Assembly (NCBI RefSeq): GCF_044324875.1
Contig: NZ_CP172185.1
DNA from: Escherichia coli
GTDB lineage: Bacteria; Pseudomonadota; Gammaproteobacteria; Enterobacterales; Enterobacteriaceae
Length of the DNA stretch: 64,000 nucleotides
Reading direction: 5' to 3' (one strand)
Part shown: positions 1 through 64,000 of the stretch, in pieces
Position numbering within the stretch: position 1 is the first letter of the stretch
Layout: each line of letters opens with the position of its first letter
Translations under genes and position numbers: made by a program
Notes under the pieces: model-generated
The model's database searches: none
The model's input: only the letters and a program-made list of their open reading frames with translations
Told to the model about the DNA's origin: nothing

Positions 1-301
1 CATCGCGCAGCCACGCTTCTCCGTGGGGAATATCGACCACGATTTGATGATCTTTGAGGATGCGGTCCATGACTGCTTTCGCGTAAAGGTTGATTTCAGA
101 AGCGCCAATATGCAGCTCGATGAAACCTTTTTCATCCGGCGTCGAAGCCATTGAGAACGGACGTTTGTCGCGCTCATCCATCACTACCATCAAATACTGA
201 CCAGCACGAAAAGAAAAGGCCGCGTCTGGTACGATTCGGACACGATATACGGTATCCGTGATAGCTTCTACCGAGGTCACTTTACAGCTTAAGGTTGTCA
301 T
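1..301 (-). CDS. fre: NAD(P)H-flavin reductase Fre, N-terminal part (gene continues beyond window start)
   Basis: Minus-strand translation from the ATG at ~301 reads MTTLSCKVTSVEAITDTVYRVRIVPDAAFSFRAGQYLMVVMDERDKRPFSMASTP..., which I recognise as Fre; it lies downstream of ubiD as in K-12. Confidence 0.8.
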   Translation of the reverse strand, partial: MTTLSCKVTSVEAITDTVYRVRIVPDAAFSFRAGQYLMVVMDERDKRPFSMASTPDEKGFIELHIGASEINLYAKAVMDRILKDHQIVVDIPHGEAWLRD

Positions 302-346
302 GCGCTTTCTCTGTCGGATCGATAAATAGGGCAAAACAAACGCGCA

Positions 347-1840
347 TCAGGCGCTTTTACCGTTGTTAAAAATAGCCAGTTCATCCCAGATGGCGTCAAT
401 ATGCGCGACAACATCCGGATCTTTTTTGATGGGACGTCCCCATTCACGCTGGGTTTCCCCTGGCCATTTATTCGTGGCATCCAGCCCCATTTTTGAACCC
501 AGCCCGGACACAGGCGAGGCAAAATCCAGATAATCAATAGGCGTATTTTCGACCAGCACCGTGTCCCGCGCCGGGTCCATACGGGTGGTAATCGCCCAAA
601 TCACATCGTTCCAGTCGCGTGCGTTGACGTCATCATCGCAAACGATCACAAATTTAGTGTACATAAACTGGCGTAAGAACGACCAGACGCCCATCATGAC
701 GCGCTTCGCGTGTCCGGCGTACTGTTTTTTGATCGTCACTACCGCCAGGCGATAAGAGCAGCCTTCCGGCGGCAGGTAAAAATCGACAATTTCCGGGAAC
801 TGTTTTTGCAGAATCGGCACAAACACTTCGTTCAGTGCGACACCCAGCACCGCAGGTTCATCCGGCGGACGCCCGGTATAGGTGGAATGATAAATCGCAT
901 CTTCACGCTGGGTAATATGCGTCACAGTAAATACCGGGAAACTATCGACTTCGTTATAGTAACCGGTGTGGTCGCCATACGGCCCTTCCGGCGCAGTTTC
1001 GCCTTGTTCGATATACCCTTCCAGCACAATCTCCGCACTGGCGGGCACTTCAAGGTCATTGGAAATACACTTTACTACTTCGGTTTTGGTGCCGCGTAGC
1101 AATCCGGCAAACGCATACTCTGAAAGCGTATCCGGAACGGGGGTGACTGCACCGAGAATCGTGGCGGGATCGGCACCCAGCGCCACAGAAACCGGGAAAC
1201 GTTCGCCCGGATGCGCCACACACCACTCCTGATAATCCAGCGCGCCGCCGCGATGCGACAGCCAGCGCATAATCAGTTTGTTTTTACCAATCAGCTGCTG
1301 GCGATAAATGCCCAGATTCTGCCGCTCTTTATGCGGGCCGCGCGTCACTGTCAGCCCCCAGGTAATCAGCGGCGCGGCATCTTCCGGCCAGCAGGTCATA
1401 ATGGGGATACGGTGAAGATCGACGTCATCGCCGGAGATAATTTTTTGCTGACACGGCGCACCACGCAGTCGCTTTGTCGGCATGTTCAATACTTGCTTGA
1501 ACTGCGGCAGTTTATCAAACAGGTCGCGGAAACCTTTTGGCGGCTCCGGCTCTTTCAGAAACGCCAATAATTTACCAACTTCACGCAGCGCCGAAACATC
1601 TTCCTGCCCCATGCCCATCGCCACGCGCTTTGGCGTACCGAACAGGTTGCACAGCACCGGCATTGAGTAGCCTTTAGGGTTTTCGAACAACAGCGCAGGC
1701 CCACCGGCACGCAAAGTGCGGTCAGCAATTTCAGTGATTTCCAGATGCGGATCCACCGGGAGCGTGATACGTTTTAGCTCACCCTGCTGTTCAAGCAGCG
1801 TCAGGAAGTCGCGTAAATCGTTATATTTCATGGCGTCCAT
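347..1840 (-). CDS. ubiD: 3-octaprenyl-4-hydroxybenzoate decarboxylase UbiD
   Basis: 497-aa ORF; sequence and length match UbiD; conserved position next to fre and rfaH. Confidence 0.9.
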
Positions 1841-1961
1841 TGTAGCCTCTTAATCTGCGCCCATTATACGGCGTTCATCTTTGCGATTCTGTAAATTTGT
1901 TAAATTAGCGTGAACTCTGACGGTATAACGCAAACTGGGGAATATAATTAACTTAGCGTAA

Positions 1962-3286
<1,325 letters not shown>

Positions 3287-3315
3287 ATGACAACCGCCCT
3301 GACGGGCGGTTGAGT

Positions 3316-4092
3316 TTATTCTTTAGTTTTTTCGCTTTCTGCTTCAGCGTCGTTTTCTTCTTCCCGGTTTCGGCCCTTACCAACGTAAAAGCGTGAGAAG
3401 AAGACACCGATTTCAAACAGACAGTACATCGGGATCGCCAACAGCGTTTGCGAGAAGACATCCGGCGGCGTCAGCAGCATCCCGACAACAAATGCGCCAA
3501 CCAGCACATACGGACGTTTTTTGCGTAAGTCTTCTGGCGAGGTAATTCCCATCCAGCACAGCAGCACAATTGCCACCGGCACTTCAAAGGAGACACCAAA
3601 CGCCATAAACAGCGCCATAACGAAGCTTAAATAGCTGGCGATGTCGGTGGATACCTGTACCCCTTCCGGCGCGGTATTGGCAAGGAAGCCAAATGCCAGC
3701 GGAAAGACCACAAAGTAGGCGAACGCCATGCCGATATAAAACAACAGAGAGCTGGAAACCAGCAGCGGCACCACCAGGCGACGTTCATGCTTATACAGCG
3801 CTGGGGCGATAAACGCCCACACCTGATAGAGAATCACCGGCGCTGACAGAATCAGCGACACCATAAAGGTCAGCTTGATCGGCGTAAAGAACGGCGAGGC
3901 CACGTCGGTGGCGATCATCGTTGAACCTTGCGGCAACTGCTTGATCAATGGAGCGGATACCAGGTGATAGATGTCATTGGCGAAATAGACCAGACACAGG
4001 AATATCACGATCACCGCGATAATGCAGTTCAGCAGACGCTTACGCAGCTCAATCAGATGCGTGATAAGCGGTTGAGTATCTTCTACAGACAT
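3316..4092 (-). CDS. tatC: Twin-arginine translocase subunit TatC
   Basis: 258-aa polytopic membrane ORF; matches TatC in length and sequence. Confidence 0.9.
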
Positions 4093-4094
4093 GT

Positions 4095-4610
4095 TTACGG
4101 TTTATCACTCGACGAAGGGGAAGGTGCAGCGGTTTTCGGTTCAGCGTCCGCAGCAGGTTTTACCACCGGCTCTGGCGTGGTTTCTGGCTTCTGTTCCGGC
4201 GAACTGGCCTGCGTTTGTGCAGCAGCAGGCGTTACGCCTTCATGCGCAGCTTCATTGTCTTTCACCACCGGGTTGTGGATGGTGTGCGCTTCATCACTCG
4301 CCTTTTCAGGATCGTTTGCAACGTAGGAACGCTTCATCGACTCCGCGGCCTGGCGTAGTTCATCCATCGACGCTTTCAGTTCGGGCGTCAGGTTAGTGAG
4401 GCTCGCCTTTTCAACCTTTTTCAGACTGTCCTGAAACTCCTGGAGTTTTAACTCCTGGGTCAGTTCGTTCTGCACCGTTGTCGCCAGTGAACGCAACGCG
4501 CGAATCCAGCCCGCGACCGTTTTTACCGCCACAGGCAGTCGTTGCGGCCCCAGAACGACGAGGCCGATGATGAATACCAATAGCAGTTCGCTAAAACCGA
4601 TATCAAACAC
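4095..4610 (-). CDS. tatB: Twin-arginine translocase subunit TatB
   Basis: 171-aa [29 protein letters not shown]...; TatA/B family N-terminal helix with a long acidic/Pro-rich tail. Confidence 0.9.
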
Positions 4611-4613
4611 GGA

Positions 4614-4883
4614 TTACACCTGCTCTTTATCGTGGCGCTTCGCGTCTTCTGTTTTAGCCTGTTCCTGATTCGTATCCGCCTGCTTATCGGCGATAGTTTT
4701 CGCAGTAAAATCAGCATCCTGACTGGTTTTATCCTGCTTTGGTTCATCATCGCTCATTGCTTTTTTAAAGCCTTTGATCGACGCACCAAGATCGGAACCG
4801 ATGGAGCCGAGCTTTTTGGTGCCAAAAAGCAGTACAACGATGACGGCAATAATCAATAACTGCCAAATACTGATACCACCCAT
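4614..4883 (-). CDS. tatA: Twin-arginine translocase subunit TatA
   Basis: ORF track gives 103 aa; the known TatA begins at the internal [27 protein letters not shown] (89 aa), so the start was moved to ~4883. Confidence 0.85.
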
Positions 4884-4961
4884 ACATGTTCCTCTGTGGT
4901 AGATGATGATTAAACAAGGCCGCATTATACGTTACACGGCCCGCCTTGAGCGATGAAAAAA

Positions 4962-7204
<2,243 letters not shown>

Positions 7205-7217
7205 TTCCGGTCTCCTG

Positions 7218-7973
7218 TCAGAACTTATAACCACGATGCAACGCCACAACCCCTGCCGTCAGATTGTAGTAGTCGACACTTTCGAATCCGGCATCCTGCA
7301 TCATGGCTTTCAGGGTATCCTGATCGGGATGCATACGGATGGATTCTGCCAGATAACGATAGCTGTCGGCGTCGTTCGCGACCAGTGAGCCAATACGCGG
7401 CAGCACATGGAAGGAGTATGCATCATAGGCTTTGCTCAGCGGCTCGATAATTGGCTTCGAGAACTCAAGCACCAGCAGGCGGCCGCCGGGTTTCAGCACG
7501 CGATACATTGAACGCAGTGCTTTATCTTTGTCGGTGACGTTACGCAGACCAAACGAAATGGTGATGCAATCAAAGGTGTTATCCGGGAACGGCAGCGCCT
7601 CAGCGTTCGCTTGAACATACTCAACGTTGCCAATCACACCGATATTACGCAGCTTCTCGCGTCCCATTTTGAGCATGGATTCATTGATATCAGCAAGGAC
7701 CACTTTGCCAGTTTCTCCGACCAGGCGGGAGAATTTCGCTGTCAGGTCGCCGGTGCCACCAGCCAGATCCAGCACGGTCTGCCCACGGCGTACGCCGCTG
7801 CAATCAATCGTGAATCGCTTCCACAAACGATGAATACCAAATGACATCAAATCATTCATGACATCGTATTTTGATGCCACGGAATGGAAAACGTGGGCGA
7901 CCATATCCGCTTTTTGTTCCTTCGCGACGGTCTGAAAACCAAAGTGCGTCGTTTCTTGTGACTTATCCACCAT
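7218..7973 (-). CDS. ubiE: Demethylmenaquinone/ubiquinone C-methyltransferase UbiE
   Basis: 251-aa ORF with SAM-MTase motif ([11 protein letters not shown]); recognised as UbiE. Confidence 0.9.
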
Positions 7974-8067
7974 CTCAATGCCTGCTCATCAAAAAATTGT
8001 TCCAGAAGTGTAACAGATTGGGCGTCGATGCCCTAGATTTCTACCCGGCTTAACTACCCCCAATGGG

Positions 8068-9495
8068 CTAGCGCGACTGCTGATTATATTCATCATCGCG
8101 TTGATAAGCTTCATCATTCGGCTGCCCAGGAACCGACCGAAGTCGATACTCTTCATCCTGGCTCACCGCCTGTTCAGCCAAATCCGGGTTAATCTCGCGT
8201 TTAATTTCTACCCCTAAACCGCGAAACGCTTCTGCCTGCGCCAGCACATTTCCGCGACCTGAAGAGAGTTTTTTCATCGCCTGGCGATAGTTATCCTGCG
8301 CTTTGTCCAGACTTTGACCAATCGCGGACATATCATCAATAAACAGACGCATCTTGTCGTACAGCTTGCTGGCGCGATCGGCGATTTGCTGGGCGTTACG
8401 GCTTTGATGCTCATAACGCCAAAGGTTGGCGATAGTACGCAACGCCACCAGCAGCGTGGTGGGGCTAACCAGCATTATGTTGTTCTTTAATGCTTCGGTG
8501 ATCAGCTCCGGCTGGCGATCAAGCGCCAGTAAAAAAGCGGGTTCCACAGGGATAAACATCAGCACGTAATCCAGCGTTCGTAGCCCCGGCAGCTGTTGAT
8601 AGTCTTTGCGCCCAAGCAAGCGGATGTGATTACGTACCGAAGCAATATGCTCCTGCAATGCGCTTTCGCGTGTGTAGTCGTCTTCCGCGTTGAAGTAGCG
8701 TTCATAGGCGACCAGCGTCATTTTGGCATCGATCACCACATCTTTCCCCTGCGGTAGCCGCACGATGACATCCGGCTGCATCCGCGAGCGAGCGTCATTT
8801 TCGATGCTGACCTGGGTTTCGTATTCATACCCTTCACGCAGTCCGGAAGCCTCCAGCACCCGCGTCAGTACCACTTCGCCCCAGTTCCCCTGGGTTTTGT
8901 TATCGCCTTTCAGCGCGCGGGTCAGGTTGATCGCTTCCTGGGCCATTTGCGCGTTGAGCTGCTGGAGATTGCGAATTTCGTGGGTCAGGGTATGGCGTTC
9001 TTGTGCTTCTTTACCAAAGCTGTCCTGAACCTGACGGCGGAAACCGTCCAGTTGTTCACGTAGCGGCGACAACAGGCTGTTCAGACTCTGACGGTTTTGC
9101 TCATCAACCCGGCGATTGCTGTGCTCAAAAATACGGTTGGCGAGGTTTTCAAACTGCTCACTGAGGCGCTGCTCGCTGTTAATCATCTGGCGAATTTTAT
9201 CGTCAGCATGTTGCTGTGCGGCTTCCATCCGCGTGGTTACTTCACGCAGATCGGCCTCCAGAGAGGTGTTAATACTTTGCAGGCTGCGCACTTCGTTATT
9301 GAGTAACTCGCACTCAGCGCGCCAGTGCTCGCTTTGGGTAATTTGTTGTTTTGCCGCGCTTAACTCCGCGACCATCTCTTCACGTTCAGCTAATTGCTCG
9401 GCTTTTTGCTGCGCATGTTGATAACTGGCAAACAGCCAGCCAATTGCCACACCCACCAACGCAATAACTGCGTAAACCATGATTGAGAAATCCAC
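8068..9495 (-). CDS. rmuC: DNA recombination protein RmuC
   Basis: 475-aa ORF with N-terminal TM segment and long coiled-coil region; matches RmuC (YigN) position and length. Confidence 0.85.
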   Translation of the reverse strand: MDFSIMVYAVIALVGVAIGWLFASYQHAQQKAEQLAEREEMVAELSAAKQQITQSEHWRAECELLNNEVRSLQSINTSLEADLREVTTRMEAAQQHADDKIRQMINSEQRLSEQFENLANRIFEHSNRRVDEQNRQSLNSLLSPLREQLDGFRRQVQDSFGKEAQERHTLTHEIRNLQQLNAQMAQEAINLTRALKGDNKTQGNWGEVVLTRVLEASGLREGYEYETQVSIENDARSRMQPDVIVRLPQGKDVVIDAKMTLVAYERYFNAEDDYTRESALQEHIASVRNHIRLLGRKDYQQLPGLRTLDYVLMFIPVEPAFLLALDRQPELITEALKNNIMLVSPTTLLVALRTIANLWRYEHQSRNAQQIADRASKLYDKMRLFIDDMSAIGQSLDKAQDNYRQAMKKLSSGRGNVLAQAEAFRGLGVEIKREINPDLAEQAVSQDEEYRLRSVPGQPNDEAYQRDDEYNQQSR

Positions 9496-9599
9496 AACGC
9501 CTCCTGACGCAACAACTTACCCGCACAAAATAGAATTGTGCTGTACAAACGTCCAGTTGGAAAGGCATTTCCTGCGAGGCGCTACGCAAAAATACAAAA

Positions 9600-9616
9600 G
9601 GCCGAACGCGTCGGCC
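9600..9616 (-). terminator. Rho-independent terminator downstream of udp
   Basis: Perfect inverted repeat ggccga-acgcg-tcggcc; on the minus-strand transcript it is followed by a U-rich tract (cuuuuguauuuuug). Lies just 3' of the udp stop. Confidence 0.6.
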
Positions 9617-9635
9617 TTCAGACAGGAGAAGAGGA

Positions 9636-10397
9636 TTACAGCAGACGACGCGCCGCTTCCACCACGATTTTCACCGCTTGGCTTTCAGTTTGTTTCATCG
9701 TCTCAGCATTCGGGATCTCTTGCTGGGTGCGGTTAACGATAACGCCCGCCACCATACCCGCACGCAGGCCCTGACTTGCACACATGGTCAGCAGGGTTGC
9801 AGATTCCATTTCATAGTTCATTACGCCCATCGCCTGCCACTCTTCCATAGAACCTTTAAAGTGACGAACTACGCGACCAGAGTAAGTATCGTAACGTTCC
9901 TGGCCTGGGTAGAAGGTATCAGAAGAAGCCGTCACGCCAACGTGAGTCGTCGCGCCAATGGATTTCGCCGCTTCAACCAGCGCAGTCGTACATTCGAAAT
10001 CAGCGACAGCCGGGAATTCCAGCGGTGCGAAGTGCAAGCTCGCGCCATCCAGACGAACAGACGCCGTGGTAACCAGAACATCGCCAACATTAATATGCGG
10101 CTGAATAGCGCCCGTTGTACCGATACGCAGGAAGGTGCGAATGCCCAGCTGTGCCAGCTCTTCAACAGCAATAGAGGTAGACGGGCCGCCGATACCGGTA
10201 GAGCAGACGATAACAGGTTTACCATCCAGCTCTGCACGCCAGGTGGCGAATTCGCGGTGAGATGCCAGCTTAACCGGCTTATCCATCAGCGCGGCGATCT
10301 TTTCCACACGATCCGGGTCGCCAGGGACGATGGCAAGCGTAGCCCCTTGTAAATCGTTTTTAGTGAGGCCGAGATGAAAAACATCAGACTTGGACAT
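9636..10397 (-). CDS. udp: Uridine phosphorylase
   Basis: ORF track gives 255 aa; known Udp starts [19 protein letters not shown] (253 aa); PNP/UDP phosphorylase family. Confidence 0.9.
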
Positions 10398-10519
10398 ATA
10401 CAACTCCTCTGTGAATCGGTTTAGTCAGAAGAAGCAAAAAGACACTTTACCGAAGGGTTTAACATTTTTTCGTGACACTCATCACCATGACGCAAATGCG
10501 TTGCATAAATTTACCCAGC

Positions 10520-10610
10520 AAAAGTGATGCAAATCACATAAATCACTCTTCATTCTGCAGGACTGCATAAAAGATGAGCCGATTCAGGCAATGTGATTTG
10601 TTGCATGCTG
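10520..10610. promoter_or_regulatory. udp/ysgA divergent promoter region with two CRP-like palindromes
   Basis: Sequences aGTGAtgcaaaTCACA (~10523-10538) and TGTGAtttgttGCAtg (~10592-10607) resemble the CRP consensus TGTGA-N6-TCACA; the udp promoter is known to be CRP/CytR regulated. Confidence 0.4.
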
Positions 10611-10658
10611 ACTATAGTTAACATTGCGCAACATTTTTATAAGGGTACGGAGAATACC

Positions 10659-11471
10659 ATGGCAACAACACAACAATCTGGATTTGCACCTGCTGCATCG
10701 CCTCTCGCTTCGACCATCGTTCAGACCCCGGACGACGCGATTGCGGCGGGCTTCACCTCTATCCCCTCACAAGGGGATAACATGCCTGCTTACCATGCCA
10801 GACCAAAGCAGAGCGATGGCCCACTGCCAGTGGTCATTGTAGTGCAGGAAATTTTTGGCGTGCATGAACATATCCGCGACATTTGTCGCCGTCTGGCGCT
10901 GGAGGGGTATCTGGCTATCGCACCTGAACTTTACTTCCGCGAAGGCGATCCGAATGATTTTGCCGATATCCCCACGTTACTTAGCGGTCTGGTAGCAAAA
11001 GTGCCTGACTCGCAGGTGCTGGCCGATCTCGATCATGTCGCCAGTTGGGCTTCCCGCAACGGCGGCGATGTACATCGTTTAATGATCACCGGATTCTGCT
11101 GGGGGGGACGTATCACCTGGCTGTATGCTGCGCATAACCCGCAACTGAAAGCGGCGGTGGCATGGTACGGCAAACTGACAGGCGATAAGTCGCTGAATTC
11201 ACCGAAACAACCTGTTGATATCGCAACCGATCTTAACGCGCCGGTTCTCGGCTTATATGGTGGTCAGGATAACAGCATTCCGCAGGAGAGCGTTGAAACC
11301 ATGCGCCAGGCGCTGCGGGCTGCTAATGCGAAAGCAGAGATTATCGTCTACCCGGATGCCGGGCATGCATTCAACGCCGATTATCGCCCGAGCTATCATG
11401 CCGAATCTGCGAAAGATGGCTGGCAGCGTATGCTGGAGTGGTTTAAGCAGTATGGTGGGAAGCGGAATTAG
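10659..11471 (+). CDS. ysgA: Dienelactone hydrolase family protein YsgA
   Basis: ORF track begins at 10593; the likely start is the ATG at 10659 (MATTQQSGF...) preceded by ggaga. Alpha/beta hydrolase; conserved neighbour of udp. Confidence 0.8.
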   Translation: MATTQQSGFAPAASPLASTIVQTPDDAIAAGFTSIPSQGDNMPAYHARPKQSDGPLPVVIVVQEIFGVHEHIRDICRRLALEGYLAIAPELYFREGDPNDFADIPTLLSGLVAKVPDSQVLADLDHVASWASRNGGDVHRLMITGFCWGGRITWLYAAHNPQLKAAVAWYGKLTGDKSLNSPKQPVDIATDLNAPVLGLYGGQDNSIPQESVETMRQALRAANAKAEIIVYPDAGHAFNADYRPSYHAESAKDGWQRMLEWFKQYGGKRN

Positions 11472-11862
11472 TTTCCTCTTAGTCTATATTTGAGATGGTG
11501 AGTGAACGAGTGCGTTTTGCTGCCATCTCTGTCCCCCAAAAAATAATCAGTATGAATTGATTGGAGAGCACGACTCCGCTATTTGACCTTAAGAAAGTCG
11601 GCAAGTAATAGTCATAAGTGAGTCTCTTCACTGGCAGACACCTTAGAGATTTACCATCAACTCCCATTCTCAAACAAACATTAATTATTATCAACACATT
11701 CACATTAATTATAAATTATCTCAGACCTTCCTGATAAAAAGATATTAAAGTGAAACATTTTGTTTTTCACATTTTAGTTCATCCCTTTTAGGCGTAAATA
11801 AAGGTAAAAAATAACAATACTATTTTTCTTTCACAAAAGAATTAACAAAAGGTTTTTCAAGG

Positions 11863-12996
11863 ATGAGTGATATTATTTACCTGAACATAACCGGAGAACA
11901 ACAAGGATGTATTTCCTCTCGTTGTGGAACGAGCGCATCAATAGGTAATCGCTGGCAGATTGGCCATGAAGATGAAATCTTCGCGTTCTCGCTCTCTAAT
12001 AGTATTACGAATACAGGCAAAGGGTCACAATTGCATGGCCTTAGTTTCTGTAAATTGATTGACAAAAGCTCCCCGTTACTTATTAACGCTATTAACAATA
12101 ACGAGCAGTTGTTCATGGAGTTTGACTTCTATCGGATCAATAGATTTGGTCGATGGGAGAAATATTACAACATTCAACTTCGCGGCGCGCTCTTATCAGC
12201 AATCAATCACCTGTTTACTGAGAACAATCTGGATACAGAAACCATCACTGTCAGTTATGAATATATACTCTCCAGGCATCTGATTGCTAATACTGAATTT
12301 AGTTATTTGGCATTTCCCGATAACTACAACCGTCTGTTTATACCACGGCCAAAAACTAAAGATGATAATGGCCTCAAAACACTCAATAGTAAAGCGGTTG
12401 GCAGACTGCTTGCTGCTGGCGGCATATACAATGGGAATATCGAAGGATTCAGGGAAACAGCAAACAAGTTGGGAGGAGATGCACCTGCTGGTTACGATCA
12501 AGTTATGGATAACAAAGGGTTACTCATCGCTGGTGCTTCAATAGTTGCTGGAGTTGTTCTGGGAAGAATGAGATTCCCTGATTTGGAATCACTTGAGCAT
12601 TTCGGAGCCAGAGGAGCAGTATCAGGAAGACCATTTAATCCCGACCTTGCCGGTGGTCCAATTGAAAACCTGACGATAGATGGCGTAACAATCAACAGGG
12701 AAGGTATCGCTATTGTTGAAAAGCATATCTCCAGATTTGATCATGATCCAGCTAATGATGTAATGATTTCAAGGCTAAAGAAAATAGCAAATAAAGAATT
12801 GCTTCCTGAAAAATACGATCTGAACTACTATACTCATGAATGTCGCGAGTATCAGCGTTATTGTAATTTAGGATGGGAAACAGGTGAACCGAAAGGTTTA
12901 GATGGATATGAATTATGGAATAATGTACATACTGCAACTCTAGAAGACTTTAAAATTAAAGATACTGACTTATTTCATCCGGATGCAAAAAAATGA
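11863..12996 (+). CDS. Hcp (T6SS tube protein) fused to a C-terminal extension of unknown function; candidate Hcp-ET type VI effector
   Basis: Residues ~1-160 (MSDIIYLNITGEQQGCISSRCGTSASIGNRWQIGHEDEIFAFSL...LHGLSFCKLIDKSSPLLINAINNNEQLFMEFDFYRIN...EKYYNIQLRGALLSAI) align by eye with enterobacterial Hcp (Y-I-x-I-x-G-x-Q-G, S-I-G-N-x-x-Q-x-GHEDEI, DKSSPLL, FxFYR...E-Y-Y). Residues ~165-377 form an extra domain containing a hydrophobic stretch (LLIAGASIVAGVVLG). Visibly AT-rich; absent from the K-12 ysgA-metE interval as I recall it. Confidence 0.7.
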   Translation: MSDIIYLNITGEQQGCISSRCGTSASIGNRWQIGHEDEIFAFSLSNSITNTGKGSQLHGLSFCKLIDKSSPLLINAINNNEQLFMEFDFYRINRFGRWEKYYNIQLRGALLSAINHLFTENNLDTETITVSYEYILSRHLIANTEFSYLAFPDNYNRLFIPRPKTKDDNGLKTLNSKAVGRLLAAGGIYNGNIEGFRETANKLGGDAPAGYDQVMDNKGLLIAGASIVAGVVLGRMRFPDLESLEHFGARGAVSGRPFNPDLAGGPIENLTIDGVTINREGIAIVEKHISRFDHDPANDVMISRLKKIANKELLPEKYDLNYYTHECREYQRYCNLGWETGEPKGLDGYELWNNVHTATLEDFKIKDTDLFHPDAKK

Positions 12997-13250
12997 CGAT
13001 TACGATAGTTGAATTTAACGTGCTGAAAGTTATGGCTGAGAAAGATATTGACTGGAGCTGGATGGTGCTGGATCGTACTTTAGCTATACGAAATATTCCA
13101 GGATTTGGCAACGTAGCGAATATCGTAACAAAGCTGGTTAATCATGGGTTGGTTGATATCGTAAATGGTGAGGGCAACTCTAGACCACGCTACAGAGTTT
13201 CTCAATATGGATTGAATCTTATCAAAGAACAACAAGACAACCTCTTCTGA
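12993..13250 (+). CDS. Small protein (85 aa), candidate cognate immunity protein or small winged-helix-like protein
   Basis: ATG overlaps the TGA stop of the Hcp fusion (ATGA), implying translational coupling. No signal peptide. Paralogous to the next ORF. Confidence 0.5.
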   Translation: MTITIVEFNVLKVMAEKDIDWSWMVLDRTLAIRNIPGFGNVANIVTKLVNHGLVDIVNGEGNSRPRYRVSQYGLNLIKEQQDNLF

Positions 13251-13309
13251 TCCAGCCATTACAGGAGCATGATTTACATTGTGATCTTTCAATAAGATAC
13301 TCATCAATT

Positions 13310-13570
13310 TTGGTACAGAATATCGTGATCACTAAAAATGAACTTAACGTGCTGAACGTTATGACTGAGAAAGATATAAACTGGAACTGGATGAATCTCG
13401 ATCGCACACTATCCATAAGGCAAATTCCAGGATTCGGGAATGTTGTTAACATTGTTAACAAATTAGCTAACGAAGGTTTGGTTATTATTGAGGATAGCGG
13501 GAATAAGTCTATGCCTCACTACCACGTTAGTGAAAAGGGATACAATCTCGTGCAACGTGAGAATAAATAA
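13310..13570 (+). CDS. Small protein (86 aa), tandem paralog of the preceding ORF (second immunity candidate)
   Basis: Roughly half the residues match the upstream 85-aa ORF (NVLKVM-EKDI-W-WM-LDRTL-IR-IPGFGNV-NIV-KL-N-GLV). Start codon uncertain: the track start appears to be non-ATG. Confidence 0.45.
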   Translation: MVQNIVITKNELNVLNVMTEKDINWNWMNLDRTLSIRQIPGFGNVVNIVNKLANEGLVIIEDSGNKSMPHYHVSEKGYNLVQRENK

Positions 13571-13678
13571 CGTAGCGTTGATTACTGAACGGAATCACTC
13601 AAAACTGTGTTTTGCGAAAAAAACGATTCGGTTATTTCTGCTCCTGAAGATCAGCTTCAATCTGGCACTCATGCAAAA

Positions 13679-13698
13679 TGGCTTCCAGTGCTGGAAGC
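13679..13698 (-). terminator. Hairpin downstream of metE (putative terminator)
   Basis: Perfect 9-bp inverted repeat ggcttccag-tg-ctggaagcc immediately 3' of the metE stop; the flanking U-tract on the minus transcript is only moderate. Confidence 0.4.
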
Positions 13699-13738
13699 CA
13701 TTATCGTACTGCAATTTACAGTGACTCGTTAATATTCG

Positions 13739-16000
13739 TCATCCCCGACGCAAATTCTGCGCCGCCTGCACCATGTTCGCCAGTGCCGCGCGGGTTTCTG
13801 GCCAGCCGCGCGTTTTCAGGCCACAGTCCGGGTTGACCCACAGACGCTCTGCCGGAATGCGTTTTGCCGCTTTCTTCAGCAAGGCTTCAATCCATTCCAC
13901 GCTCGGTACGTTTGGCGAGTGAATGTCATAGACGCCAGGACCGATTTCATTTGGATAATCAAACTCTTCAAACGACTCCAGCAACTCCATGTCGGAACGC
14001 GAGGTTTCGATGGTGATGACGTCTGCGTCCAGCGCCGCAATCGAATCCATGATGTCGTTGAACTCGCAGTAACACATGTGAGTGTGGATTTGTGTGTCAT
14101 CTTTCGCCACGGCGGCGTTGATACGGAAAGCCTCCACGCCCCACTGGAGATAGGCATCCCAGTCGCCGCGACGCAGCGGTAAACCTTCGCGCAGTGCCGG
14201 TTCATCAATCTGGATGATGCCAATTCCAGCGGCTTCCAGGTCCGCCACTTCATCACGCAGCGCCAGCGCAATTTGTTTGGCGATGGTTTCACGGCTGACA
14301 TCTTCACGCGGGAACGACCAGCAGAGAATGGTCACCGGGCCGGTCAGCATCCCTTTCACCGGTTTGTCAGTCAGCGATTGCGCATACTTCGCCCACTCAA
14401 TGGTAATCGGTGCCGGGCGGCTAACGTCACCAATGACAATCGGCGGCTTCACGCAGCGGGAACCGTAGCTCTGTACCCAACCGTTTTGCGTAAAGACAAA
14501 ACCGTCGAGATGCTCGCCAAAGTATTCCACCATGTCATTACGCTCGGCCTCGCCATGCACCAGCACATCCAGACCTAAACGTTCCTGCTCAACAATGGCC
14601 TGCTTGATATGTTCCGCAATGCCCGTGCGGTAGTTGTTGGCGTCGAGATTACCCTTTTTGAAATCCAGACGCAGGGTACGAATTTCCGTGGTTTGCGGGA
14701 AGGAACCAATCGTGGTGGTCGGCCACGCGGGCAGTTTAAAACGCGCACGCTGGGCTTCAGCACGCACTTCATAGACATTCGCACGCTGACTGTCCTGAGC
14801 GGTGATCGCCGCCAGACGCTTTTCTACTGCCGGATTATGTACGCGGGTTGAGTGACGACGCGCCTGAATCGGAGCGCTCCACTCTGCCAGAGCAGCCGTG
14901 TCACCACTGTTCAGCGCATCGCGCAGCAGTGCCAGTTCATGACATTTTTGCAGGGCGAAGGCAAACCAGCTTTTCACTTCTGCATCAAGACGCGTTTCCA
15001 CGCTCAGGTCGATGGGGCTGTGCAGCAGTGAGCAGGAAGATGCCACCCACAAATCGCGTTTGCCGACAATGTCCTTAATTTGCGCATACTTCTCGGTAAG
15101 ATCGGCGCGCCAGACGTTACGACCATTGATCAGACCCGCAGACAGCAGCCAGTCAGAAGGCAGACGCTTGTGCAGTTCAGCAACGTCATCTTTACCATGT
15201 ACAAGATCGACATGCAGACCCTGAACAGGCAGCGCAGTAATCGTGTCGAGATTTGGCGTTACGCCTTCAAAATAGGTGGTCAGCAGCAGTTTCACCTGTC
15301 CCTGGAGCGCGTCGTAAGCGGGTTTGTATGCGTCCAGCCACGCCTGCGGTAGTTCCAGTACCAGCGCTGGTTCGTCGATCTGTACCCACTCAATACCGCG
15401 TTTTGCCAGTTCTGCCAGCACTTGCTGATAAATCGGAAGAATGTCGTTCAGCAGGCTCAGGCGATCAAACTGTTCACCTTTCACTTTACCCAGCCACAGG
15501 TAGGTAACCGGCCCCAGCAGCACAGGTTTCACCTTGTGGCCCAGCGCCAGCGCCTCGTCCACTTCCTCCAGCAGCTGCGTCCAGGTCAGTTTGAACTGTT
15601 GGCCTTTAACGAACTCCGGCACCATGTAGTGATAGTTGGTGTTAAACCATTTGGTCATTTCCGCTGCCGCCGCAGGTTCACCAGTCGGCGCACGTCCACG
15701 ACCAATACGGAACAGGGTGTCGATATCTACCGAACCATCTTTGTTCTGATGACGTGGCGGAACATTACCCAGCAGCAGACTGGTGGTCAGTACATGATCG
15801 TACCAGGCAAAATCGCCCACCGGCAGCAGGTCGATACCCGCCTGCTTTTGTTGATCCCAGTGACGGGCACGTAATTCACGCCCAACCGCCAGCAGTTCTT
15901 CACGCGTGGAGTTCCCCGCCCAATAACTTTCTTGCGCTTTTTTCAGCTCGCGACGCAGGCCAACGCGAGGGAAACCGAGGGTGTGATTCAATATTGTCAT
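13739..16000 (-). CDS. metE: Cobalamin-independent methionine synthase
   Basis: 753-aa ORF beginning [29 protein letters not shown]; recognised as MetE. Confidence 0.95.
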
Positions 16001-16235
16001 TTTTCTTCCTCTAATTATATGTAAATCCTATGGATTTTGAATTTAGGGAAGGCGGCAAGTTTATTCATCCCCGGGAGCTTACTGAAGTAAGTGACCGGGG
16101 TGAAGAAACGCAGCCAACGCACCATAAATTTAAAAGACGAAGGATTTTAGCCGTCCAGATGTTTACACATCCATAATTGGCGGTTACTGTATATTCCTCA
16201 AGCGCAAATTATTCATGCCGAAGTGAAGGACTTTC
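16001..16235. promoter_or_regulatory. metE-metR divergent promoter/operator region
   Basis: Intergenic region between divergently transcribed metE and metR; MetR and MetJ are known to act here. Individual operator sites not resolved by eye. Confidence 0.5.
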
Positions 16236-17189
16236 ATGATCGAAGTAAAACATCTGAAAACGCTACAAGCGTTGCGGAACTGCGGCTCGCTCGCAGCCGC
16301 TGCGGCGACGTTGCATCAGACGCAATCCGCCCTGTCTCACCAGTTTAGCGATCTGGAACAACGCCTTGGCTTCCGGCTATTTGTGCGTAAGAGCCAGCCG
16401 CTTCGCTTTACACCGCAGGGAGAAATCCTGTTGCAACTGGCAAATCAGGTGCTGCCGCAAATCAGCCAGGCACTGCAAGCCTGCAATGAACCGCAGCAGA
16501 CGCGTCTGCGCATTGCCATCGAGTGCCATAGCTGTATTCAGTGGCTGACGCCCGCGTTAGAAAATTTCCATAAGAACTGGCCGCAGGTCGAGATGGACTT
16601 TAAATCGGGCGTGACGTTTGACCCGCAGCCTGCGTTGCAACAGGGCGAGCTGGATCTGGTGATGACGTCAGATATTCTGCCGCGCAGTGGCCTGCATTAT
16701 TCGCCGATGTTCGATTATGAAGTGCGTCTGGTGTTGGCACCTGACCATCCGCTGGCGGCGAAAACGCGTATTACACCGGAAGATCTCGCCAGCGAGACGC
16801 TGTTGATTTATCCGGTGCAGCGTAGTCGACTGGATGTCTGGCGGCATTTTCTTCAGCCAGCAGGCGTCAGCCCGTCACTGAAAAGCGTCGATAACACCTT
16901 ATTGTTGATTCAGATGGTTGCCGCGCGGATGGGTATTGCCGCACTACCGCATTGGGTGGTGGAGAGTTTTGAACGCCAGGGTCTGGTGGTGACCAAAACC
17001 CTGGGCGAAGGCTTGTGGAGCCGACTGTACGCCGCCGTGCGCGATGGCGAGCAGCGTCAGCCGATTACAGAAGCGTTTATTCGCTCAGCGCGCAATCACG
17101 CCTGCGATCATCTGCCGTTTGTGAAGAGCGCGGAGCGACCCACTTACGATGCACCCACAGTGAGGCCAGGATCACCAGCGCGCCTGTAA
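16236..17189 (+). CDS. metR: LysR-family transcriptional activator MetR
   Basis: 317-aa ORF with N-terminal HTH ([37 protein letters not shown]); recognised as MetR. Confidence 0.9.
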
Positions 17190-17976
17190 TAAACGTTGGC
17201 CAGTGCGGCTGTTGGTGCCAGATAGCCAGGTTTACCAGCAGCCCTGCCGGAACGTGCATATTATTCATAATGCCCAGCGTTCCGGCGTCCACCTGCGTCG
17301 CGCCGTAGTTCCACATAAAGTAGCCAATCCCGGAAGCCACCACGCCAAGAAACACCAGAATGCCCCATTGCAACGTGGTTTGCGGCATTTTCTGCGCATT
17401 TCCCAGCAAGAACCATGCAATCACCGCCACCAGGAACGCGCCAAGATAGAACCACGCAAAGGCGTTATGCTGCGGCATCGGGCGAGTTTCCATCAGACGT
17501 TTGTAACCCACCATGCCGATGGCAAAAGTGATATTGGAGAGCTGCACCAGCAGCAGGCCAGTCCAGAAGTGGTCGGTGACCTGATCATAGCGAATAATCC
17601 CGGCACCAATCACCGCCAACAAGGCGCTAAAAGCATAGCCCCAGCGCAGACGGCGCTGACTCATGATGTCATAAATCAACGTGATGTAGAGCGGCGTCAG
17701 TACGGTGAACAGCAGCAGCTCGGAGACCGTCAGGTAGAGATAGGCGCGGAAACTCAGCATATACATCACGCCGAGCTGCATCGCGCCTACCAGCATATAC
17801 AGGCCGACCGTTTTCAGGCTATTGCCACGGGTACGCAGAAACGGCAGAAAAACCAGTGCCGCCAGGCCAACGCGCACCAGCACTGCAAAATAGCTATCGA
17901 CGTGCCCCGCAAGGTACTCGCCATAAAAGCTAAAGGAGAAGGCCCACAGAATCGTGGTGATGATAAGTAGCGCCAC
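17077..17976 (-). CDS. yigM: EamA/DMT-family inner membrane transporter YigM
   Basis: 299-aa polytopic membrane ORF; conserved position convergent with metR, with 3' ends overlapping by ~113 bp. Confidence 0.8.
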
Positions 17977-18051
17977 AATGGAAAACTCTTTGATTAACGA
18001 GTATCCATTGTAGCGAAGTATCAGGTTGACAACTGACCAAATAAAGAACGA

Positions 18052-18852
18052 TTACGATAAATAGAGCTTACGCAGATAATGCGGCACTGCGTCCTCGGCG
18101 TTAGTACCAATCACTTCCAGTTCCGGATGCAGATCTTTCAGACGCTGGTGCGCACTGCCCATAATGCAGCCTTTCCCCGCCATCGACAGCATTTCGGCGT
18201 CGTTCATCCCGTCACCAAACGCAATACAATCTTGCAGGCTGTAGCCCAGTTTCTTCGCCACCGCTTCCAGCGCATGACCTTTCGACACGCCGCCCGCCAT
18301 CACTTCCAGACAGGTTAAGGTAGAGAAACTGACGTTGACGCGATCGCCCCAGCGAGCGTTGATCGCCTGCTCCAGCGGCAGAAGTTGTTCATGGGAATCG
18401 CAGGTGAAGAACACTTTGCTGACGCCTTCCGGCTCCAGTAATCCCGGCTCATACAGCGCATATTTGAACACCGCTTCTTTAAAAAAGCGCATCTCTTCCG
18501 GGCGATGGCGATTCATAAACCATTCGTCGTCGCGATAAACGTTAGTAATGATGTCCGGATTGTCGTTGACTACGCCAAACAGATCGCTGGCAATGTCGCG
18601 ATCCAGGTTATGAGCAAAAATCAGATTGCCATCCAGATCGTGAACGCGCGCGCCATTGGAGGTAATCATGTAAGACTTAATCTCCAGATTATCGCGAATT
18701 TGCCCCACATCAACGTGGTGACGACCGGTCGCAAACACAAAGTTGATGCCGCGCGCGGTGAGCAGCTTCAGAGTTTCTTTGGCGTAAGGGGATAACGTAT
18801 GGTCGGGAGAAAGTAACGTGCCATCTAAATCAGACGCAACAACCTGGTACAT
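18052..18852 (-). CDS. yigL: Cof-type HAD phosphatase YigL
   Basis: ORF track begins at 18978; the HAD motif start MYQVVASDLDGTLL gives a 266-aa protein starting at ~18852, immediately after the pldB stop. Confidence 0.85.
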   Translation of the reverse strand: MYQVVASDLDGTLLSPDHTLSPYAKETLKLLTARGINFVFATGRHHVDVGQIRDNLEIKSYMITSNGARVHDLDGNLIFAHNLDRDIASDLFGVVNDNPDIITNVYRDDEWFMNRHRPEEMRFFKEAVFKYALYEPGLLEPEGVSKVFFTCDSHEQLLPLEQAINARWGDRVNVSFSTLTCLEVMAGGVSKGHALEAVAKKLGYSLQDCIAFGDGMNDAEMLSMAGKGCIMGSAHQRLKDLHPELEVIGTNAEDAVPHYLRKLYLS

Positions 18853-18859
18853 AAGAAAT

Positions 18860-19882
18860 TTAAACCTCTGTAGAGCGGTTTCCGCTGGGTGAGTTATGCC
18901 TGTTGAAAAAATCAACGATGGCGTGGAGCGCGACTGAGCGCATTGCGTCCTTTTCAAAAAGGATCTCATGGTACGCACCTTTAATTACCAACGGCCGTCC
19001 TCCTTCGACAGGATGGCCCGCGGCAGTGCGGAGTTCACAAAAACGGTCGTGCATGCGGTTATCCACCACGCGTTCCTCTTCAGCTTGTAAGAGAAGCGTT
19101 GGCGTGGTGTCATCACCCGCACCGGCTAACACCTGTTCGCCAGCCAGAATACTTTCGCGTACCCAATGGTAGGTCGGCCCACCGACGCGAATCGTTGGGT
19201 CATCAGCATAGAAGCGTAAGTTACGTCGATATCGCTGTCTGCTGTGGGTCAGTACGTTGATAGCAAACGGCAACGCGCGCCAGCGCCCGGTGCCTATTGC
19301 ATAGCCATCACGGAAACGTGGATGCGCTTCGGCCCAGTTGAGGATCTGCCGTGCCATAAATGACGGCATACGAATCACGATCCCAAACATTGGCGCAGTT
19401 AGCGCAATGGCGTCACATACACCTGGATGGCGTTGCAGAAATAATGTGGAGATCGCACCGCCCATTGAATGTGCCAGTATATAGCGTTTACGCCACGGAC
19501 CGGGCTGAACCTCCTGTTGCCAGAATGCCGCCAGATCATCAACATAATCATTAAAGCGATTAACATGCCCGAGATGCGGATCGGCTAACAGGCGACCGGA
19601 ACGTCCCTGCCCGCGATGGTCGATGATTAAGACATCAAACCCCAAATGGAACAGGTCATAGGCCAGTTCCGCATATTTTACGTAGCTCTCAATACGCCCC
19701 GGGCAGATGACTACCACCCGGTCATGGTGCTGTGCGCGAAAACGGACAAAGCGCACCGGAATGTCATCCACACCAGTAAATTCTGCTTCATCACGCTGAC
19801 GCCAGAAATCAGTCAGCGGTCCCATGGTAAAAGCAGCAAACGCGTTTTCTCTTGTTTCCCAGTCTTTTTGCTGCTGAAACAT
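18860..19882 (-). CDS. pldB: Lysophospholipase L2
   Basis: 340-aa alpha/beta-hydrolase ORF (GHSMGG motif); conserved position. Confidence 0.85.
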   Translation of the reverse strand: MFQQQKDWETRENAFAAFTMGPLTDFWRQRDEAEFTGVDDIPVRFVRFRAQHHDRVVVICPGRIESYVKYAELAYDLFHLGFDVLIIDHRGQGRSGRLLADPHLGHVNRFNDYVDDLAAFWQQEVQPGPWRKRYILAHSMGGAISTLFLQRHPGVCDAIALTAPMFGIVIRMPSFMARQILNWAEAHPRFRDGYAIGTGRWRALPFAINVLTHSRQRYRRNLRFYADDPTIRVGGPTYHWVRESILAGEQVLAGAGDDTTPTLLLQAEEERVVDNRMHDRFCELRTAAGHPVEGGRPLVIKGAYHEILFEKDAMRSVALHAIVDFFNRHNSPSGNRSTEV

Positions 19883-19992
19883 CGGGTAATCTGCCTCTTA
19901 AACCACGTAAAATCGTTTTTTTAAGCGTGCCTGACACAACGCTGCGACAGTAGCGTATTGTGGCACAAAAATAGACACACCGGGAGTTCATC

Positions 19993-20613
19993 ATGACCTT
20001 AGAATGGTGGTTTGCCTACCTGCTGACATCGATCATTTTAAGCCTGTCGCCAGGCTCTGGCGCAATCAACACCATGACCACCTCGCTCAACCACGGTTAT
20101 CGCGGCGCGGTGGCGTCTATTGCTGGGCTTCAGACCGGACTGGCGATTCATATTGTGCTGGTTGGCGTGGGGTTGGGGACGCTATTTTCCCGCTCAGTGA
20201 TTGCGTTTGAAGTGTTGAAGTGGGCAGGCGCAGCTTACTTGATTTGGCTGGGAATACAGCAATGGCGCGCCGCTGGTGCAATTGACCTTAAATCGCTAGC
20301 CTCTACTCAATCGCGCCGACATTTGTTCCAGCGCGCAGTGTTTGTGAATCTTACCAATCCCAAAAGTATTGTGTTTCTGGCAGCGCTATTTCCGCAATTC
20401 ATCATGCCGCAGCAACCACAACTGATGCAGTATATCGTGCTCGGCGTCACCACTATTGTGGTCGATATTATTGTGATGATCGGTTACGCCACCCTTGCTC
20501 AACGGATTGCTCTATGGATTAAAGGACCAAAGCAGATGAAGGCGCTGAATAAGATTTTCGGCTCGTTGTTTATGCTGGTGGGAGCGCTGTTAGCATCGGC
20601 GAGGCATGCGTGA
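19993..20613 (+). CDS. rhtB: Homoserine/homoserine lactone efflux protein RhtB (LysE family)
   Basis: 206-aa membrane [30 protein letters not shown]...; LysE/RhtB family. Confidence 0.85.
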
Positions 20614-20620
20614 AAAATAA

Positions 20621-20655
20621 TGTCGGATGCGGCGTAAACGCCTTATCCGACTTAC
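20621..20655. repeat. REP (repetitive extragenic palindromic) element
   Basis: tgtcggatgcggcgtaaacgccttatccgac closely resembles the E. coli REP consensus (GCCGGATGCGGCGTAAACGCCTTATCCGGCCTAC); lies between convergent rhtB and rhtC. Confidence 0.55.
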
Positions 20656-20674
20656 TCTGATGACGCGTCTGGCA

Positions 20675-21295
20675 TCAACGCGAAATAATCAAATGAATGC
20701 CAAATCCGGCAAATAACGCCCCGGCAAAACCATCAATCCACTTCGCCAGACGCTGATAACCACGGCGCATTTGCGGCAAAGCAAACAGGCTGGCAACGAC
20801 GGTAAACCACGCCAGTGTTTCGATAATAATCAACGCGAAAATGCCCCAGCGCTCAGTGGTGCCGACGTTATCGCCGACAAACAGCGAGAATACCGAACCA
20901 AAGTAGATAATCGCTTTCGGATTGGCGAGATTGGTCAGTAAGCCTTTCAGGAAACTGCGCCCGCTTTTTGCCAGCTCAACCTGTGGTGCAGGCGCAGAAA
21001 CCGCCTCTTTTTTCAGTGCACCGCGTAGCATCTGGTAACCCATCCAGCAGAGATACAGGCCTCCGCCCACCATAATCAGCGTATGCAGCCAGGCCATTTT
21101 TTCGATAATCAAATGCAGGCCAAGCAACGCAATCCCAGCCCAAACCATTACGCCGCAGGTAATGCCCAGCACGCCCATCATCGCTTCTTTACGGGAACGA
21201 CTGACAGCGGTCTGAGAGACAAAAAAGAAATCGGGACCGGGGCTCATAAGCGCCACAATGTGCACCATGGCGACGGTGAGGAATAACATCAACAT
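20675..21295 (-). CDS. rhtC: Threonine efflux protein RhtC (LysE family)
   Basis: 206-aa membrane ORF MLMLFLTVAMVHIVALMSPGPDFFFV... Confidence 0.85.
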   Translation of the reverse strand: MLMLFLTVAMVHIVALMSPGPDFFFVSQTAVSRSRKEAMMGVLGITCGVMVWAGIALLGLHLIIEKMAWLHTLIMVGGGLYLCWMGYQMLRGALKKEAVSAPAPQVELAKSGRSFLKGLLTNLANPKAIIYFGSVFSLFVGDNVGTTERWGIFALIIIETLAWFTVVASLFALPQMRRGYQRLAKWIDGFAGALFAGFGIHLIISR

Positions 21296-21358
21296 ACATT
21301 AGACTCGCGGGGGAAACGTTTACGGAGTCTTCATCCTGGCACTTTTTTATCCTGCTGA

Positions 21359-23188
21359 CTACTCTTCGTCATCGCCATCAACATGCGCACGAATCAGCGC
21401 CATGAACGGTTTGCCAAAGCGTTCCAGCTTGCGCATCCCAACGCCGTTAACGCTGAGCATTTCGCTGGCAGTGATCGGCATCTGTTCAGCCATCTCAATC
21501 AAGGTCGCGTCGTTAAACACCACGTACGGCGGGACATTGCTTTCATCGGCAATCGATTTACGCAGTTTGCGTAATTTGGCGAACAGTTTGCGATCGTAGT
21601 TGCCGCCGAAGGATTTCTGCATCGCTTTCGGTTTGAGCGCCACGATACGCGGCACGGCAAGTTGCAAAGAGGATTCGCTGCGCAGCACCGGACGCGCAGC
21701 CTCTGTCAGTTGTAGGGCAGAATGCTGGGCAATATTTTGCGTCACCAGGCCGAGGTGAATCAGCTGGCGGATCACGCTCACCCAATGTTCATGGCTTTTA
21801 TCACGGCCCATGCCATAGACTTTCAGTTTGTCATGACCATAGTCGCGGATACGCTGGTTATTAGCGCCACGAATCACTTCCACCACATAACCCATCCCAA
21901 ACCGCTGATTCACACGACCAATGGTGGAAAGGGCAATCTGAGCATCGGTTGAACCATCGTATTGTTTCGGCGGATCGAGGCAGATATCGCAGTTCCCGCA
22001 CGGCTCCTGCCGCCCTTCGCCAAAGTAGTTCAGCAGCACCAGACGACGGCAAGTTTGCGCTTCGGCAAACGCGCCCATCGCATTGAGTTTATGACGTTCG
22101 ATATCCTGTAACTGCCCCTGCGGTTTCTCTTCCAGACAACGACGCAGCCACGCCATATCCGCCGGATCGTAAAACAGCATCGCTTCCGCGGGCAGGCCAT
22201 CACGCCCGGCGCGTCCGGTTTCCTGATAATAGGATTCAATGTTGCGCGGAATATCAAAATGCACCACGAAGCGAACGTTTGGTTTATTGATGCCCATGCC
22301 GAACGCCACCGTCGCCACCACAATTTGCAGGTCATCGCGCTGGAATTTCTCCTGCACATCAGCGCGAACATTATTTTCCAGCCCGGCATGATAGGCCGCC
22401 GCGCTAATTCCCTTGCTTTGCAGGCGCGCAGCGGTGTCTTCTACTTTCGCACGACTATTACAGTAAATAATCCCCGACTTACCGCGTTGTTCCTGTACAT
22501 AACGCATCAACTGATCGAGCGGTTTGAATTTCTCCATCAGCATGTAGCGAATATTCGGACGGTCAAAACTGCTGATTTGAATCAGCGGATCGTTCAGCCC
22601 CAGCAGGCGCACGATATCCTGGCGCGTGGTGTCATCGGCTGTGGCAGTCAGCGCCATAAACGGCAGCGTCGGAAAACGCTGACGCAGCTGACCGAGGGCA
22701 GCGTATTCCGGGCGGAAATCGTGACCCCATTGGGAGATACAGTGCGCTTCATCAACGGCTAATAACACCGGATTCCAGTGCGCCAGATGCTCAAGAAAGT
22801 TATCCAGCATCAGACGTTCCGGCGCGATATAAAGCAGGCGGATTTGCCCGGTGCGACAGCCTGTCATAACTTCAAGTTGCTGCTCGCGGGTTTGCGTCGA
22901 GTTAAGGCACGCCGCCGCCACGCCGTTGGCTTGCAGTTGATCCACCTGATCTTTCATCAACGAAATCAGCGGTGAAACAACCACGGTAAGGCCGTTTAGC
23001 AATAAGGCAGGGATTTGATAGCAAAGGGATTTTCCGCCACCAGTGGGCATGACGACGAGGCAATCGCGGCCGGAAAGCACAGTGTCGATAATTTCTTCCT
23101 GGCCGGGGCGAAACTGTTGGTAGCCAAAGGTTTCTTGTAAAACCTGTTTAGCTCCGGACTCCAGATTCAACACTTCCGCCTGCGCCAC
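21359..23188 (-). CDS. recQ: ATP-dependent DNA helicase RecQ
   Basis: ORF track gives 611 aa; DEAH helicase motifs, Zn-binding Cys cluster and C-terminal HRDC domain present. Start likely at the GTG giving (M)[11 protein letters not shown]. Confidence 0.9.
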
Positions 23189-23320
23189 ATTCACCCCGAT
23201 TGCCTGAAATAAAAACAGGCGCTATTTTCAGCGCCTGCGCGAGAAACTGCAATGCTTTTAGTCTCTGAGAGGGTAATCCTGGATACTGGATTCCAGATTT
23301 GCCAACCACTCAACCGTTCA

Positions 23321-24190
23321 TCAAAACAAGTCGTTTAGCATAACCCCTACACCAACGCGGGTCTGGTTGAAGTTATAGTCGATGAGCGATTCGCCGTAAC
23401 CGCTGTAAACCTGAGTATAAAGGCGCACATGTTTGGTGATCGGGTAACTTAAGCCTAACTCCGCGCCGCCGTAGCCCGTGTTCCAGTTGTACTGTCCTTT
23501 CGCACTCAACACCGCATCACCGAGGTGATAGCCAATTTTAAGCTGGTAGTAACCCATATATTTGGTGATATCCGGGTTATCGTCAGTATTACCCACCACA
23601 TACCACGGCTTCACTTCTACCAGCCAGTTACCGTTTTCTGCCATCAGGCGAGTATAAAGGCGGTTCCAGCTGCGGGAGGTCGGGTCTGAACGCCCGTTAG
23701 AGTCGTGGTTATACCCCATCTCCACATCGCGCAGCGTCCAACCTGCAAAACGGTAATCGGTGGCAAAACCGAGGAACAATTGCGGTTCGTAGTTGGTTTC
23801 ACGAAACGGTGAAGACTCTTCGCTATTGGACAGTTGCCACCAGGATTTTTGCGTATAAGACGCACCCAATACCGAGTTCGGGCCTAAAATCCCACGCCAC
23901 AGCGGAAATGCCAGGCTCAACTGAAACTTTACTTCATCCTTACGCGCATTTTCCGCCCAGTCGTAACTGGCAATCGCTTCTTTATTCAGATCGCTGGTTT
24001 GGGTGTAGATGAGGTAGTTGGTGTCATAAGGATAGAGCGTGAACGGATTGTCATGCTCCTGCAGCATATTGGCGATAATACTGCCACGCACCGCTGGCGC
24101 GTCATGCACCTCTTTCACCGTTGCCTCTTGTGCATATACTGCCATAGGCAACATAAACACCGGCAACAACCAGCCCTGCAGAGTCCGCAT
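23321..24190 (-). CDS. pldA: Outer membrane phospholipase A
   Basis: 289-aa ORF with signal peptide (MRTLQGWLLPVFMLPMAVYAQEA) and beta-barrel-like sequence; recognised as OMPLA. Confidence 0.9.
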   Translation of the reverse strand: MRTLQGWLLPVFMLPMAVYAQEATVKEVHDAPAVRGSIIANMLQEHDNPFTLYPYDTNYLIYTQTSDLNKEAIASYDWAENARKDEVKFQLSLAFPLWRGILGPNSVLGASYTQKSWWQLSNSEESSPFRETNYEPQLFLGFATDYRFAGWTLRDVEMGYNHDSNGRSDPTSRSWNRLYTRLMAENGNWLVEVKPWYVVGNTDDNPDITKYMGYYQLKIGYHLGDAVLSAKGQYNWNTGYGGAELGLSYPITKHVRLYTQVYSGYGESLIDYNFNQTRVGVGVMLNDLF

Positions 24191-24354
24191 CGGTCGTGTT
24201 CTCCGTAACGAATTATTGATAAGGTGAATATTTTTCTGCGGGCTATTTTACATACTTAACTCCATAGCCGTTAGTTATCCCTTCCTAAAGTAGAAACCAA
24301 CAACAAAGAAGCATAAAATCAACATTTCATTAACCAATGAAGTGTAAGGATGAT

Positions 24355-24822
24355 ATGTCTGCCGTACTGACCGCTGAACAAGCCCTGAAATTAGTGGGTG
24401 AGATGTTTGTTTATCACATGCCATTTAACCGCGCATTGGGGATGGAACTGGAGCGTTACGAAAAAGAGTTCGCACAGCTGGCCTTTAAAAATCAGCCAAT
24501 GATGGTGGGTAACTGGGCGCAAAGCATTTTGCACGGCGGAGTCATTGCGTCGGCGCTGGATGTCGCCGCCGGTCTGGTGTGCGTGGGAAGTACCTTAACC
24601 CGCCACGAAACCATCAGTGAAGATGAACTACGCCAGCGGCTATCGCGGATGGGGACCATTGATCTTCGCGTTGATTATCTGCGCCCAGGCAGGGGCGAGC
24701 GTTTTACTGCTACCAGTAGTCTGTTGCGTGCAGGCAATAAAGTCGCCGTCGCCCGCGTTGAATTACACAATGAAGAACAGCTTTATATTGCCAGCGCTAC
24801 AGCCACCTATATGGTAGGTTGA
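24355..24822 (+). CDS. yigI: 4HBT/hotdog-fold thioesterase YigI
   Basis: ORF track begins at 24337; known protein starts [18 protein letters not shown] (155 aa). Confidence 0.8.
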
Positions 24823-24873
24823 TAACGTAAAAGCAGGTAAACTGCTGTTACCAATTAAAAATGAGTATTCCCG

Positions 24874-25764
24874 ATGGATGCAAAACAAACGCGGCAGGGC
24901 GTATTACTCGCTCTTGCCGCTTATTTTATTTGGGGTATTGCGCCAGCGTACTTCAAGCTGATTTACTACGTGCCCGCCGATGAGATCCTGACGCATCGCG
25001 TGATCTGGTCGTTTTTCTTTATGGTGGTGCTGATGAGCATTTGCCGCCAGTGGTCCTATTTAAAAACGCTGATTCAGACGCCACAGAAAATTTTTATGCT
25101 GGCAGTCTCTGCCGTGCTGATTGGTGGCAACTGGCTACTGTTTATCTGGGCGGTGAACAATCACCATATGCTGGAAGCGAGCCTTGGTTACTTTATTAAC
25201 CCGCTGGTGAACATTGTGCTGGGGATGATTTTCCTCGGCGAGCGATTCCGCCGGATGCAATGGCTGGCGGTGATTCTGGCGATATGTGGCGTGTTGGTTC
25301 AGTTGTGGACTTTTGGTTCACTGCCGATTATCGCGCTGGGGCTGGCGTTTAGTTTTGCCTTCTACGGCCTGGTACGCAAGAAGATTGCTGTTGAAGCGCA
25401 AACCGGCATGTTAATCGAAACTATGTGGTTGCTGCCCGTGGCGGCGATTTACCTGTTTGCTATTGCCGACAGCGCAACCAGCCATATGGGGCAAAACCCG
25501 ATGTCGCTGAATTTACTGCTGATCGCCGCCGGTATTGTCACTACCGTACCGCTGTTGTGTTTTACTGCGGCTGCGACACGCCTGCGTCTCTCAACGTTAG
25601 GCTTTTTTCAGTACATTGGCCCGACGCTGATGTTCCTGCTGGCTGTGACGTTTTATGGCGAAAAACCGGGTGCCGATAAGATGGTGACCTTCGCCTTTAT
25701 TTGGGTGGCGCTGGCAATTTTTGTGATGGATGCGATTTATACGCAGCGTAGAACGTCCAAATAA
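24874..25764 (+). CDS. rarD: EamA/DMT-family transporter RarD
   Basis: 296-aa polytopic membrane ORF; conserved position. Confidence 0.85.
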   Translation: MDAKQTRQGVLLALAAYFIWGIAPAYFKLIYYVPADEILTHRVIWSFFFMVVLMSICRQWSYLKTLIQTPQKIFMLAVSAVLIGGNWLLFIWAVNNHHMLEASLGYFINPLVNIVLGMIFLGERFRRMQWLAVILAICGVLVQLWTFGSLPIIALGLAFSFAFYGLVRKKIAVEAQTGMLIETMWLLPVAAIYLFAIADSATSHMGQNPMSLNLLLIAAGIVTTVPLLCFTAAATRLRLSTLGFFQYIGPTLMFLLAVTFYGEKPGADKMVTFAFIWVALAIFVMDAIYTQRRTSK

Positions 25765-25858
25765 AAAATAAATATATTCTGAAAAAATATGCCGACTCTT
25801 GCATGAGAGTGGGCATATTGCCATGCTGACAGGAGACTCACACAAGGATGTAAAATTT

Positions 25859-26239
25859 ATGTTGCGTATATTTATCCCAACATCTAACGGTAAGATTTCC
25901 AGACGCCGTTATATATTTTCATTTATTTTAATAAATTTCATTTTTGCCTTTCTTATTATCTTTTTTAACGATGGGGACGCAGGTTTTCTTGTTATTGTCT
26001 CTACCATCGCACTCCATTATCTCGTCATCAACATAAATTGCCAACGACTCCGTGATAGTGGTTTCATATATATAAAAACTTATGTTTTTGGTACATTAGC
26101 AGTATATATCATCTCTATCATCACAATGATAGCCGAACATTTTGATTGTTCAGGCAATGGTTCGATGATTTTTTTGATTTGTTATTTTTCCACTTTCAGT
26201 ATGCTAATGCTTGCACCTACTGATTCATCAAAACAATAG
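25859..26239 (+). CDS. yigG: Small inner membrane protein YigG
   Basis: ORF track begins at 25799; internal start [34 protein letters not shown] gives ~126 aa. AT-rich; conserved position after rarD. Confidence 0.6.
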
Positions 26240-26252
26240 TTATGGAGTATTT

Positions 26253-26633
26253 ATGAGTAAGGAGTATATGAACGATGGTTCATTAAGTGAAAAATGGAAA
26301 TACCGATTTAACTTTTATGATCAACATGGCTTTCCTGGATTCTGGGGGGCAACACCAGAATATAAAGCAGCATTTAAAACATTAAAAGTAAGACAACGAT
26401 TAACTATTCAAATGAATTTCATTGCTTTCTTCTGTTCCTGGATCTATTTATTTGTTCTGGGATTATGGAAAAAAGCAATTATAGTTCTATTACTTGGCAT
26501 TCTATCTCTATTTGTTGGTGCACTAATTGGCGTTAACATTCTGGGAATTGCCGTAGCAGCCTATGTTGCTGTTAACACGAACAAATGGTTTTATGAGAAA
26601 GAGGTAAAAGGGTTAAATACCTGGAGCCTTTGA
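26253..26633 (+). CDS. yigF: Small inner membrane protein YigF
   Basis: ORF track begins at 26211; internal start MSKEYMNDGSLSEKWKYRF gives ~126 aa with TM segments. Confidence 0.6.
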   Translation: MSKEYMNDGSLSEKWKYRFNFYDQHGFPGFWGATPEYKAAFKTLKVRQRLTIQMNFIAFFCSWIYLFVLGLWKKAIIVLLLGILSLFVGALIGVNILGIAVAAYVAVNTNKWFYEKEVKGLNTWSL

Positions 26634-26640
26634 ATAACAG

Positions 26641-26677
26641 GTGGCTTAGCCAGGCTAAGCCACCGCTCTCGTTTTTT
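26641..26677 (+). terminator. Rho-independent terminator after yigF (possibly bidirectional with corA)
   Basis: Stem gtggcttag / ctaagccac with loop ccagg, followed by cgctctcgtttttt. Confidence 0.5.
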
Positions 26678-27626
26678 ACAACCAGTTCTTCCGCTTAAAG
26701 TACAAATACGGTGCCAGGCCCGCGAGGATCATAAAGATAATCGCGCCAGGGTAGCCGAAACTCCACTTCAGTTCCGGCATAAACTCAAAGTTCATCCCGT
26801 AGCTGGAAGCAACCAGTGTTGGCGGCAGGAACACGACGGATACCACCGAGAAGATTTTGATGATGCGGTTCTGCTCGATATTGATAAAGCCCATCGCCGC
26901 CTGCATCAGGAAGTTCACCTTCTGGAACAGAGATTCGTTATGCGGCAGCAGGGATTCGATATCTCGCAGGATTTCACGCGCCTGCTCCAGTTGACCACCC
27001 GGTAAACGCGCCTTGCGTACCAGGAAGTTGAGCGCGCGCTGGGTATCCATCAGACACAGGCGAACTTTCCAGCCGATATCTTCCAGTTCCGCCAGCGTGG
27101 AGAGCGCCTCGTCGTACTCATCGCCCTGATGCCCTTCCATAATTACCCGGCTCAACTGCTCCAGGTCGCTGTAGATATTTTCAATTTCATCTGCCAACTG
27201 TTCGATTTTGGTTTCGAACAGATCCAGCAGCAGCTCGTAGGCGTTACCGTCCACCATTGACTGGCTACGGGCACGCATACGATACAGACGGAATGCAGGC
27301 AGTTCACGCTCACGCAGAGTAAACAGACGACCATCACGGATGGTAAATGCCACAGTGGAGTTACCGGCGTGATCTTCCGCATCTTCAAAGAAGAAGAAGG
27401 AGTGAATATGCAGGCCGTCATCGTCTTCAAAGAAACGTGCCGATGCTTCGATGTCTTCCAGTTCCGGGCGGGTTGCCAGGCTCTGGCCAAGTTCAGATTG
27501 TACGCGCAGTCGCTCGTCGTCGTCCGGTTCGACAAGATCAATCCATACTGCATTTACAAGGGGTTGTGACTCTTCGACTTCCAGCCGGGTCAGTCGGTTA
27601 TTTTCCAGTTGAAATGCGCTCAGCAT
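26676..27626 (-). CDS. corA: Mg2+/Co2+ transporter CorA
   Basis: ORF track gives 321 aa; known CorA starts [15 protein letters not shown] (316 aa) and carries the C-terminal GMNF motif ([13 protein letters not shown]). Confidence 0.9.
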
Positions 27627-27995
27627 GACCGGGACTCCCAATGCTTAAAATATCGGACAGTTCGGTGGGCACACAGAAACAAATTGGGTTTCAGACCATT
27701 AAACAGCCTGACTCAGCGCGACGGGAAAAATTGAGGTCGCTGACAACCGCTAAGGCTATCAGCAAAAAGGGATAGCCTTAGGAGTTGATCCTGGATGACA
27801 GGATAGTGAGCCAGTATCTACTGGGTGTGTCCAAGGCGAATGTCCTCTTAGAGTGATCGTGCGCGCATGTTACGCCAGCAAAATTTTGCCGTCAACACGC
27901 AACAGAACACCACAGAACAATAGTTGAACTTCGCGCTTTTTGGTACTCGTCAAGGTCGCTAACAGGATAAAAAAATCCCACATCCAGGACCTATA

Positions 27996-28760
<765 letters not shown>

Positions 28761-28842
28761 GCATTGTACACTCGAGGAGGCCAGACAAACTGGGACTGGC
28801 TACACAGCTGGAAAATCATCAGATAAATGAAGGGAAACAAAA

Positions 28843-29745
28843 ATGAAAAAAACGCTCGCAACGTTATTTTTATTAACGTGTCTGGGATCATCATCCGCCT
28901 ATGCGGATAACGCTCTGATTTTACAAACTGATTTTAGCCTGAAAGATGGTGCCGTCTCGGCGATGAAAGGGGTCGCATTCGGCGTTGACCATAATCTTAA
29001 AATCTTTGATTTAACACACGAAATTCCACCGTATAACATCTGGGAAGGCGCTTATCGTCTGTATCAGACTGCCAGTTACTGGCCGCAAGGTTCGGTGTTT
29101 GTTAGCGTGGTCGATCCGGGCGTAGGCACTGACCGTAAATCGGTAGTGCTGAAAACCAAAAACGGTCAATACTTCGTTTCACCAGATAACGGTACGCTCA
29201 CTTTGGTGGCACAAACTCTGGGTATTGATAGCGTCCGGGAAATCGACGAAAAAGCTAACCGCCTGAAAGGTTCTGAAAAGTCATATACCTTCCACGGTCG
29301 TGATGTGTATGCCTACACCGGTGCGCGTCTGGCTTCCGGGGCGATTACGTTCGAACAGGTGGGGCCAGAGCTTCCTGCAAAAGTTGTCGAACTTTCTTAT
29401 CAGAAAGCCAAAGCAACAAAAGGTGAAGTGAAGGGCAATATCCCGATTCTCGATATTCAGTACGGCAACGTCTGGAGCAATATCAGCGACGAGTTGCTGA
29501 ATCAGGCAGGAATCAAACTCAACGACACGTTGTGTGTGACCATTTCCGAAGGTTCCCAGCAAAAATACGCAGGGAAAATGCCGTATGTCGCAAGCTTCGG
29601 CGATGTGCCGGAAGGCCAGCCGATGGTGTATCTGAACAGCTTGTTGAATGTTTCCGTGGCGCTGAATATGGATAATTTCGCGCAGAAACATCAGGTTACG
29701 TCTGGTGCTGACTGGAATATTGATGTGAAGAAGTGCGCTAAGTAA
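28843..29745 (+). CDS. Secreted DUF62-family protein (SAM hydroxide adenosyltransferase / fluorinase-chlorinase-like fold)
   Basis: 300-aa ORF with cleavable signal peptide (MKKTLATLFLLTCLGSSSAYA); motifs LQTDFSLKDGAVSAMKGVAFGV, FDLTHEIPPYN, VFVSVVDPGVGT and the C-terminal LNSLLNVSVALNMDNFA fit my recollection of the DUF62 family. I do not recall a gene here in K-12. Confidence 0.6.
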   Translation: MKKTLATLFLLTCLGSSSAYADNALILQTDFSLKDGAVSAMKGVAFGVDHNLKIFDLTHEIPPYNIWEGAYRLYQTASYWPQGSVFVSVVDPGVGTDRKSVVLKTKNGQYFVSPDNGTLTLVAQTLGIDSVREIDEKANRLKGSEKSYTFHGRDVYAYTGARLASGAITFEQVGPELPAKVVELSYQKAKATKGEVKGNIPILDIQYGNVWSNISDELLNQAGIKLNDTLCVTISEGSQQKYAGKMPYVASFGDVPEGQPMVYLNSLLNVSVALNMDNFAQKHQVTSGADWNIDVKKCAK

Positions 29746-29754
29746 GGTGCTGAT

Positions 29755-29785
29755 GCGGGATGCGGTGTGGCGCACCGCATCCCGC
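29755..29785. terminator. Strong hairpin between convergent DUF62 gene and uvrD (likely bidirectional terminator)
   Basis: 13-bp perfect inverted repeat gcgggatgcggtg-tggcg-caccgcatcccgc in the 44-bp gap between the two stops. Confidence 0.5.
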
Positions 29786-29789
29786 AACG

Positions 29790-31952
29790 TCACACCGTCT
29801 CCAACCGGGCGTAAGCCGCCACCAGCCATTTAATACCCTGGCCCTGGAATGCCACCTGCAAACGGCTATGCTCACCGCTGCCTTCCATATTGACGATGGT
29901 GCCTTCACCAAACTTAGCGTGGCGTACGCGCTGGCCGAGCTTGTAGCCGCTGTCGTTCTCGACCATCGGCGTACCCATCCGTTGATGGCTGACCGGGCGG
30001 CTTACCGTGGCGCGCAGGCGCACCTCTTCCACACACTCTTCCGGCAGCTCGCCGATAAAGCGCGACGGGCGATGGTAAACCTCTTTGCCATACAGACGGC
30101 GGGTTTCCGCGTAGGTCAGCGTCAGTTTCTGCATCGCGCGGGTTACGCCAACGTAGGCCAGACGGCGTTCTTCTTCCAGACGTCCGCCTTCATCCAGCGA
30201 CATCTGGCTTGGGAACATGCCCTCTTCCATACCGACGATAAACACCTGCGGGAACTCCAGACCTTTCGCCGAGTGTAGCGTCATCAACTGCACCGCATCC
30301 TGCCAGGTATCCGCCTGCCCTTCACCTGCTTCCAGTGCCGCATGGGAGAGGAACGCCTGCAGCGGCATTAAATCTTCGTCTTCTTCGTTGTAGCTGAACT
30401 GGCGCGTCGCCGTCACCAGTTCCTCTAAGTTTTCGATACGCGTCTGGCCTTTTTCGCCCTTCTCCTGCTCGTACATGGTGCGCAGGCCGGAGTCTTTAAT
30501 GACCCGGTCAGTCTGTACATGCAGCGGCATATCGGCAGTTTCCTGCGCTAAGGCGTCGATCAGTTCCATAAACCGTTGCAAGGCACTGGCAGCACGTCCG
30601 GCGAGGGCTTTTTCCTGCAACAGTTCACGACATGCCTGCCAGAGTGTTAACTGGCGATCGCGCGATGTCTGACGTACCACGTCCAGCGTCCGGTCACCAA
30701 TACCCCGCGTTGGCGTATTCACCACGCGCTCAAAGGCCGCGTCGTCGTTGCGGTTGGCAATCAGGCGCAGATATGAGAGCGCGTCTTTGATTTCCTGGCG
30801 TTCGAAGAAGCGCATCCCGCCGTAAATACGGTACGGCATACTCGCCTGCAACAGTGCTTCTTCCAGCACGCGCGACTGGGCGTTGCTGCGGTAGAGAATG
30901 GCGCACTCGGCGAGCGCCCCGCCGTTATCCTGCCAGGTCTTGATACGGTTAACCACAAAACGCGCTTCGTCGAGTTCGTTAAAAGCGCAATAGAGGGAAA
31001 TCGGCTCACCGTCCGCGCCATCGGTCCACAGTTTTTTACCCAGACGCCCGTTGTTGTTTTCAATCAGGGCGTTCGCGGCGCTCAGAATATTGCTGGTAGA
31101 GCGGTAGTTCTGCTCCAGACGGATAGTTTCAGCACCGGGGAAATCATTGAGAAAACGCTGAATATTCTCGACCTGCGCCCCACGCCAGCCGTAGATTGAC
31201 TGGTCGTCATCACCGACGATCATCACTTTGCCGGTGTCGCCCGCCAGCAGGCGGATCCACGCGTACTGAATGTTGTTGGTATCCTGGAATTCGTCCACCA
31301 GGATGTTGGTAAAACGTTCGCGGTAGTGTTGCAGGATATGCGGCTTGTTAAGCCACAACTCGTGAGCGCGCAGCAGCAGCTCGGCGAAGTCCACCAGGCC
31401 CGCACGATCGCACGCTTCCTGATACGCCTGATACACCTTCTGCCAGGTCTGCTCCACCGGGTTACCGTAGCTTTGAATATGATGCGGACGCAGGCCTTCA
31501 TCTTTCTGGCTGTTGATGTACCACATTGCCTGGCGCGGCGGCCACTGCTTCTCGTCGAGGTTCATAGCTTTGATCAGACGCTTAAGCAGGCGTAGCTGGT
31601 CTTCACTGTCGAGGATCTGGAAATCCTGCGGCAGATTGGCGTCCATATGGTGCGCACGCAGCAAACGGTGCGCCAGCCCGTGGAAGGTGCCGACCCACAT
31701 GCCGCCCTGGCTGGTGCCCATCAGTTGCCCGATACGATGACGCATCTCCGCCGCCGCTTTGTTGGTAAACGTCACAGCCATAATCGAGTATGGCGAGCAG
31801 TTTTCCACGCTCATCAGCCAGGCGATACGATGCACCAGTACGCGCGTCTTACCACTGCCCGCGCCCGCCAGCACCAGAAGGTTGCTGCGTGGCGCGGCCA
31901 CCGCTTCGCGCTGTTTGTCATTAAGGCTGTCGAGCAGGTAAGAAACGTCCAT
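29790..31952 (-). CDS. uvrD: DNA helicase II UvrD
   Basis: ORF track gives 738 aa; known UvrD starts MDVSYLLDSLNDKQREAVAAP (720 aa); Walker A GSGKT present. Confidence 0.95.
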   Translation of the reverse strand: MDVSYLLDSLNDKQREAVAAPRSNLLVLAGAGSGKTRVLVHRIAWLMSVENCSPYSIMAVTFTNKAAAEMRHRIGQLMGTSQGGMWVGTFHGLAHRLLRAHHMDANLPQDFQILDSEDQLRLLKRLIKAMNLDEKQWPPRQAMWYINSQKDEGLRPHHIQSYGNPVEQTWQKVYQAYQEACDRAGLVDFAELLLRAHELWLNKPHILQHYRERFTNILVDEFQDTNNIQYAWIRLLAGDTGKVMIVGDDDQSIYGWRGAQVENIQRFLNDFPGAETIRLEQNYRSTSNILSAANALIENNNGRLGKKLWTDGADGEPISLYCAFNELDEARFVVNRIKTWQDNGGALAECAILYRSNAQSRVLEEALLQASMPYRIYGGMRFFERQEIKDALSYLRLIANRNDDAAFERVVNTPTRGIGDRTLDVVRQTSRDRQLTLWQACRELLQEKALAGRAASALQRFMELIDALAQETADMPLHVQTDRVIKDSGLRTMYEQEKGEKGQTRIENLEELVTATRQFSYNEEDEDLMPLQAFLSHAALEAGEGQADTWQDAVQLMTLHSAKGLEFPQVFIVGMEEGMFPSQMSLDEGGRLEEERRLAYVGVTRAMQKLTLTYAETRRLYGKEVYHRPSRFIGELPEECVEEVRLRATVSRPVSHQRMGTPMVENDSGYKLGQRVRHAKFGEGTIVNMEGSGEHSRLQVAFQGQGIKWLVAAYARLETV

Positions 31953-32035
31953 TGGCACCGCCGCGTAAAAATAGGTTGGGCGGAGAAGCGCAACGCCCTC
32001 CACCAAAAAGCTGGGTATATATACAGATTTGTTGA

Positions 32036-32752
32036 TTATATCAGCGAGGTCAGAGATGCCAACCGGGAAATTTCCAGATGCGGCAGTAAACGGCTATCCC
32101 AGGTTTGCATCAGATCGCCATTTTCCGGTCTGATCCAACAGGCCTGCATTCCGCTGCGAATTGCCCCACCCACGTCAGTGGTGAGATCGTCCCCAACATG
32201 TAAGATCTGGCCGATCGGCACGTTGAGTTTTTCCGCAGCCAAAAAGTACATATCGCTGAACGGTTTTGAGCGCCCGTGCGGGCCAGCGCGCAGCACAAAC
32301 TCAAAATAATCCCCCAAACCAAACAGTTCCGGCTGGGCGTTACCGTTGGTGATAGCCACCAGCGGCCATTTCTTCGCCAGCTGTTTTAAGGTGTCGTGGG
32401 TTTGCTGCGGGACATCGATTCGGCTGCGCCATTTGGCAAAGTTGATCATTGCCGCGTGTGCGCCTGCACTGGCTTCTTCGGCACTCAGCCCGGCGTCGAG
32501 CATCGCTTGTTCAATCGAACGAAAACGCCAGCGCGTCACGTCGTGATAAATCTCGGGTTCCGCTTCCCGTACCGCCTGGCGCAGGCGTTGCAGATCTTCA
32601 TTCTGGAAGCTGCGCAGCGCCGGATGGTAATTTTGCACAAAGGTAAGCGCCTCTCGCTCGGTGCGCAAAATCACCGGACGGTTATCGTAAAGGGTATCAT
32701 CCAGGTCAAAGGTGAGCGCCGAGATGCGCCCCAAAGGCCGGTAAAAACGCAT
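32036..32752 (-). CDS. yigB: HAD-family FMN/5-amino-6-(5-phospho-D-ribitylamino)uracil phosphatase YigB
   Basis: 238-aa ORF; HAD motif; conserved position between uvrD and xerC. Confidence 0.85.
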
Positions 32753-33648
32753 TATTTCCCCCGTTTGGCGCGTGGATGCGCCGCATCGTACACCGAGGCA
32801 AGGTGTTGAAAATCAAGATGAGTATAGATTTGCGTGGTGGAGAGGTTGGCATGACCCAGCAGCTCCTGCACACCACGAAGATCGCCGCTCGACTCCAGCA
32901 TATGCGTAGCGAACGAGTGACGTAATTTATGCGGGTGAACGTGATTATTCAGCCCTTGTTTTATGCCCCATTCGGCAAAGCGTTTCTGCACATTACGCGC
33001 GGAGATACGCTTGCCCAGTTTCGACAGAAAAAGCGCGTCGTCTTCGCTACCAAACAGGTCGCGCAAATCAAGCCAGTGCTCAATCCACGCCACAGCGTTG
33101 CGACCAATCGGCAGGCGGCGCTCTTTGCTGCCTTTCCCCATCACCCACACTTCGCCGGATTCCAGGTCGAGGTGTTTGATATCGAGCCCCACCAGTTCGG
33201 AAAGACGCAGACCCGCGCCGTACATCACTTCCAGCATTGCCCGATCGCGCACGGCGAGGGGATCGTTGATATCAATATCCAGCAGCCGATTCATATCATC
33301 GACGTCGATGTTTTTCGGCAGATGACGCGGCGCTTTCGGTGCCGAAACACCTTTCGCCGGGTTGGCTTTGAGTTCGTTCTGGCTGACCAGCCAGTCAAAA
33401 AAGCTACGTAGCGCAGAAAGCCGTAACGCCAGACTTGCAGCTCCCAGCCCTTTACGGCGACTGCGTACAGCGAAATTGCGCACCATCGTCACATCACATT
33501 GCTGCCAGCTTTGCAGGCCGTTTTCACTGGCAAAATTGATGATCGCCTCAAGCTGACGCTGATAGTTAAGCAGGGTTATCGGGCTAAGCTGACGCTCCAC
33601 GCTCAGATAACGTAGGTAGCGTTCTACATCGGTGTGTAAATCGGTCAT
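32752..33648 (-). CDS. xerC: Tyrosine site-specific recombinase XerC
   Basis: 298-aa ORF with the tyrosine recombinase C-terminal region ([27 protein letters not shown]...Y); chromosomal dif recombinase, not phage-associated in this context. Confidence 0.9.
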
Positions 33649-34352
33649 ACGCGTTCAATCCAACGCTCCAGAAGCTCCGGCAACATCAGCGCAATTTCAT
33701 GAAGTAACTGCGTTCCCTGCCCTTGTTGATAGTGACTGGCATCGCGACTGGTAAACAGCACAACACCCAAATCAGCATCGCTTCCCAGCATCGACATCGC
33801 CACCGATCCCACCGCTTTCGCTTCCGGTAGCACCACCAGAAGCTCCGGTCCGTTAAGCGGCCCCAGATAGTGCTGTTCCTGCCCCAGACGCTGAATACGC
33901 AGCGGTTCGAAAGACTGACGGCTTAATGCCAGATGAGTGTGGTTCGACGGCGCACCTAAGCGCCAGCGATCTGGAAACAGGCGCAAACTCGCCCCTGCCA
34001 GGCCGAGATCGCGCGCCCAGCGGTGAAAGCGCATCAGCATATCATCGAGACTGCTGGCGGCGGTGAGACTACGCTGCAAGTAGAGTAAGCGATAAAACAG
34101 GCCTTCGTTGGCAATAGCCTGTTCCATCAACAGCGCCATGTTCTCTTCCAGAACATGAATATGATTACGTGCGCGGGCCATGTGCCATTCGACCAACGAA
34201 ACGGTGCCGCGTACCGGATGCGGCACACGTATCGCTTCAACTGCGCGCGCATTGCGGATAAAAAACTCAGGATTTTTAATCAGATAATCGACAACCGCCC
34301 GGTCATCAAGCTCCGTGAGTGTTTCCTGCAGTTCTTCCCCTGGTTGCTTCAT
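33645..34352 (-). CDS. yigA: DUF484-family protein YigA
   Basis: 235-aa ORF; conserved dapF-yigA-xerC-yigB operon position. Confidence 0.8.
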
Positions 34353-35173
34353 AGATGAATAAATCCGTCGTAGACATGTACCGCCGGGCCAGTCATATAT
34401 AACGGGTGACCCGGACCTTTCCAGGCGATATCAAGACGACCGCCGGGGAGTTCCACGCGTACTTCTTCGGCCAGCAAACCTTGCTGAATCCCTACCGCCA
34501 CCGCCGCACATGCGCCGCTGCCGCAGGCCTGGGTTTCTCCTGCCCCACGCTCATAAACGCGTAAACGAATATGCTCGCGCTTAACCACTTGCATAAAACC
34601 GATATTGGCGCGCTCCGGAAAACGCTCATGGCTTTCCAGAACAGGACCAAGCGTTTCTACCGCCGCGGTATCGACATCATCGACCTGAATCACGCAGTGC
34701 GGATTTCCCATCGACACCACGCCACATAAGATTGTCTGCTCGGCGGCGCGCATAATATAGGTCTTTTCCGCTTTGTTAGCGCGAAACGGCACAGCGGAAG
34801 GTTCGAAGTTGGGCTCGCCCATGTTTACGCGAACCAGATCATCATCGGTGACGGTCAGAACCATCCGCCCGTTGGCGGTGCTGACGCGGATATCGCGCTT
34901 ATTGGTCAGCCCTTTCAGACGCACAAAACGGGCAAAGCAGCGCGCGCCGTTGCCGCACTGCGCCACTTCACTGCCATCGGCATTGAAAATGCGATAGTGA
35001 AAATCCAGTTCAGGATCATACGGTGGCTCAACCACCAGCAGTTGGTCAAACCCTACCCCCAGGTGCCGATCCGCCAGGCGACGAATCAGCTCCGGTGAAA
35101 AAAAGACATTCTGCGTTACCGCGTCGACGACCATAAAATCGTTGCCAAGGCCATGCATTTTCGAGAACTGCAT
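34349..35173 (-). CDS. dapF: Diaminopimelate epimerase
   Basis: ORF track gives 275 aa; known DapF starts [17 protein letters not shown] (274 aa). Confidence 0.9.
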
Positions 35174-35209
35174 CATTTACTCCAATCACGCGGGTACAGA
35201 AACTGACTT

Positions 35210-35413
35210 TTAGTAATTCACCTGGGATGGACCATCGCCAGTGGCGCGGTCGTTTTTATCCGGCACTGTGGATTGCGTTTGCGTCTCTACCGGTTTGGTC
35301 GGCGGTGGTGCGTTTTTATCTGCAGGCGGGAAATAGAGCGGACCTTTCAGACCGCAGCCCGTCAGGCTGAAGAGAGTAAGTAATACAGTGAGTGCCTTAA
35401 ACACGTTTTTCAT
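35210..35413 (-). CDS. yifL: Small lipoprotein YifL
   Basis: 67-aa ORF with lipobox (MKNVFKALTVLLTLFSLTGC). Confidence 0.8.
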   Translation of the reverse strand: MKNVFKALTVLLTLFSLTGCGLKGPLYFPPADKNAPPPTKPVETQTQSTVPDKNDRATGDGPSQVNY

Positions 35414-35492
35414 TATGGATTGCCTGTAAAGTTCATCGCTTTCTGCTTTCTATCATCGCAGGAGAAGGCGTAAAAGCAAGCGTTTAGCGACT

Positions 35493-35668
35493 CTTTATGA
35501 AGTCTGAAAAGTGAGGAAATGCTGCGAGTATAACGCTTACACGTGGCGATTTATGTTTTGCTGGTAGTTTCGTGATCAACACCTCGTGCCAGGATGGCTT
35601 TATGCACTATCGCAATGTGGTTTGTTTGTTGTCTTGTTCGTTGTTTTTATCGTCGGCATGGGGCTTTT
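35493..35668 (+). repeat. Leader-module repeat copy 1 (5' UTR plus truncated signal-peptide ORF remnant)
   Basis: ctttatgaagtctgaaaagtgaggaaatgctgcgag...tagtttcgtgatcaacacctcgtgccaggatggctttatgcactatcgcaatgtggtttgtttgttgtcttgttcgttgtttttatcgtcggcatgggg is near-identical to the 5' ends of the genes at ~36578 and ~39461, but runs into a stop after ~22 codons (…SSAWGF*). Confidence 0.6.
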
Positions 35669-35761
35669 AAAAGAGTGGCGCACCATGCAATTTCGTTGTC
35701 TGACCTTAGTCGCCAGTGACATACAGCTTTGCCAACCTGGTGATAAGAGGGAAAAAATCTG

Positions 35762-36316
35762 ATGGGGCTATTTACCCAACTGGAAAAATTTGACCAAAAG
35801 CTTACGCGCGGTTATGCCCGCTGGGGGCGCTGGGTATGGCGGACGTTAATTGTCGTTCCAATACTGGTCGTATTGTGGAATATAGGGCAGGCAGTATGGG
35901 GAGGACCAAGAGGTGGAGTGATTCTGGAAATCCACAGTGAAATTGACCGCCCGATACTGGGATTCAGTGTTAACGGCGTGGCGGGCGCGAATGCTTTTGC
36001 GAATGGTGGCGGTTCAATCACCTGTTGCGGTGATGTCAGTGGGGATACGGCAGAGGTTATCTGGACATTAAGTACTACTCGTACACAGTATAATGCTGGA
36101 ATGCGTCTGGAGAAACGCAATATGACGTTACCTCTCCCAAAAAGAGAATGGGGAGAAAATTATCTGCACGTGCATTTTATGCCTGGCGATAAAGTGTTGC
36201 TGGGGTGGAGTAAAGATTCTTTTTCTCCGTATGAAGATCTTCACAACGGGGGGTACAAGACCCGCGTTCGGCAGGATGTGAAAGATAAACTTTATGGCAC
36301 AGGAAAAATGAATTGA
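35762..36316 (+). CDS. Hypothetical membrane-anchored protein (184 aa)
   Basis: ORF with a predicted N-terminal TM/signal-anchor (WVWRTLIVVPILVVLWNIGQAVWG) and a Gly-rich GGGSITCCGD motif; preceded by a plausible RBS (agaggg). Function unknown. Confidence 0.45.
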   Translation: MGLFTQLEKFDQKLTRGYARWGRWVWRTLIVVPILVVLWNIGQAVWGGPRGGVILEIHSEIDRPILGFSVNGVAGANAFANGGGSITCCGDVSGDTAEVIWTLSTTRTQYNAGMRLEKRNMTLPLPKREWGENYLHVHFMPGDKVLLGWSKDSFSPYEDLHNGGYKTRVRQDVKDKLYGTGKMN

Positions 36317-36577
36317 TAGATTTCTATAAAAATCACGTTCGGCAGAAAGCGTAATAATGTGGCGAATGTTAGATACCCGTGGTGGAACCTGGGTACAACT
36401 CGTGAAAGACAATAAAGAAGGCAACGGGGGGCGGAATCCCACCTTGCCTCCCTTCCAGGGGTCAATCCGGAATATTTTTATGCTATTAGCCGTACTATGG
36501 GGCAGTTCCGGGATTGTATTTATATCGTGAATGAAAACATCACCTTTATTCCAGCAACTATCAGAAAATAGCGATGA

Positions 36578-36750
36578 CCTTTATGGATTCTGAAAAGTGA
36601 CGATTTGCTGCGAGAGTTACGCTTACTTGTGAGGATTTATGTTCTGCTGGTAGTTTCGTGATCGGCACCTCACGCCAGGATGGCTTTATGCACTTTCGCA
36701 ATGTGGTTTGTTTGTTGTCTTGTTCGTTGTTCTTATCGCCTGCCTGGGGA
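36578..36750 (+). repeat. Leader-module repeat copy 2 (intact; forms the 5' UTR and signal peptide of the 490-aa gene)
   Basis: cctttatggattctgaaaagtgacgatttgctgcgagagttacgcttacttgtgaggatttatgttctgctggtagtttcgtgatcggcacctcacgccaggatggctttatgcactttcgc...; direct repeat of copy 1. Confidence 0.6.
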
Positions 36751-38130
36751 TGTAAGCTTTCATCTGTGGATCCCAATGAGTATCAGCAACAGGGAAAAGG
36801 CGTGGTGTACCTGCGCCCTAATCAAAACACCAATCTTTCGCTACCGAACGTGAATTACAAGCGCCTGCGTCGGTTGGCGAATTTGTTAATTGACCCAGCG
36901 ACACTGGAAGATTGGGAGGAAATACCGCCGTTAACCGATCTGTCTACTGATTATGATGTGAGGGGCGCAAATGCCTGGTATCCTCATTACTCCTGGCATA
37001 GCGATGGTCGCTATATTATTTACGCTGGCAAGATAGTGCAAAATCCTGCGGGTGCACCGCCGGTTGACGTCACGTCATTCAAGGCTTGGGGCGATTTTGC
37101 CGCTGATAAAAATAGCCTCTATTTCAGAGGCGAACGCACGGATGACAATGGTGGTGACAAGCCTTTAGATAGCAAAACACTGCATCAGATGAATTTACCG
37201 CCGCCATGGGAACCTGACGTCCTCGGGCTGATATTGCGTGATGCTAACTTCCTGTATATCAACGGGCATCGTATTGCTGAGACCAATAGTTTCCGCGTGC
37301 TGGCGCAAAAGTCCTGGGATAAGCACGGAAAATTTTCCATGAAGTTTAGCTGCATTCGCAAACCATTCGGCCCCTGGGATACGCTGGCTCGTACACAGAC
37401 GAAGATTATGCTCAACGGCGAACAACTGGATGCCGACCCGGATACCTTCACCGTTGTGCGCTGGATACCTGAAGCATTAATAAGCTGGCGAGATAAAAAC
37501 GGCTTTCACCGAAAGGTACTGGATCAATATGCCCTGGACAGCAATGAGGAATATAGCTGCGGTAGTTTCAATGTAAAGGAACACCGCGTCACCTGGCGTA
37601 GTAGCTTCCCGGGTAAGGGAGCAGAATGCCAACAAGAAGAGATTCCCGGCCTCGATCCTGAACAGTTTCACCCAATTAGCGATGCTGTCGCGCAATATCA
37701 GGACAAGCTGTACGTCATCGAAACAACGCCATTTGACGAGCTCAAGCTGAATATTGTTACGCTTGATGACCCGAAACTGATTATTAATAAGCGCTTCAAC
37801 GCCGGGAAGCGTCACGGTTACTTGCTCACAAGAAAGGGAGACGAGTTTGGGGATTCTGGTTTACAGGTGTTTGAATCCGCCGGGCCGCTCATTTTATTTG
37901 ATAACCACATCCCCAGCGAACGGGAAGCGCATCAGGTTAGCAGCAACCCTTATATCCAAAAATGGTTAGCCCGCGACGACAAATATGTTTATCGCTTCGA
38001 TGGCATGCAGCTCTGGCGCTATCACACCGCAGATCCCCGAGCCGTGCGCGTCGTGAACGATCAACTCGATGACAAAATTAACGGTGATGGCGAGTTTATA
38101 CCCACTCCGCGCGATGAGGCTAAAAAATGA
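36658..38130 (+). CDS. Secreted repeat protein, paralog A (DKNYY-like motifs; possible lipoprotein)
   Basis: 490-aa ORF; N-terminus M(I/H)...FRNVVCLLSCSLFLSPAWGC looks like a signal peptide ending in Cys. Recurrent motifs KNSLYFRGERTDDNGG, NFLYINGHR, DKLYVIETTPF and DDKYVYRFDG resemble the DKNYY family. Start may be the ATG at ~36688. Confidence 0.6.
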   Translation: MIGTSRQDGFMHFRNVVCLLSCSLFLSPAWGCKLSSVDPNEYQQQGKGVVYLRPNQNTNLSLPNVNYKRLRRLANLLIDPATLEDWEEIPPLTDLSTDYDVRGANAWYPHYSWHSDGRYIIYAGKIVQNPAGAPPVDVTSFKAWGDFAADKNSLYFRGERTDDNGGDKPLDSKTLHQMNLPPPWEPDVLGLILRDANFLYINGHRIAETNSFRVLAQKSWDKHGKFSMKFSCIRKPFGPWDTLARTQTKIMLNGEQLDADPDTFTVVRWIPEALISWRDKNGFHRKVLDQYALDSNEEYSCGSFNVKEHRVTWRSSFPGKGAECQQEEIPGLDPEQFHPISDAVAQYQDKLYVIETTPFDELKLNIVTLDDPKLIINKRFNAGKRHGYLLTRKGDEFGDSGLQVFESAGPLILFDNHIPSEREAHQVSSNPYIQKWLARDDKYVYRFDGMQLWRYHTADPRAVRVVNDQLDDKINGDGEFIPTPRDEAKK

Positions 38131-39437
38131 AAGTGATGAAAAAAAGTATCTCACTGGCGCTCATCCTGTTGGGGTACACGGTGGCAATTCCGGCCGTCCA
38201 GGCTGAAGGGTACGAATACTACTCTAACCAGGGAGCCCTGGTTTACGGTTCAAACTTCGGGGGACAAAAGAAAATCATTGCCAAGTTTACGGGAATTAAC
38301 AGACGCGATTTGTACCCTGTGGAAAATATCTCTGGCGAGCAGGAACGATATATTATCGAAGATGAAGTCACCACAATTAAAGAGGAGTACCACTGGATAA
38401 CGGACGGTCACGTCATTCTCTGGCGAGGGAAAATCGTGAGTAATCCTCCCGGTACGCCAATGGTCGATGTTGCCAGCTTTAAGGCTCTGGGCCGCTTCGC
38501 CGTCGATAAATACAGTCTCTATTTTGACGGTCAGCGCACCGAAAGCAATAGCGGTGCTTCGAAGGTGGACCTGGCAACCCTAAAAGCTATCGAAGATAAC
38601 AGCAGCACGCTGGTTGACCGACATAACCTTTATTTATTGGGACGCAGGCAGGCCAGTAGCGACGATTTCAGCGTACTACAAAGTAAATTGTGGGGGGATA
38701 TCGAGCGGTTCCGCCCACGCAATGAAGGGGCTACCTCCCGCGACCTGCTTATTCGTCATCGCCAGGATGTGTTTCTCAATGGTCAGCGCATTGCAGACGT
38801 TGATGCTGACACCTTTCACATCATTCGATGGATCCCCAATTCATTATTGGTCTACCGCGACAAACATGGTGAGCACCGTTACGCCTATGGCAACCCGGCC
38901 GGAAAAATGGCAACGACCGATGATGCGAATTCGTTTGAAATCGGTGAAAAAACCGTCCGCTGGCGCAGGCAACTCGCGCGGGATGACGCCTGGCCCACGC
39001 AACTCTCGTGGGATGTCATATGGGGGGCCTGGCAGGATATTCCCAATGTTGATCCGGAACAGTTCCATCTGATCACTGACCGCATCGCGCAGTATCAGGA
39101 TCGTCTGTATATCATCAAACTGTCGCCAGTTGGCGAAGACCAGCTTAACGTTATCACCCTGGATACCCCTGATTTAGTGGTTGATCACGTCTTCAATGGT
39201 GGGAAAAAGCACATTTATATTATCAAGGACAGAGCGTGGGTGCAGGATGTTCATGTGATTGCTACCCACGGTCCACTCACCATGGCTGAGAGTTTCGCCT
39301 GGGACGATCGCTATGTATATGCCTGGCGGGGCCAGCGACCTTCCAGAACTGAATCGCCATGTCCGGAGCAAACCGTTGAGCAGGATGATGGCATAGTCAT
39401 TAAGACCGAAGCATCAGAGTGCCACCGCACGCCGTAA
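38127..39437 (+). CDS. Secreted repeat protein, paralog B (DKNYY-like motifs; Sec signal peptide)
   Basis: 436-aa ORF whose ATG overlaps the stop of paralog A (ATGA). Classical signal peptide MKVMKKSISLALILLGYTVAIPAVQA; motifs KYSLYFDGQRTESNSG, HNLYLLGRR, DRLYIIKLSPVGEDQLNVITLD and DDRYVYAWRGQ; C-terminus ...KTEASECHRTP. Confidence 0.6.
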   Translation: MKVMKKSISLALILLGYTVAIPAVQAEGYEYYSNQGALVYGSNFGGQKKIIAKFTGINRRDLYPVENISGEQERYIIEDEVTTIKEEYHWITDGHVILWRGKIVSNPPGTPMVDVASFKALGRFAVDKYSLYFDGQRTESNSGASKVDLATLKAIEDNSSTLVDRHNLYLLGRRQASSDDFSVLQSKLWGDIERFRPRNEGATSRDLLIRHRQDVFLNGQRIADVDADTFHIIRWIPNSLLVYRDKHGEHRYAYGNPAGKMATTDDANSFEIGEKTVRWRRQLARDDAWPTQLSWDVIWGAWQDIPNVDPEQFHLITDRIAQYQDRLYIIKLSPVGEDQLNVITLDTPDLVVDHVFNGGKKHIYIIKDRAWVQDVHVIATHGPLTMAESFAWDDRYVYAWRGQRPSRTESPCPEQTVEQDDGIVIKTEASECHRTP

Positions 39438-39460
39438 AATGGGTCATTATTTTTAACGGG

Positions 39461-39555
39461 TAGTTTCATGATCAACACCTCGCGCCAGGATGGCTTTATG
39501 CACTATCGCAATGTGGTTTGTTTGTTGTCTTGTTCATTGTTTTTATCGTCGGCAT
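39461..39555 (+). repeat. Leader-module repeat copy 3 (partial; 5' end of the 685-aa gene)
   Basis: tagtttcatgatcaacacctcgcgccaggatggctttatgcactatcgcaatgtggtttgtttgttgtcttgttcattgtttttatcgtcggcatgggg matches copies 1 and 2. Confidence 0.6.
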
Positions 39556-41525
39556 GGGGATGTCGGCTTTCCGCGCCTGAACATAATATTTACCAGAAAC
39601 AGGGAAAAGGCGTGGTATACCTGCGCCCTTATAAAGAAACAAATCTTTCTCTTCCTGACGTGAATTACAAAAGTTTGCGCCGTTTACCCAATTTATTAAT
39701 AGACCCGACAACACTAGACGAATGGGATAAAGAACCGCCTCTGACTGATTTGACAACCGACTACCTCTATGAGGGCGCACAGGCCTGGTATCCTCATTAT
39801 TCCTGGCATAGCGATGGTCGCAATATCCTCTACGCGGGTGAAGTTGTGCAAAACCCTCCCGGCACACCTCCCGTCGATGTCGCCTCGTTCAAGGCATGGG
39901 GTGATTTTGCCGCAGATAAACACAGTCTCTATTTTGAAGGCAAGCGCACCGATGACAATGGCGGAGAAAATAGTCTAGATATCAAAACGCTGCATCAGGT
40001 GAAATTCCGTTCCCCCTGGAAACCTGACTTACTGGGGCTGATATTACGTGACGCTAATTTCTTGTATATCAATGGGCATCGCCTCGCTGACCCCGAGAGT
40101 TTCCGTGTGCTGGCGCAAAAGTCCTGGGATCGGCGAGGAAAGTTTTCCGCCGAGTTTAACCCCTGCGTTGCCGTACCATTTGGCCCCTGGGATACGTTAG
40201 CCCGTACACGGACCAAAATCATAATCAATGGCGAACAGCTTACAGCCGACCCAGAGACATTTACTGTCGTGCGCTGGATGCCCAGTTCGTTATTAACCTG
40301 GCGTGATAAAAACGGGCTGCAGCGTAAAGTGCTGAATCAGGGAAATCTGGACAAAGATAGGGCAAATAGCTGTGCAACGTTCAATTTACAGGAACACTTT
40401 GTTTCATGGCGCAAAGGGCCAGAATGTCAGCAAGAAGTCCTACCCGGCCTCGATCCAGAACAATTTCACCCTCTTAGTAATACCGTTGCTCAGTATCAGG
40501 ACAAGCTGTACACCATCAAAAAAACGGAATTTGGCGAAAATAGGCTAGATATCGTCACACTGGATAATCCTGGTTTGGTGATAGATAAACGCTTTAACGC
40601 GGGAAGAACTCACGGCTATTTATTGACCAAATTACCAGCTGATGGTGAAGAAGAAGATGGCCTCCAGGTATTCGAGTCTTCCGGGCCGCTTATCCTGATG
40701 GATTATCGTGTTCCTGACGAGCATGAGGCTCACCTTAGCGATAGCCCCCATTACAAGAAATGGTATGCACACGACGATCGTTATGTTTACGCATTCGATG
40801 GCTCACAGCTTTGGCGCTACCCAACTCCCAATACCAAAGCCGTGCGGGTGAAATGGAAAACCAAAGATTCAGGATATGGCTATTGGGCAAACTACCGTAG
40901 TGGTGAGCTTGACGGCAGACTTCTTGAGGATGGTGCGTTTATTCCAACGGGAATCCCCTATAACTCATCCGTTAACATTGCTCAATATTCTGATGGCGAA
41001 GGCTCTTTTCTCGTCGGCGAAACCGATGTTAGCTGGCGTAAGCTTCGCTCTACAGACCAGCAATGGAGTCAATGGGAGAAACTCCCCGATATTGACCCGA
41101 AAGCATTTCATCCCATCACCGATCGTGTCGCGCAGTACAAAAATCATCTGTACATTGCGAAATTGTCTCCTTTTGGTGAAGACACCCTGGAGATAATAAC
41201 GCTCGACTCTTCTGCACCTTTCCTGAAACAACGAATTAACGCCGGGAAAGGCCATGGTTACTTTATGCGCTCTTCCCGTTTACGCGATGATATTCAAATT
41301 TTTGCTATTGATGGACCATTGAAAACCACCGAACGTTTCGCTTATGACAATCGCTATGTTTATACCTGGATCGGTAGCCAACTTTATCGAACCGCATCGC
41401 CCTGTCCGGCCAGGACACGTAATCTGGATCAGAACATGTTTTCATCCAATGATGACATCATCATCCTGAAGACGGAGGAAGAGTGCCACAAAACACCAGA
41501 CATTGAGCAAACTTTGAAGCCCTGA
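39468..41525 (+). CDS. Secreted repeat protein, paralog C (mosaic: A-like body plus B-like C-terminal module)
   Basis: 685-aa ORF. The first ~440 aa are collinear with paralog A (e.g. YPHYSWHSDGR, FKAWGDFAADK, PWDTLARTRTKI); the last ~230 aa resemble the C-terminal half of paralog B (DRVAQYKNHLYIAKLSPFGEDTLEIITLD, DNRYVYTWIGSQ, ...KTEEECHKTP). Confidence 0.6.
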   Translation: MINTSRQDGFMHYRNVVCLLSCSLFLSSAWGCRLSAPEHNIYQKQGKGVVYLRPYKETNLSLPDVNYKSLRRLPNLLIDPTTLDEWDKEPPLTDLTTDYLYEGAQAWYPHYSWHSDGRNILYAGEVVQNPPGTPPVDVASFKAWGDFAADKHSLYFEGKRTDDNGGENSLDIKTLHQVKFRSPWKPDLLGLILRDANFLYINGHRLADPESFRVLAQKSWDRRGKFSAEFNPCVAVPFGPWDTLARTRTKIIINGEQLTADPETFTVVRWMPSSLLTWRDKNGLQRKVLNQGNLDKDRANSCATFNLQEHFVSWRKGPECQQEVLPGLDPEQFHPLSNTVAQYQDKLYTIKKTEFGENRLDIVTLDNPGLVIDKRFNAGRTHGYLLTKLPADGEEEDGLQVFESSGPLILMDYRVPDEHEAHLSDSPHYKKWYAHDDRYVYAFDGSQLWRYPTPNTKAVRVKWKTKDSGYGYWANYRSGELDGRLLEDGAFIPTGIPYNSSVNIAQYSDGEGSFLVGETDVSWRKLRSTDQQWSQWEKLPDIDPKAFHPITDRVAQYKNHLYIAKLSPFGEDTLEIITLDSSAPFLKQRINAGKGHGYFMRSSRLRDDIQIFAIDGPLKTTERFAYDNRYVYTWIGSQLYRTASPCPARTRNLDQNMFSSNDDIIILKTEEECHKTPDIEQTLKP

Positions 41526-41572
41526 CCCCATGCCGCTATACTGCCGCCATCACTTAAAAACAGGATACAACA

Positions 41573-41893
41573 ATGAACGACAGTGAATTTCATCGCCTGG
41601 CTGATCAACTGTGGCTGACCATTGAAGAGCGTCTGGACGACTGGGATGGCGATAGCGATATCGACTGCGAAATCAACGGCGGTGTACTGACCATTACCTT
41701 TGAAAACGGGAGCAAAATCATTATCAACCGTCAGGAACCGCTGCACCAGGTGTGGCTGGCAACCAAACAGGGCGGCTACCATTTTGATATGAAAGGCGAT
41801 GAGTGGATTTGCGATCGTAGCGGCGAAACCTTCTGGGATTTGCTGGAACAGGCGGCGACGCAGCAGGCGGGTGAAACAGTCAGTTTCCGCTAA
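41573..41893 (+). CDS. cyaY: Frataxin homolog CyaY
   Basis: 106-aa [66 protein letters not shown]...; recognised as CyaY. Confidence 0.9.
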
Positions 41894-41899
41894 GATTGC

Positions 41900-41927
41900 A
41901 TGCCGGATAAGCCTCGCTTTCCGGCAC
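41900..41927. repeat. REP-like palindrome / bidirectional terminator between cyaY and cyaA
   Basis: tgccggataagcctcgctttccggca inverted repeat between convergent genes. Confidence 0.35.
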
Positions 41928-41932
41928 GCTCA

Positions 41933-44479
41933 TCACGAAAAATACTGCTGTAATAGCGGCGTGTCGTGATCCTGATTGGCAGGCGGCATGTTGCCGATAG
42001 ATTTGGTGCGGAACGGAATCACCTGTTCACGACCATCAACCTTCACAATCTGATAGAACTGCGGCAGGTTGAAGTTGATGAAGCTTGAGCCGTAGGTAAA
42101 ACGGTCGTGCGATGACGAGTAGAAGCGACTGACGTCACGCACCAGCTCCTCTTTGCTGCCTTCGCAGTGGTGATACACCTCAACCCGGTTGCTTTCGTCG
42201 AGAATGTAGATATTAAAGCCATTCTCGTCTTGCGTTTCTTCGAAAAAGAACTGGATGATCCCTTCGCTGGCAAAGCCGTCCACCACCGCCGGTAATTTGA
42301 CGTGATTGGTTTCAACCTGCACTGACAGGCCGTGCAGTTTGTTATGCGAAATAGCGCCATAAAACTCGATGGCATTTTCTAGTTTCTGTACCGATACATT
42401 CAGGCGTTCGAAGAATAAGCCCCAGGTTTGACCAGAAACGCGCAGCGCCTTGAAGCGCCCGGTTTCCTGGCGGGTGCTGGAAAGACGCAGTTCAATGCAC
42501 TCAGAAACCAGTTGCTGTACACGAGTACGGATTAATCCGCGCAGATGCTGGCTGTAGCAGAAGACTTCCACGCTATCTGGCGGTGCGGCGTCCTGATGCA
42601 TTTTGCCGAGAATAGTTTTCAGGGCTTCGATCATCGACTGCTCGCCGTTGAAGTGCAGCGTACGCACTTCGTTCCACGAGTTGCGGTACAGCAGGTCAAC
42701 GCTACCTACCAGGCAATTTTGATTCTCGCCAAAGCTGAAGACATCCAGCTTACGGAAATCAAAATGCACCACCTGATTGCGGAACGCAGCTGTCGGGTCA
42801 TATTCCAGGTTAACGATAATCGCCAGATGGCGGATCTCACACGGGCTGTAGAGCGCCTTCGGTGTCGGTGCAGGTAAGCGCAGCGGGAAATGGTGCGACA
42901 CGTCGGCGACCATCTCCTGCAACTTAGGCAAATCGACAATGCCGTTACCTTTAATATACAAACGGGTGCGCGAGGTCAGCAGGCCGTTAAACCACGCCCA
43001 GGCCACTAGCTTATTAAGATAACGGTTATATTCCAGCGGCTGATGGCTGATGATCGACTCAATATTTGGCGCGCGGTTATACAGATACCAACCTGAACGG
43101 TTAGCCCGGCCCGGCGGCACATAAATAAAGGTCAGATTCGGTTCCGAGAGATCGGGCGAAATCTGCGGGTTTACCAGCGTCACTTTACCTGGCAATGCTT
43201 CAAACGCGGCATACAGTTTACGCGTCAGTACGCCGATATCCTGCGGACTGGCGGAGACGCTAAGGTTATTGCGACGCGCAAAGCGGATCAGATTACGGTA
43301 GCTCTGCATCATTGCGTCGAGCAGCTCGTTGTGCGCCTCACGCACCTGATCAATCTTCCAGTTAGCGCGGTTATCGAGCATTGCCAGACGAGCATCGTCC
43401 CATTCCCACTCTTTCACTAACTGGGTTAGCACTTCACGACGCCAGCCTACGCAAGCGCGTTCACGGCTGAGTTTTTCGCACACTTTTAAATAGAAGCAGC
43501 GGCGTACTAAATCCAGACGGGTGAAATCTTCAATCGCCGTCAGGTACTCAGTAACACGCTCCAGCATCATGCAGTAAGGATCGAGGCCAAACGATACAAT
43601 CTCGCCGTCGTGCAAACGCTGTTTGATATCTTTCGCCAGCAGTCGTGGGTTGGGGTATTCCCAGGAATAGGCTTCCAGTAGCAGTGTTTTCAGCACCGCT
43701 TTGTATGGGGAATCGATACTCTTATAGAGCTGCCAAAGGCTGGCACCAAAGTACTCTTCGGCAGAAAGTGAGCTTAAGCCGCCGAGATCCAGCCATTCAT
43801 TTGGCGTCAGCACGCCCTGCGCGTAAAGCGTCATCACATAGTCATCGTAATGCTCTTCTTCGTCGCACGGCACCATATTCCACAGAATACGCTTACCGGC
43901 GAGACGCACGGCGGTACGATAAAATTCGTCAAGCAGCAGTATATGCTGGGTGGAGCCACAATCTTCGCCCCCCAGGCTGCCGCTTTCATTATGACGGAAG
44001 CGATTTTCATCAATCAGGAAGAAGCTAACTTCCACGCCCAGCGAGGCGGCCCAGCTTTCCAGCAGGCTGCATTTACGTTGTAGTAACTGGCGCTCTTCGC
44101 TATCAAGCCAGGATTGATGACAGACCCAGATATCCAAGTCAGAGGAACAACTTTGCCCTACGGACGAGGTGCTGCCCATGGTGTATACACCAGTAATTGG
44201 AAGCTCACCTTTCGGCGGGTCCTGTACTGACATTCCACGATACAGTTCAAGCTCGTTCAGGTAGTGGCGTTGAGTTTCATCAGGCGTGTAAAGGCAAATG
44301 CCTTTGGGAACGTTACCATCAAGGTAACCCGGCATTAGCGGATGGTGATAGTGCAACAATGTCGGCAGTAGACTGTAGACCTGTTGGAATGCAGGCCCCA
44401 TAGCAGCAAGCGCGCGATCCACACGCAATTGATTTATGGCATCCAGTCTCTGTTTCAGAGTCTCAATATAGAGGTACAA
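41933..44479 (-). CDS. cyaA: Adenylate cyclase (class I)
   Basis: 848-aa ORF whose first codon is TTG (revcomp of caa at 44477-44479), then [16 protein letters not shown]..., consistent with the known UUG start of E. coli cyaA. Confidence 0.95.
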
Positions 44480-44865
44480 GACGTATCGCCTGATTTGCTA
44501 CCCGTCATGACTGTGATTCCGCCAACATCAACGGTAACACGCGGCATTCGGGATATTTCGTATGTCAAAGGTAACCGTTACCACTTTTCGCGCCTGGTTT
44601 TTTTAGTTTCACGACGAAAAAATGGTCTAAAACGTGATCAATTTAACACCTTGCTGATTGACCGTAAAGAAAGATGCGCTACATACAAGTGTAGCACCGT
44701 TTATTCTCTGTAAATTCCTTATTACGACGGCGTGAAACGCCTGTCAGGATCCACTGCCAGACCTCATTTTACGGTTTGCGCAGGCGTCTACGTTTCACCA
44801 CAACACTGACATCGCTCTGGCAAGGATGTTAGGATGGACCACGGATGATAATGACGGTAACAAGC

Positions 44866-45807
44866 ATGTTAGACAATGTTTTAAGAATTGCCACACGCCA
44901 AAGCCCACTTGCACTCTGGCAGGCACACTATGTCAAAGACAAGTTGATGGCGAGCCATCCGGGCCTGGTCGTTGAACTGGTACCGATGGTGACGCGCGGC
45001 GATGTGATTCTTGATACGCCGCTGGCGAAAGTAGGCGGAAAAGGCTTATTTGTAAAAGAGCTGGAAGTCGCGCTCCTCGAAAATCGCGCCGATATCGCCG
45101 TACATTCAATGAAAGATGTGCCGGTTGAATTCCCGCAAGGTCTGGGACTGGTCACTATTTGTGAGCGTGAAGATCCTCGCGATGCCTTTGTGTCCAATAA
45201 CTATGACAGTCTGGATGCGTTACCGGCAGGCAGTATCGTCGGGACGTCCAGTTTACGTCGCCAGTGCCAACTGGCTGAACGCCGCCCGGATCTGATTATC
45301 CGCTCCCTGCGCGGCAACGTCGGCACTCGCCTGAGCAAACTGGATAACGGCGAATACGATGCCATCATTCTTGCCGTAGCCGGACTAAAACGTTTAGGTC
45401 TGGAGTCACGCATTCGCGCCGCGTTGCCACCCGAGATTTCTCTTCCGGCGGTAGGACAAGGTGCGGTGGGCATTGAATGCCGCCTTGATGATACACGCAC
45501 TCGCGAGCTGCTTGCCGCGCTGAATCACCACGAAACTGCACTGCGCGTTACCGCAGAACGCGCCATGAATACCCGTCTCGAAGGCGGATGTCAGGTACCA
45601 ATTGGTAGCTACGCCGAGCTTATTGATGGCGAAATCTGGCTGCGTGCGCTGGTCGGCGCGCCGGACGGTTCGCAGATTATTCGCGGTGAACGCCGCGGTG
45701 CGCCGCAAGATGCCGAACAAATGGGGATTTCGCTGGCAGAAGAGCTACTGAATAACGGCGCGCGCGAGATCCTTGCTGAAGTCTATAACGGAGACGCCCC
45801 GGCATGA
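44866..45807 (+). CDS. hemC: Porphobilinogen deaminase (hydroxymethylbilane synthase)
   Basis: ORF track begins at 44845; known HemC starts [20 protein letters not shown] (313 aa). Confidence 0.9.
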
Positions 45808-46544
45808 GTATCCTGGTCACCCGCCCGTCTCCCGCTGGAGAAGAGTTAGTGAGCCGTCTGCGCACACTGGGGCAGGTGGCCTGGCATTTTCCGCTGATTG
45901 AGTTTTCTCCGGGTCGACAATTACCGCAACTTGCTGATCAACTTGCAGCGCTGGGGGAGAGGGATCTGTTGTTTGCCCTCTCGCAACACGCGGTTGCTTT
46001 TGCCCAATCACAGCTGCATCAGCAAGATCGTAAATGGCCCCGACTACCTGATTATTTCGCCATTGGACGCACCACCGCACTGGCGCTACATACCGTAAGC
46101 GGACAGAAGATTCTCTACCCGCAGGATCGGGAAATCAGCGAAGTCTTGCTACAATTACCTGAATTACAAAATATTGCGGGCAAACGTGCGCTGATATTAC
46201 GTGGCAATGGCGGTCGTGAGCTAATTGGGGATACCCTGACGGCGCGCGGTGCTGAGGTCACTTTTTGTGAATGTTATCAACGATGCGCAATCCATTACGA
46301 TGGTGCAGAAGAAGCGATGCGCTGGCAATCCCGCGAGGTGACGACGGTCGTTGTTACCAGCGGTGAAATGTTGCAGCAACTCTGGTCGCTGATCCCACAA
46401 TGGTATCGTGAGCACTGGTTACTACACTGTCGACTATTGGTCGTCAGTGAGCGTTTGGCGAAACTCGCCCGGGAACTGGGCTGGCAAGACATTAAGGTCG
46501 CCGATAACGCTGACAACGATGCGCTTTTACGGGCATTACAATAA
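45804..46544 (+). CDS. hemD: Uroporphyrinogen-III synthase
   Basis: 246-aa ORF overlapping the hemC stop (ATGA); conserved hemCDXY order. Confidence 0.9.
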
Positions 46545-46565
46545 CTCTCATAACAGGAAGCCATA

Positions 46566-47765
46566 ATGACGGAACAAGAAAAAACCTCCGCCGTGGTTGA
46601 AGAGACCAGGGAGGCCGTGGACACCACGTCACAACCTGTCGCAACAGAAAAAAAGAGTAAGAACAATACCGCATTGATTCTCAGCGCGGTGGCTATTGCT
46701 ATTGCTCTGGCGGCGGGCGTCGGTTTGTATGGCTGGGGTAAACAACAGGCCGTCAATCAGACTGCCACCAGCGATGCCCTGGCTAATCAACTGACGGCAC
46801 TGCAAAAAGCCCAGGAGAGCCAAAAAGCTGAGCTGGAAGGCATTATCAAGCAACAAGCTGTACAGCTTGAGCAGGCGAATCGTCAGCAAGAAACGCTGGC
46901 AAAACAGTTGGATGAAGTCCAACAAAAGGTCGCCACCATTTCCGGCAGCGATGCTAAAACCTGGCTGCTGGCTCAGGCCGATTTTCTGGTGAAACTCGCA
47001 GGACGGAAGCTGTGGAGCGATCAAGACGTCACGACCGCTGCAGCGTTGCTGAAAAGTGCAGATGCCAGCCTGGCGGATATGAATGACCCGAGTCTGATTA
47101 CCGTTCGTCGGGCAATTACCGATGATATCGCCAGCCTTTCTGCGGTATCGCAGGTGGATTATGACGGCATCATCCTGAAGCTCAATCAGCTTTCAAATCA
47201 GGTAGATAACCTGCGTCTGGCCGATAATGACAGCGATGGTTCGCCGATGGATTCCGACGGTGAAGAGCTTTCCAGTTCCATCAGCGAATGGCGTATCAAT
47301 CTGCAAAAAAGCTGGCAGAATTTTATGGACAACTTCATTACGATTTGCCGTCGTGATGACACCGCCGTACCGCTGTTAGCGCCAAATCAGGATATCTATC
47401 TGCGCGAAAATATTCGCTCTCGCCTGCTGGTCGCGGCACAAGCCGTACCGCGTCATCAGGAAGAGACTTATCGCCAGGCGCTGGAGAACGTCTCCACCTG
47501 GGTACGTGCTTACTACGATACTGATGATGCCACCACCAAAGCGTTCCTCGACGAGGTGGACCAGTTAAGCCAGCAAAATATCTCGATGGATCTCCCGGAA
47601 ACCCTGCAAAGCCAGGCGATGCTGGAAAAACTGATGCAGACTCGCGTGCGTAACCTGTTGGCACAACCGGCAGCGGGGACAACGGAAGCTAAACCTGCAC
47701 CTGCACCTGCACCTGCACCTGCACCGCAAGCTGATACTCCGGCAGCCGCGCCGCAAGGAGAATAA
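46566..47765 (+). CDS. hemX: HemX (putative uroporphyrinogen-III C-methyltransferase-like membrane protein)
   Basis: 399-aa ORF with N-terminal TM segment, coiled-coil Q-rich region and C-terminal Pro-Ala repeat. Confidence 0.85.
47693..47722 (+). repeat. Hexanucleotide tandem repeat (cctgca)n within hemX encoding (PA)n
   Basis: aaacctgcacctgcacctgcacctgcaccgcaa: four or more tandem cctgca units encoding [13 protein letters not shown] near the HemX C-terminus. Confidence 0.7.
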
Positions 47766-47767
47766 CC

Positions 47768-48964
47768 ATGCTAAAAGTGTTATTGCTCTTTGTTTTGCTG
47801 ATTGCGGGGATAGTGGTTGGCCCGATGATTGCCGGACACCAGGGTTACGTGCTGATCCAGACCGACAACTACAATATTGAAACCAGCGTCACTGGCCTGG
47901 CGATTATTTTGATTCTGGCAATGGTAGTGCTGTTTGCCATTGAGTGGCTACTGCGGCGGATCTTCCGCACAGGCACACACACCCGTGGGTGGTTTGTCGG
48001 ACGTAAGCGTCGCCGTGCCCGTAAGCAGACCGAACAGGCGCTGCTGAAACTGGCGGAAGGCGATTATCAGCAAGTTGAAAAGCTGATGGCGAAAAATGCC
48101 GATCACGCTGAACAACCGGTGGTGAACTATCTGCTGGCTGCCGAAGCCGCGCAACAACGCGGTGATGAAGCACGCGCCAACCAACATCTGGAACGCGCAG
48201 CGGAGCTGGCCGGCAACGACACAATTCCGGTAGAAATCACCCGTGTACGTCTGCAACTGGCCCGTAATGAAAACCATGCAGCACGTCACGGCGTTGATAA
48301 GCTGCTGGAAGTTACGCCACGCCATCCGGAAGTATTACGTCTGGCGGAACAGGCGTATATCCGCACTGGTGCATGGAGTTCGCTGCTGGATATCATCCCA
48401 TCAATGGCAAAAGCCCACGTTGGCGATGAAGAGCATCGTGCAATGCTGGAACAACAGGCATGGATTGGCCTGATGGATCAGGCGCGTGCCGATAACGGTA
48501 GCGAAGGTTTGCGTAACTGGTGGAAAAACCAAAGCCGGAAAACGCGTCATCAGGTGGCGTTACAGGTGGCAATGGCGGAACATCTTATTGAATGTGACGA
48601 TCATGATACTGCCCAGCAAATTATCATCGACGGCCTGAAACGCCAGTATGACGATCGCCTGCTGCTGCCGATCCCGCGTCTGAAAACCAATAACCCGGAA
48701 CAGCTGGAAAAAGTGCTGCGCCAACAGATCAAAAACGTGGGCGATCGCCCGTTGTTGTGGAGCACACTGGGTCAGTCGCTGATGAAGCACGGCGAATGGC
48801 AGGAAGCATCGCTCGCCTTCCGCGCGGCGCTGAAACAACGTCCGGACGCCTACGATTACGCATGGCTTGCCGACGCGCTGGACAGACTGCACAAGCCGGA
48901 AGAAGCCGCAGCGATGCGTCGCGATGGCTTGATGTTAACGTTGCAGAACAACCCGCCACAGTAA
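47768..48964 (+). CDS. hemY: HemY (TPR-containing membrane protein, protoheme IX biogenesis)
   Basis: 398-aa ORF with N-terminal TM helices; conserved position. Confidence 0.9.
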   Translation: MLKVLLLFVLLIAGIVVGPMIAGHQGYVLIQTDNYNIETSVTGLAIILILAMVVLFAIEWLLRRIFRTGTHTRGWFVGRKRRRARKQTEQALLKLAEGDYQQVEKLMAKNADHAEQPVVNYLLAAEAAQQRGDEARANQHLERAAELAGNDTIPVEITRVRLQLARNENHAARHGVDKLLEVTPRHPEVLRLAEQAYIRTGAWSSLLDIIPSMAKAHVGDEEHRAMLEQQAWIGLMDQARADNGSEGLRNWWKNQSRKTRHQVALQVAMAEHLIECDDHDTAQQIIIDGLKRQYDDRLLLPIPRLKTNNPEQLEKVLRQQIKNVGDRPLLWSTLGQSLMKHGEWQEASLAFRAALKQRPDAYDYAWLADALDRLHKPEEAAAMRRDGLMLTLQNNPPQ

Positions 48965-48967
48965 TCT

Positions 48968-48998
48968 ATATCGCCTCGTTCAGAGGCGATATTTTTTT
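48968..48998 (+). terminator. Rho-independent terminator of the hemCDXY operon
   Basis: 10-bp stem atatcgcctc / gaggcgatat with loop gttca, followed by tttttt. Confidence 0.65.
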
Positions 48999-49004
48999 AC
49001 CAGG

Positions 49005-49604
49005 ATGTCAAAATTGCGCACGCCGTCCCGCTATCTTTTTCGCTTGCCATCGCATGAAATTACTCCTTTTCGGGCAACGCTCTTTTTAATCTTGTTGATA
49101 TGTGCCGCTCTGGCTGGCGTAAGTTGGCTGATTATTTCCTTTGTGCGTACGGGCAATACATTCATCTTCTGGTTAACACTTTTTATTGGGTATCTGATAG
49201 CTGCGGCGAAGCAGGAAAAAATCAAGCTCCTCAAGAAGTACCGAATCATGGCAGATAAACGTCGGGGACGCTCCATTTGCCAGTTCGCCCGCGAATTTGA
49301 CACCTACACCGTAGATACATGGGTGATTCGTGCGGTGTGGGATACCTTGCAAGGAAACGGTTATATCGATTACCCACTGCCACTGAAAGCCGATGATATA
49401 CTGGACGATGATCTGGATTTGGTGAGCGACGCAGTCGAGTTAGAAGAGCTGGTTGAAGATACCGCTGCTCGTTGCGGGCGCGATCTATGCGGAATAGAAG
49501 AGAATCCGTTTCTTCCCATCGTCACGGTAGGCTCTCTTGTAAGAGTGTTAAACGCGCAACCGATGACCCAGGAGCGACGTAACCAGTTCTTTATCCGGTC
49601 ATAA
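49005..49604 (+). CDS. Hypothetical protein (up to 199 aa; N-terminal TM segments, acidic C-terminal region); start uncertain
   Basis: Long ORF between the hemY terminator and glmZ. Predicted TM helices (ATLFLILLICAALAGVSWLIISF, FIFWLTLFIGYLIAAA) and an acidic tract (DDILDDDLDLVSDAVELEELVEDTAA). The first ATG abuts the terminator T-run, so a later start (e.g. ATG ~49248) is possible. Not recalled as annotated in K-12. Confidence 0.3.
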   Translation: MSKLRTPSRYLFRLPSHEITPFRATLFLILLICAALAGVSWLIISFVRTGNTFIFWLTLFIGYLIAAAKQEKIKLLKKYRIMADKRRGRSICQFAREFDTYTVDTWVIRAVWDTLQGNGYIDYPLPLKADDILDDDLDLVSDAVELEELVEDTAARCGRDLCGIEENPFLPIVTVGSLVRVLNAQPMTQERRNQFFIRS

Positions 49605-49809
49605 AAAAACGCCTGCTCTTATTACGGAGCAGGCGTTAAAACAGGTCTGTATGACAACAAGTGGGTGCTTCACTCAACGTTGTGTCCATGGTGTCTGATG
49701 AGGCATAAGCGACATCTGTCAGTGGACGATAAGCACCGTAAACGGCTCTGCGTCATTCCGGAGTTTATGAGGCACTAAGGCGAACATAAGAGATGGAATG
49801 AGCATCTAC
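49603..49809 (-). ncRNA. glmZ: GlmZ small regulatory RNA (activator of glmS translation)
   Basis: The reverse complement reads GTAGATGCTCATTCCATCTCTTATGTTCGCCTTAGTGCCTCATAAACTCCGGAATGACGCAGAGCC...ACGCCTGCTCCGTAATAAGAGCAGGCGTTTTTTT, matching my recollection of GlmZ with its terminator hairpin and U-tail; known to lie between hemY and aslA. Confidence 0.8.
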
Positions 49810-50233
49810 TCGTTTATTATGCCACAGAGAACCGGGAAATAACATCCCTTAACACTTGTTATGAGATAATTCTGTAATCCTCTTTGCTTCCTGAGTAATA
49901 ACTTCCTGAGTGAATATTTCTCCTGCGCACGATTCTACACATATATATAATGAATAATAAAAGTCATTCAATTAATAACATATATATTAATTGCCGTTAA
50001 AACTAAAAACAGCATCAATAATCAACGCGATATAACATCACCGCCTTACATATCACCTGCGCCAGAGGTAGGATTGAAAACGCTCTCCTGATTTTCCAAT
50101 TCATTTTCTGGATAAATAAATAATTTATTTTTATCACTATTATTTATGCAATCATCCTGTCAGGGAGAGGGATCTCAATTATCAATGCTTAATTACGTCA
50201 TCATTTTGACGACATGAAACCGGAGCATTTTGC

Positions 50234-51889
50234 ATGGAATTTTCGTTTTCACCCAAACTTCTTGTTGTAGCTGTCGCCGCCGCTCTTCCTCTCATGGCCA
50301 GCGCAGCAGATACCCCGTCAACCGCCACCGCACGCAAAGGCTTTGCCGGATACGATCACCCAAACCAGTATCTGGTTAAACCGGCGACCACTATTGCCGA
50401 CAACATGATGCCGGTGATGCAGCATCCTGCACAAGACAAAGAAACCCAGCAGAAGCTGGCAGAACTTGAGAAAAAAACCGGTAAGAAACCGAACGTGGTT
50501 GTTTTCTTGCTGGATGATGTGGGCTGGATGGATGTTGGCTTTAACGGCGGTGGCGTGGCGGTGGGTAACCCTACACCAGATATCGACGCCGTTGCCAGCC
50601 AGGGGCTGATTTTAACTTCGGCGTATTCTCAACCGAGTTCTTCCCCAACCCGCGCCACGATTCTTACCGGACAATACTCCATCCACCACGGCATTCTGAT
50701 GCCGCCAATGTACGGGCAACCGGGCGGTCTGCAAGGGTTAACCACTCTGCCGCAGTTGCTGCACGATCAGGGCTACGTCACTCAGGCCATCGGGAAATGG
50801 CATATGGGGGAAAACAAAGAGTCGCAGCCGCAGAACGTTGGCTTTGATGATTTCCGCGGTTTTAACTCGGTATCCGATATGTATACCGAATGGCGTGATG
50901 TTCACGTCAACCCGGAAGTCGCCCTGAGCCCGGATCGTTCTGAATACATCCAAAAACTGCCGTTCAGCAAAGATGACGTTCATGCCGTGCGCGGCGGTGA
51001 ACAGGAAGCCATTGCCGACATTACGCCGAAATATATGGAAGACCTGGATCAACGCTGGATGGAATATGGCGTTAAGTTCCTCGACAAGATGGCGAAGAGC
51101 GATAAGCCTTTCTTCCTCTACTACGGCACTCGCGGCTGTCACTTCGATAACTACCCTAATGCGAAATATGCGGGTAGCTCTCCGGCGCGCACCTCTTACG
51201 GCGACTGCATGGTGGAGATGAACGATATCTTCGCCAATCTGTATAAAGCACTGGAGAAAAACGGTCAGCTTGATAACACGCTGATTGTGTTCACCTCTGA
51301 TAACGGTCCGGAAGCCGAAGTTCCGCCGCACGGTCGCACACCGTTCCGCGGTGCGAAAGGTTCTACATGGGAAGGCGGCGTTCGTGTGCCAACCTTCGTT
51401 TACTGGAAAGGCATGATCCAACCGCGTAAATCTGACGGCATTGTCGATCTGGCGGATCTCTTCCCTACGGCGCTGGATCTGGCGGGGCATCCTGGGGCGA
51501 AAGTAGCGAATTTAGTACCGAAAACCACCTTTATCGATGGTGTGGACCAGACATCTTTCTTCCTGGGAACAAATGGTCAGTCTAACCGTAAGGCCGAGCA
51601 CTACTTCCTCAACGGTAAACTTTCTGCTGTGCGTATGGATGAGTTCAAGTATCACGTCCTGATCCAGCAACCGTACGCGTATACCCAGAGCGGGTATCAG
51701 GGTGGATTCACCGGCACAGTAATGCAAACGGCGGGATCGTCGGTGTTTAACCTGTACACCGATCCGCAGGAAAGCGACTCTATCGGCGTGCGCCATATCC
51801 CAATGGGTGTACCGCTACAGACCGAAATGCATGCGTATATGGAGATCCTGAAAAAATATCCACCACGCGCGCAGATTAAATCTGATTAA
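50234..51889 (+). CDS. aslA: Arylsulfatase AslA (putative; FGly-type sulfatase)
   Basis: 551-aa ORF with signal peptide and the sulfatase signature [15 protein letters not shown]; preceded by a strongly AT-rich promoter region (~49900-50230). Confidence 0.9.
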
Positions 51890-51914
51890 GCCGGCGCTAT
51901 CGCTGAGATCAACC

Positions 51915-51950
51915 TTTGCCGGATGCGATGCTGACGCATCCGACAATCAA
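51915..51950. repeat. REP-like palindromic element between aslA and aslB
   Basis: tgccggatgcgatgctgacgcatccgacaat resembles a REP unit; between convergent genes. Confidence 0.35.
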
Positions 51951-51979
51951 CCGCAGGCGGCCACAAAATGGCTGCTATT

Positions 51980-53215
51980 TTACTTATTCACCACCAGCAA
52001 ATGCGCCTGCATAATGTCGCTGGCCGGACGACCGTGCGCCAGCAAATCAACCATTGCTTTAAGATATGGCGGTAGATGGCGGAAATAACGCTGATACCCG
52101 GCACACAAATAATTCAGCCCGGGTTTGCCGCTGGCATCGAGCATAAAGCGGTGTTTCGGGCAGCCTCCCCAGCACGCTTTTAACACGTTGCAACTGCGAC
52201 ACTGTGCCGGTAACTGCTTGAATTTATCTTCACCAAATGCCTGCTGTTGCGGGGAATCAATCATTTCTGCAATTGTCTGCTGAAGCATATTCCCCAGTCG
52301 ATATTGCGGATAAACATAGTGATCGCAGGCGTAAACGTCGCCGTTGTGTTCAACAATCACCGAGCGCCCACAGGTTGGCTGATGATGGCAAACCGCTCCT
52401 GGCGCACCGACAAAATTGGCAAACGCCCATTCGATATTCATCACGAAAATATTGCCGACGTCGCGTTTGATCCAGTGGTCGAATATCGCCACCAAAAATT
52501 CACCGAACTCCTCGGGGTGTACCGACCATTCCGTCAGTTCGCCCTGAATATCGCCGGGACCATGTAGCTTAAGTCCAGCATGAACAGCCGTTTCATCAGC
52601 CAGGCGTTCGACCACAGGAATAAACTGGATAAACTCAACGCCTGCATCACACAGAAAATCATAGATTTGCAAAGGTTGTAACGCACTGGTGCGATTTACG
52701 CAGACCAGCGCGTTATAGTCGACATGATGTTTTTGCAGGAGCGTCAGGGCACGCATCACCAGCTTATGCGTTGGTCTGCCGCCTTTGGTCACGCGATATT
52801 GATTGTGGATCTCAGCCGGACCATCCAGCGATAACCCAACAAGGAAATGATTTTCTGCCAGAAATGCACACCATTCGTCATCAAGCAGAACGCCGTTAGT
52901 CTGGAAGCTGTTACTTATCTTCCTGCCAGCACCATATTTCGCCTGTAGCGCCACGGCACGGCGGTAAAAATCCAGCCCGAGTAACGTTGGTTCGCCGCCC
53001 TGCCAGGTAAAAGCCACTTCGTTTTGGGTTTCGCTGGCAGCGATATAGTGACGGACATACGCTTCCAGCGTGTCATCGTCCATATGCGTGACTGGCTTTT
53101 CGCGGTAAAGGGATTGTTTTTCGAGATAAAAACAGTAGTCACAGTTCAGATTACAATCGGAACCGCTCGGTTTCGCCATCACATGAAAAGCACGCGTTGG
53201 AACCTGTTGCAGCAT
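51980..53215 (-). CDS. aslB: Anaerobic sulfatase-maturating enzyme homolog AslB (radical SAM)
   Basis: ORF track begins at 53245; known start MLQQVPTRAFHVMAKPSGSDCNLNCDYCFY carries the CxxxCxxC radical-SAM motif. Confidence 0.85.
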   Translation of the reverse strand: MLQQVPTRAFHVMAKPSGSDCNLNCDYCFYLEKQSLYREKPVTHMDDDTLEAYVRHYIAASETQNEVAFTWQGGEPTLLGLDFYRRAVALQAKYGAGRKISNSFQTNGVLLDDEWCAFLAENHFLVGLSLDGPAEIHNQYRVTKGGRPTHKLVMRALTLLQKHHVDYNALVCVNRTSALQPLQIYDFLCDAGVEFIQFIPVVERLADETAVHAGLKLHGPGDIQGELTEWSVHPEEFGEFLVAIFDHWIKRDVGNIFVMNIEWAFANFVGAPGAVCHHQPTCGRSVIVEHNGDVYACDHYVYPQYRLGNMLQQTIAEMIDSPQQQAFGEDKFKQLPAQCRSCNVLKACWGGCPKHRFMLDASGKPGLNYLCAGYQRYFRHLPPYLKAMVDLLAHGRPASDIMQAHLLVVNK

Positions 53216-53329
53216 GGTCGCTCCTTGCCTGAAGTCATCCTTCAATAAGTTAAGGGCGAAATCATACCGTGGCGCAATGAGTTATTACGGGCGTTTATTG
53301 CGAAGGGAGAGTGACGAAATGCACAGAAA

Positions 53330-53356
53330 ACAAAAAACCCCGCCGAAGCGGGGTTC
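53330..53356 (-). terminator. Rho-independent terminator of the argX-hisR-leuT-proM tRNA operon
   Basis: On the minus transcript: aaccccgc-uucg-gcgggguu followed by uuuuguuuu, immediately 3' of proM. Confidence 0.6.
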
Positions 53357-53361
53357 AAAAT

Positions 53362-53438
53362 TGGTCGGCGAGAGAGGATTCGAACCTCCGACCCACTGGT
53401 CCCAAACCAGTTGCGCTACCAAGCTGCGCTACTCGCCG
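53362..53438 (-). tRNA. proM: tRNA-Pro (anticodon UGG)
   Basis: Reverse complement CGGCGAGTAGCGCAGCTTGGTAGCGCAACTGGTTTGGGACCAGTGGGTCGGAGGTTCGAATCCTCTCTCGCCGACCA; 77 nt, cloverleaf with TGG anticodon and encoded CCA. Confidence 0.9.
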
Positions 53439-53480
53439 AAATACTGCTTTTTGAATTTTTAGTTCAATTCTTTAAAGTCG

Positions 53481-53567
53481 TGGTGCGAGGGGGGGGACTT
53501 GAACCCCCACGTCCGTAAGGACACTAACACCTGAAGCTAGCGCGTCTACCAATTCCGCCACCTTCGC
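53481..53567 (-). tRNA. leuT: tRNA-Leu (anticodon CAG)
   Basis: Reverse complement GCGAAGGTGGCGGAATTGGTAGACGCGCTAGCTTCAGGTGTTAGTGTCCTTACGGACGTGGGGGTTCAAGTCCCCCCCCTCGCACCA; 87 nt type II tRNA with long variable arm. Confidence 0.9.
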
Positions 53568-53587
53568 ATTGTCACAACTTCTAATAA

Positions 53588-53664
53588 TGGGGTGGCTAAT
53601 GGGATTCGAACCCACGACAACTGGAATCACAATCCAGGGCTCTACCAACTGAGCTATAGCCACC
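53588..53664 (-). tRNA. hisR: tRNA-His (anticodon GUG)
   Basis: Reverse complement GGTGGCTATAGCTCAGTTGGTAGAGCCCTGGATTGTGATTCCAGTTGTCGTGGGTTCGAATCCCATTAGCCACCCCA, including the extra 5' G characteristic of tRNA-His. Confidence 0.9.
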
Positions 53665-53721
53665 ACTACAAATCTTGTTACGCGGTATTACTACCACCGC
53701 AGCTCAAGCGCCGGGACTAAA

Positions 53722-53798
<77 letters not shown>

Positions 53799-53900
53799 TT
53801 AGCGCCGTTGCGGGGGTGGATAATACGGACTTCCCACCCCTCTGTCTAGTCCCTTTTTAAATAAATTGCGCGTTTGGTTACGGTTTGTGCGTTTTGCTGC

Positions 53901-55286
53901 TTATTCCTCCAGTTTATGCGCTTTTCCGTGGCGATTAAGCCCAAAAACTTTATAAATCGCCGTCACAGCCAGCATAAAGATGATGCCGACAAACAGCGAC
54001 ATACGCGTATCTTCATTAAAGTACATGCCGATCAAAACGCAAATCAGGAATGCCATTGTTACGTAGTTGGCCCACGGGAACAGGATTGAGCGGAACGGAT
54101 GGCTGGCAATCGCCGCTTTATGCGCACGACGAAAACGCAGCTGGCTTATCAATATCACAAACCATGGCACCATCCCCGGAAGCACGCTGGCACTGTAGAC
54201 GTAGACAAACACACGCTGCGGATTGGGAATGATGTAGTTCAGGCATGAGCCAATTAACAGGATAGCAATAGATACTGCCACACCCGCAACCGGTACGCCG
54301 TGACGGGAAACTTTCGCCATCGCCGTCGGTAACTGACGGTTTTTCGCCAGTGCGTAGAGCATACGTCCGCAACTGTACATGCCGCTGTTACAGCCAGAGA
54401 GCGCAGCCGTCAGCACCACAAAGTTGATAATGCCCGCCGCTGCGGTAATGCCGATTTTGGCGAAAGTCAGTACGAACGGGCTACCGTTGCTGCCTATTTC
54501 ATTCCACGGGAAGATGGTGACGATAACGAAAATCGCGCCTACGTAGAAAATCAGGATACGCCACAGCACTTTGCCTACGGCACTGCGCAGCGTCACCTGC
54601 GGATTCTTCGCTTCACCGGCAGTAATGCCAATCAGCTCCACGCCCTGGTAGGACGCCACCACAATACACAATGCGGTCAGGAACCCTTTCCAGCCACCCG
54701 CAAAGAAACCGCCATGCTCTGTGAGGTTGCTAAAACCAATCGACTGCCCGCCATTGCCAAAGCCAAAGAAAATCACGCCCAGGCCAATGACAATCATCAC
54801 GATAATCGTGGTGACTTTGATCATCGCGAACCAGAACTCGATTTCGCCGTACAACCGCACCGCCGCCAGATTCGCCAACGCCACCAGCGCCACCGCGATC
54901 AATGCGGGTATCCACTGCGCCATCTCCGGGAACCAGAACTGGACATAAACGCCAATGGCGGTGATTTCTGAGATCCCCACCGCCATCCACATAAACCAGT
55001 AAGACCAGGCGGTGAGATAGCCAAAAAACGGGCTCATATAACGATGCGCATAAACGGCGAACGAACCGGTAACCGGTTCGAGGAACAACATTTCGCCCAT
55101 TGAACGCATGATGAAAAAGACGAACAGCCCGGCGATGATATAGGCCAACAATACGGATGGCCCGGCCCATTTCAGGGTACTGGCGGCCCCCATAAACAGG
55201 CCGACGCCAATGGTGCCCCCCAGGGCGATGAGTTCGATATGTCGAGCTTCCAGCCCACGCTGTAGCTCTGGTTTGTTATCTGCCAT
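53901..55286 (-). CDS. yifK: APC-family amino acid permease YifK
   Basis: 461-aa polytopic membrane ORF; conserved position between the tRNA operon and the wec cluster. Confidence 0.9.
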
Positions 55287-55422
55287 AAATCCTCGTGTTG
55301 TGTTTGCATGCTTTCCGGTGTTACCGGTTATCGTTATGGGTACATCGAGTGTTGCGAATGTTTTCGTAATTCAGGAGAAATGGCAAATAAAGCATTAAAA
55401 ATTTGAATGCTTTGTGTAATAA

Positions 55423-55458
55423 AAAAGCAGACAGGCGACGGAGTGACCACTCCGTCGC
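55423..55458 (-). terminator. Putative terminator at the end of the wec (ECA) operon
   Basis: Hairpin gcgacggagtg-ac-cactccgtcgc just 3' of the wecG stop; the minus transcript continues ...cugucugcuuuuuu. Confidence 0.45.
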
Positions 55459-55476
55459 TTTACAAAGAGAGGAAAA

Positions 55477-56217
55477 TCAGAGGTTGCCGGTGTAGTGCCA
55501 GCGTAAATAACGCAGCAAACGAAGCTGACGCTTAATGCGGCTCGGCTGCGAAAGCAGGCGGTAGAGCCACTCCAGCCCCAGCGTTTGCCAGATTTTCGGT
55601 GCGCGTTTTACGTGACCGGTGAAAACATCGTAAGTCCCGCCAACGCCCATATACAGCGCATCCGGATGCACCAGACGGCAGTCGCGCATGAAGATCTCCT
55701 GCTTTGGCGATCCCATCGCAACGGTGACGATTTGCGCTCCGCTGGCATGAATGCGTTCAAACAGCATCTGACGCTGCTCGGGTTTAAAATAACCATCCTG
55801 ACTGCCAACGATATTCACATTCCACTGGTTGCGTAGTTTAGCTTCAGTTTGCGCCAGCACTTCAGGTTTACCGCCCACCAGAAATACCGGCGTCCCTTCT
55901 TTGCCTGCGCGCGCCATCAGCTCTTCCCAGAGATCGGCCCCGGCAACGCGGGAAACCTGCGCCTGCGGGTACTTTTTACGTACTGAACGTACAACGCTGA
56001 TACCATCCGCATATTTAAATTCGGCAGCGTTAATTAACTCCCTGACCTCGGCGTTATCTTCAATGGTCAGCATTTTTTCAGCATTAATGGCAACCAGCGT
56101 TCCCTGCTTAAGCTGCCCGTCAGCGAACAGATAATCGAGGGCGTGCTGCATATCACGCCAACCGATCAACTGTAAGCCACGCAGCGTATAGGTCGGTGCC
56201 GTGGTGTTGTTATTCAT
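55477..56217 (-). CDS. wecG: UDP-N-acetyl-D-mannosaminuronic acid transferase (ECA biosynthesis)
   Basis: 246-aa ORF; WecB/TagA/CpsF glycosyltransferase family; last gene of the wec cluster. Confidence 0.9.
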
Positions 56218-56219
56218 TG

Positions 56220-57572
56220 TTATCCTTCAACCTGCGTCCGGAGCGATGATTTTGTTCGTTTATGAATGAGTCCGGCGCTTTCAAAAAGCCAGTACAACAG
56301 TTTTGCGATCATCAGACATGCGCCGAAGACCACGATAAAAAAGACTACGCGTGAGACAAACGAATCCAGCCCTTCACGTGCCAGCACGATCATATTGAAG
56401 ATCGCCCCGAAGCAGAAACTGTGCAATATCGCAGCCTTATAGCGATTAGTCTCGCGGTTGCCCAGCTCATACAGCCAGTCGAACCATTTGATGATCAGGC
56501 CAACCACAATCGCCCCGAGCGGGATGAACAACGCGCCGCCCATCACCACCAGTGAGCCTATAAGCGTAGGCGAGATCGCCAGCCCGGAGTGGTTATTCAG
56601 CACTTCCCACGTAAAGTAGTTGGCGGAGTTCAGTACCATACTCGGGCGACCCGGCCACAGCCAGGAAGGGATAAAGACATAGAAATCGCGGACAATGGGA
56701 GCCAGCCCCTGGAAGTCGATGTTGTCGTAGTTCTGCAACAGCAATGCCAGATTCTCCCACGGCGAAAAGGTATCGCGGGTGAGATAGAGAAACGTATAGA
56801 ACGCTTCATCACCGCTCACATTCATTCCATAGCGTTTTAGCGCCAGCCAGAACATGCCCACAATCCCCAGCACGCCCGCCGCCGCCAGCATCCACAACGA
56901 AATCCAGCCGCGAATAATGCCAATAAACAGGAAGATAGCGAATGCGATGATGATATTGGCGCGAGTGCCGCCGACAATCATATAAGTCAGCAAGCCAAAA
57001 GCGACCGTGCTGACGAGGAAAAACAGCCACGCTTTGCTGTCCTGGCGCAGAAAGTAGACCACCAGCATCGCCGGGATGAAAAAGTAAAAGAAGCGTTTTA
57101 ACGCCACGCCAGAGACTTCACTGGAGAAGATCTGACTGTAGGAGTTAAGCCGGAACAGCAAAAAGCCGTTGTGCATGAAGAAGATGCCGACGCTTACCAG
57201 CGCAATGCCCATCAGGATCACCCACGTGAGATTGGTCTCCACGCGGTTCATGGTAAACAGCGGACGGCGCGGTACATCAGCAACGCGTTTGCGTAGGCGG
57301 GTTTTGTAGGTGACGTAGTAAACCGCGTAGAAGCAGCCCGCAGAAAGCAACGCCTGCAACAAGATTTCTGGCGGCGCGACACCAACATCAAAGCGAAATA
57401 CCAGCACGCTGGTCAGCGGGAAGCCGAAGAAAAAGGTGAGCAAAAACAGCAATGAAAAGAAGACATTGAAGTTAAAACGCACACGGCGAAACTCAAACCA
57501 GGTCAGCGTGGCAATAAACAGCGTGCAGAGCAGCCAGACAATAAACAGGCCACTGAATTGCAGCAGACTCAT
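56220..57572 (-). CDS. wzyE: Enterobacterial common antigen polymerase
   Basis: 450-aa polytopic membrane ORF between wecF and wecG. Confidence 0.85.
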
Positions 57573-58648
57573 GCAACCTCCCCGGCGGCAATAGCCAACG
57601 CCCGCTGCCAGCCTTGCAGATAGTTCGGGCTAAAGAAGGCAATGGTGTTTTTATCCACCGACGCCAACTGGCGCTGCGCTTCACGCACAATATCCTCGTT
57701 GAGATCGTCGGTAGTAAACAGCACCGGCAAATGCTGTTCCGTCATATCCTGCCAGAACGGATTTTCCCGGTTAAGCACACAAGGAATGCCCGCCTGAATC
57801 AGTAAGCACAGCGTACCAATGCCCTGCTGGCGGGCAAAAATAAAGTAACCAAGATCGCACTGACGAAGTAGCGTCAGATAGGCGTCAAATTCCAGTTTTT
57901 CGCTCAGAACTTGCAGATTTTCTTCGCTGAATAACTCCAGCCCCGCCTGACGAACTTCCTCGATGTACGCTTCGTTATTAGGCGGATATCCCATCGGCAC
58001 CACCACTTTTACCGTATCGCCAAATTGCTGATGAACGGCGCGCAAGGCAGCAATATGCTCATTGCTGCGGTCGCCGGAGTTGCCCACCAGAATGGTCATT
58101 TTCCCTTCACGTTGCCGATCGTTCGCCATCGTATTGAGAGAAGGGTCCATCCGCGTCGGGAAGTACAGCAGTTCGCCCCGCACCTTTGGGTGCGTTTTGG
58201 CAAAAAAGCTCAAATCGCCGCGGGTGGCAAACACACAGCCGACTCGCTTTTGCGCCAGGCGACGTAGCGGGTAAAAAAGCTTATATCTCAAGCCACTGGA
58301 AAGCTCATACAGATCTGCTCCCCAGATATGCCAGTAAAACTGGCTGGGCTTAATGCCACCACTCAGCAGAGCCAGCCACAGTGTGGGATTGAACTGACCG
58401 TGGAAGAAAAATCGCTGCTGACGGTTAGCTTTTGCTTTCGCGATGACCGCTTCCGCCAGCGATTTTTTCCCAGGGAAAAATTGCACAGAAAGCGCCGGAC
58501 AGCTATCACTTAAGCCGTCGTCCTTGCCAACAACCATAAACTCGCGCGCGTGCTCGCTCGTCGCGGCCAGCGCGTCGTTGAAAAACCGCAAAACGGTTCG
58601 GTTATGGTGAGGGATATCCGATCCCAGTACGTGAATCAGTACAGTCAT
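57569..58648 (-). CDS. wecF: TDP-N-acetylfucosamine:lipid II N-acetylfucosaminyltransferase
   Basis: 359-aa ORF; conserved position in the ECA cluster; overlapping stop/start with neighbours. Confidence 0.85.
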
Positions 58649-59895
58649 GCCCGCCTACGCCAGAGTAAAAACACGCCACAACAAAGAGAAAAATAGACGA
58701 TATAGGTTGCCATATAGGCCTGCGCCGCGCCCAGTGCGCCATGCGCAGGGATTAGCCAGTGGGCAAATACCATCAATAAAGTGAACTGGCTGACTTCCGC
58801 CAGAATATAAAACCGCAGTGACGCTTTGGCGATCACCAGATAACCAAAGACATAAGCGCCCACTTTTAACACATCACCCACCAACTGCCAGGCAAAGAGA
58901 TCGCGCATAGCGGTAAATTTATTCGACAACAGCAGCCAGATAGCAAAATCACGCAGCAACCAGACGGTAAAACTCGCCGCCGCCACTGCCGGTAAGACGA
59001 ATTTCAGCGATTTAACTACTTCCCGGGTGATATCGCGCTTTTCCGTTAGCCGCGACAACGTGGGCAGCAAATATACGCTGAACGATGCCGTAATAAATTG
59101 CAGGTAGGCATCGGAAATACTGCTCACCCCTTGCCAGATCCCCACTTCATCCCAGCTATACTGCGCCGCCAGCAGTTTACGCATCATGATGTAAGCAACA
59201 GGCAAGGTCACCGACGTAATCAACGCCATGAGCGTAAATTTGCTCAACTGCCCTGCCAGACCGTTATCCCAGCTGGGTTTCAGATAGCTTAACGGGATGA
59301 CACCTCGTTTGATCAACATGATGGCGGCAGGAATCACCACCAGCGCGGGAATCAGCGCCAGACCCAGCAACGCCCCTTCATAACCGCCCAAACGGTAACT
59401 GACGTAGTACGCGAGAACGCCAATCAAGCTGCCGACAATCAGCGATAACGCATTACCTGCGGCATCGCGAAAGCCTTTCATCAGCGCCAGTAACAGGTTG
59501 CCCCAGGCGATCCCCATTTGCACCAGCGCCACTAAACGCACCAGCCCCTGATAGTCGGTATTACCAAACAATCCCTGGCTGATTGGCGCAGCTGCCAGCA
59601 CAAAAACCAGCGCCATCAGCGTAGAGAAGCCAAGTACCATCGCTGATGAAGTGCCGACCACGCGGCGCAGCTGTTGCGGATTATCATGGTACTGGGCAAC
59701 GTATTTAGTTACGCCGTTAAAGATGCCAGCCCCGGCAAGCACGCCGAGCACGGTAATCAACTGGCGGAAATTTGCCGCCAGCCCAAGCCCCGCCGGACCA
59801 AATGACACCGCCAGCAACTTACCGACCAGTAACCCGGCACCAATCTTGACCAGTGTACTGGCCGCCGTCCACAAGGACGCTTTTGCCAACGACAT
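58645..59895 (-). CDS. wzxE: ECA lipid III flippase
   Basis: 416-aa polytopic membrane ORF (Wzx/MOP family); conserved position. Confidence 0.85.
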
Positions 59896-59896
59896 A

Positions 59897-61027
59897 TCAG
59901 GAGAAGTAGTTCAACAAAGTCGCAATTACCGTACGCTGATTGACGGGCGACAGGTTGTAGAACAGCGGCAGGCGCAGCAGGCGCTCGCTCTCTTTGGTGG
60001 TGTAGCGATCTTCACCGTGGAACTCACCAAAGCGTTCCCCCGCAGGGCAACCGTGCAGCGGAATGTAATGGAACACCGCCATGATTTCCGCTTCTTTCAG
60101 AAAGTTAATCAACGCGCTCCGGTCATCAATATCCCGCAGTTTAATGTAGAACATATGCGCGTTCTGCACGCAGCCATCGGGAATCGACGGCAGCTCGATA
60201 CGCCCGGCTTTCGCCAGAGGTGCTAACGCATCGTAGTAGTTTTGCCACAGCGCCAGACGTTGCTGATTGATACGATCCGCTGCTTCCAGTTGCGCCCACA
60301 GGTACGCAGCTTGCAGATCGGACATCAAATAGCTGGAGCCAATATCGCGCCAGGTATATTTATCGACCTGACCACGGAAGAACTGGCTGCGGTTAGTGCC
60401 TTTTTCACGGATGATCTCGGCGCGTTCGATTAACGCTTTATCGTTAATCAGCGTCGCGCCGCCTTCACCGCCCGCCGTGTAGTTTTTGGTTTCATGGAAG
60501 CTAAAGCAGCCAATATGACCAATGGTTCCCAGCGCACGCCCTTTGTAAGTGGACATCACGCCCTGAGCGGCATCTTCCACCACAAACAGATTATGCTTTT
60601 TCGCCAACGCCATAATGGTGTCCATTTCGCAGGCCACACCCGCGTAATGGACCGGCACGATAACGCGCGTTTTGTCGGTGATCGCTGCTTCAATCAACGT
60701 TTCGTCGATGTTCATGGTGTCCGGGCGAACATCCACAAAAACGATTTTTGCGCCACGCAGCACAAAGGCATTGGCGGTGGAGACAAAGGTGTAGCTCGGC
60801 ATGATCACTTCATCGCCAGGCTGGATATCGAGCAGCAGCGCCGCCATCTCCAGCGAAGCGGTGCAGGATGGCGTCAGTAACACTTTGGCGCTGCCAAAAC
60901 GTTGCTCCAGCCACTGCTGGCAGCGACGGGTAAAACCGCCATCGCCACACAGTTTGCCACTACCCATTGCCGACTGCATATAGTCGAGTTCGGTTCCCAC
61001 CACCGGCGGTGCGTTAAATGGAATCAT
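59897..61027 (-). CDS. wecE: dTDP-4-amino-4,6-dideoxygalactose transaminase (DegT/aminotransferase family)
   Basis: 376-aa ORF of the PLP-dependent DegT/DnrJ/EryC1 family. Confidence 0.9.
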   Translation of the reverse strand: MIPFNAPPVVGTELDYMQSAMGSGKLCGDGGFTRRCQQWLEQRFGSAKVLLTPSCTASLEMAALLLDIQPGDEVIMPSYTFVSTANAFVLRGAKIVFVDVRPDTMNIDETLIEAAITDKTRVIVPVHYAGVACEMDTIMALAKKHNLFVVEDAAQGVMSTYKGRALGTIGHIGCFSFHETKNYTAGGEGGATLINDKALIERAEIIREKGTNRSQFFRGQVDKYTWRDIGSSYLMSDLQAAYLWAQLEAADRINQQRLALWQNYYDALAPLAKAGRIELPSIPDGCVQNAHMFYIKLRDIDDRSALINFLKEAEIMAVFHYIPLHGCPAGERFGEFHGEDRYTTKESERLLRLPLFYNLSPVNQRTVIATLLNYFS

Positions 61028-61031
61028 GTGA

Positions 61032-61706
61032 TCACCTGTATAACCAGTACGCGGTGCTTTCTACATTCGCACCACTTTGTATGTATCGTTTTAGCGCGGC
61101 GGTGTTGCCCATTTGGGTCGCCACCCGCAAAGTTGTTTTACCGCGAGCATACGCCCAGTTTAGCGCCGTTTGCATCAGCTCAGCACCTGCACCTCGTCCA
61201 GCCAGCAGGCCAATTCGCGCATCTGTCGCATTGAGTTCCCGTAAAGAGACATAGCCGCGAATATCGCCGGACGCCGCACGTAAAATCAGACATTGATGAT
61301 CAAAGGTGCCGCGCACGGCATTTTCAATCCACTGTGCATAAAAGCGTCCGCTGGCGTCAGGCGCATACCACGGCGCACGAAAACGGCTTTGCGCAAATGC
61401 GGCGCTGGCTAACTGACGTAATGCGGGAATATCGGTCTCTTGTGCCACTACAGCACCACTATCACTGACATTGTTCACGGGTAGCGCCAAATCAACTTCA
61501 CCTTCTACCAGGGAGAATCCCAGCTGTTGCAGGGCATCCAGTTCACCCGTATTTGATGCCGCAATTTTGGCCTGTACCCGTGACCACGGCGCTAAGGCGT
61601 CTGACGTCAGGAGCGGTGCTTCAGGCGTGATGCGCACGATGGCGCTGTTAACACCAAAGAAGGCGTTTTCCCAGGTTAGTGGCTCAATACTGGCGCGGAC
61701 GGGCAC
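61032..61706 (-). CDS. wecD: dTDP-fucosamine acetyltransferase (GNAT)
   Basis: 224-aa ORF with a GNAT-like C-terminal half; overlaps the 3' end of rffH by ~23 bp. Confidence 0.8.
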
Positions 61707-62565
61707 GGAGTAACTCCAGCAGATATTGGCCGTAGCCAGTTTTCGCTAATGAACTGGCAGCACGCTTCACACCCTCGTCATCGAGCCAGCCGTTACGCCA
61801 GGCGATCTCTTCCAGGCAGGCAATCTTAAAGCCCTGGCGTTTTTCCACCGTCTGTACAAAGGTGCTGGCTTCAATCAGGCTGTCGTGAGTGCCAGTGTCC
61901 AGCCAGGCAAATCCGCGCCCGAGCAGTTCAACGGTCAGGTTGCCCGCCTCGAGGTACATCTGGTTGATGGAGGTAATCTCCAGTTCACCACGCTCCGACG
62001 GCTTCACCTGCTTTGCGTACTCCACGACTTTACTGTCGTAGAAATAAAGTCCGGTCACCGCCCAGTTTGACTTCGGCTGTTTTGGCTTTTCTTCCAGCGA
62101 GATCGCACGGAAATTGTCGTCAAACTCCACCACGCCAAAGCGTTCCGGATCCATTACCTGATAGCCAAATACCGTCGCCCCTTCCGTGCGCGCCGCAACA
62201 TGACGCAGCTTCGGACTGAAGCCCTGACCGAAGAAAATGTTATCGCCCAGCACCAGACAAGAAGGTTCACCGTTGAGGAAGGTTTCACCGATGATAAAGG
62301 CCTGCGCCAGACCGTCCGGGCTGGGCTGTTCGGCATATTCCAGCTGGATACCGAACTCACTACCATCGCCCAGCAGGCGCTGGAAATAACCTTTATCTTC
62401 CGGCGTAGTGATGATGAGAATTTCGCGGATACCGGCCAGCATCAGCACCGACAGCGGATAGTAAATCATTGGCTTATCGTAAATCGGCAACAGTTGCTTC
62501 GATACGCCGCGCGTAATCGGATGCAATCGGGTGCCGGAACCGCCCGCCAGGATAATACCTTTCAT
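61684..62565 (-). CDS. rffH: Glucose-1-phosphate thymidylyltransferase
   Basis: 293-aa ORF beginning [38 protein letters not shown]; RmlA family. Confidence 0.9.
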
Positions 62566-62583
62566 GTTTGCCTCCGCTGAAAA

Positions 62584-63651
62584 TTAGCCTTTCAGACCTA
62601 AACGCTCGCCCTGATAGCTGCCGTCCTGCACCTGCTTCCACCAGCTTTCATTAGCCAGATACCACTGCACCGTTTTACGCATTCCACTTTCAAAGGTTTC
62701 CTGCGGCAGCCAGCCAAGTTCATGGGCAATTTTCGAAGCATCAATGGCATAACGCAGATCATGCCCCGGACGGTCAGCGACAAAGGTGATCAGGTCATGA
62801 TAGTGCGCCACGCCGTGCGGCTTGTTTGGAGCCAGTTCTTCCAGCAGCTCGCAAATGGTTTCCACAACATCGAGATTCTTACGCTCGTTGTGACCACCAA
62901 TATTATAGGTTTCACCGACTTTCCCGGTGGTCGCCACGCAATACAGCGCGCGGGCGTGATCTTCCACATACAGCCAGTCACGGATTTGCTGCCCGTTGCC
63001 ATATACCGGCAGCGGTTTACCCGCCAGCGCGTTGAGGATCATCAGCGGGATCAGTTTTTCCGGAAAGTGGTAAGGACCGTAGTTATTCGAGCAGTTGGTG
63101 ATAAGCGTCGGCAGACCATAGGTCCGCAGCCAGGCGCGCACCAGGTGGTCGCTGCTGGCTTTTGAAGCGGAATAGGGGCTGCTCGGCGCATACGGCGTGG
63201 TTTCGGTGAAGAAATCATCCGTCGAGTGCAGGTCACCATATACTTCGTCAGTGGAGATGTGATGAAAACGGAACGCTGATTTTTTATCTTCCGTCAGCGC
63301 ATTCCAGTAAGCCCGCGCCGCTTCAAGCAATGTATAAGTCCCGACAATGTTGGTTTCAATAAACGCTGCCGGGCCGTCAATAGAACGGTCAACATGGCTT
63401 TCGGCTGCCAGATGCATGACACAGTCTGGCTGATGCTCAGTGAATACGCGCGCCAGTTCTGCCCGATCGCAGATATCAACTTTCTCAAAGGCAAAGCGCT
63501 CGCTTTGCGCGACCGGTGCCAGCGACATCAGATTTCCGGCGTAGGTCAGCTTATCGACCACTACCACCGCGTCGCTCGTTTCGTTGATGATATAACGCAC
63601 CAGCGCCGAGCCAATAAACCCGGCACCACCTGTTATCAGAATCTTTCTCAT
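62584..63651 (-). CDS. rffG: dTDP-glucose 4,6-dehydratase
   Basis: ORF track begins at 63660; known start [20 protein letters not shown] (Rossmann GxxGxxG) gives 355 aa. Confidence 0.9.
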
Positions 63652-64000
63652 CAGCGCCAAACTCCTTTGGCATCGACGACATACTGCTGATGGACATTGT
63701 CGCCATTGATAACTTTGAACTGACTATGATCGACCAACATCACCAGCACATCTGCCGTTGCCAGCGCCTCGTCAAGCTGCGCCAGAGTACAAAGCCCGGT
63801 CAGTTTCTTCGGCAACTGGTGGATGTTAGGCTCAACAACCAGCGTTTCGCCGCTGTGCCACTGGGCGATCAGTTCAGCGATTTCCATCGCCGGGCTTTCG
63901 CGCAGGTCATCAATATTCGGTTTAAACGCCAGACCAAAGCAGGCGATTTTCAGTTCGCTGGCGCGTTTATCGGTAGCCGCCAGGCAATCAGCCACCGCCG
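63651..64000 (-). CDS. wecC: UDP-N-acetyl-D-mannosamine dehydrogenase, C-terminal part (gene continues beyond window end)
   Basis: ORF still open at the window edge, ending ...[12 protein letters not shown]; UDP-glucose/GDP-mannose dehydrogenase family C-terminus; conserved position upstream of rffG. Confidence 0.8.

Follow-up and report, generated by a model that had tools for sequence, protein, structure and literature searches.

The locus reported here shares its layout with the Hcp-ET effectors of Enterobacteriaceae, in which a toxin forms the C-terminal part of a protein that begins with an Hcp domain, and the immunity gene or genes, sometimes duplicated, lie directly downstream. Like the island described below, these modules are often orphans, situated apart from the T6SS cluster. 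The passages of PMC6730261 and PMC6099711 that recount the work of Ma et al. (2017, Virulence 8:1189) describe T6SS-dependent delivery of Hcp-ET1 to Hcp-ET5, and the same passages give the classes as HNH-DNase, DUF2235/Tle1, Pyocin S3, Colicin-DNase and a papain-like peptidase. The minimum C-terminal extension of a specialised Hcp effector has been set at >60 aa (PMC8262886) or at least 120 aa (PMC11148199). A similar arrangement, an orphan operon in which Hcp is joined to a C-terminal domain that Pfam does not annotate, is found in T6EC4/T6IC4 of Citrobacter koseri; T6EC4 was shown to be toxic and to be neutralised by the downstream gene, and is reported to resemble Tox-REase-5/TseT in structure (Geller et al. 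2024, Mol Syst Biol).

Several other systems resemble the locus in part. YhhZ of E. coli is an Hcp1-family polymorphic toxin with an HNH domain of His-Me finger group 32 (PMC5714182). The YhhZ-YrhA pair (K-12, HS, and 55989) resembles the locus studied here in that its toxin and immunity genes overlap and lie as orphans in a housekeeping interval, but has another C-terminal toxin, another immunity protein (YrhA, 164 aa) and another chromosomal site. In the nuclease bacteriocins (S-type pyocins and colicins), an IMT/Pyocin_S domain is followed by a cytotoxic domain and a small cytosolic immunity gene lies downstream, like the immunity candidates of our locus. Five cytotoxic domains are used to define these proteins, namely HNH, the S3-type DNase, the E3 rRNase, and the tRNases E5 and D (PMC5536347), and the Pyocin_S/IMT domain is reported to accompany nuclease domains that act in the cytoplasm (PMC9040868). 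Lastly, Tde1 of Agrobacterium, which is unrelated in sequence to the island protein, consists of a glycine-zipper N-terminus and an Ntox15 DNase, and its translocation needs the glycine zipper (PMC10240207).

The DNA analysed here (the window) is a stretch of 64,000 nucleotides of Escherichia coli contig NZ_CP172185.1. We consider it probable that an insert between its ysgA and metE genes is an orphan T6SS effector/immunity module of the "specialised Hcp" (Hcp-ET) type, working by the mechanism proposed below. A first-pass annotation of the window had treated Hcp proteins with C-terminal toxins as an established effector class, and the precedent of Hcp-ET1 to Hcp-ET5 bears this out. The kind of weapon is known; the toxin and the immunity protein of this island belong to no described family.

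The ysgA-metE Island

The interval between ysgA (dienelactone hydrolase family; 10659..11471, + strand) on the left flank and metE (13739..16000, - strand) on the right flank spanned 2267 bp (11472-13738), in agreement with the RefSeq annotation of an identical island. The GC content was 0.30-0.45 within this interval versus 0.53-0.58 in the flanks. In E. coli 55989 the site is empty, with 38 bp separating ysgA from metE, and 54 bp of the empty site, terminator hairpin included, had been swapped for 2280 bp in the window. The final three codons of ysgA differ from those of the empty-site allele (GGKRN-stop here versus GGKKSL-stop in 55989). metE has the same protein end with or without the island; its stop codon, TAA at the empty site, reads TGA here. 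The island is a low-GC foreign insert between ysgA and metE, as the first-pass annotation had proposed in pointing out about 2.3 kb of AT-rich DNA in a housekeeping interval.

The island starts with a non-coding, AT-rich leader (11472..11862, + strand; about 30-37% GC), in which hexamer pairs resembling sigma-70 promoters occur on the + strand, one at 11520-11547 and one at 11583-11612. A minus-strand ORF in the leader (11479-11703; 74 aa, GTG start) was disregarded as unsupported, and no Rfam family matched in the island at E ≤ 1. A perfect 12-bp inverted repeat (AATGGCTTCCAG tg CTGGAAGCCATT; 13677..13702, with no strand assigned) lies between the second immunity gene and the metE stop, and stands where the empty site has its terminator hairpin. 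Site-specific integration was rejected after flanking direct repeats, a tRNA and an integrase had been looked for and none found. The module would have reached the ysgA-metE interval via horizontal transfer and recombination.

The 64 kb contained no T6SS structural genes, as had been noted at first reading; this was judged from collinearity with the annotated strain 7/2 and, for the one large extra segment, from reading its ORFs.

The Hcp Domain and the Junction Module

The main gene of the island (11863..12996, + strand), labelled "tssD" in RefSeq, is intact and encodes a protein of 377 aa. This protein consists of an Hcp tube domain (residues 1-147; 11863..12303), a junction module (residues 172-237; 12376..12573) and a C-terminal polymorphic-toxin domain (residues 245-377; 12595..12993), all encoded on the + strand. 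The C-terminal toxin extension proposed in the first-pass annotation was supported; its description as a single domain did not hold, since the extension comprises the conserved junction and the toxin core.

The assignment of an Hcp domain to the N-terminus was confirmed by TIGR03344 (TssD), which matched residues 1-147 with an E-value of 2.8e-36 and a score of 124.9 bits (curated cut-off 58.9), by PF05638 on residues 6-135 (E 4.8e-14), and by solved Hcp structures, which matched the N-terminus (6a2v, E 8.5e-15). In the Pfam scan of the whole 377-aa protein, T6SS_HCP was the sole match. Judged by these profile and structure matches, the stretch of residues 1-147 is a genuine Hcp/TssD domain. 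About 230 aa extend past it, which is longer than both of the lengths (>60 aa and at least 120 aa) used to define a specialised Hcp effector.

The junction module (KTLNSKAVGRLLAAGGIYNGNIEGF..TA..LGGDA..GY...) has conserved columns that are also present in YhhZ. Over its ~65 aa, these columns were invariant across three to four types of N-terminal domain and at least five toxin tips, the carriers having Hcp, DUF8093 or other domains at their N-termini; a literature search returned no papers on DUF8093/PF26362. Hydropathy analysis and a motif scan indicated a hydrophobic, Gly/Ala-rich helix, GLLIAGASIVAGVVLG, at the end of the module, with a glycine-zipper-like motif, SIVAGVVLG, at residues 226-234. 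AlphaFold confidence was low over the junction. As in Tde1, a Gly-rich hydrophobic (G/A/S)xxxGxxxG segment adjoins a toxin domain, which in the island protein would likewise act in the cytoplasm; its position is between carrier and toxin in the island protein and at the N-terminus in Tde1. By analogy with Tde1, we speculate that the hydrophobic, glycine-zipper-like junction may help the toxin domain to engage the inner membrane or get across it.

The Toxin Core

The alignment and the AlphaFold model delimited a mostly alpha-helical toxin core of ~135 aa (residues 245-377). Its invariant residues in the alignment were G251, G264, G281, H288, R304, D319, H325, E326, E329, R332, W352, and H356. 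Structure prediction gave a confidently folded C-terminal part, with pLDDT values of 94-99 over residues ~250-377. The prospect of matching this part to a known toxin-domain profile was not realised: searches of Pfam, NCBIfam and the PDB sequences gave no match to the core, and a fold search with the confident AlphaFold model identified no relative outside the core's own family. A literature search for the conserved motifs of the toxin as text strings returned no papers.

The family itself was represented by 544 cluster representatives at E ≤ 0.001 (50% identity clusters), in which the core was usually C-terminal in larger proteins of 1000-5200 aa. Among 35 diverse carriers, we identified Pyocin_S (five), PAAR (four), RHS (one or two), and eCIS core, LysM and WXG100 (one each); not one of the 35 had a Pfam match over the toxin core. 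Relatives in AFDB were named S-type pyocin, PAAR and RHS. The toxin domain is therefore a polymorphic-toxin tip that belongs to a large undescribed family.

The likeness to nuclease bacteriocins includes Pyocin_S proteins that carry the island's toxin core at their C-terminus (5/35 carriers and many AFDB entries), whereas the E. coli Hcp fusion has the junction module in place of Pyocin_S. None of the five nuclease-bacteriocin cytotoxic domains was found by Pfam in the core of the query or of the 35 carriers. As the sequence and fold searches were empty outside the family, the guess that the core acts as a nuclease derives from its associations, and we give it slightly less than an even chance. 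Action in the cytoplasm is suggested by immunity proteins that have no signal peptide and by the Pyocin_S/IMT domain on some carriers.

Distribution and Possible Delivery

Of 5426 complete E. coli genomes, 857 (about 16%) carried the island, including Nissle 1917 and strains of APEC/UPEC lineages, and the other 4569 lacked it. Strain 7/2 carries an island 100% identical to that of the window, together with a complete tssA-M T6SS cluster at aspV with two Hcp, VgrG, and Rhs. A T6SS in the host background, as the first-pass annotation had envisaged, was thereby found in a genome with the identical island, as distinct from the window's genome itself. The Hcps of the aspV cluster had 30-38% identity to the island Hcp domain. 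It is plausible that a T6SS encoded elsewhere delivers the Hcp-toxin.

The module might instead be a relic or silent cargo, either unexpressed (being AT-rich and likely H-NS-silenced) or not loadable onto the T6SS of the strain, and kept only because its immunity genes protect against toxin-bearing attackers. The low GC content of the island (30-42%) would fit this explanation, as would the IS1 and IS3 insertions found within the island in other strains. A stop at W98 interrupts the toxin gene in APEC O1-type B2 strains, and the 63-base W98-stop allele of APEC O1 was found in 257 genomes. Both small genes were intact in APEC O1, the W98-stop genome that was inspected, as expected for immunity genes. 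Furthermore, K-12 keeps the paralogue yhhZ without any T6SS, which shows that genes of this type can be retained in the absence of a delivery route. In the window, however, the 377-codon frame is intact, and its 63-base allele around codon 98 occurs in 297 genomes. In addition, 1511 full-length proteins of 377 aa fall into one cluster at 98% identity, and a complete T6SS is encoded in the genome with the identical island. Based on these data, a relic is an improbable explanation of the island in the window; this option, raised in the first-pass annotation, applies to the APEC O1-type B2 strains.

Immunity Candidates

The two small tandem paralogues seen downstream of the toxin gene at first reading were verified. 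Candidate 1 (12993..13250, + strand; 85 aa) has an ATG that overlaps the toxin stop (ATGA). Candidate 2 (13325..13570, + strand) has 81 aa from a GTG at 13325, or 86 aa from a TTG at 13310. The two were 59% identical (E 3e-32), and the closest match of candidate 2 among the retrieved homologues was 75% identical. No signal peptide was detected on either. Candidate 2 is probably an additional immunity gene or an orphan one.

A gene of ~80-90 aa was located directly 3' of the toxin core in all contexts examined (E. coli and seven others). It encodes 88 aa next to the toxin of a Cronobacter DUF8093 fusion, 86 aa in Lonsdalea, and 89 aa in Citrobacter and Salmonella. A metagenomic He_PIG protein (1450 aa) has an overlapping ORF of 82 aa whose product shares 30% identity with candidate 1 (E 9e-13), an RHS protein (5157 aa) has a 79-aa gene 3 nt downstream, and a small gene also directly follows the toxin of the LysM carrier. 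The partners in Lonsdalea, Citrobacter, Cronobacter and He_PIG are homologous to the E. coli immunity candidate, and the remaining partners (e.g., in the RHS and LysM contexts) were compared by size and position only. From its conserved position and homology, the downstream gene is a candidate cognate immunity gene.

Candidate 1 was predicted to have a winged-helix topology, H-b-H-H-b-b-H, with a pLDDT of 89, and in many genomes the small proteins carry the NCBI name "MarR family transcriptional regulator". The MarR winged helix carries flanking dimerisation helices, at about 140-150 aa. We rejected candidate 1 as a MarR regulator, as it has only 85 aa and had no MarR match in Pfam or NCBIfam, the sole match being EarA-like at E 0.21. 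The MarR label on this winged-helix, immunity-like protein is an annotation error that deserves correction, and the protein may represent a new mode of neutralisation.

The DNA-binding type of this topology and the MarR names of the small proteins would be in keeping with an intracellular toxin-antitoxin or addiction module, as would the two-gene, overlapping, orphan layout. In such a module the toxin would stay undelivered, and a winged-helix antitoxin and autorepressor would stabilise the island or abort phage infection. We consider this very improbable for a protein with a full N-terminal Hcp domain above the curated cut-off, and whose toxin core is also found at the end of scaffolds that are secreted or injected (pyocins, PAAR, Rhs, WXG100 and eCIS). 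Moreover, no PADLOC defence-system model matched any of the three island proteins at E ≤ 1, and in toxin-antitoxin pairs the antitoxin gene is usually first.

Relation to YhhZ and Published Effectors

The Hcp-plus-junction part of the island protein has a close paralogue at another locus, yhhZ-yrhA, in E. coli K-12 and most strains. E. coli YhhZ was 73% identical to residues 1-230 and had nothing in common thereafter, its own C-terminus giving weak HNH and Col-Pyo DNase matches. The yhhZ locus of Citrobacter and Salmonella bears the toxin tip and the immunity type seen in the island. The module would have originated when a toxin/immunity tip was swapped on a yhhZ-like Hcp-junction scaffold.

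Judging from how Hcp-ET1 has been described and from the genome of 55989, YhhZ-YrhA is most likely Hcp-ET1/ETI1. The island protein was ruled out as the published Hcp-ET1 because the ysgA-metE site of 55989 is empty, this strain having a yhhZ-type gene instead. Unlike the toxins of Hcp-ET1 to Hcp-ET5, the island toxin fits none of the five Pfam-defined classes, and its immunity protein is of a winged-helix type of ~85 aa. The domains of Hcp-ET2, ET3, ET4 and ET5 (DUF2235, Pyocin_S, Colicin-DNase, and a papain-like peptidase, respectively) were absent by the whole-protein Pfam scan. Identity with T6EC4 is unlikely from the fold results, as Tox-REase-5/TseT proteins were absent from the fold matches of the island toxin, a comparison made with the published description of T6EC4. 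That the C-terminal domain is an HNH- or colicin-type DNase, and the protein the published Hcp-ET1 or Hcp-ET4, is scarcely credible: fragments of the island protein carry the database names "HNH endonuclease" and "colicin" and the close paralogue YhhZ has a weak HNH match, but the 377-aa protein had no HNH or Col-Pyo DNase match even at E ≤ 10 and the toxin core had no beta-beta-alpha-metal fold match.

Proposed Mechanism and Significance

In the mechanism that we propose for this orphan Hcp effector/immunity module, the fusion would be assembled into the Hcp tube of a T6SS whose genes lie elsewhere in the genome, probably in mixed rings with plain Hcp, and fired into neighbouring enterobacteria, where the toxin would then work enzymatically in the cytoplasm of the prey. 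Within producing cells and their kin, the 85-aa winged-helix protein would bind and block the toxin, and the second paralogue may guard against a variant toxin or add dosage. A more far-reaching combination would have a new enzyme fold with an activity beyond nuclease, lipase and NADase, a winged-helix immunity protein that is perhaps autorepressing, and a junction that acts as a general, carrier-independent device for crossing the inner membrane; we regard this combination as doubtful.

As the architecture of Hcp-fused effectors was already established, the locus leaves the understanding of T6SS weapons unchanged. Its toxin domain spans T6SS, bacteriocin, Rhs, eCIS and type VII scaffolds, and being widespread, with no family annotation, solved structure or fold relative, it is a well-defined and experimentally tractable unknown. 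The invariant junction, common to unrelated carriers and toxins, could explain how Hcp-borne toxins exit the tube or cross the inner membrane.

Organization and insertion site of the island

The interval between ysgA (10659-11471, + strand) and metE (13739-16000, - strand) measured 2267 bp in the window. Its GC content of 0.30-0.45, against 0.53-0.58 in the flanks, bore out the first-pass annotation, which had described about 2.3 kb of AT-rich DNA here. Three genes, all on the same strand, occupied the interval: the Hcp-toxin fusion ORF (11863-12996, +; 377 aa), a small ORF (12993-13250, +; 85 aa) whose ATG overlaps the TGA stop of the fusion gene (ATGA), and a second small ORF (13325 or 13310 to 13570, +; 81-86 aa). 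The two small proteins, proposed earlier to be tandem paralogs, were indeed 59% identical. An AT-rich leader of 390 bp lay upstream of this operon and a perfect 12-bp inverted repeat (13677-13702) downstream of it. An Rfam search of the island returned no family matches.

The corresponding site in E. coli 55989 was empty, with 38 bp, a terminator hairpin alone, between ysgA and metE. Compared to this site, 2280 bp stood in place of 54 bp in the window, and there were no flanking direct repeats at the island edges. All parts of the first-pass description of the locus were borne out. The last codons of ysgA read GGKRN* in the window (11463-11471) versus GGKKSL* at the empty site, and the metE stop codon was TGA (13739-13741) versus TAA, which places the recombination junctions within the ends of ysgA and metE themselves.

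Modular structure of the large protein

The large protein consisted of three modules: an Hcp domain, a junction module and a toxin core. The Hcp domain recognized in the first-pass annotation was confirmed, as residues 1-147 matched the TssD/Hcp1 model TIGR03344 with 124.9 bits (curated cut-off 58.9), and the region also matched Pfam T6SS_HCP and solved Hcp structures. Residues 1-230 had 73% identity to YhhZ of E. coli HS, whose gene is also present in K-12 and 55989, and after residue 230 the similarity ended completely. YhhZ, grouped in the literature with the His-Me finger toxins of the Hcp1 family (PMC5714182), gave a weak HNH/colicin-pyocin DNase match in its C-terminal remainder.

The query was aligned with YhhZ, other Hcp fusions and proteins whose N-terminal domain is unrelated, namely DUF8093 proteins of Cronobacter and proteins of Lonsdalea and Pantoea that share an unnamed domain. 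In this alignment the junction, residues 172-237, had the invariant pattern KTxNSKxxGRLLAAGGxYNGN..F..T...LGGDA..GY. At least five mutually unrelated C-terminal tips were attached to it. The toxin tip has been swapped on an Hcp-junction scaffold. No stretch of the protein was more hydrophobic than the C-terminal end of the junction, GLLIAGASIVAGVVLG, which contained a (G/A/S)xxxGxxxG motif at 226-234.

The toxin core (residues ~245-377) had 544 relatives at E<=0.001 among 1.84 billion cluster representatives, and their alignments covered almost solely the final ~130 residues of the query. The core was usually C-terminal in the target proteins, which reached 5214 aa. Domains on 35 diverse carriers included Pyocin_S (five), PAAR (four), RHS (one or two), and eCIS core, LysM and WXG100 (one each); relatives in AlphaFold DB were named S-type pyocin, pyosin/cloacin translocation domain protein, PAAR protein or RHS protein. 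A C-terminal position on such varied carriers is characteristic of polymorphic-toxin tips. Twelve residues were invariant in a 28-sequence alignment (G251, G264, G281, H288, R304, D319, H325, E326, E329, R332, W352 and H356), and the AlphaFold2 model of the core (pLDDT 94-99) showed a small hairpin followed by four helices. An HNH/colicin identity for the C-terminal domain was rejected, with no Pfam match on the core in any of the 35 carriers. A nuclease is our best guess for its activity, held at slightly less than even confidence; neither sequence nor fold of the core confirmed it.

Candidate immunity genes

The first small protein had about 170 relatives of 80-105 aa, found in Enterobacterales only, many of them labelled "MarR family transcriptional regulator". 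It had no MarR match in Pfam or NCBIfam, and whereas true MarR proteins have dimerisation helices, this 85-aa protein is without them. Its AlphaFold model (pLDDT 89) had the winged-helix order, helix-strand-helix-helix-strand-strand-helix. Signal peptides were absent from the small proteins.

Decisive for the role of the small proteins was their linkage to the toxin. In all contexts examined (Cronobacter, Lonsdalea, Citrobacter, Salmonella, a metagenomic He_PIG-repeat protein of 1450 aa, a 5157-aa RHS carrier and a LysM protein), a gene of ~80-90 aa lay directly 3' of the toxin core, often with stop-codon overlap. Homology to the E. coli small protein was shown for the Lonsdalea, Citrobacter, Cronobacter and He_PIG partners, the last an overlapping, uncalled 82-aa ORF with 30% identity to the first small protein (E 9e-13). 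The LysM-protein partner had 19% identity, and those of RHS, Salmonella and L011 (another locus with the toxin core) were counted by size and position only. We read the small proteins as putative cytoplasmic immunity proteins and the second gene as a duplicated or orphan candidate immunity gene; extra immunity gene copies are common in such loci.

Distribution and history

Across E. coli, island DNA was present in 857 of 5426 complete genomes, chromosomal in all, as three main sequence types. B2 strains, APEC O1 among them, have it within the tkt1 island (16 kb; GR29 of PMC12928451), at the metE end. In the APEC O1 type, codon W98 of the toxin gene was a stop and the two small genes were intact; in this one lineage the toxin gene has decayed and the candidate immunity genes were kept. 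Nissle 1917 and ATCC 11775 are among the 257 genomes with the exact 63-base W98-stop allele; the intact allele of the window occurred in 297. The reading as a silent relic is right for the B2 allele and does not apply to the window copy, which is intact.

As a result of the W98 stop (APEC O1 gene: L010, 9198-10331), old annotations of UTI89 and APEC O1 list fragments of 229 and 163 aa, named "uncharacterized protein" and "colicin" (UniProt Q1R4A0 / A0A0H2Z4D2); the current RefSeq annotation is a pseudogene that carries an internal stop.

Both Citrobacter europaeus and Salmonella enterica carry an orthologue with the same toxin tip (74-77% identity) at their yhhZ locus, flanked by yhhX/yhhY on one side and ggt on the other. 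This indicates that the yhhZ position is a polymorphic locus for Hcp-ETs (Hcps with C-terminal toxin extensions) across Enterobacteriaceae. The E. coli ysgA-metE module is a putative second, horizontally acquired copy of the yhhZ scaffold with another tip. Upstream of the Citrobacter orthologue (L017, its yhhZ locus, 3112-4660) were four small genes of 84, 84, 92 (Pfam Imm35) and 91 aa, which look like an orphan immunity gene array.

T6SS availability and proposed mode of action

As noted in the first-pass annotation, there were no T6SS structural genes within the 64-kb window. Apart from a few small segments, the window was collinear with annotated strain 7/2, whose island was 100% identical, and the products of the one large extra segment were three lipoprotein-like paralogues rather than T6SS components. 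A T6SS is available in a genome with the same island: strain 7/2 has a complete T6SS cluster at aspV (tssA, B, C, E, F, G, J, K, M), which also encodes a ClpV-like ATPase, two Hcp, VgrG and Rhs. The fused Hcp domain had 38% and 30% identity to the two aspV-cluster Hcps. Delivery of Hcp-ET1 has been reported via T6SS2, not T6SS1.

The extra segment (35663-41505, ~5.8 kb) is missing in 7/2, where nothing but a "DKNYY family protein" pseudogene remnant is left. Its tandem paralogues (36658-38130, 38127-39437 and 39468-41525; 490, 436 and 685 aa) had signal-peptide or lipoprotein-like N-termini and no NCBIfam match. An upstream 184-aa ORF (35762-36316) bore a very weak likeness (19 bits, cut-off 110) to the Tli1a family of T6SS lipase immunity proteins. 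A small variable islet between rarD and corA (25848-26676) did not align to 7/2; 7/2 has a YPO3983-family and a DUF943 gene there, and the window has two small ORFs that differ from these (25799-26239, 26211-26633). Megablast also gave no alignment to 7/2 for 61717-63650, which lies close to wecC/rffC within the enterobacterial common antigen cluster, or for 48963-49600, near aslA/hemY, suggesting allelic replacement.

By analogy with Hcp-ET1 to Hcp-ET4, the fusion would be built into the Hcp tube and then injected in a T6SS-dependent manner. The toxin would probably act in the prey cytoplasm, because the putative immunity protein is predicted to be cytosolic and some carriers have an IMT/Pyocin_S domain, which is tied to cytoplasm-acting nucleases (PMC9040868). 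The glycine-zipper-like junction may help it to reach or cross the inner membrane, as proposed by analogy with Tde1 (PMC10240207). An intracellular toxin-antitoxin role for toxin and small protein would suit the winged-helix partner, but does not fit a toxin protein with a full Hcp domain, a core found on secreted scaffolds or the lack of a PADLOC model match.

The Hcp-toxin type of system is already known, RefSeq labels the fusion gene tssD, and the protein may have been listed earlier as an "unclassified" Hcp-ET. The toxin/immunity family and junction module were undescribed in Pfam, NCBIfam, PDB and the searchable literature. Compared with the published descriptions of Hcp-ETs and of T6EC4, the novelty lies in this toxin/immunity family and in the junction module common to different carriers.

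Follow-up and report, generated by a model that had tools for sequence, protein, structure and literature searches.

An AT-rich upstream module, probably silenced by H-NS, accompanies an orphan Hcp-toxin cassette inserted between ysgA and metE in Escherichia coli

What controls the expression of a T6SS effector whose gene lies apart from the secretion machine that it would serve? This question is raised by an Hcp-toxin fusion gene in a 64,000-nt stretch of Escherichia coli DNA (the window), within which no T6SS cluster was found. A first-pass annotation, made from the letters alone, had described the region upstream of this gene as an AT-rich leader of about 390 bp, typical of horizontally acquired DNA bound by H-NS, and had proposed that the effector is probably repressed under standard conditions and relieved by a specific signal. 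Based on composition, comparative genomics and published binding data, we arrive at a more differentiated picture. The flagged interval is composite, with a junction block of 210 bp followed by a cassette-borne AT-rich module of 190 bp, and this promoter/operator module most likely, in our judgement, nucleates H-NS/StpA silencing of the whole islet.

The window is a segment of E. coli chromosome with the gene order rmuC-udp-ysgA, islet, metE-metR. Positions 11472-11862 are exactly the intergenic gap between ysgA, whose stop codon ends at 11471, and the Hcp-fusion ORF, which begins at 11863. The same two genes flank the gap in the annotation of a RefSeq genome that is 99.7% identical, where the 377-aa ORF is annotated as TssD. 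The flanks align with the K-12-type empty site up to 11462 and again from 13743, and the intervening DNA stands in place of 55 bp of the convergent ysgA/metE junction in K-12. The islet and its larger elements are the following:

11463-13742, no strand assigned: horizontally acquired islet from ysgA to metE, 2,280 bp, 38.5% GC, delimited by alignment against the K-12-type empty site
11863-12996, + strand: Hcp (TssD)-toxin fusion, 377 aa, with the Hcp domain at aa 1-147, a linker and a C-terminal domain
12993-13250, + strand: putative immunity gene 1, 85 aa, a RefSeq CDS whose start overlaps the toxin stop codon
13325-13570, + strand: putative immunity gene 2, 81 aa, a paralogue of gene 1 with 77% nucleotide identity to it
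13677-13702, no strand assigned: perfect hairpin with 12-bp arms between the cassette and the metE 3' end, probably a bidirectional terminator

We counted the islet as complete when a genome carried at least 80% of a 3.6-kb query. By this measure it is present in 374 of 5,426 complete E. coli genomes, the flanks being matched in 5,425 of them. It is missing from K-12-type genomes, and in other genera the cassette occupies other chromosomal contexts. The neighbouring flank genes have a GC content of 54-56%, against 38.5% for the islet. By these comparisons the islet DNA is lineage-specific and horizontally acquired; the replacement of the K-12 junction and the restriction of full copies to those 374 genomes bear out the foreign origin assumed in the first-pass annotation. 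No direct repeats or att-like sites beyond chance were detected flanking the islet. As a separate observation, five segments of the window (16001-16146, 25848-26676, 35663-41505, 48963-49600 and 61705-63650) break colinearity with genome ECE204, which is 98-99% identical elsewhere; among them are a different low-GC islet (33-41% GC) beside rarD, some 5.8 kb of additional DNA and an enlargement of the metE-metR intergenic region by about 118 bp.

The coding content of the islet, as judged from sequence, is an orphan Hcp-toxin fusion (a specialised T6SS effector of the Hcp-ET type) with two paralogous putative immunity genes. The Hcp domain matches TIGR03344 (2.8e-36, aa 1-147), PF05638 (3e-14) and the Hcp structure 6a2v in PDB (8.5e-15). 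It is followed by a C-terminal extension of 230 aa, the last 135 of which are confidently predicted to fold (pLDDT 91.6), and searches with this C-terminal domain gave no match among Pfam families, PDB sequences or solved folds. The C-terminal region has homologues across Enterobacterales that follow differing N-terminal domains, and relatives that share the linker alone bear other toxin domains (e.g. colicin D). The domain recombines in the manner of a polymorphic toxin, and a toxin activity is predicted for it. NCBI names some homologues ‘HNH endonuclease’ or ‘colicin’; we did not adopt these names because the toxin-domain searches gave no family or fold match.

A homologue of 81-90 aa is encoded directly 3' of the toxin gene in E. 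coli, Citrobacter, Salmonella bongori, Pantoea and Cronobacter, and the small ORF downstream of the toxin is, putatively, the cognate immunity gene. The gene arrangement has the polymorphic toxin/immunity architecture of the Hcp-ET kind. Hcp-ET effectors, in which Hcp carries a C-terminal extension toxin, are divided into five clans, as the work of Ma et al. 2017 is represented in PMC6730261 and PMC6099711. The present cassette resembles the known examples, such as the Hcp-ET3-4 cassette of CFT073 c0132 / UTI89_C0121 (H-NS-bound in CFT073), in its N-terminal Hcp, C-terminal extension, downstream putative immunity genes including a duplicate, and orphan position; it differs in a C-terminal domain that has no Pfam, PDB sequence or fold match. 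In O145:H28 strain RM12761, compared over window positions 12673-13372, identity to the window is 94-100% in the leader, Hcp domain and linker and 70-84% at the toxin end; immunity gene 1 is replaced, and immunity gene 2 persists at 99% identity, apparently as an orphan. By its sequence this pattern is classic C-terminal toxin/immunity displacement.

The base composition of the gap was calculated along its length. GC content is 33.0% over 11472-11862 and 51.6% over the whole window, in which 0.75% of 391-bp windows are equally low, and among the intergenic regions of the near-identical genome that reach 50 bp (35 regions, mean 44.0%, standard deviation 6.8) the interval ranks second lowest. 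The low value is unevenly distributed. Positions 11472-11670 have an ordinary intergenic GC content of 41.7%, and positions 11671-11862, at 24.0%, form the lowest 192-bp stretch within the 64 kb, about three standard deviations under the intergenic mean. The A/T string quoted in the first-pass annotation lies at about 11681-11721. Its description of an AT-rich region of about 390 bp therefore holds for the coordinates and for the overall GC content, but the extreme part is confined to the 3' 190 bp and the 5' part is ordinary. The elements of the two parts are listed below:

11463-11672, no strand assigned: left junction block, about 42% GC, which alters the final 9 nt of ysgA and accounts for the 5' half of the interval
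11492-11529, + strand: hairpin GAGATGG...CCATCTC just past the ysgA stop, without a U-run, within a 99-nt fold
11673-11862, + strand: AT-rich upstream module of the Hcp-toxin cassette, 190 bp, 23.7% GC
11678-11712, + strand: repeat ACATTAATTAT, two copies 24 nt apart, overlapping weak Fur-box-like matches (12/19)
11722-11733, + strand: conserved block A, CAGAnnTTnCCT, a phylogenetic footprint in E. coli, Citrobacter and S. bongori
11746-11765, + strand: conserved block B, TAAAGTGAAACATTTTGTTT, which holds the imperfect palindrome AAAGTG-AAA-CATTTT
11790-11802, + strand: conserved block C, AGGCGTAAATAAA, a phylogenetic footprint
11847-11852, + strand: putative ribosome-binding site AAAAGG, 10 nt ahead of the ATG, read from the sequence

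The left junction block is found in 387 of the 5,426 genomes, exclusively in short-islet strains, and always at the ysgA junction except after IS3 rearrangement (e.g. in JCH767). It is absent from the version of the locus in B2 strains with the tkt1 island and from the loci compared in other genera, and no homologue of the 210 bp was found elsewhere in the window. The hairpin at 11492-11529 lies within a fold with an MFE of -24.4 kcal/mol (z = -2.2). The terminator scan did not call it and found no canonical intrinsic terminator after ysgA; ending ysgA transcription is a possible role for this hairpin. Short ORFs inside the interval cross the homology boundaries and were judged spurious. In JCH767 an element of the IS3 family is inserted 27 bp into the block (the equivalent of window position 11498), and the neighbour of the cassette there is not ysgA but a T3SS translocon gene of the YopB/SseC type; the insertion together with the changed neighbour indicates an IS-mediated rearrangement.

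The AT-rich core, in contrast to the junction block, belongs to the cassette and, on the alignments, moves with it between lineages and genera. It stands beside the cassette in 846 E. coli genomes, of which 385 show an identity of 95% or more and 461, all B2, one of about 72%, and homology with the B2 version begins at about 11674. Homologous leaders of 27-31% GC occur in two Citrobacter species, and the leader is also found upstream of a 5'-truncated copy of the cassette in S. bongori. At the latter locus (3768-4888) the Hcp domain lacks its first 70-80 codons or so, with blocks B and C still directly upstream, and the copy looks like a decaying cassette. This module is presumed to be the promoter/operator region of the cassette, and it is predicted, as probable, to be an H-NS nucleation site.

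The cassette also forms the metE-proximal end of the tkt1 island, a 16-kb island of B2 ExPEC located between metE and ysgA (PMC3349570; GR 29 in PMC12928451). The site is therefore shared, and the CDS and immunity genes are 96-100% identical in the two arrangements. The window strain, however, has only the 2.3-kb cassette with its private 210-bp junction block, and an intact hcp fusion where CFT073 and MS20659 have a pseudogene. A further point of difference is the leader. Between the window and CFT073 (locus positions 4001-4215), identity is just 67-73% over 11673-11872 and 96-100% from 11873 on. Such an abrupt step points to a recombination breakpoint at the start codon, and the sequences suggest that the whole leader was replaced through recombination. 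Both E. coli leader alleles have a GC content of 23-24%.

H-NS prefers DNA of low GC content with many TpA steps (PMC8476142, PMC9765446). The islet has this composition. The low GC content, which the first-pass annotation had proposed to check, is borne out in both core and islet by the values above, and TpA steps number 10.1 per 100 nt in the core and 4.4 in the window (2.3-fold), and 15 A/T tracts span 71 of the 190 bp. Helical phasing of AA/TT was not significant; the power of AA/TT at periods of 9.5-11.5 bp, a proxy for curvature, was 1.29 against 0.77 +/- 0.39 in shuffled sequence (P = 0.10). In addition, positions 11300-13900 contain 15 sigma-70-like sites on both strands, where 7.1 +/- 2.9 are expected. 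Foreign DNA rich in A+T typically shows such an excess and is readily transcribed from spurious starts within genes.

To relate composition to binding, we used as a calibration set the H-NS ChIP-seq data of CFT073 (PMC9765446, Data set S1A) for 224 genes, 32 of them bound, from the first 290 kb of NC_004431.1 (1-200 kb and 250-290 kb). GC content and H-NS signal are strongly anticorrelated in this sample (Spearman rho = -0.70). H-NS occupied 15 of the 17 genes below 42% GC, both exceptions being micro-ORFs of 45 and 66 nt; at a length of at least 200 nt all 14 were bound. At 50% GC or above the fraction was 2 of 157. A logistic fit gives the three cassette genes, at 37.8-39.9% GC, a P(bound) of 0.84-0.93. 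Small islets suffice for binding, as seen from the strongly bound 1.3-kb CFT073 islet c0078-c0080 (IP/input 55-74). The other orphan Hcp-toxin cassette of CFT073, c0132-c0137, has IP/input values of 19-52, a weak RNA polymerase signal and an upstream region of 30% GC. This cassette lies between aroP and pdhR (NC_004431.1, 127216-130670) and consists of tssD, three genes for bacteriocin immunity and toxin fragments. The flanking core genes of our locus are all unbound in the SE15/SE11/K-12 ChAP-seq supplements, which cover core genes (Higashi et al.).

T6SS loci themselves provide a precedent. In APEC the hcp2B operon and T6SS-2 are under H-NS repression, as is the T6SS in EHEC (PMC5874247, PMC13141884). 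Like the APEC hcp2B-vgrG2-xmtU/V and T6SS-2 loci and the EHEC T6SS described there, our cassette is an hcp-led effector/immunity unit; silence in rich medium and co-regulation through a shared repressor are, by analogy, only predicted here. The APEC and EHEC loci are part of a T6SS cluster or adjoin one, and their Hcp is plain, the effectors being encoded separately; the islet stands by itself, has three genes and joins toxin and Hcp in one protein. Altogether, composition, the CFT073 calibration, the sister cassette and the T6SS precedent lend indirect support, and by analogy with these cases H-NS silencing of the islet is likely.

Set against H-NS-silenced xenogeneic DNA in general, the islet is alike in being lineage-specific, 13 points of GC content below the genome, TpA-rich and enriched in promoter-like sites, with a composition in the class bound in all 14 sampled CFT073 genes of at least 200 nt. 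It is unlike such DNA in that the extreme AT core measures only 190 bp and holds blocks conserved across genera. A high-affinity H-NS nucleation motif, tCG(t/a)T(a/t)AATT, was reportedly defined by Lang and co-workers in 2007. This motif is common at H-NS sites and is not obligatory. A search of 11673-11862 for this TCGATAAATT-type motif gave no match at 8 or more of 10 positions (0.7-2.7 expected), which, if anything, speaks against silencing.

The conserved blocks are the feature that base composition does not capture. Blocks A, B and C hardly vary across six aligned sequences from three genera, including two E. coli alleles that are about 70% identical overall, and the spacing between blocks B and C is constant in length. 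Conservation over three genera points to sequence-specific control that is not explained by H-NS alone, and the footprints suggest an additional sequence-specific regulator, with block B as a candidate operator or -35 region. A PWM search revealed no position-conserved strong sigma-70 promoter across the orthologues. The sole recurring promoter-like pair is weak, GTGAAA-N16/17-TATACG/TTTAGT, with block B serving as the -35 element. Consensus scans for CRP and IHF returned no matches. The ops element GGCGGTAGnnTG for RfaH was not found with one mismatch or fewer in the intergenic region or the islet, and the nearest ops-like match (11153-11164) is within the ysgA coding sequence.

Could the blocks, rather than H-NS, be the main control? 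A dedicated transcription factor, for instance a LacI/Cra-like dimer on AAAGTG-AAA-CATTTT, would use blocks A-C as operator and promoter, with AT-richness incidental or providing only background silencing. The near-invariance of the blocks in E. coli, two Citrobacter species and S. bongori and their fixed B-C spacing speak for such a factor, and the missing strong promoter would fit dependence on an activator. Moreover, block B agrees with the Cra consensus RSTGAAWCSNTHHW (taken from PMC5829826) in 12-13 of its 14 positions, and five of the six aligned sequences have this match at one and the same column. Matches of at least 12/14 are, however, so common (172 in the 64-kb window, or about one per 740 nt of strand scanned) that the match itself is not significant and only its conservation is informative. 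A dedicated factor is also compatible with H-NS, since counter-silencing would join both, and as the main control we regard it as possible but unlikely. A more novel reading, to which we give slightly less credence still, joins the two: the module would be a portable regulatory cartridge whose blocks, with a fixed B-C gap of 34 nt, serve as operator for a conserved chromosomal regulator that counter-silences H-NS and activates orphan Hcp-toxin cassettes wherever they land. Swapping of leader alleles at the start codon would then account for about 70% identity abutting 96-100%.

Three further explanations were weighed. In the first, nothing is silenced: the gap would be a common promoter region, AT-rich like other intergenic DNA, and constitutive transcription of the cassette would start at a weak promoter or continue from ysgA. 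This view draws on the general AT-richness of E. coli intergenic regions (the 44% mean given above) and on a co-directional ysgA without a canonical intrinsic terminator after it. We consider it improbable in view of a core at 24% GC, far below that mean, and of H-NS binding to all 14 sampled CFT073 genes with such a composition and at least 200 nt in length; in addition, a hairpin follows ysgA, and 390 nt of untranslated RNA would presumably be accessible to Rho. Fur repression with induction by iron limitation, as for EAEC sci1 and APEC hcp1, has a documented counterpart in the Fur control of E. coli T6SS-1 (PMC5874247), and five overlapping 12/19 Fur-box matches occur in the core where 0.95 are expected (P about 0.03), clustered at 11674-11698. 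These matches are weak, though, and of a kind that AT-rich DNA readily yields, and neither they nor the ACATTAATTAT repeat keep their positions in the other leader alleles (CFT073, Citrobacter and S. bongori for the Fur-like matches), which makes Fur control a very remote prospect. Least credible of all is a long structured 5' leader RNA (riboswitch, attenuator or sRNA target) acting on the effector after initiation. The length of the intergenic region, 391 bp, and the word ‘leader’ in the first-pass annotation invite this idea, but an Rfam scan of 11300-13900 gave zero matches at E <= 1, the RNAalifold consensus of five orthologous leaders reached -2.2 kcal/mol with 0 compensatory pairs, and the upstream half of the interval is not conserved with the cassette.

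Under H-NS/StpA silencing, the explanation that we prefer, the AT-rich module would act as a weak promoter of the cassette. An H-NS/StpA filament would coat the module and the downstream genes of 38-40% GC and hold down transcription under laboratory conditions of growth. T6SS-2 and hcp operons of E. coli are likewise repressed by H-NS, so that shared silencing would couple an unlinked effector to its secretion machine. Deletion of hns alone does not fully activate the T6SS in Salmonella and EHEC (PMC12994826, PMC13141884). Relief in our cassette, too, would probably need more than the loss of H-NS, and a factor acting on the conserved blocks (11722-11802) may be required; that a specific signal brings relief, as proposed in the first-pass annotation, is pure conjecture.

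That a small islet should have a promoter region rich in A+T and probably bound by H-NS is ordinary for foreign DNA in E. coli and largely expected. More unusual are the toxin domain without a recognisable fold, the swap of leader alleles and the conserved blocks. If H-NS silences the cassette, standard competition assays would fail to reveal the Hcp-toxin, and its co-regulation with an H-NS-repressed T6SS would not require linkage, a point relevant to cataloguing the active T6SS effectors of clinical E. coli. The conserved blocks, in turn, offer a concrete handle on what relieves silencing, a question left open by the APEC and EHEC studies.

Follow-up and report, generated by a model that had tools for sequence, protein, structure and literature searches.

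A putative Hcp-fused toxin and its candidate immunity genes in a low-GC island of Escherichia coli

Analysis of a 64-kb stretch of Escherichia coli DNA (the window) revealed a gene for a 377-aa protein in which the T6SS tube protein Hcp (TssD) is followed by a linker and by a C-terminal domain that is predicted to be a widespread bacterial killing domain with a fold unlike that of any solved structure. The reading that we prefer, and regard as likely though well short of certain, is that of a specialised ("evolved") Hcp effector which together with the two small genes behind it forms one polymorphic toxin-immunity cassette, with a cytoplasmic target and a nuclease as the most likely activity. 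Alongside the Hcp-fused effectors already described, the fusion would probably represent a sixth class of such T6SS effectors, acting in the prey cytoplasm, and probably as a nuclease.

Gene architecture

The features of the locus are as follows (coordinates in the window, strand, feature).

11480..13735, no strand: low-GC island with three genes between ysgA and metE, delimited by GC content
11863..12996, + strand: whole gene of the Hcp (TssD)-linker-toxin fusion, 377 aa, from the ORF list; RefSeq WP_001521777.1
11863..12312, + strand: Hcp/TssD tube-protein domain, residues 1-~150 (TIGR03344, Pfam T6SS_HCP)
12376..12573, + strand: conserved pre-toxin linker, residues 172-237, KTLNSKAVGRLLAAGGIYNGNIEGF..GGDAPAGYDQVMDNKGLLIAGASIVAGVVLGRM, shared by unrelated proteins
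12517..12567, + strand: Gly/Ala-rich hydrophobic segment, residues 219-235, GLLIAGASIVAGVVLGR, with GxxxG, from hydropathy
12595..12993, + strand: C-terminal domain, predicted toxin of an unnamed family, residues ~245-377
12724..12933, + strand: stretch with the invariant polar residues H288, R304, D319, H325, E329 and H356, presumed active site
12993..13250, + strand: putative cognate immunity gene, 85 aa, start overlapping the toxin stop (ATGA)
13310..13570, + strand: putative second, orphan immunity gene, 86 aa as an ORF (81 aa from the RefSeq start at 13325)

The first-pass annotation had described an Hcp fusion with a C-terminal extension, and this description holds for the 377-aa plus-strand ORF, in which both of the peptide strings that it quoted are found. 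The NCBIfam model TIGR03344 (TssD) covers residues 1-147 with 124.9 bits (E 2.8e-36; curated cut-off 58.9 bits) and Pfam T6SS_HCP (PF05638) covers residues 6-135, and in the annotation of the identical locus RefSeq labels WP_001521777.1 merely as TssD. Position 12358 falls on codon 166, the first residue past the Hcp fold, and the extension of 212 aa that begins there consists of two modules, the linker (172-237) and the toxin domain (~245-377), with residues ~250-377 modelled confidently. Outside Hcp the protein had no match in Pfam (E<=10), NCBIfam (E<=1) or PADLOC, and the best matches of the extension among PDB sequences were at chance level (E about 1).

The C-terminal domain and its family

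Profile searches placed the C-terminal domain in a family of 792 clusters (at 50% identity) which spans many phyla and is found almost exclusively as the C-terminus of known toxin-delivery proteins, including Rhs proteins (after the Rhs core) and PAAR, WXG100, LysM, Pyocin_S/Cloacin, Hcp and DUF8093 carriers. The family serves four or more delivery routes, namely T6SS Hcp/PAAR/Rhs proteins, WXG100-type proteins (T7SS), colicin-like bacteriocins and LysM proteins, and these carriers, with a small co-varying gene 3' of the domain, favour the earlier suggestion of a new or divergent effector domain. The domain is neither rare nor peculiar to the 377-aa protein, being a member of a large family.

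Regarding conserved positions, the six residues H288, R304, D319, H325, E329 and H356 were invariant in 72 sequences that are mutually <62% identical and were also kept in 66 full-length family members, while E326, R291, R328, R332, Y333 and W352 were near-invariant; from this conservation the invariant His, Asp, Glu and Arg residues are presumed to form the active site of the toxin. The first-pass annotation had pointed to conserved His, Asp and Cys residues within a domain of ~140 aa; His and Asp are indeed invariant but the Cys is not (the family consensus at C327 is Leu), and a C-terminal domain of about that length is present but starts near residue 245-250 (HFGARG...) and not at HISRF (residue 288).

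Sensitive profile and structure searches of the extension, as suggested by the first-pass annotation, matched no known domain and agreed with its view that the extension lies outside the HNH, colicin-DNase, pyocin, lipase and peptidase classes. None of 11 family members matched Pfam at E<=10. The structure model of the toxin domain is all-helical, with four predicted helices each bearing at least one invariant residue and no hairpin before the His-bearing helix; neither a beta-beta-alpha-metal core nor any other recognised nuclease core is present in it, and no known nuclease or other relative of the predicted fold was found among solved structures. Neither the HNH, Colicin-DNase, AHH and GH-E profiles nor the fold assigned the domain to the HNH/His-Me finger group, and the HEPN (Rx4-6H) and 2H (HxT/S) motifs, judged by eye, did not fit the invariant columns. 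Literature searches by accession, by PF26362/DUF8093 and by conserved peptide strings found no paper on the family, and no measured activity was found for any family member identified. As the family has no assigned profile, structure or function, solving its chemistry would annotate hundreds of toxin families, and could expose a new enzyme mechanism.

Candidate immunity genes and allelic variation

The stop of the fusion gene and the start of the first small ORF overlap by 4 bases, and the two downstream ORFs are paralogues with 59% identity. In Pantoea and Cronobacter, a homologue of the 85-aa protein (62% and 39% identity, respectively, the latter with E 1e-19) is encoded directly 3' of this toxin domain, giving three genera in which a homologous small gene stands behind it; the toxins of Pantoea and Cronobacter have N-termini that differ from that of the Hcp fusion, and at these loci immunity tracks the toxin domain and not the N-terminus. 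The immunities found beside the toxin domain all span 81-90 aa. Judged from synteny and co-variation, the 85-aa ORF is the predicted cognate immunity gene.

Two alleles of the fusion were detected in E. coli, with identities of 99.4% in Hcp, 98.7% in the linker and 73.9% in the toxin domain. The other allele encodes 382 aa and has a single immunity gene 3', whose product is 85% identical to that of 13310..13570 and 60% identical to that of the first ORF; because of the former value 13310..13570 is read as an orphan immunity gene. A remnant of the other allele's toxin was searched for between the two immunity genes and not found. This pattern, in which the N-terminus stays constant while the C-terminus diverges and the small gene changes to match, is characteristic of toxin-immunity pairs. 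The features expected of polymorphic toxins were seen here: one toxin domain on many trafficking domains, a tip that has diverged together with its immunity, and an orphan immunity gene.

Neither downstream protein has a basic N-terminus, a hydrophobic segment or a signal peptide (maximum KD19 0.88 and 1.07), as the first-pass annotation had stated with regard to signal peptides. The immunity protein is near neutral (pI 6.5) and is not an acidic nucleic-acid mimic. The first immunity protein weakly resembles winged-helix (MarR/PadR) proteins over the region of the recognition helix and wing (PDB MarR E 0.009-1, Pfam E>0.01), and a winged-helix fold of these small proteins is plausible.

Bacteriocin relatives and the likely activity of the toxin

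Members of the family are common at the ends of Pseudomonas S-type pyocin-like proteins, and two natural chimeras bear on the activity of the domain. Up to residue ~632, the end of Pyocin_S, a 780-aa bacteriocin encoded on a Klebsiella plasmid has 96% identity to klebicin B, and beyond this point it continues as a member of the toxin family. In a Pseudomonas aeruginosa protein the identity to pyocin S2 amounts to 95% as far as residue ~555, and the same type of domain follows; in both, the toxin family occupies the slot of the HNH DNase right after Pyocin_S/IMT. The order of Pyocin_S, toxin domain and immunity gene was found on Klebsiella and E. coli Col-type plasmids and in P. aeruginosa, the toxin domain of the 377-aa protein being 45-48% identical to these bacteriocin versions. 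A small immunity-sized gene lies 3' of both the klebicin-B-like and the pyocin-S2-like chimera, with a lysis gene added at the plasmid loci, but the 85-aa immunity protein has no sequence similarity to the immunities of these chimeras. The 377-aa protein also differs from klebicin B and pyocin S2 in its proposed delivery by Hcp and not by receptor/Ton-Tol import. The chimeras are ready-made diffusible proteins for tests of activity and import.

The Pyocin_S domain is reportedly required to import nuclease bacteriocins over the inner membrane, and its cargo reported so far consists of nucleases, apart from colicin-B-like pore formers (PMC9040868). A nuclease is favoured for the domain studied here because the related bacteriocins hold it exactly at the position of the HNH DNase. 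The cytoplasmic target that had been proposed from the first reading of the sequence gains support from the lack of export signals in the immunities and from the location of the toxin domain directly behind the Pyocin_S IMT in bacteriocins.

In the mechanism that we propose, the protein would be built into the secreted tube through its Hcp domain, and in this way the 212 C-terminal residues would be fired into a neighbouring bacterium by a T6SS presumably encoded elsewhere in the genome. Residues ~245-377 would form a four-helix toxin enzyme active in the prey cytoplasm, most likely a metal-dependent phosphodiesterase (nuclease) acting on DNA or RNA. The 85-aa protein would bind and block the toxin inside the producer, and the second small gene may confer protection from the toxin that the other E. 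coli allele encodes.

Among the alternatives, a cytoplasmic enzyme other than a nuclease fares best and is somewhat unlikely. Its substrate would be an essential protein or a small phosphorylated metabolite (NAD(P)+, nucleotides, an alarmone), hydrolysed or modified by means of a His/Glu/Asp metal site and a cluster of Arg residues for phosphate binding. H288, H325, E329, H356 and D319 together with R291, R304, R328 and R332 would suit such metal and phosphate sites. The nuclease domains of bacteriocins tend to be strongly basic. The domains of this family are mostly acidic (median pI 5.8, 68% below 6.5, 5.3 for the domain of the 377-aa protein), which is unusual for non-specific nucleic-acid binders, and the all-helical model without a nuclease core and the near-neutral immunity also speak against a nuclease. 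The non-nuclease enzyme has to contend, however, with the position of the bacteriocin versions in the HNH DNase place behind Pyocin_S, with the predominance of nucleases among the reported Pyocin_S cargo, and with the lack of any link by profile or fold to NADases, ADP-ribosyltransferases, HD or Fic proteins.

It is improbable that the domain belongs to the 'non-HNH DNase' family of pyocin S3 and pyocin Sn, in which case the activity would be known and the Hcp fusion alone would be new. For the DNase domain of pyocin S3 there is neither a Pfam model nor an assigned fold (S1 Table of PMC5536347; PMC9990079), and it would therefore be invisible to the searches used. Besides the frequency of the family on S-type pyocin-like proteins of Pseudomonas, this assignment can draw on NCBI names, since some family fragments are called 'colicin' or 'HNH endonuclease', but no NCBIfam model supporting these labels could be reproduced. 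The immunity protein of pyocin S3 has about 150 aa, against the 81-90 aa of the immunities found beside the toxin domain.

The pre-toxin linker

The linker is 67-85% identical across enterobacterial proteins with unrelated N-termini (DUF8093, others or none) and stands in front of four or more unrelated C-terminal domains (Colicin_D, DUF6883 and others), which, where checked, each have a downstream gene of their own, as in the case of Colicin_D or of DUF6883, which is followed by a DUF4926 protein. A database search with the linker by itself returned short fragments alone. AlphaFold models it as short helices with low to moderate confidence, including a helix at 222-232 with pLDDT <50. The Gly/Ala-rich segment has the maximum KD19 of the whole protein (19-residue Kyte-Doolittle window, 1.69, centred on residue 229), and its pattern of small residues is kept in all linker-bearing homologues. 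The Gly-rich hydrophobic segment recognised by the first-pass annotation is present, but at this KD19 it would be a marginal membrane span, and it belongs to the linker module, separate from the toxin domain; its insertion into a membrane is only a possibility.

In the preferred reading of a cytoplasm-acting effector the linker would tether the toxin, and its Gly/Ala-rich helix may aid passage over the inner membrane of the prey. A counterpart is the Pyocin_S IMT of T6SS effectors and bacteriocins (PF06958; PMC9040868), which like the linker sits between a delivery module and a cytoplasm-acting toxin; the IMT is a two-sheet beta domain of ~15 kDa, in contrast to the ~65 residues of the linker, which are predicted to be helical and are partly hydrophobic, and Pfam detected no Pyocin_S/IMT domain in the 377-aa protein. 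By this comparison the linker may have a role in translocation. A bolder proposal, somewhat unlikely in our estimate, is that the linker is a self-contained inner-membrane carrier, the helical counterpart of the Pyocin_S IMT, joined to a new-fold toxin whose activity would be novel among interbacterial toxins and other than that of a classical nuclease, such as metal-dependent hydrolysis of a nucleotide or cofactor or modification of an essential protein; if this were true, a linker common to Hcp effectors and orphan DUF8093 toxins would make the DUF8093 proteins a new class of T6SS cargo. Being shared, the linker would provide a means to study the passage of T6SS toxins through the inner membrane.

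It is very improbable that the linker itself is the toxic element, dissipating the inner membrane of the prey with the C-terminal domain as an accessory. The segment GLLIAGASIVAGVVLG with its GxxxG, the top hydropathy of the protein and strong conservation would fit such a role, but the same linker stands before unrelated C-terminal domains that, where checked, have their own downstream genes, and the toxin family occurs without it in Rhs, PAAR and bacteriocin proteins. The two E. coli alleles combine a near-identical linker with different immunities, so that immunity goes with the C-terminal domain; moreover, these immunities contain no membrane segment, in contrast to those against pore formers, and the one marginal hydrophobic window provides no membrane-spanning helical hairpin of the kind seen in pore formers.

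Genomic island and distribution

The island has a GC content of 36-44%, compared with 51-57% in its flanks, and core genes lie on both sides; the low GC suggests a foreign origin. A promoter and terminator scan of the island gave consensus-level matches only. The gene was detected in 846 of 5426 complete E. coli genomes, always on the chromosome, and the island in 841, while the flanks are present in 5409 of the 5426. Carriers include LF82, human urine strains and poultry strains. Roughly a sixth of the complete E. coli genomes thus bear a gene annotated as a tube protein, and since the annotation says no more than this, a probable weapon and two antidotes are hidden in it. No T6SS cluster was found within the window, hence delivery would rely on loci outside it.

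That absence, pseudogenised copies (e.g., in O121:H19 and UTI89), the name 'MarR family transcriptional regulator' given by NCBI to the small proteins in some records and their weak winged-helix likeness could be taken to indicate no weapon at all but an Hcp paralogue in decay, whose tail would be structural and whose two small downstream genes would code for MarR-type regulators; this is scarcely credible, given an Hcp-fusion ORF that is intact in 818 of the 846 carrier genomes, a tail family nearly confined to the C-termini of toxin-delivery proteins and an allelic pattern typical of toxin-immunity pairs. A regulatory role of the small ORFs finds no support, as at 81-90 aa they lack the dimerisation helices of MarR, a protein of ~140 aa, and their matches lie below significance.

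Comparison with known effectors

Hcp-fused effectors of Enterobacteriaceae have been described as Hcp-ET1 to -5 (Ma et al., 2017, as outlined in PMC6730261 and PMC6099711). As far as these outlines go, they share with the 377-aa protein an N-terminal Hcp, a C-terminal toxin and adjoining immunity genes, sometimes in several copies, as well as an orphan site away from the T6SS cluster; the extension studied here matches no Hcp-ET toxin outlined there and has another linker in place of Pyocin_S. Hallmarks of this group seen in the present locus are the N-terminal Hcp, an extension longer than 60-120 aa (212 aa) and the adjoining candidate immunity gene. Another Hcp-fused toxin, T6EC4 of Citrobacter (Geller et al.), was rejected as a relative, being Tox-REase-5-like with a different fold.

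The toxin family also resembles PT1 and PT7 (bioRxiv 10.1101/2021.10.19.465003), which are short, His-dependent C-terminal DNase domains of polymorphic toxins without a known fold, carried by PAAR or LXG proteins and paired with small immunity proteins that lie over the active site; they nevertheless form a different family. PT1 was considered since Cronobacter and PAAR proteins carry it too; its H44/H48 (i, i+4) pair (Nachmias et al.) corresponds to no conserved His pair, the family having H325/E329 at this spacing, and any PT1 or PT7 structures released in the PDB gave no sequence or fold match to the toxin domain.

Finally, Rhs, PAAR and WXG100-LXG toxins bear the same family as their C-terminal tip and show the same arrangement of a constant trafficking part, a variable tip, and adjoining and orphan immunity genes, whereas in the Hcp fusion the carrier is a tube protein and the cassette is a minimal one of three genes.

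The Hcp-fusion island

The Hcp fusion represents a new class of Hcp-fused effector and comes with two immunity genes, one cognate and one orphan. According to the ORF list and RefSeq annotation, it belongs to a 2.2-kb island located between rmuC, udp and ysgA on one side and metE and metR on the other side of the E. coli chromosome, with a GC content of 36-44% compared to 51-57% in the flanks. The island contains three genes, all on the plus strand:

11863..12996, +, Hcp fusion gene, 377 aa, RefSeq 'type VI secretion system tube protein TssD'
12993..13250, +, first small ORF, 85 aa, RefSeq 'hypothetical protein'
13310..13570, +, second small ORF, 86 aa, RefSeq 'hypothetical protein'

The island was detected in 841 of 5426 complete E. 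coli genomes and its flanks in 5409 of the 5426. Many otherwise identical E. coli genomes have an IS1 or IS3-family element in the ysgA-hcp intergenic region (11472-11862; 3445-4142 in comparison locus L001), which, being just upstream of the Hcp-fusion gene, could affect its expression.

Hcp domain and linker

Residues 1-147 form a complete Hcp domain (TIGR03344 score 124.9 bits, cut-off 58.9), and Pfam T6SS_HCP also matches the N-terminal part of the protein. The first-pass annotation had placed the tail outside the usual toxin classes, quoting peptide strings that are indeed present in the ORF at the position given. The 212-residue tail had no match in Pfam at E<=10, in NCBIfam at E<=1, in PADLOC, or among PDB sequences by single-sequence or profile search; since a full Hcp domain is followed by 212 residues matching nothing, the core of that observation is confirmed as real. 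Its interpretation is also judged to be sound.

A database search with the tail and reading of the matches revealed two modules, a linker and a C-terminal domain that runs from about residue 245 (HFGARG...) to the end of the protein. The linker was delimited as follows:

Residues 172-237, KTLNSKAVGRLLAAGGIYNGNIEGF...GGDAPAGYDQVMDNKGLLIAGASIVAGVVLGRM, linker module (database search and pairwise BLAST)

The linker recurs at 67-85% identity in Hcp-less enterobacterial proteins that have DUF8093 (PF26362) or an unannotated region of ~140 residues as N-termini and differing C-termini, including Colicin_D, DUF6883 and at least two others. As it occurs with unrelated ends, and pairwise BLAST similarity to these relatives is limited to residues 172-~240, residues 172-237 constitute a shared pre-toxin linker. 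Stand-alone toxin-immunity pairs of the DUF8093/linker-bearing type were found in Pantoea (L002 8001-9316), Enterobacter (L005 8001-9810) and Cronobacter (L009 8001-9292), with no adjoining T6SS genes in these loci. An 87-aa piece of the enterobacterial linker on a 262-bp contig, deposited as 'hypothetical protein, partial [Mycobacterium tuberculosis]' (P0432), is most likely a contaminant in that assembly.

The Gly/Ala-rich stretch of the linker (residues 219-235) contains GxxxG; regarding the earlier suggestion of a hydrophobic segment that could insert into a membrane, the hydropathy is the highest in the protein but only marginal (KD19 1.69). In the AlphaFold model, the linker consists of four short helices, with low to moderate confidence. 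It may be a simple tether of the toxin in the tube lumen, and its Gly-zipper helix may also help with inner-membrane passage, by analogy with Pyocin_S in other Hcp fusions, a proposed parallel of role without supporting homology.

A widespread C-terminal domain family

The C-terminal domain is a member of a widespread, uncharacterised and unnamed family. A profile of 11 diverse copies (A1), searched against 1.84 billion representative proteins, matched 792 clusters at E<=0.001, of which 252 reached E<=1e-30; the named matches are from Proteobacteria, Cyanobacteria, Planctomycetes, Acidobacteria and Chloroflexi. The domain is usually found at the extreme C-terminus, in carrier proteins of up to 5214 residues; among 66 longer members, carrier domains were Pyocin_S (5), PAAR (3), WXG100 (2-3), RHS (2-3), LysM (2), Cloacin (1) and Hcp (1). 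In Rhs carriers, one of which has an SpvB-like N-terminus, it follows the Rhs-associated core. Some family members (P0130, P0200, P0211, P0183, P0212 and P0217) have a non-terminal domain, and the 200-500 residues beyond it lack an NCBIfam match; a tandem toxin domain, a fused immunity protein or a gene-calling run-on could account for them.

Aligning 72 copies with pairwise identity <62% showed H288, R304, D319, H325, E329 and H356 to be invariant and E326, R291, R328, R332, Y323, Y333, W352 and L360 to be near-invariant; the Cys of 'THECREY', previously called conserved along with His and Asp residues, lacks conservation. AlphaFold2 with this alignment (pLDDT 92.1, pTM 0.85) predicted an extended N-terminal segment followed by helices at domain residues 44-54, 61-74, 82-100 and 111-128, and an independent full-length AlphaFold run gave pLDDT >93 for the region. 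Each of the four predicted helices has at least one invariant polar residue, and the third bears D319, H325, E326, R328, E329 and R332. This confidently predicted fold has no solved relative and no resemblance to any known nuclease, and no paper was found on the protein accession, DUF8093 or the conserved motifs.

Bacteriocin chimeras

Among the AlphaFold DB matches, 'S-type pyocin' and 'Pyosin/cloacin translocation domain' proteins predominated, from genera such as Pseudomonas, Serratia and Salmonella. Searching plasmids by tblastn revealed the domain (45-48% identity) as the final part of bacteriocins that small ColRNAI plasmids encode in Klebsiella (plasmid size 5783 bp) and in E. coli (about 7 kb); each bacteriocin gene is followed by an 87-90-aa gene and a lysis gene. 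The Klebsiella bacteriocin has its Pyocin_S domain at residues 494-631 and shares 96% identity with klebicin B to residue ~632, after which the two part, a cassette swap that puts the new toxin domain where klebicin B has an HNH DNase (PMC9990079). Similarly, a 711-aa P. aeruginosa protein adjoining toxA is 95% identical to pyocin S2 to residue ~555 and then continues into the new domain, with an 85-aa 'immunity protein' gene after it; no named pyocin in the literature searched corresponds to this chimera. According to published work (PMC9040868; PMC5536347), nuclease bacteriocins need the Pyocin_S domain to be imported through the inner membrane. The toxin domain is used repeatedly in nature as a drop-in DNase replacement directly behind this import domain, which is the main reason for assuming a cytoplasmic target and favouring a nuclease.

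In Klebsiella plasmid pKSB1_9A_5 (L010 2670-2927), the old klebicin-B-type 'bacteriocin immunity protein' gene persists, with the new 87-aa gene before it and the lysis gene after it; it has the look of a relic from the DNase module that was displaced, so that the plasmid may protect against both toxins. P. aeruginosa NZ_CP131792.1 (L012), an 846-kb 'plasmid' that holds the pyocin S2 chimera, has toxA and a pyocin S1/S2 locus, surroundings that are chromosomal in PAO1, with orphan colicin-D-type and S6-type immunity genes. This record may represent part of a chromosome that was wrongly assigned, or else an integrative element of very large size.

Immunity genes and E. coli alleles

The start of the first small ORF overlaps the toxin stop codon. 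Pantoea (62% identity) and Cronobacter (39%, E 1e-19) have homologues of this ORF behind the same toxin domain; the toxins there have N-termini other than Hcp, and the small gene therefore tracks the C-terminal domain. An integrase/defence island surrounds the Pantoea pair and also encodes a type I restriction system plus a reverse transcriptase/OLD-family pair.

The E. coli alleles have diversified together with matched immunities. A 382-aa allele (allele 2) is 99.4% identical to the 377-aa protein in Hcp and 98.7% in the linker, compared to 73.9% in the C-terminal domain, and the one gene downstream of it shares 85% identity with the second small ORF but only 60% with the first. The island thus has a cognate immunity gene followed by an orphan immunity gene against the rival allele, the typical result of cassette displacement in polymorphic toxin loci. 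In allele-2 strains, the interval that separates metE from the last immunity gene carries a RefSeq-annotated 40-aa 'hypothetical protein' (WP_001230617.1; L014 3925-4047), corresponding in position to 13571-13738 here.

As had been noted for signal peptides, neither these nor membrane segments were found in the immunity proteins. They share a weak likeness with MarR/PadR proteins in the recognition helix and wing (E 0.009-1; Pfam below significance), which is why some NCBI records label them 'MarR family', but with 81-90 residues they are too short to be MarR regulators. Immunities beside the bacteriocin versions have no sequence similarity to those of the type described here.

Proposed function and relation to known toxins

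The Hcp fusion would be built into the tube of a T6SS encoded elsewhere in the genome and its tail delivered to a neighbouring cell, where the C-terminal domain would get to the cytoplasm and act as an enzyme via its His/Asp/Glu/Arg cluster, most probably by cutting nucleic acid. The toxin-immunity reading is very likely correct and a cytoplasmic enzyme toxin is probable, while the nuclease step is evenly balanced. The family is acidic (median pI 5.8, 68% below 6.5, 5.3 for this copy), the immunity protein has a near-neutral pI and the fold is unlike known nucleases, all of which calls for caution about a nuclease; a hydrolase of phosphorylated small molecules or a protein-modifying enzyme would suit the residue set about equally.

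Regarding known families, pyocin S3 has an immunity protein of about 150 aa, in contrast to the 81-90 residues found here, a mismatch that speaks against the two families being the same. Its 'non-HNH DNase', which lacks a Pfam model (PMC5536347; PMC9990079), is nevertheless the sole known family that could coincide with the toxin family. The recent 'unannotated' toxins PT1/PT7 and T6EC4 are separate families, and an HNH nuclease was rejected by both the Pfam search and the AlphaFold2 model. Compared to the Hcp-ET effectors of Enterobacteriaceae, the architecture is alike, whereas the tail is outside their clans; the type of system is already known and the class of Hcp-fused effector is new, its value lying in the size and reach of the family and in open questions that are readily testable.

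The 'colicin' and 'HNH endonuclease' labels of fragments in NCBI have no reproducible model behind them. Broken copies occur in some lineages. In E. coli O121:H19 FWSEC0006 (L013 2501-3649), a stop codon interrupts the Hcp-fusion gene, the 3' portion is annotated on its own as 'colicin', and the immunity gene keeps its annotation as an intact CDS. Q1R4A0 of UTI89 is a 229-aa protein without most of Hcp, and Shigella sonnei has the toxin domain joined to an 'IS1 orfB' protein (P0078).

Follow-up and report, generated by a model that had tools for sequence, protein, structure and literature searches.

What are the two small genes that follow directly on a gene for an Hcp fusion protein in a 64,000-nucleotide stretch of Escherichia coli DNA (the window; contig NZ_CP172185.1 of RefSeq assembly GCF_044324875.1)? 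The initial annotation offered two answers, immunity proteins of an unusual fold or small regulators of the effector gene. The genes lie in an island between ysgA and metE that is most likely a polymorphic-toxin cassette gained by horizontal transfer; some other E. coli genomes have copies of IS1 or IS3 between ysgA and tssD. The Hcp fusion (377 residues, positions 11863–12996; RefSeq WP_001521777.1, annotated tssD) is followed by the genes called I1 and I2 here, and the parts of the region are collected in Table 1.

Table 1. Parts of the Hcp-fusion cassette, in positions of the window.
Feature	Positions	Strand	Basis or remark
AT-rich region (~33% GC), the ysgA-to-Hcp-fusion part of the island	11472..11862	+	Composition profile
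Hcp (TssD) tube-protein domain, residues 1–147	11863..12303	+	Pfam, NCBIfam
Conserved linker, residues 174–236, LNSKAVGRLLAAGG...GLLIAGASIVAGVVLGR, hydrophobic stretch	12382..12570	+	Homologue alignments
Predicted toxin domain, residues ~241–377, and stop codon	12583..12996	+	All-alpha; no family name
I1, 85-residue winged-helix protein, putative cognate immunity protein (allele A)	12993..13250	+	
74-bp spacer, missing from allele B	13251..13324	+	DNA alignment with locus L013
I2, 81-residue winged-helix paralogue (86 residues from TTG 13310)	13325..13570	+	

The two ORFs are indeed tandem paralogues, as had been proposed, with 59% identity over 80 residues (BLASTP E 3e-32), a similarity far beyond chance. 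The core motif quoted for both needs amendment, NVLKVM being NVLNVM in I2, but the paralogy itself is unaffected. Translational coupling to the fusion had also been claimed for both genes, and this holds for I1, the ATG of which overlaps the TGA of the Hcp fusion as ATGA. It does not hold for I2, which starts 59–74 nt past the I1 stop at a non-ATG codon (TTG as assigned mechanically, GTG in RefSeq entry WP_001445370.1) with no obvious Shine-Dalgarno sequence. A weak sigma-70-like match, a consensus match only, is present in the spacer at 13273–13301.

The N-terminal part of the fusion is recognised both by Pfam (T6SS_HCP, E 4.8e-14) and by NCBIfam (TIGR03344, 124.9 bits against a cutoff of 58.9). 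The linker that follows is common to effectors with unrelated toxin domains, among them an Hcp fusion of Citrobacter koseri that carries another toxin, and matches confined to it (∼31% query coverage, ∼80% identity) are found in proteins that end in Colicin_D, DUF6883 or other domains; it may serve as a cytoplasm-entry or connector module. The C-terminal extension is a predicted toxin. Homologues of this domain form the killing end of pyocins, Rhs and PAAR proteins, and in a Pseudomonas fluorescens protein (locus L067) it lies at residues 440–569, directly C-terminal to a Pyocin_S domain at 302–432. Its invariant residues, numbered in the 137-residue toxin construct, are H48, R64, D79, H85, E86, R88, E89, R92 and H116. 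The domain falls outside the known cytotoxic classes with which it was compared, namely HNH, pyocin S3 DNase, E3 rRNase and D/E5 tRNase. Carocin S2 is not the same toxin domain, since it is colicin D-like; carocin S4 was also considered, from its published description.

The winged-helix character that had been guessed for the small proteins from their sequence is borne out by the AlphaFold model of I1 (pLDDT 88.5), which has the topology H1-β-H2-H3-hairpin-H4. Its best Foldseek matches in the PDB are RosR, PadR and MarR, with TM-scores of ∼0.6–0.78 when normalised to the query and only 0.4–0.6 when normalised to the target. MarR proteins are ∼140 residues long and carry dimerisation helices on either side of the winged helix; the 85-residue I1 model is a bare winged helix with one C-terminal helix and has no such flanking helices. 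Neither I1, I2 nor the toxin domain gave a significant match in Pfam, NCBIfam, PADLOC, PHROGs or PDB sequences. Searches of the literature by accession and by topic, in which Ma et al. 2017 was covered through the summary in PMC6730261, returned no description of the toxin or the immunity family.

An indication of function comes from the company that the I1 family keeps. A scan for the toxin domain, with one genome per species, identified 80 loci from Enterobacterales, Pseudomonas, Burkholderiales, Cyanobacteria, Planctomycetes, Chloroflexi, Myxococcota and Bacteroidota, of which 75 have a downstream ORF. In 52 of these 75 an I1-family gene follows directly after the toxin domain on the same strand, and alignment of the enterobacterial partners with those from cyanobacteria and β-proteobacteria by hhalign gives 99% probability (E 7e-18). 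At 21 loci, mainly of Pseudomonas and other pyocin-type proteins, the partner belongs to a different small family, for which homology to I1 is unsupported (hhalign 2.6%). An apparent count of 81 of 82 loci with an I1-family partner was rejected, as the profile behind it, iterated six times in a 134-sequence database, had drifted into this second, unproven family; because of this drift, 52 of 75 is the supported figure. When 8009 ORF segments were searched as a control, with the drifted profile, 83 of the 86 matches fell right behind the toxin domain. Fifteen matches of the I1 profile to an 851-residue repeat protein (P0262) were set aside, as this looks like an unrelated repetitive protein.

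The toxin–partner pair occurs on varied carriers, which include Hcp, DUF8093, an unnamed N-terminal domain and proteins of ∼1465 residues. In cyanobacteria the toxin domain, ∼136 residues long, stands alone without any carrier and is followed by an overlapping winged-helix partner that in some cases also carries a HicB-like antitoxin domain. Exchange of the toxin, conversely, is accompanied by exchange of the partner. The C. koseri fusion, whose Hcp and linker are the same but whose toxin is another, precedes an unrelated 84-residue gene and then an orphan I1-like gene; DUF8093 joined to Colicin_D has Colicin_immun downstream; and the unnamed N-terminal carrier with the same linker and yet another toxin has DUF6966. 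Toxin and partner distances are correlated (r = 0.91, with none of 2000 permutations as high), as physical linkage alone would also be expected to produce, and the partner diverges faster than the toxin (0.65 compared with 0.44).

The presence of two copies is clarified by an alternative allele of the cassette, allele B, at the same ysgA–metE site (locus L013). DNA alignment shows that alleles A and B differ by replacement of a block made up of the toxin gene's 3′ part, I1 and the 74-bp spacer. At the amino-acid level I2 is 88% identical to the one immunity gene that allele B has; this gene overlaps the allele-B toxin gene through a coupled start, ATGATGA, that has been lost in I2. The two genes had been described as a tandem diverged duplicate; tandem paralogues they are, but the alignment is better read as a cognate gene and a legacy gene left after allele replacement. 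From these sequence comparisons we take I2 to be an immunity gene, legacy or orphan, for the alternative toxin allele B, one that may be poorly expressed. The two toxin alleles differ in residues ∼53–85 and ∼105–143, and I1 and I2 differ most in the β-hairpin wing and the last helix. Specificity is thus probably determined by these regions on the toxin and on the immunity side respectively. Among 5426 complete E. coli genomes I1 is present in 729 and I2 in 848, and the cassette or its immunity genes in about one seventh. Matches in the AlphaFold database include proteins of UTI89 and APEC O1, with UPEC 536 among those of I2. At three E. coli loci (L100–L102) the immunity genes are intact beside a toxin gene disrupted by an internal stop, by an IS3 insertion or by a deletion associated with IS1, and orphan I1-like and I2-like genes are present in immunity arrays of C. 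koseri.

We conclude that I1 is very probably the cognate winged-helix immunity protein of the Hcp-fused toxin, and I2 the legacy immunity protein to allele B. The genomic context strongly supports the proposal of immunity, through the adjacency of the genes across phyla and delivery systems, the partner swaps, co-divergence and the orphan copies. The cassette would encode an Hcp tube protein joined by a conserved linker to an all-alpha toxin domain and, behind this fusion, a pair of small winged-helix proteins located in the cytoplasm. Through the ATGA overlap I1 would be made in step with the toxin, and it is predicted to bind the toxin domain directly, one to one, and so to neutralise it both in the producer and in sister cells. 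An incoming toxin 3′ part with its I1 would have replaced the older allele while the old immunity gene, I2, was kept downstream, its coupled ATG start being lost in the replacement; if I2 is still expressed, it would protect against neighbours that carry the older allele.

The fold itself invites other readings. That I1 and I2 are small MarR-like transcription factors for the effector or for other genes, with no part in immunity, is suggested by the winged helix and by the name 'MarR family transcriptional regulator' that NCBI gives to many I1 homologues (RefSeq also uses 'hypothetical protein'). Profile searches add weak hints, EarA at E 0.21 and a PDB MarR entry at E 0.25, but no regulator model of Pfam or NCBIfam, MarR and PadR included, is matched by I1. 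The genomic context also speaks against this reading: the gene tracks the toxin domain and neither the carrier nor the promoter, where an Hcp fusion bears another toxin the coupled gene is a different one, orphan copies persist after the effector is lost, and the toxin gene would be suicidal in a locus that offers no other candidate immunity gene. We regard a purely regulatory role as very improbable; the regulatory alternative in the initial annotation survives at most as an unlikely second function beside immunity. Such a dual role, in which the protein both neutralises the toxin and represses its own cassette by binding DNA, as many type II antitoxins do, draws on the canonical DNA-binding fold, on the resemblance of the cyanobacterial stand-alone toxin and its winged-helix partner to a toxin–antitoxin module, and on basic wing residues in the enterobacterial members. 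The latter conserve an R-x-Y-R wing motif, which together with the classic DNA-binding fold means that DNA or RNA may yet be bound. Against it, the basic residues of the recognition helix (helix 3) and the wing are not family-wide, the broad family conserving core residues alone with a net charge of ∼0, in a tally of first-downstream partners pooled by the iterated profile later discounted for drift. Nor does I1 have the helices through which MarR proteins dimerise. The promoter of the Hcp fusion presumably lies in the AT-rich region, where promoter-like scanning gave consensus matches only and an operator search found weak AT-rich low-complexity palindromes and no convincing operator. The promoters of the different carriers (Hcp, DUF8093, Rhs-size proteins) are entirely different, so that a conserved operator is unlikely. 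We therefore think the dual role unlikely.

A separate doubt concerns I2, which could be a decaying relic, its expression or function gone, so that I1 alone matters. The loss of the coupled ATGATGA start and the position of its GTG or TTG start, 59–74 nt after I1 and without a clear ribosome-binding site, would fit such decay. The ORF is nevertheless found in all 848 of the matching genomes, with an intact CDS annotation in every record inspected, and a single comparison within allele A shows three synonymous changes to one non-synonymous. Deletions that take away the toxin and some of I1 leave I2 in place, Citrobacter likewise retains orphan I1-like and I2-like genes, and the promoter-like site in the spacer, for all that it is a weak consensus match, lies just upstream. 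We regard decay of I2 as a minority possibility.

The cassette can be set against several known systems. One is the set of Hcp-ET effectors with ETI immunity genes described by Ma et al. (2017, Virulence 8:1189; summary in PMC6730261). These have the same architecture as the upstream gene, an N-terminal Hcp domain with a C-terminal toxin extension, lie outside the main T6SS cluster and are followed by at least one immunity gene; Hcp-ET3-4 of UTI89 even has tandem immunity copies. The toxin domain here belongs to none of the Hcp-ET types given in that summary (HNH DNase, DUF2235 lipase, pyocin S3, colicin DNase). The immunity proteins also differ in having a winged-helix fold, and the two are no redundant duplicates, since each matches a different toxin allele. 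The C. koseri orphan Hcp fusion T6EC4, with a toxin domain reported to have a Tox-REase-5-like fold, proved toxic in the cytoplasm of E. coli, and its downstream gene, T6IC4, relieved the toxicity (Geller et al. 2024, PMC11148199). We infer from the species and from its 227-residue C-terminal extension that the 366-residue protein of our C. koseri locus is T6EC4; if so, it has the same Hcp and linker, at a locus that also holds the orphan I1-like and I2-like genes. On this identification T6EC4/T6IC4 is not the pair described here, as only the Hcp and linker are shared while the toxin and the coupled 84-residue immunity gene differ.

The fold is not as unusual for immunity as had been supposed. 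Imm-NMB0513 (DUF596; PDB 2O5H) is a small cytoplasmic winged-helix immunity protein with two conserved tryptophans (Zhang et al. 2012, PMC3482391), and I1 is likewise a small winged-helix immunity candidate of a polymorphic toxin. Membership of I1 in this family finds no support in the sequence, there being no DUF596 match in Pfam and no 2O5H in the PDB profile searches; nor is 2O5H among the top 50 Foldseek matches of I1. The toxins differ too, the partners of Imm-NMB0513 being Ntox20, which is mostly β, and Ntox7, with a BECR fold, where the toxin here is all-alpha. Given this precedent, I1 and its toxin would represent a new, unnamed toxin–immunity family of a kind already known.

The killing domain also invites comparison with colicin E9–Im9, colicin D–ImmD and the S-type pyocins, in which a C-terminal cytotoxic domain likewise follows a Pyocin_S (inner-membrane translocation) domain. 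Also shared with the nuclease bacteriocins are the small putative immunity gene that overlaps or adjoins the stop codon of the toxin, and diversified alleles with matching immunity genes. Unlike theirs, the killing domain lies outside the five recognised bacteriocin cytotoxic classes (Sharp et al. 2017, PMC5536347), and at the pyocin-type loci its partner is the second small family. The cyanobacterial pair, a toxin-first two-gene module with an overlapping HTH-type partner, resembles HigBA, HicAB and MqsRA. The toxin in the window differs in being attached to a secretion-system carrier, which points to an interbacterial weapon rather than a toxin–antitoxin module. A bolder and distinctly speculative proposal, to which we attach a minor probability, is that the toxin represents a sixth class of killing domain, new in structure and active in the cytoplasm, which would be common to S-type pyocins, T6SS effectors of the Hcp, PAAR and Rhs kinds and the cyanobacterial toxin–antitoxin-like modules. 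Its winged-helix partner would then descend from a DNA-binding antitoxin and still use its nucleic-acid-binding face, either to occlude the substrate site as a competitor or mimic or as an autorepressor.

Assignment of I1 and I2 to immunity would correct the annotation 'MarR family transcriptional regulator' that is spreading through the databases, and it defines a hitherto uncharacterised killing domain used by several weapon systems, the T6SS, pyocins and Rhs proteins among them. The compact pair of a 137-residue toxin and an 85-residue immunity protein, with two natural specificity alleles, would provide a model for how a winged helix is turned into a protein inhibitor. For E. coli, the arrangement predicts a hierarchy in competition, in which strains with allele A would resist both alleles and strains with allele B would be sensitive to allele A.

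The Hcp–toxin fusion and the two small genes 3′ of it (I1 and I2) lie in a 2.3-kb island of low GC (33–45%, against 52–58% in the flanks by composition profile), bounded by rmuC, udp and ysgA on one side and by metE and metR on the other. The region is covered to at least 80% in 841 of the 5426 complete E. coli genomes. The I1 start overlaps the effector stop in a shared ATGA, as the initial annotation had noted, and the two small genes are indeed paralogues (59% identity, E 3e-32); the core motif quoted for both holds except at one residue, the NVLKVM of I1 being NVLNVM in I2. Translational coupling had been proposed for both genes and fits I1, but not I2, which begins 59–74 nt past the I1 stop at a non-ATG codon and without a clear ribosome-binding site.

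Features of the ysgA–metE island in the window
Feature	Coordinates	Strand	Length	Annotation or remark
Hcp fusion	11863-12996	same as I1 and I2	377 aa	RefSeq tssD, WP_001521777.1
Conserved linker, residues 174-236	12382-12570		~63 aa	hydrophobic stretch GLLIAGASIVAGVVLG
I1	12993-13250	same as Hcp fusion		RefSeq hypothetical protein
I2	start 13310 (TTG) or 13325 (GTG, RefSeq); end 13570	same as Hcp fusion		RefSeq hypothetical protein
ORF in AT-rich stretch 5′ of Hcp fusion	11479-11703	minus	74 aa	
Promoter-like match 5′ of I2	13273-13301			weak

The Pfam search with the small proteins gave EarA at E 0.21 as its sole match, and searches of NCBIfam, PADLOC, PHROGs and PDB sequences gave no significant match. 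A database search returned 170 homologues of 83–90 aa, every one from Enterobacterales and many labelled 'MarR family transcriptional regulator' by NCBI. The I1 family is small, since a profile search matched only 62 clusters among 1.84 billion cluster representatives. The AlphaFold model of I1 (pLDDT 88.5, from an alignment of 72 sequences) has the topology H1-strand-H2-H3-hairpin-H4, and its top Foldseek matches in the PDB are RosR, PadR and MarR, with TM-scores of ~0.6–0.78 (query-normalised) and 0.4–0.6 (target-normalised). Topology and scores together bear out the earlier guess of a winged helix, and I1 as modelled is a bare winged helix lacking the MarR dimerisation helices. The I1 profile also matched 15 stretches (E 2e-9) of P0262, a secreted-looking protein of 851 aa with ~15 near-identical ~50-aa repeats; these matches are probably a compositional or repeat artefact.

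The effector is modular, with Hcp (residues 1–147), the linker and, at the C-terminus, a toxin domain (~241–377). The linker is common, at ~80% identity, to effectors with unrelated toxins (Colicin_D, DUF6883, Tox-REase-5-like and others) and is found behind three N-terminal carriers, namely Hcp, DUF8093 (PF26362) and an unnamed domain; by analogy with the Pyocin_S/IMT domain it may be a cytoplasm-entry module. The unnamed carrier, of ~140 aa (MLHHYQAKSL...), precedes linker, toxin and immunity gene at loci L002 (4958–6004) and L005 (4957–5604), an arrangement found in Lonsdalea, Pantoea, Enterobacter and Cronobacter. It has no Pfam match and is possibly a domain for secretion or loading that has so far escaped recognition. 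In Phytobacter the immunity gene is intact although the toxin gene is split, and it adjoins an Ntox44 module together with a P4-like integrase region.

Foldseek searches of AFDB50 show the toxin domain as the C-terminal end of many Pseudomonas, Serratia, Salmonella and Pectobacterium proteins whose annotation reads 'S-type pyocin', pyocin/cloacin translocation-domain protein or 'colicin transporter'. It also occurs in PAAR, RHS and DUF8093 proteins and, at 98% identity, in proteins of E. coli UTI89 and APEC O1; the UTI89 annotation of the Hcp fusion comprises only a 229-aa C-terminal fragment. A P. fluorescens protein carries Pyocin_S at residues 302–432 and the toxin domain directly after it, at 440–569. 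Pyocin_S is reported to be the inner-membrane translocation domain and to be linked to cytoplasm-acting nucleases (Atanaskovic et al., PMC9040868). We infer a cytoplasmic site of action for the toxin, with nucleic acid as a possible target. The invariant residues H48, R64, D79, H85, E86, R88, E89, R92 and H116 (numbered as in a 137-residue construct) suggest that the domain is an enzyme. It is acidic on average, a charge unusual for a nuclease.

Scanning for the toxin domain, with one genome per species, gave 80 loci in at least eight phyla or orders. A downstream ORF is present at 75 loci, and at 52 of these an I1-family gene stands directly 3′ of the toxin domain, its start often overlapping the toxin stop codon; hhalign relates the enterobacterial family to the cyanobacterial and beta-proteobacterial partners with 99% probability. 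The pair occurs behind Hcp, DUF8093, the unnamed N-terminal domain (Lonsdalea, Pantoea) and proteins of ~1465 aa and, in cyanobacteria, without any carrier. The same Hcp and linker in Citrobacter koseri bear another toxin, followed by an unrelated 84-aa gene; a DUF8093 effector with Colicin_D is followed by Colicin_immun, and the unnamed carrier with the same linker and another toxin by DUF6966. Over 40 unique pairs, the distances among toxins are correlated with those among partners at r = 0.91 (0 of 2000 permutations as high), a value to which linkage by itself contributes, and the partner evolves faster than the toxin. Other E. coli strains keep the small genes intact where the Hcp fusion is internally stopped, split by IS3 or deleted beside IS1; in one strain an IS1-associated deletion took the 5′ part of I1 together with the effector.

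The initial annotation had left open whether the small proteins are immunity proteins or regulators of the effector gene. If the partner regulated the Hcp fusion in general, it would track the carrier and its promoter, but it tracks the toxin domain; and a toxin gene lacking any other candidate antidote would kill the cell that carries it. For these reasons the regulator role is disfavoured and a direct immunity role, the first of the two options, is supported and considered quite probable, in agreement with the linkage, carrier independence, swapping, co-divergence and persistence. A dual role, in which the partner both neutralises the toxin and represses its gene, is a minority reading; it draws on the resemblance of the cyanobacterial pair, whose partner in some cases has a HicB-like domain fused to it, to toxin-first toxin-antitoxin modules.

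At the cyanobacterial loci (L030–L049) the toxin domain is a stand-alone protein of ~136 aa. In Microcoleus vaginatus (L033, 3992–4884) the winged-helix partner has a HicB-like antitoxin domain joined to it (PF15919, E 6e-12), and the pair lies downstream of a 504-aa gene. The cyanobacterial pair resembles a toxin-antitoxin or defence module, not a secreted weapon. A second partner family, of 85–90 aa with the pattern LDR...KGPNW.EP.F, occupies 21 pyocin-type loci of Pseudomonas, Pectobacterium, Pantoea, Kosakonia and Rosenbergiella (L060–L085, e.g. L067 4456–4728). Its homology to I1 is unsupported (hhalign 2.6% and 6%); a winged helix that has diverged very far and an unrelated solution are both possible. 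An apparent I1 homologue at 81 of 82 loci was rejected, hhalign having revealed that the HMM behind it had drifted over six iterations in a tiny database.

At the protein level I2 is 88% identical to the single immunity gene of allele B, an alternative Hcp fusion at the same ysgA–metE site of another E. coli strain, in which that immunity gene overlaps the toxin stop. DNA alignment shows allele B and that of the window, allele A, to be nearly identical until about toxin-domain residue 52 and to differ throughout the remaining toxin; the window then has I1 and a 74-bp spacer in addition, and its match to allele B resumes near codon 8 of the immunity gene. Complete E. coli genomes with I1 number 729 and those with I2-type genes 848, which leaves about 119 with allele B only. 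I2 is thus best read as an old immunity gene, retained after a new module of toxin end and immunity gene displaced its predecessor, the usual origin of orphan immunity genes. I2 may still be expressed: its start is non-ATG and the promoter-like match at 13273–13301 is weak, but its ORF is intact in every case inspected, and a single within-allele comparison shows three synonymous changes and one non-synonymous. The allele-B strain L013 has an 88-aa ORF (1974–2240) related to, but longer than, the minus-strand ORF of the window and in the equivalent place. In other E. coli strains the island is often damaged, with IS1 or IS3 between ysgA and the Hcp gene (L001 and L100–L102 compared with window 11472–11862), yet each of the damaged cases keeps its immunity genes.

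Orphans of both kinds are seen in C. koseri, where a gene 78% identical to I1 follows the unrelated 84-aa gene and, in the neighbouring array, an I2-like orphan follows an Imm35 gene. The adjacent Hcp-effector modules (L092, 1–3300) read 85-aa gene, Imm35, I2-like orphan and 84-aa helical gene, I1-like orphan; C. koseri seems to keep a stock of immunity genes against toxin alleles absent from these two modules.

I1 and I2 are identical at 26 of 34 positions in H2-turn-H3, but at only 9 of 20 in the wing and 3 of 10 in the last helix (H4). The toxins of alleles A and B share 18 of 19 residues in the helix bearing the invariant H-E-x-R-E-x-x-R motif, but 19 of 33 over residues 53–85 and 21 of 39 over residues 105–143. 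The variable regions may form the specificity surfaces, a pattern like that of colicin DNase-immunity pairs, which combine a conserved hotspot with variable specificity.

The cassette is of the Hcp-ET type, in which specialised effectors are accompanied by immunity genes (Ma et al. 2017, as summarised in PMC6730261), although its toxin lies outside the types described there; nor does the domain belong to any of the five cytotoxic classes of nuclease bacteriocins of Sharp et al. 2017 (PMC5536347). Imm-NMB0513/DUF596 is a precedent for a winged-helix immunity protein (PMC3482391), but I1 has no sequence match to it and the partner toxins differ. Identity with the effector-immunity pair T6EC4/T6IC4 (Geller et al. 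2024, PMC11148199) was rejected, as T6EC4 seems to correspond to the sibling Hcp fusion of C. koseri, whose toxin and immunity gene are different. All functional statements here are based on comparative genomics and predicted structures. The toxin fold has no solved relative, and the toxin-immunity family is new and unnamed within a well-known kind of system; three of its features are of use, namely that fold, the two-allele history of immunity and the 'MarR regulator' annotation, which is misleading.

Follow-up and report, generated by a model that had tools for sequence, protein, structure and literature searches.

A conserved 113-bp tail-to-tail overlap of metR and yigM (bioP) in Escherichia coli, analysed zone by zone and across the Enterobacterales

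Introduction

Two genes that converge until each carries the stop codon of the other raise the question of what keeps such an arrangement in place: whether both proteins need the residues that the shared DNA encodes, whether the overlap serves to couple the expression of the two genes, or whether each gene end simply rides upon its partner. One such pair, metR and yigM (bioP), lies in the 64,000-nucleotide stretch of Escherichia coli DNA analysed here (hereafter the window; RefSeq assembly GCF_044324875.1, contig NZ_CP172185.1).

In a survey of 338 genomes the convergent orientation was judged the only one able to hold genuine overlaps of >60 bp, and most long convergent overlaps were conserved in very close species only (Palleja et al., 2008; PMC2478687). 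The conserved long convergent overlaps of Rogozin et al. (2002), so far as they are described where cited in PMC2478687, resemble the metR-yigM pair in that two real genes share >60 bp at their 3′ ends. The metR-yigM overlap in E. coli has itself been remarked upon (Cote et al., 2016, mBio; PMC5120140), and at the level of the feature there is no difference between the overlap in the window and the annotated K-12 bioP-metR overlap, with the same locus and the same 113 bp involved. The feature is real and ordinary, and it is already annotated and published; the new additions made here are a zone-by-zone analysis of selection and a comparison across families.

Results and discussion

Two genuine genes share their 3′ ends

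The overlap is tail-to-tail, and both the ORF list and the sequence place it exactly where a first-pass annotation, made from the letters of the DNA, had put a metR/yigM 3′ overlap of ~113 bp (Table 1). Across the overlap the first codon positions of the two genes face one another, and position 2 of either gene lies against position 3 of its partner; the residues encoded by the overlap are 281-317 of MetR and 263-299 of YigM. The same annotation had described both ORFs as protein-like with their stops inside each other, a description with which the family matches and the K-12 annotation agree. MetR matches the NCBIfam equivalog NF011950 over positions 1-317 of 317 (741 bits) and contains the Pfam domains HTH_1 (residues 5-63) and LysR_substrate (86-288), whilst YigM matches TIGR00950 over residues 11-273 (308 bits) and its best stretch against Pfam EamA stops at residue 275. 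Among solved structures, PDB entry 5fo5 is the DNA-binding domain of E. coli MetR and the Neisseria MetR effector domain structure 4ab5 aligns to E. coli MetR residues 87-296; a PDB search found no related solved structure for YigM. RefSeq names yigM ‘bioP: biotin transporter’, and the function of BioP/YigM has been demonstrated experimentally (PMC5120140, PMC10038027).

Table 1. Coordinates of the metR-yigM junction, of the zones distinguished within it and of the published Rho termination region, as positions in the window
Feature	Coordinates	Strand	Description	Constrained part	Riding part	Basis
metR CDS	16236..17189	+	317 aa, LysR-type regulator MetR; stop TAA at 17187-17189			ORF list
yigM/bioP CDS	17077..17976	-	299 aa, DMT/EamA-family biotin transporter; GTG start at 17976, stop TAA 17079->17077
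Convergent overlap	17077..17189	both	113 bp
Zone A	17143..17189		varies at yigM position 3 = metR position 2	YigM aa 263-278, end of last TM helix	MetR aa 303-317 and stop
Zone B	17130..17142		essentially invariant	YigM W279-V-A-P-R283 and MetR A299-E-R-P302	no riding tail
Zone C	17077..17129		varies at metR position 3 = yigM position 2	MetR aa 281-298, end of effector-domain region	YigM aa 284-299 and stop
Rho region, best coordinate	about 17348 (K-12 4011704, +)	-				converted via the K-12 annotation; PMC7815308

Long overlaps in prokaryotic annotations are frequently erroneous, and a sequencing or annotation error could mean that one of the two proteins truly ends earlier and that there is no overlap; such an earlier end is what the first-pass annotation had named as able to undo its claim, and it had proposed the K-12 annotation as the place to look. 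In K-12 MG1655, bioP is annotated at 4011076..4011975 (+) and metR at 4011863..4012816 (-) with an identical 113-bp overlap (b3827/b3828), so that in E. coli neither protein terminates earlier. The stop codons are read straight from the sequence, and since stop codons, unlike starts, are set by sequence, the overlap is not a matter of annotation choice. Identical stops are present in K-12, in strain Ecol_316 (100% identity with the window at this locus, and the overlap annotated alike) and in 71/81 Enterobacteriaceae sequences (the window plus the best 80 of 179 hits), the 317-position MetR equivalog model is matched end to end, and deletion of metR abolishes bioP function, as expected if the bioP frame enters metR (PMC5120140). 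We rejected an erroneous gene end on the strength of the identical stops in K-12, Ecol_316 and the species survey, and regard it as having next to no chance of being correct.

K-12 and the window strain differ at a single residue per protein (99.7% identity), and the locus was found in 5425/5426 complete E. coli genomes. The exception is E. coli Z135-6 (NZ_CP159632.1; our locus L003, 2007-3186), in which ~1.2 kb carrying a 636-nt hypothetical gene replaces the junction. This replacement spans the 3′ half of metR, the entire overlap and the 3′ portion of bioP, with metR and bioP each annotated as a partial pseudogene; both were lost through a single event.

The proven practical consequence of the overlap is a genetic one, in that deleting or engineering either gene damages its partner. 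Because the metR deletion of the Keio collection disrupts yigM, it shows synthetic lethality with bioA as well as sensitivity to MAC13772, an inhibitor of BioA (PMC5120140); in effect the strain is mutant in both metR and bioP. From the design of that collection, the yigM mutant should conversely encode a MetR cut off after about residue 287. Care is therefore needed when a phenotype is attributed to either gene.

Conservation of the overlap across the Enterobacterales

The species survey used YigM as the query with one genome per species, and the best 80 of 179 hits, on which the following counts rest, were all Enterobacteriaceae with 81-99% identity. A convergent, overlapping metR was kept in 80/80 of these species, and direct frame scanning gave an overlap of 113 bp in 70/80, 116 bp in 7/80, 98 bp in 2/80 and 68 bp in 1/80; with the window included (n = 81 sequences) the 113-bp length was found in 71/81. 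Both genes are real, each includes the stop of the other and orthologous loci keep the overlap, which makes metR-yigM a convergent overlapping protein-coding pair.

Beyond the Enterobacteriaceae, a Yersinia contig, whose MetR is identical to that of Y. kristensenii, retained the 113-bp layout, and a Dickeya dadantii contig had an overlap of 98 bp. In Serratia odorifera the overlap was 56 bp, with a MetR of 324 aa and a YigM of 286 aa. In Mixta gaviniae (MetR 307 aa, YigM 281 aa) the genes are convergent and lie 471 bp apart, and in Pantoea agglomerans metR is present without yigM downstream. In contrast to most of the long convergent overlaps surveyed by Palleja et al. (2008; PMC2478687), the metR-bioP overlap thus spans at least three Enterobacterales families; the pair was not found in the supplementary tables of that study.

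Across the Enterobacterales MetR is conserved to about the ‘RP’ at residue 302, beyond which its total length ranges from 307 to 324 aa, and YigM orthologues are 281-299 aa long. Two short YigM variants, of 285 aa in Salmonella Gaminara (a cluster of 66 members) and of 284 aa in an Enterobacteriaceae bacterium (42 members; locus L034), both terminate directly past the conserved WVAPRS motif. In the outgroups Vibrio and Microbulbifer the YigM orthologues, of 294 and 292 aa respectively (the latter labelled a biotin transporter in its source), are encoded at other genomic sites, and their tails are short and not conserved.

Several side observations were made during this comparison. The tail of the 324-aa S. 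odorifera MetR (L092, 3400-3475), ...RPNASVATVKPLAPPNGDAPIAKL, resembles an in-phase repeat of ~13 codons, and by arithmetic there is a 39-nt difference between its junction and the E. coli one, which points to a short duplication where the genes end. The M. gaviniae spacer (L091, 3425-3895) encodes an uncharacterized 82-aa ORF. Frameshifts in yigM recur at about residues 205-250 in metagenome and SRA assemblies (L084 Dickeya, 1158-1300; L089 Yersinia, ~2730-2810; P0128), giving chimeric or truncated protein calls, and are probably assembly errors.

The constrained frame switches within the overlap

The junction alignment (713 columns; 81 sequences, i.e. the window and the best 80 of 179 hits) is gap-free, with no indels, and its per-column variability showed that the constrained frame switches within the overlap, dividing it into the three zones of Table 1. 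Zone B corresponds to alignment columns 347-359 (13 nt) and varies only at columns 352 (80/81) and 354 (76/81), with dS at 0.08 for the YigM reading frame and 0.14 for that of MetR. Pairwise Nei-Gojobori estimates gave YigM a dN/dS of 0.08 in its non-overlapping part (dS 1.06), 0.18 in residues 263-278 within zone A (dS 0.78) and 3.09 in the tail formed by residues 284-299 (dS 0.05). For MetR the corresponding values were 0.05 in the non-overlapping part (dS 0.89), 0.05 in residues 281-297 within zone C (dS 0.54) and 1.85 in the tail formed by residues 303-317 (dS 0.17). A tail dN/dS above 1 with a tiny dS is the expected artefact, because the ‘synonymous’ sites of each tail are the second positions of its partner, and it is not evidence of positive selection.

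The constraint that each tail places on its partner was read from third positions. The third-position entropy of YigM was 1.12 in zone A compared to 1.10 outside the overlap, and since it is unchanged the MetR tail imposes essentially nothing on YigM. In MetR, third-position entropy was 0.64 in zone C compared to 0.95 outside, i.e. one third lower, and near-invariant third positions numbered 5/17 in zone C against 6/90 outside (Fisher p = 0.014, from species that are not independent). This lower synonymous variability in MetR implies that the YigM tail is weakly constrained, e.g. at S284 and E299. Purifying selection in both frames was not found outside ~13 nt, and the truly doubly constrained stretch is 17130-17142 only. 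The first-pass annotation had implied two fully functional coding regions superposed on one another, which does not hold up: the substitution pattern is mostly that of one constrained frame under one loose tail.

Stop positions and C-terminal tails

Each stop codon is spelled by conserved residues of the partner. The codons for MetR F281-I282 (TTT ATT), read as their reverse complement, supply the yigM stop; TTC would also yield a stop (TGA). In the same way the codons for YigM I263-T264 (ATT/ATC followed by ACA) provide the metR stop, as TAA or TGA. When codons were resampled with the partner protein held fixed, using the codon usage of 38 long ORFs of the window, the observed end site was recovered in 51% of trials for the MetR tail and in 55% for the YigM tail. 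Once conserved gene ends abut in the present phase, an overlap of the observed length is thus the outcome that chance yields most often.

The tails themselves are hypervariable, with 73-74 distinct tail sequences among the 81 (the window and the best 80 of 179 hits). Some of their sites are held fixed all the same. YigM E299 and S284 are fixed at sites that are synonymous in MetR. Opposite the MetR tail, YigM V268 is encoded by GTG in 78/80 species (best 80 of 179 hits), where GTT or GTC, which account for 34% of Val codons elsewhere in yigM, would stop MetR at 312 aa. Similarly, YigM H276 is CAT in 80/81 sequences (the window included with the best 80 of 179 hits), which keeps MetR D305; CAC would alter that residue. 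Together with the CGG codon of MetR R297 (below), these fixed synonymous sites may indicate that selection acts to some extent on the tails or against their truncation, in species that are not independent samples. In an AF2 model of YigM (mean pLDDT 92.8, above 90 for most of the protein), the last 20 residues have a pLDDT of 73-74 and prolong the final helix to residue 298; the AF2 model of MetR, built from 26 close orthologues, had a mean pLDDT of 38 and was not used. Judged by its sequence variation, the MetR tail looks neutral and the YigM tail weakly constrained. That the tails are dispensable is independently favoured by the end of the 4ab5 alignment at MetR residue 296, by the variable length of MetR past residue 302, by the natural YigM variants of 284 and 285 aa and by the drop in model confidence at the YigM C-terminus.

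As small cases of codon choice dictated by an overlapping gene, MetR F281 is TTT in 81/81 and I282 is ATT in 80/80 sequences (window 17077-17081; best 80 of 179 hits), with the result that the yigM stop is held at TAA and the last YigM residue at Glu, and MetR R297 (17124-17126) is encoded by the rare codon CGG in 62/64 species, forced by YigM S284.

True dual coding, in which each C-terminal tail has a function and the overlap persists since neither protein can do without any of its residues, would account for the nearly fixed stop positions in the 81 sequences (the window plus the best 80 of 179 hits), for the reduced synonymous variability of MetR opposite the YigM tail (p = 0.014), for the two unusually fixed YigM third positions opposite the MetR tail, and for the extended last helix of the AF2 model. 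It fits poorly, however, with the apparent dN/dS of 1.85 and 3.09 in the tails when the partner frames show a normal 0.05-0.18 with near-normal dS, with the number of distinct tails, and with the range of lengths that both proteins show across the Enterobacterales. Only ~13 nt are doubly fixed, and we regard dual coding of the whole overlap as quite unlikely.

We consider it very probable, instead, that the junction is a real and old tail-to-tail overlap of two unrelated functional genes, in which the constrained ends abut and the tails ride on the partner. The constrained end of MetR (to about aa 302) and that of YigM (to about aa 281-284) would abut with an overlap of ~8-14 nt. With neither a stop nor a spacer between these ends, each frame would run into its partner until conserved residues there spell an antisense stop, and the resulting 15-16 extra codons per protein would be tails that are mostly by-products of partner constraint. 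The 113-bp length would be constant in the Enterobacteriaceae through conservation of the stop-creating partner residues, with the length itself not selected. The origin of such an overlap is most simply explained by loss of a stop or spacer and read-on into the neighbouring gene. There would then be no double function at this locus, rather two dispensable tails pinned by the conserved residues of the partner, with termination left to Rho. The zone analysis and the cross-family comparison make the overlap less mysterious, not more, and the pair offers a clean textbook case of the persistence of long convergent overlaps.

Transcription through the junction and its termination

The first-pass annotation had argued that the overlap leaves no space for terminators, and a terminator scan of 16700-17600 bore this out, calling no intrinsic terminator at the junction; the sole site, at chance level, lies inside metR at 16790. 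No GC-rich hairpin with A- and U-tracts that could act as a shared bidirectional intrinsic terminator was found. In the bidirectional intrinsic terminators of convergent E. coli genes two opposing transcripts likewise end in a small space; the metR-bioP junction differs in being without a hairpin and U-tract and in having a reported Rho region instead (PMC7815308). An 8-bp inverted repeat (17247-17254/17278-17285) that folds well and is located 58 nt beyond the stop of metR was rejected as a conserved element: all of its pairs are intact in 9/81 sequences (best 80 of 179 hits), without compensatory changes.

Given the lack of both an intergenic space and an intrinsic terminator, the two mRNAs must each enter the antisense strand of the neighbouring gene. 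Antisense transcription through both 3′ ends was also claimed in the first-pass annotation, which had proposed strand-specific RNA-seq over the junction as a check, and published stranded data already supply the answer: bioP-metR, a member of the core E. coli ‘excludome’, is among the 165 convergent overlaps of MG1655 that were detected in half or more of 58 stranded RNA-seq samples (ExcludonFinder, NAR 2025; PMC12288877).

Rho probably ends both mRNAs, acting on untranslated, C-rich antisense RNA; such termination is published for the yigM strand (PMC7815308) and would be expected for the metR strand. On the yigM-sense strand, the region of Rho termination reported by Adams et al. (2021, supplementary file 2; PMC7815308) has a score of 5.07 and a significance of 1.3e-12. 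Its best coordinate (Table 1) comes from a comparison of 800-nt windows, so the true site may be anywhere around the yigM 3′ end or antisense to metR. Adams et al. (2021; PMC7815308) report neither Term-seq 3′ ends for metR or yigM nor a Rho region labelled metR. The C/G ratio is 1.4-1.55 within the initial 200 nt beyond each stop, a C-rich composition of the untranslated antisense RNA that, as a sequence feature, suits Rho loading.

The spacer of M. gaviniae contains a predicted hairpin of -25 kcal/mol just after the metR stop, together with a hairpin predicted at -18/-19 kcal/mol on both strands, flanked by A/U tracts, that adjoins the yigM stop. A simple terminator scan of this 471-bp spacer called nothing despite these predicted hairpins, and their role as terminators is suggestive.

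A possible regulatory role for the overlap

Overlapping transcripts of this kind could make up a regulatory excludon, in which the overlap exists to couple the two genes through polymerase collision or through RNase III cleavage of the sense/antisense duplex (113 bp plus); transcription of metR, derepressed at low methionine/SAM, would then interfere with bioP, or the reverse. The call of bioP-metR among the 165 convergent excludons of MG1655 (PMC12288877), the missing terminator between the two genes and the retention of the arrangement in the Enterobacteriaceae, Yersinia and Dickeya are all consistent with such a role. The ExcludonFinder criterion is, however, automatically true for any expressed pair with overlapping coding sequences and is silent on reciprocal regulation. 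The pair is like the catalogued excludons in its RNA-seq coverage (PMC12288877); classical excludons have a long UTR overlap and mutually exclusive expression, whereas the metR-bioP overlap is coding and hence unavoidable. In the literature we found no report of anticorrelated or reciprocal metR-bioP expression, of RNase III processing or of mutually exclusive expression of the two genes. In addition, Rho curbs read-through in the yigM-sense direction (PMC7815308), the lineages in which the overlap is lost or shortened (Mixta, Pantoea, Serratia odorifera) retain both genes or an intact metR, and coding constraint in the partner accounts for the conservation. We therefore think a regulatory excludon unlikely, and the idea, raised in the first-pass annotation, that metR regulation is coupled to yigM expression through the overlap is a conjecture.

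A working excludon would tie a methionine/SAM regulator to biotin uptake, and bioP output could then depend on metR promoter activity. SAM is consumed at several steps of biotin synthesis. That such a link operates, with the fixed synonymous sites (YigM V268 GTG and H276 CAT; MetR F281 TTT and I282 ATT) reflecting selection on the duplex or on the tails, seems to us very unlikely. Unless regulatory coupling is shown, the finding raises no new question.

Neighbouring features in the window

An Rfam search of 15900-18200 found no known RNA family in the overlap. Its lone match was a sub-threshold one to V_AS5 (‘Vibrio RNA AS5’) at 16026-16144 (+), in the divergent metE/metR control region, which covers the full length of the model, scores 28.7 bits (gathering score 96; E = 0.002) and probably represents chance or shared regulatory sequence. 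A second apparent overlap lies nearby, where the mechanical ORF of yigL (18052-18978, -; 308 aa from a GTG at 18978) extends 119 bp into the 3′ end of pldB (18860-19882, -). In K-12 and RefSeq yigL is annotated as 801 nt (18052-18852 in the window) with a start 7 bp past the pldB stop, and the co-directional yigL/pldB overlap is therefore an artefact of ORF calling, unlike that of metR and yigM.
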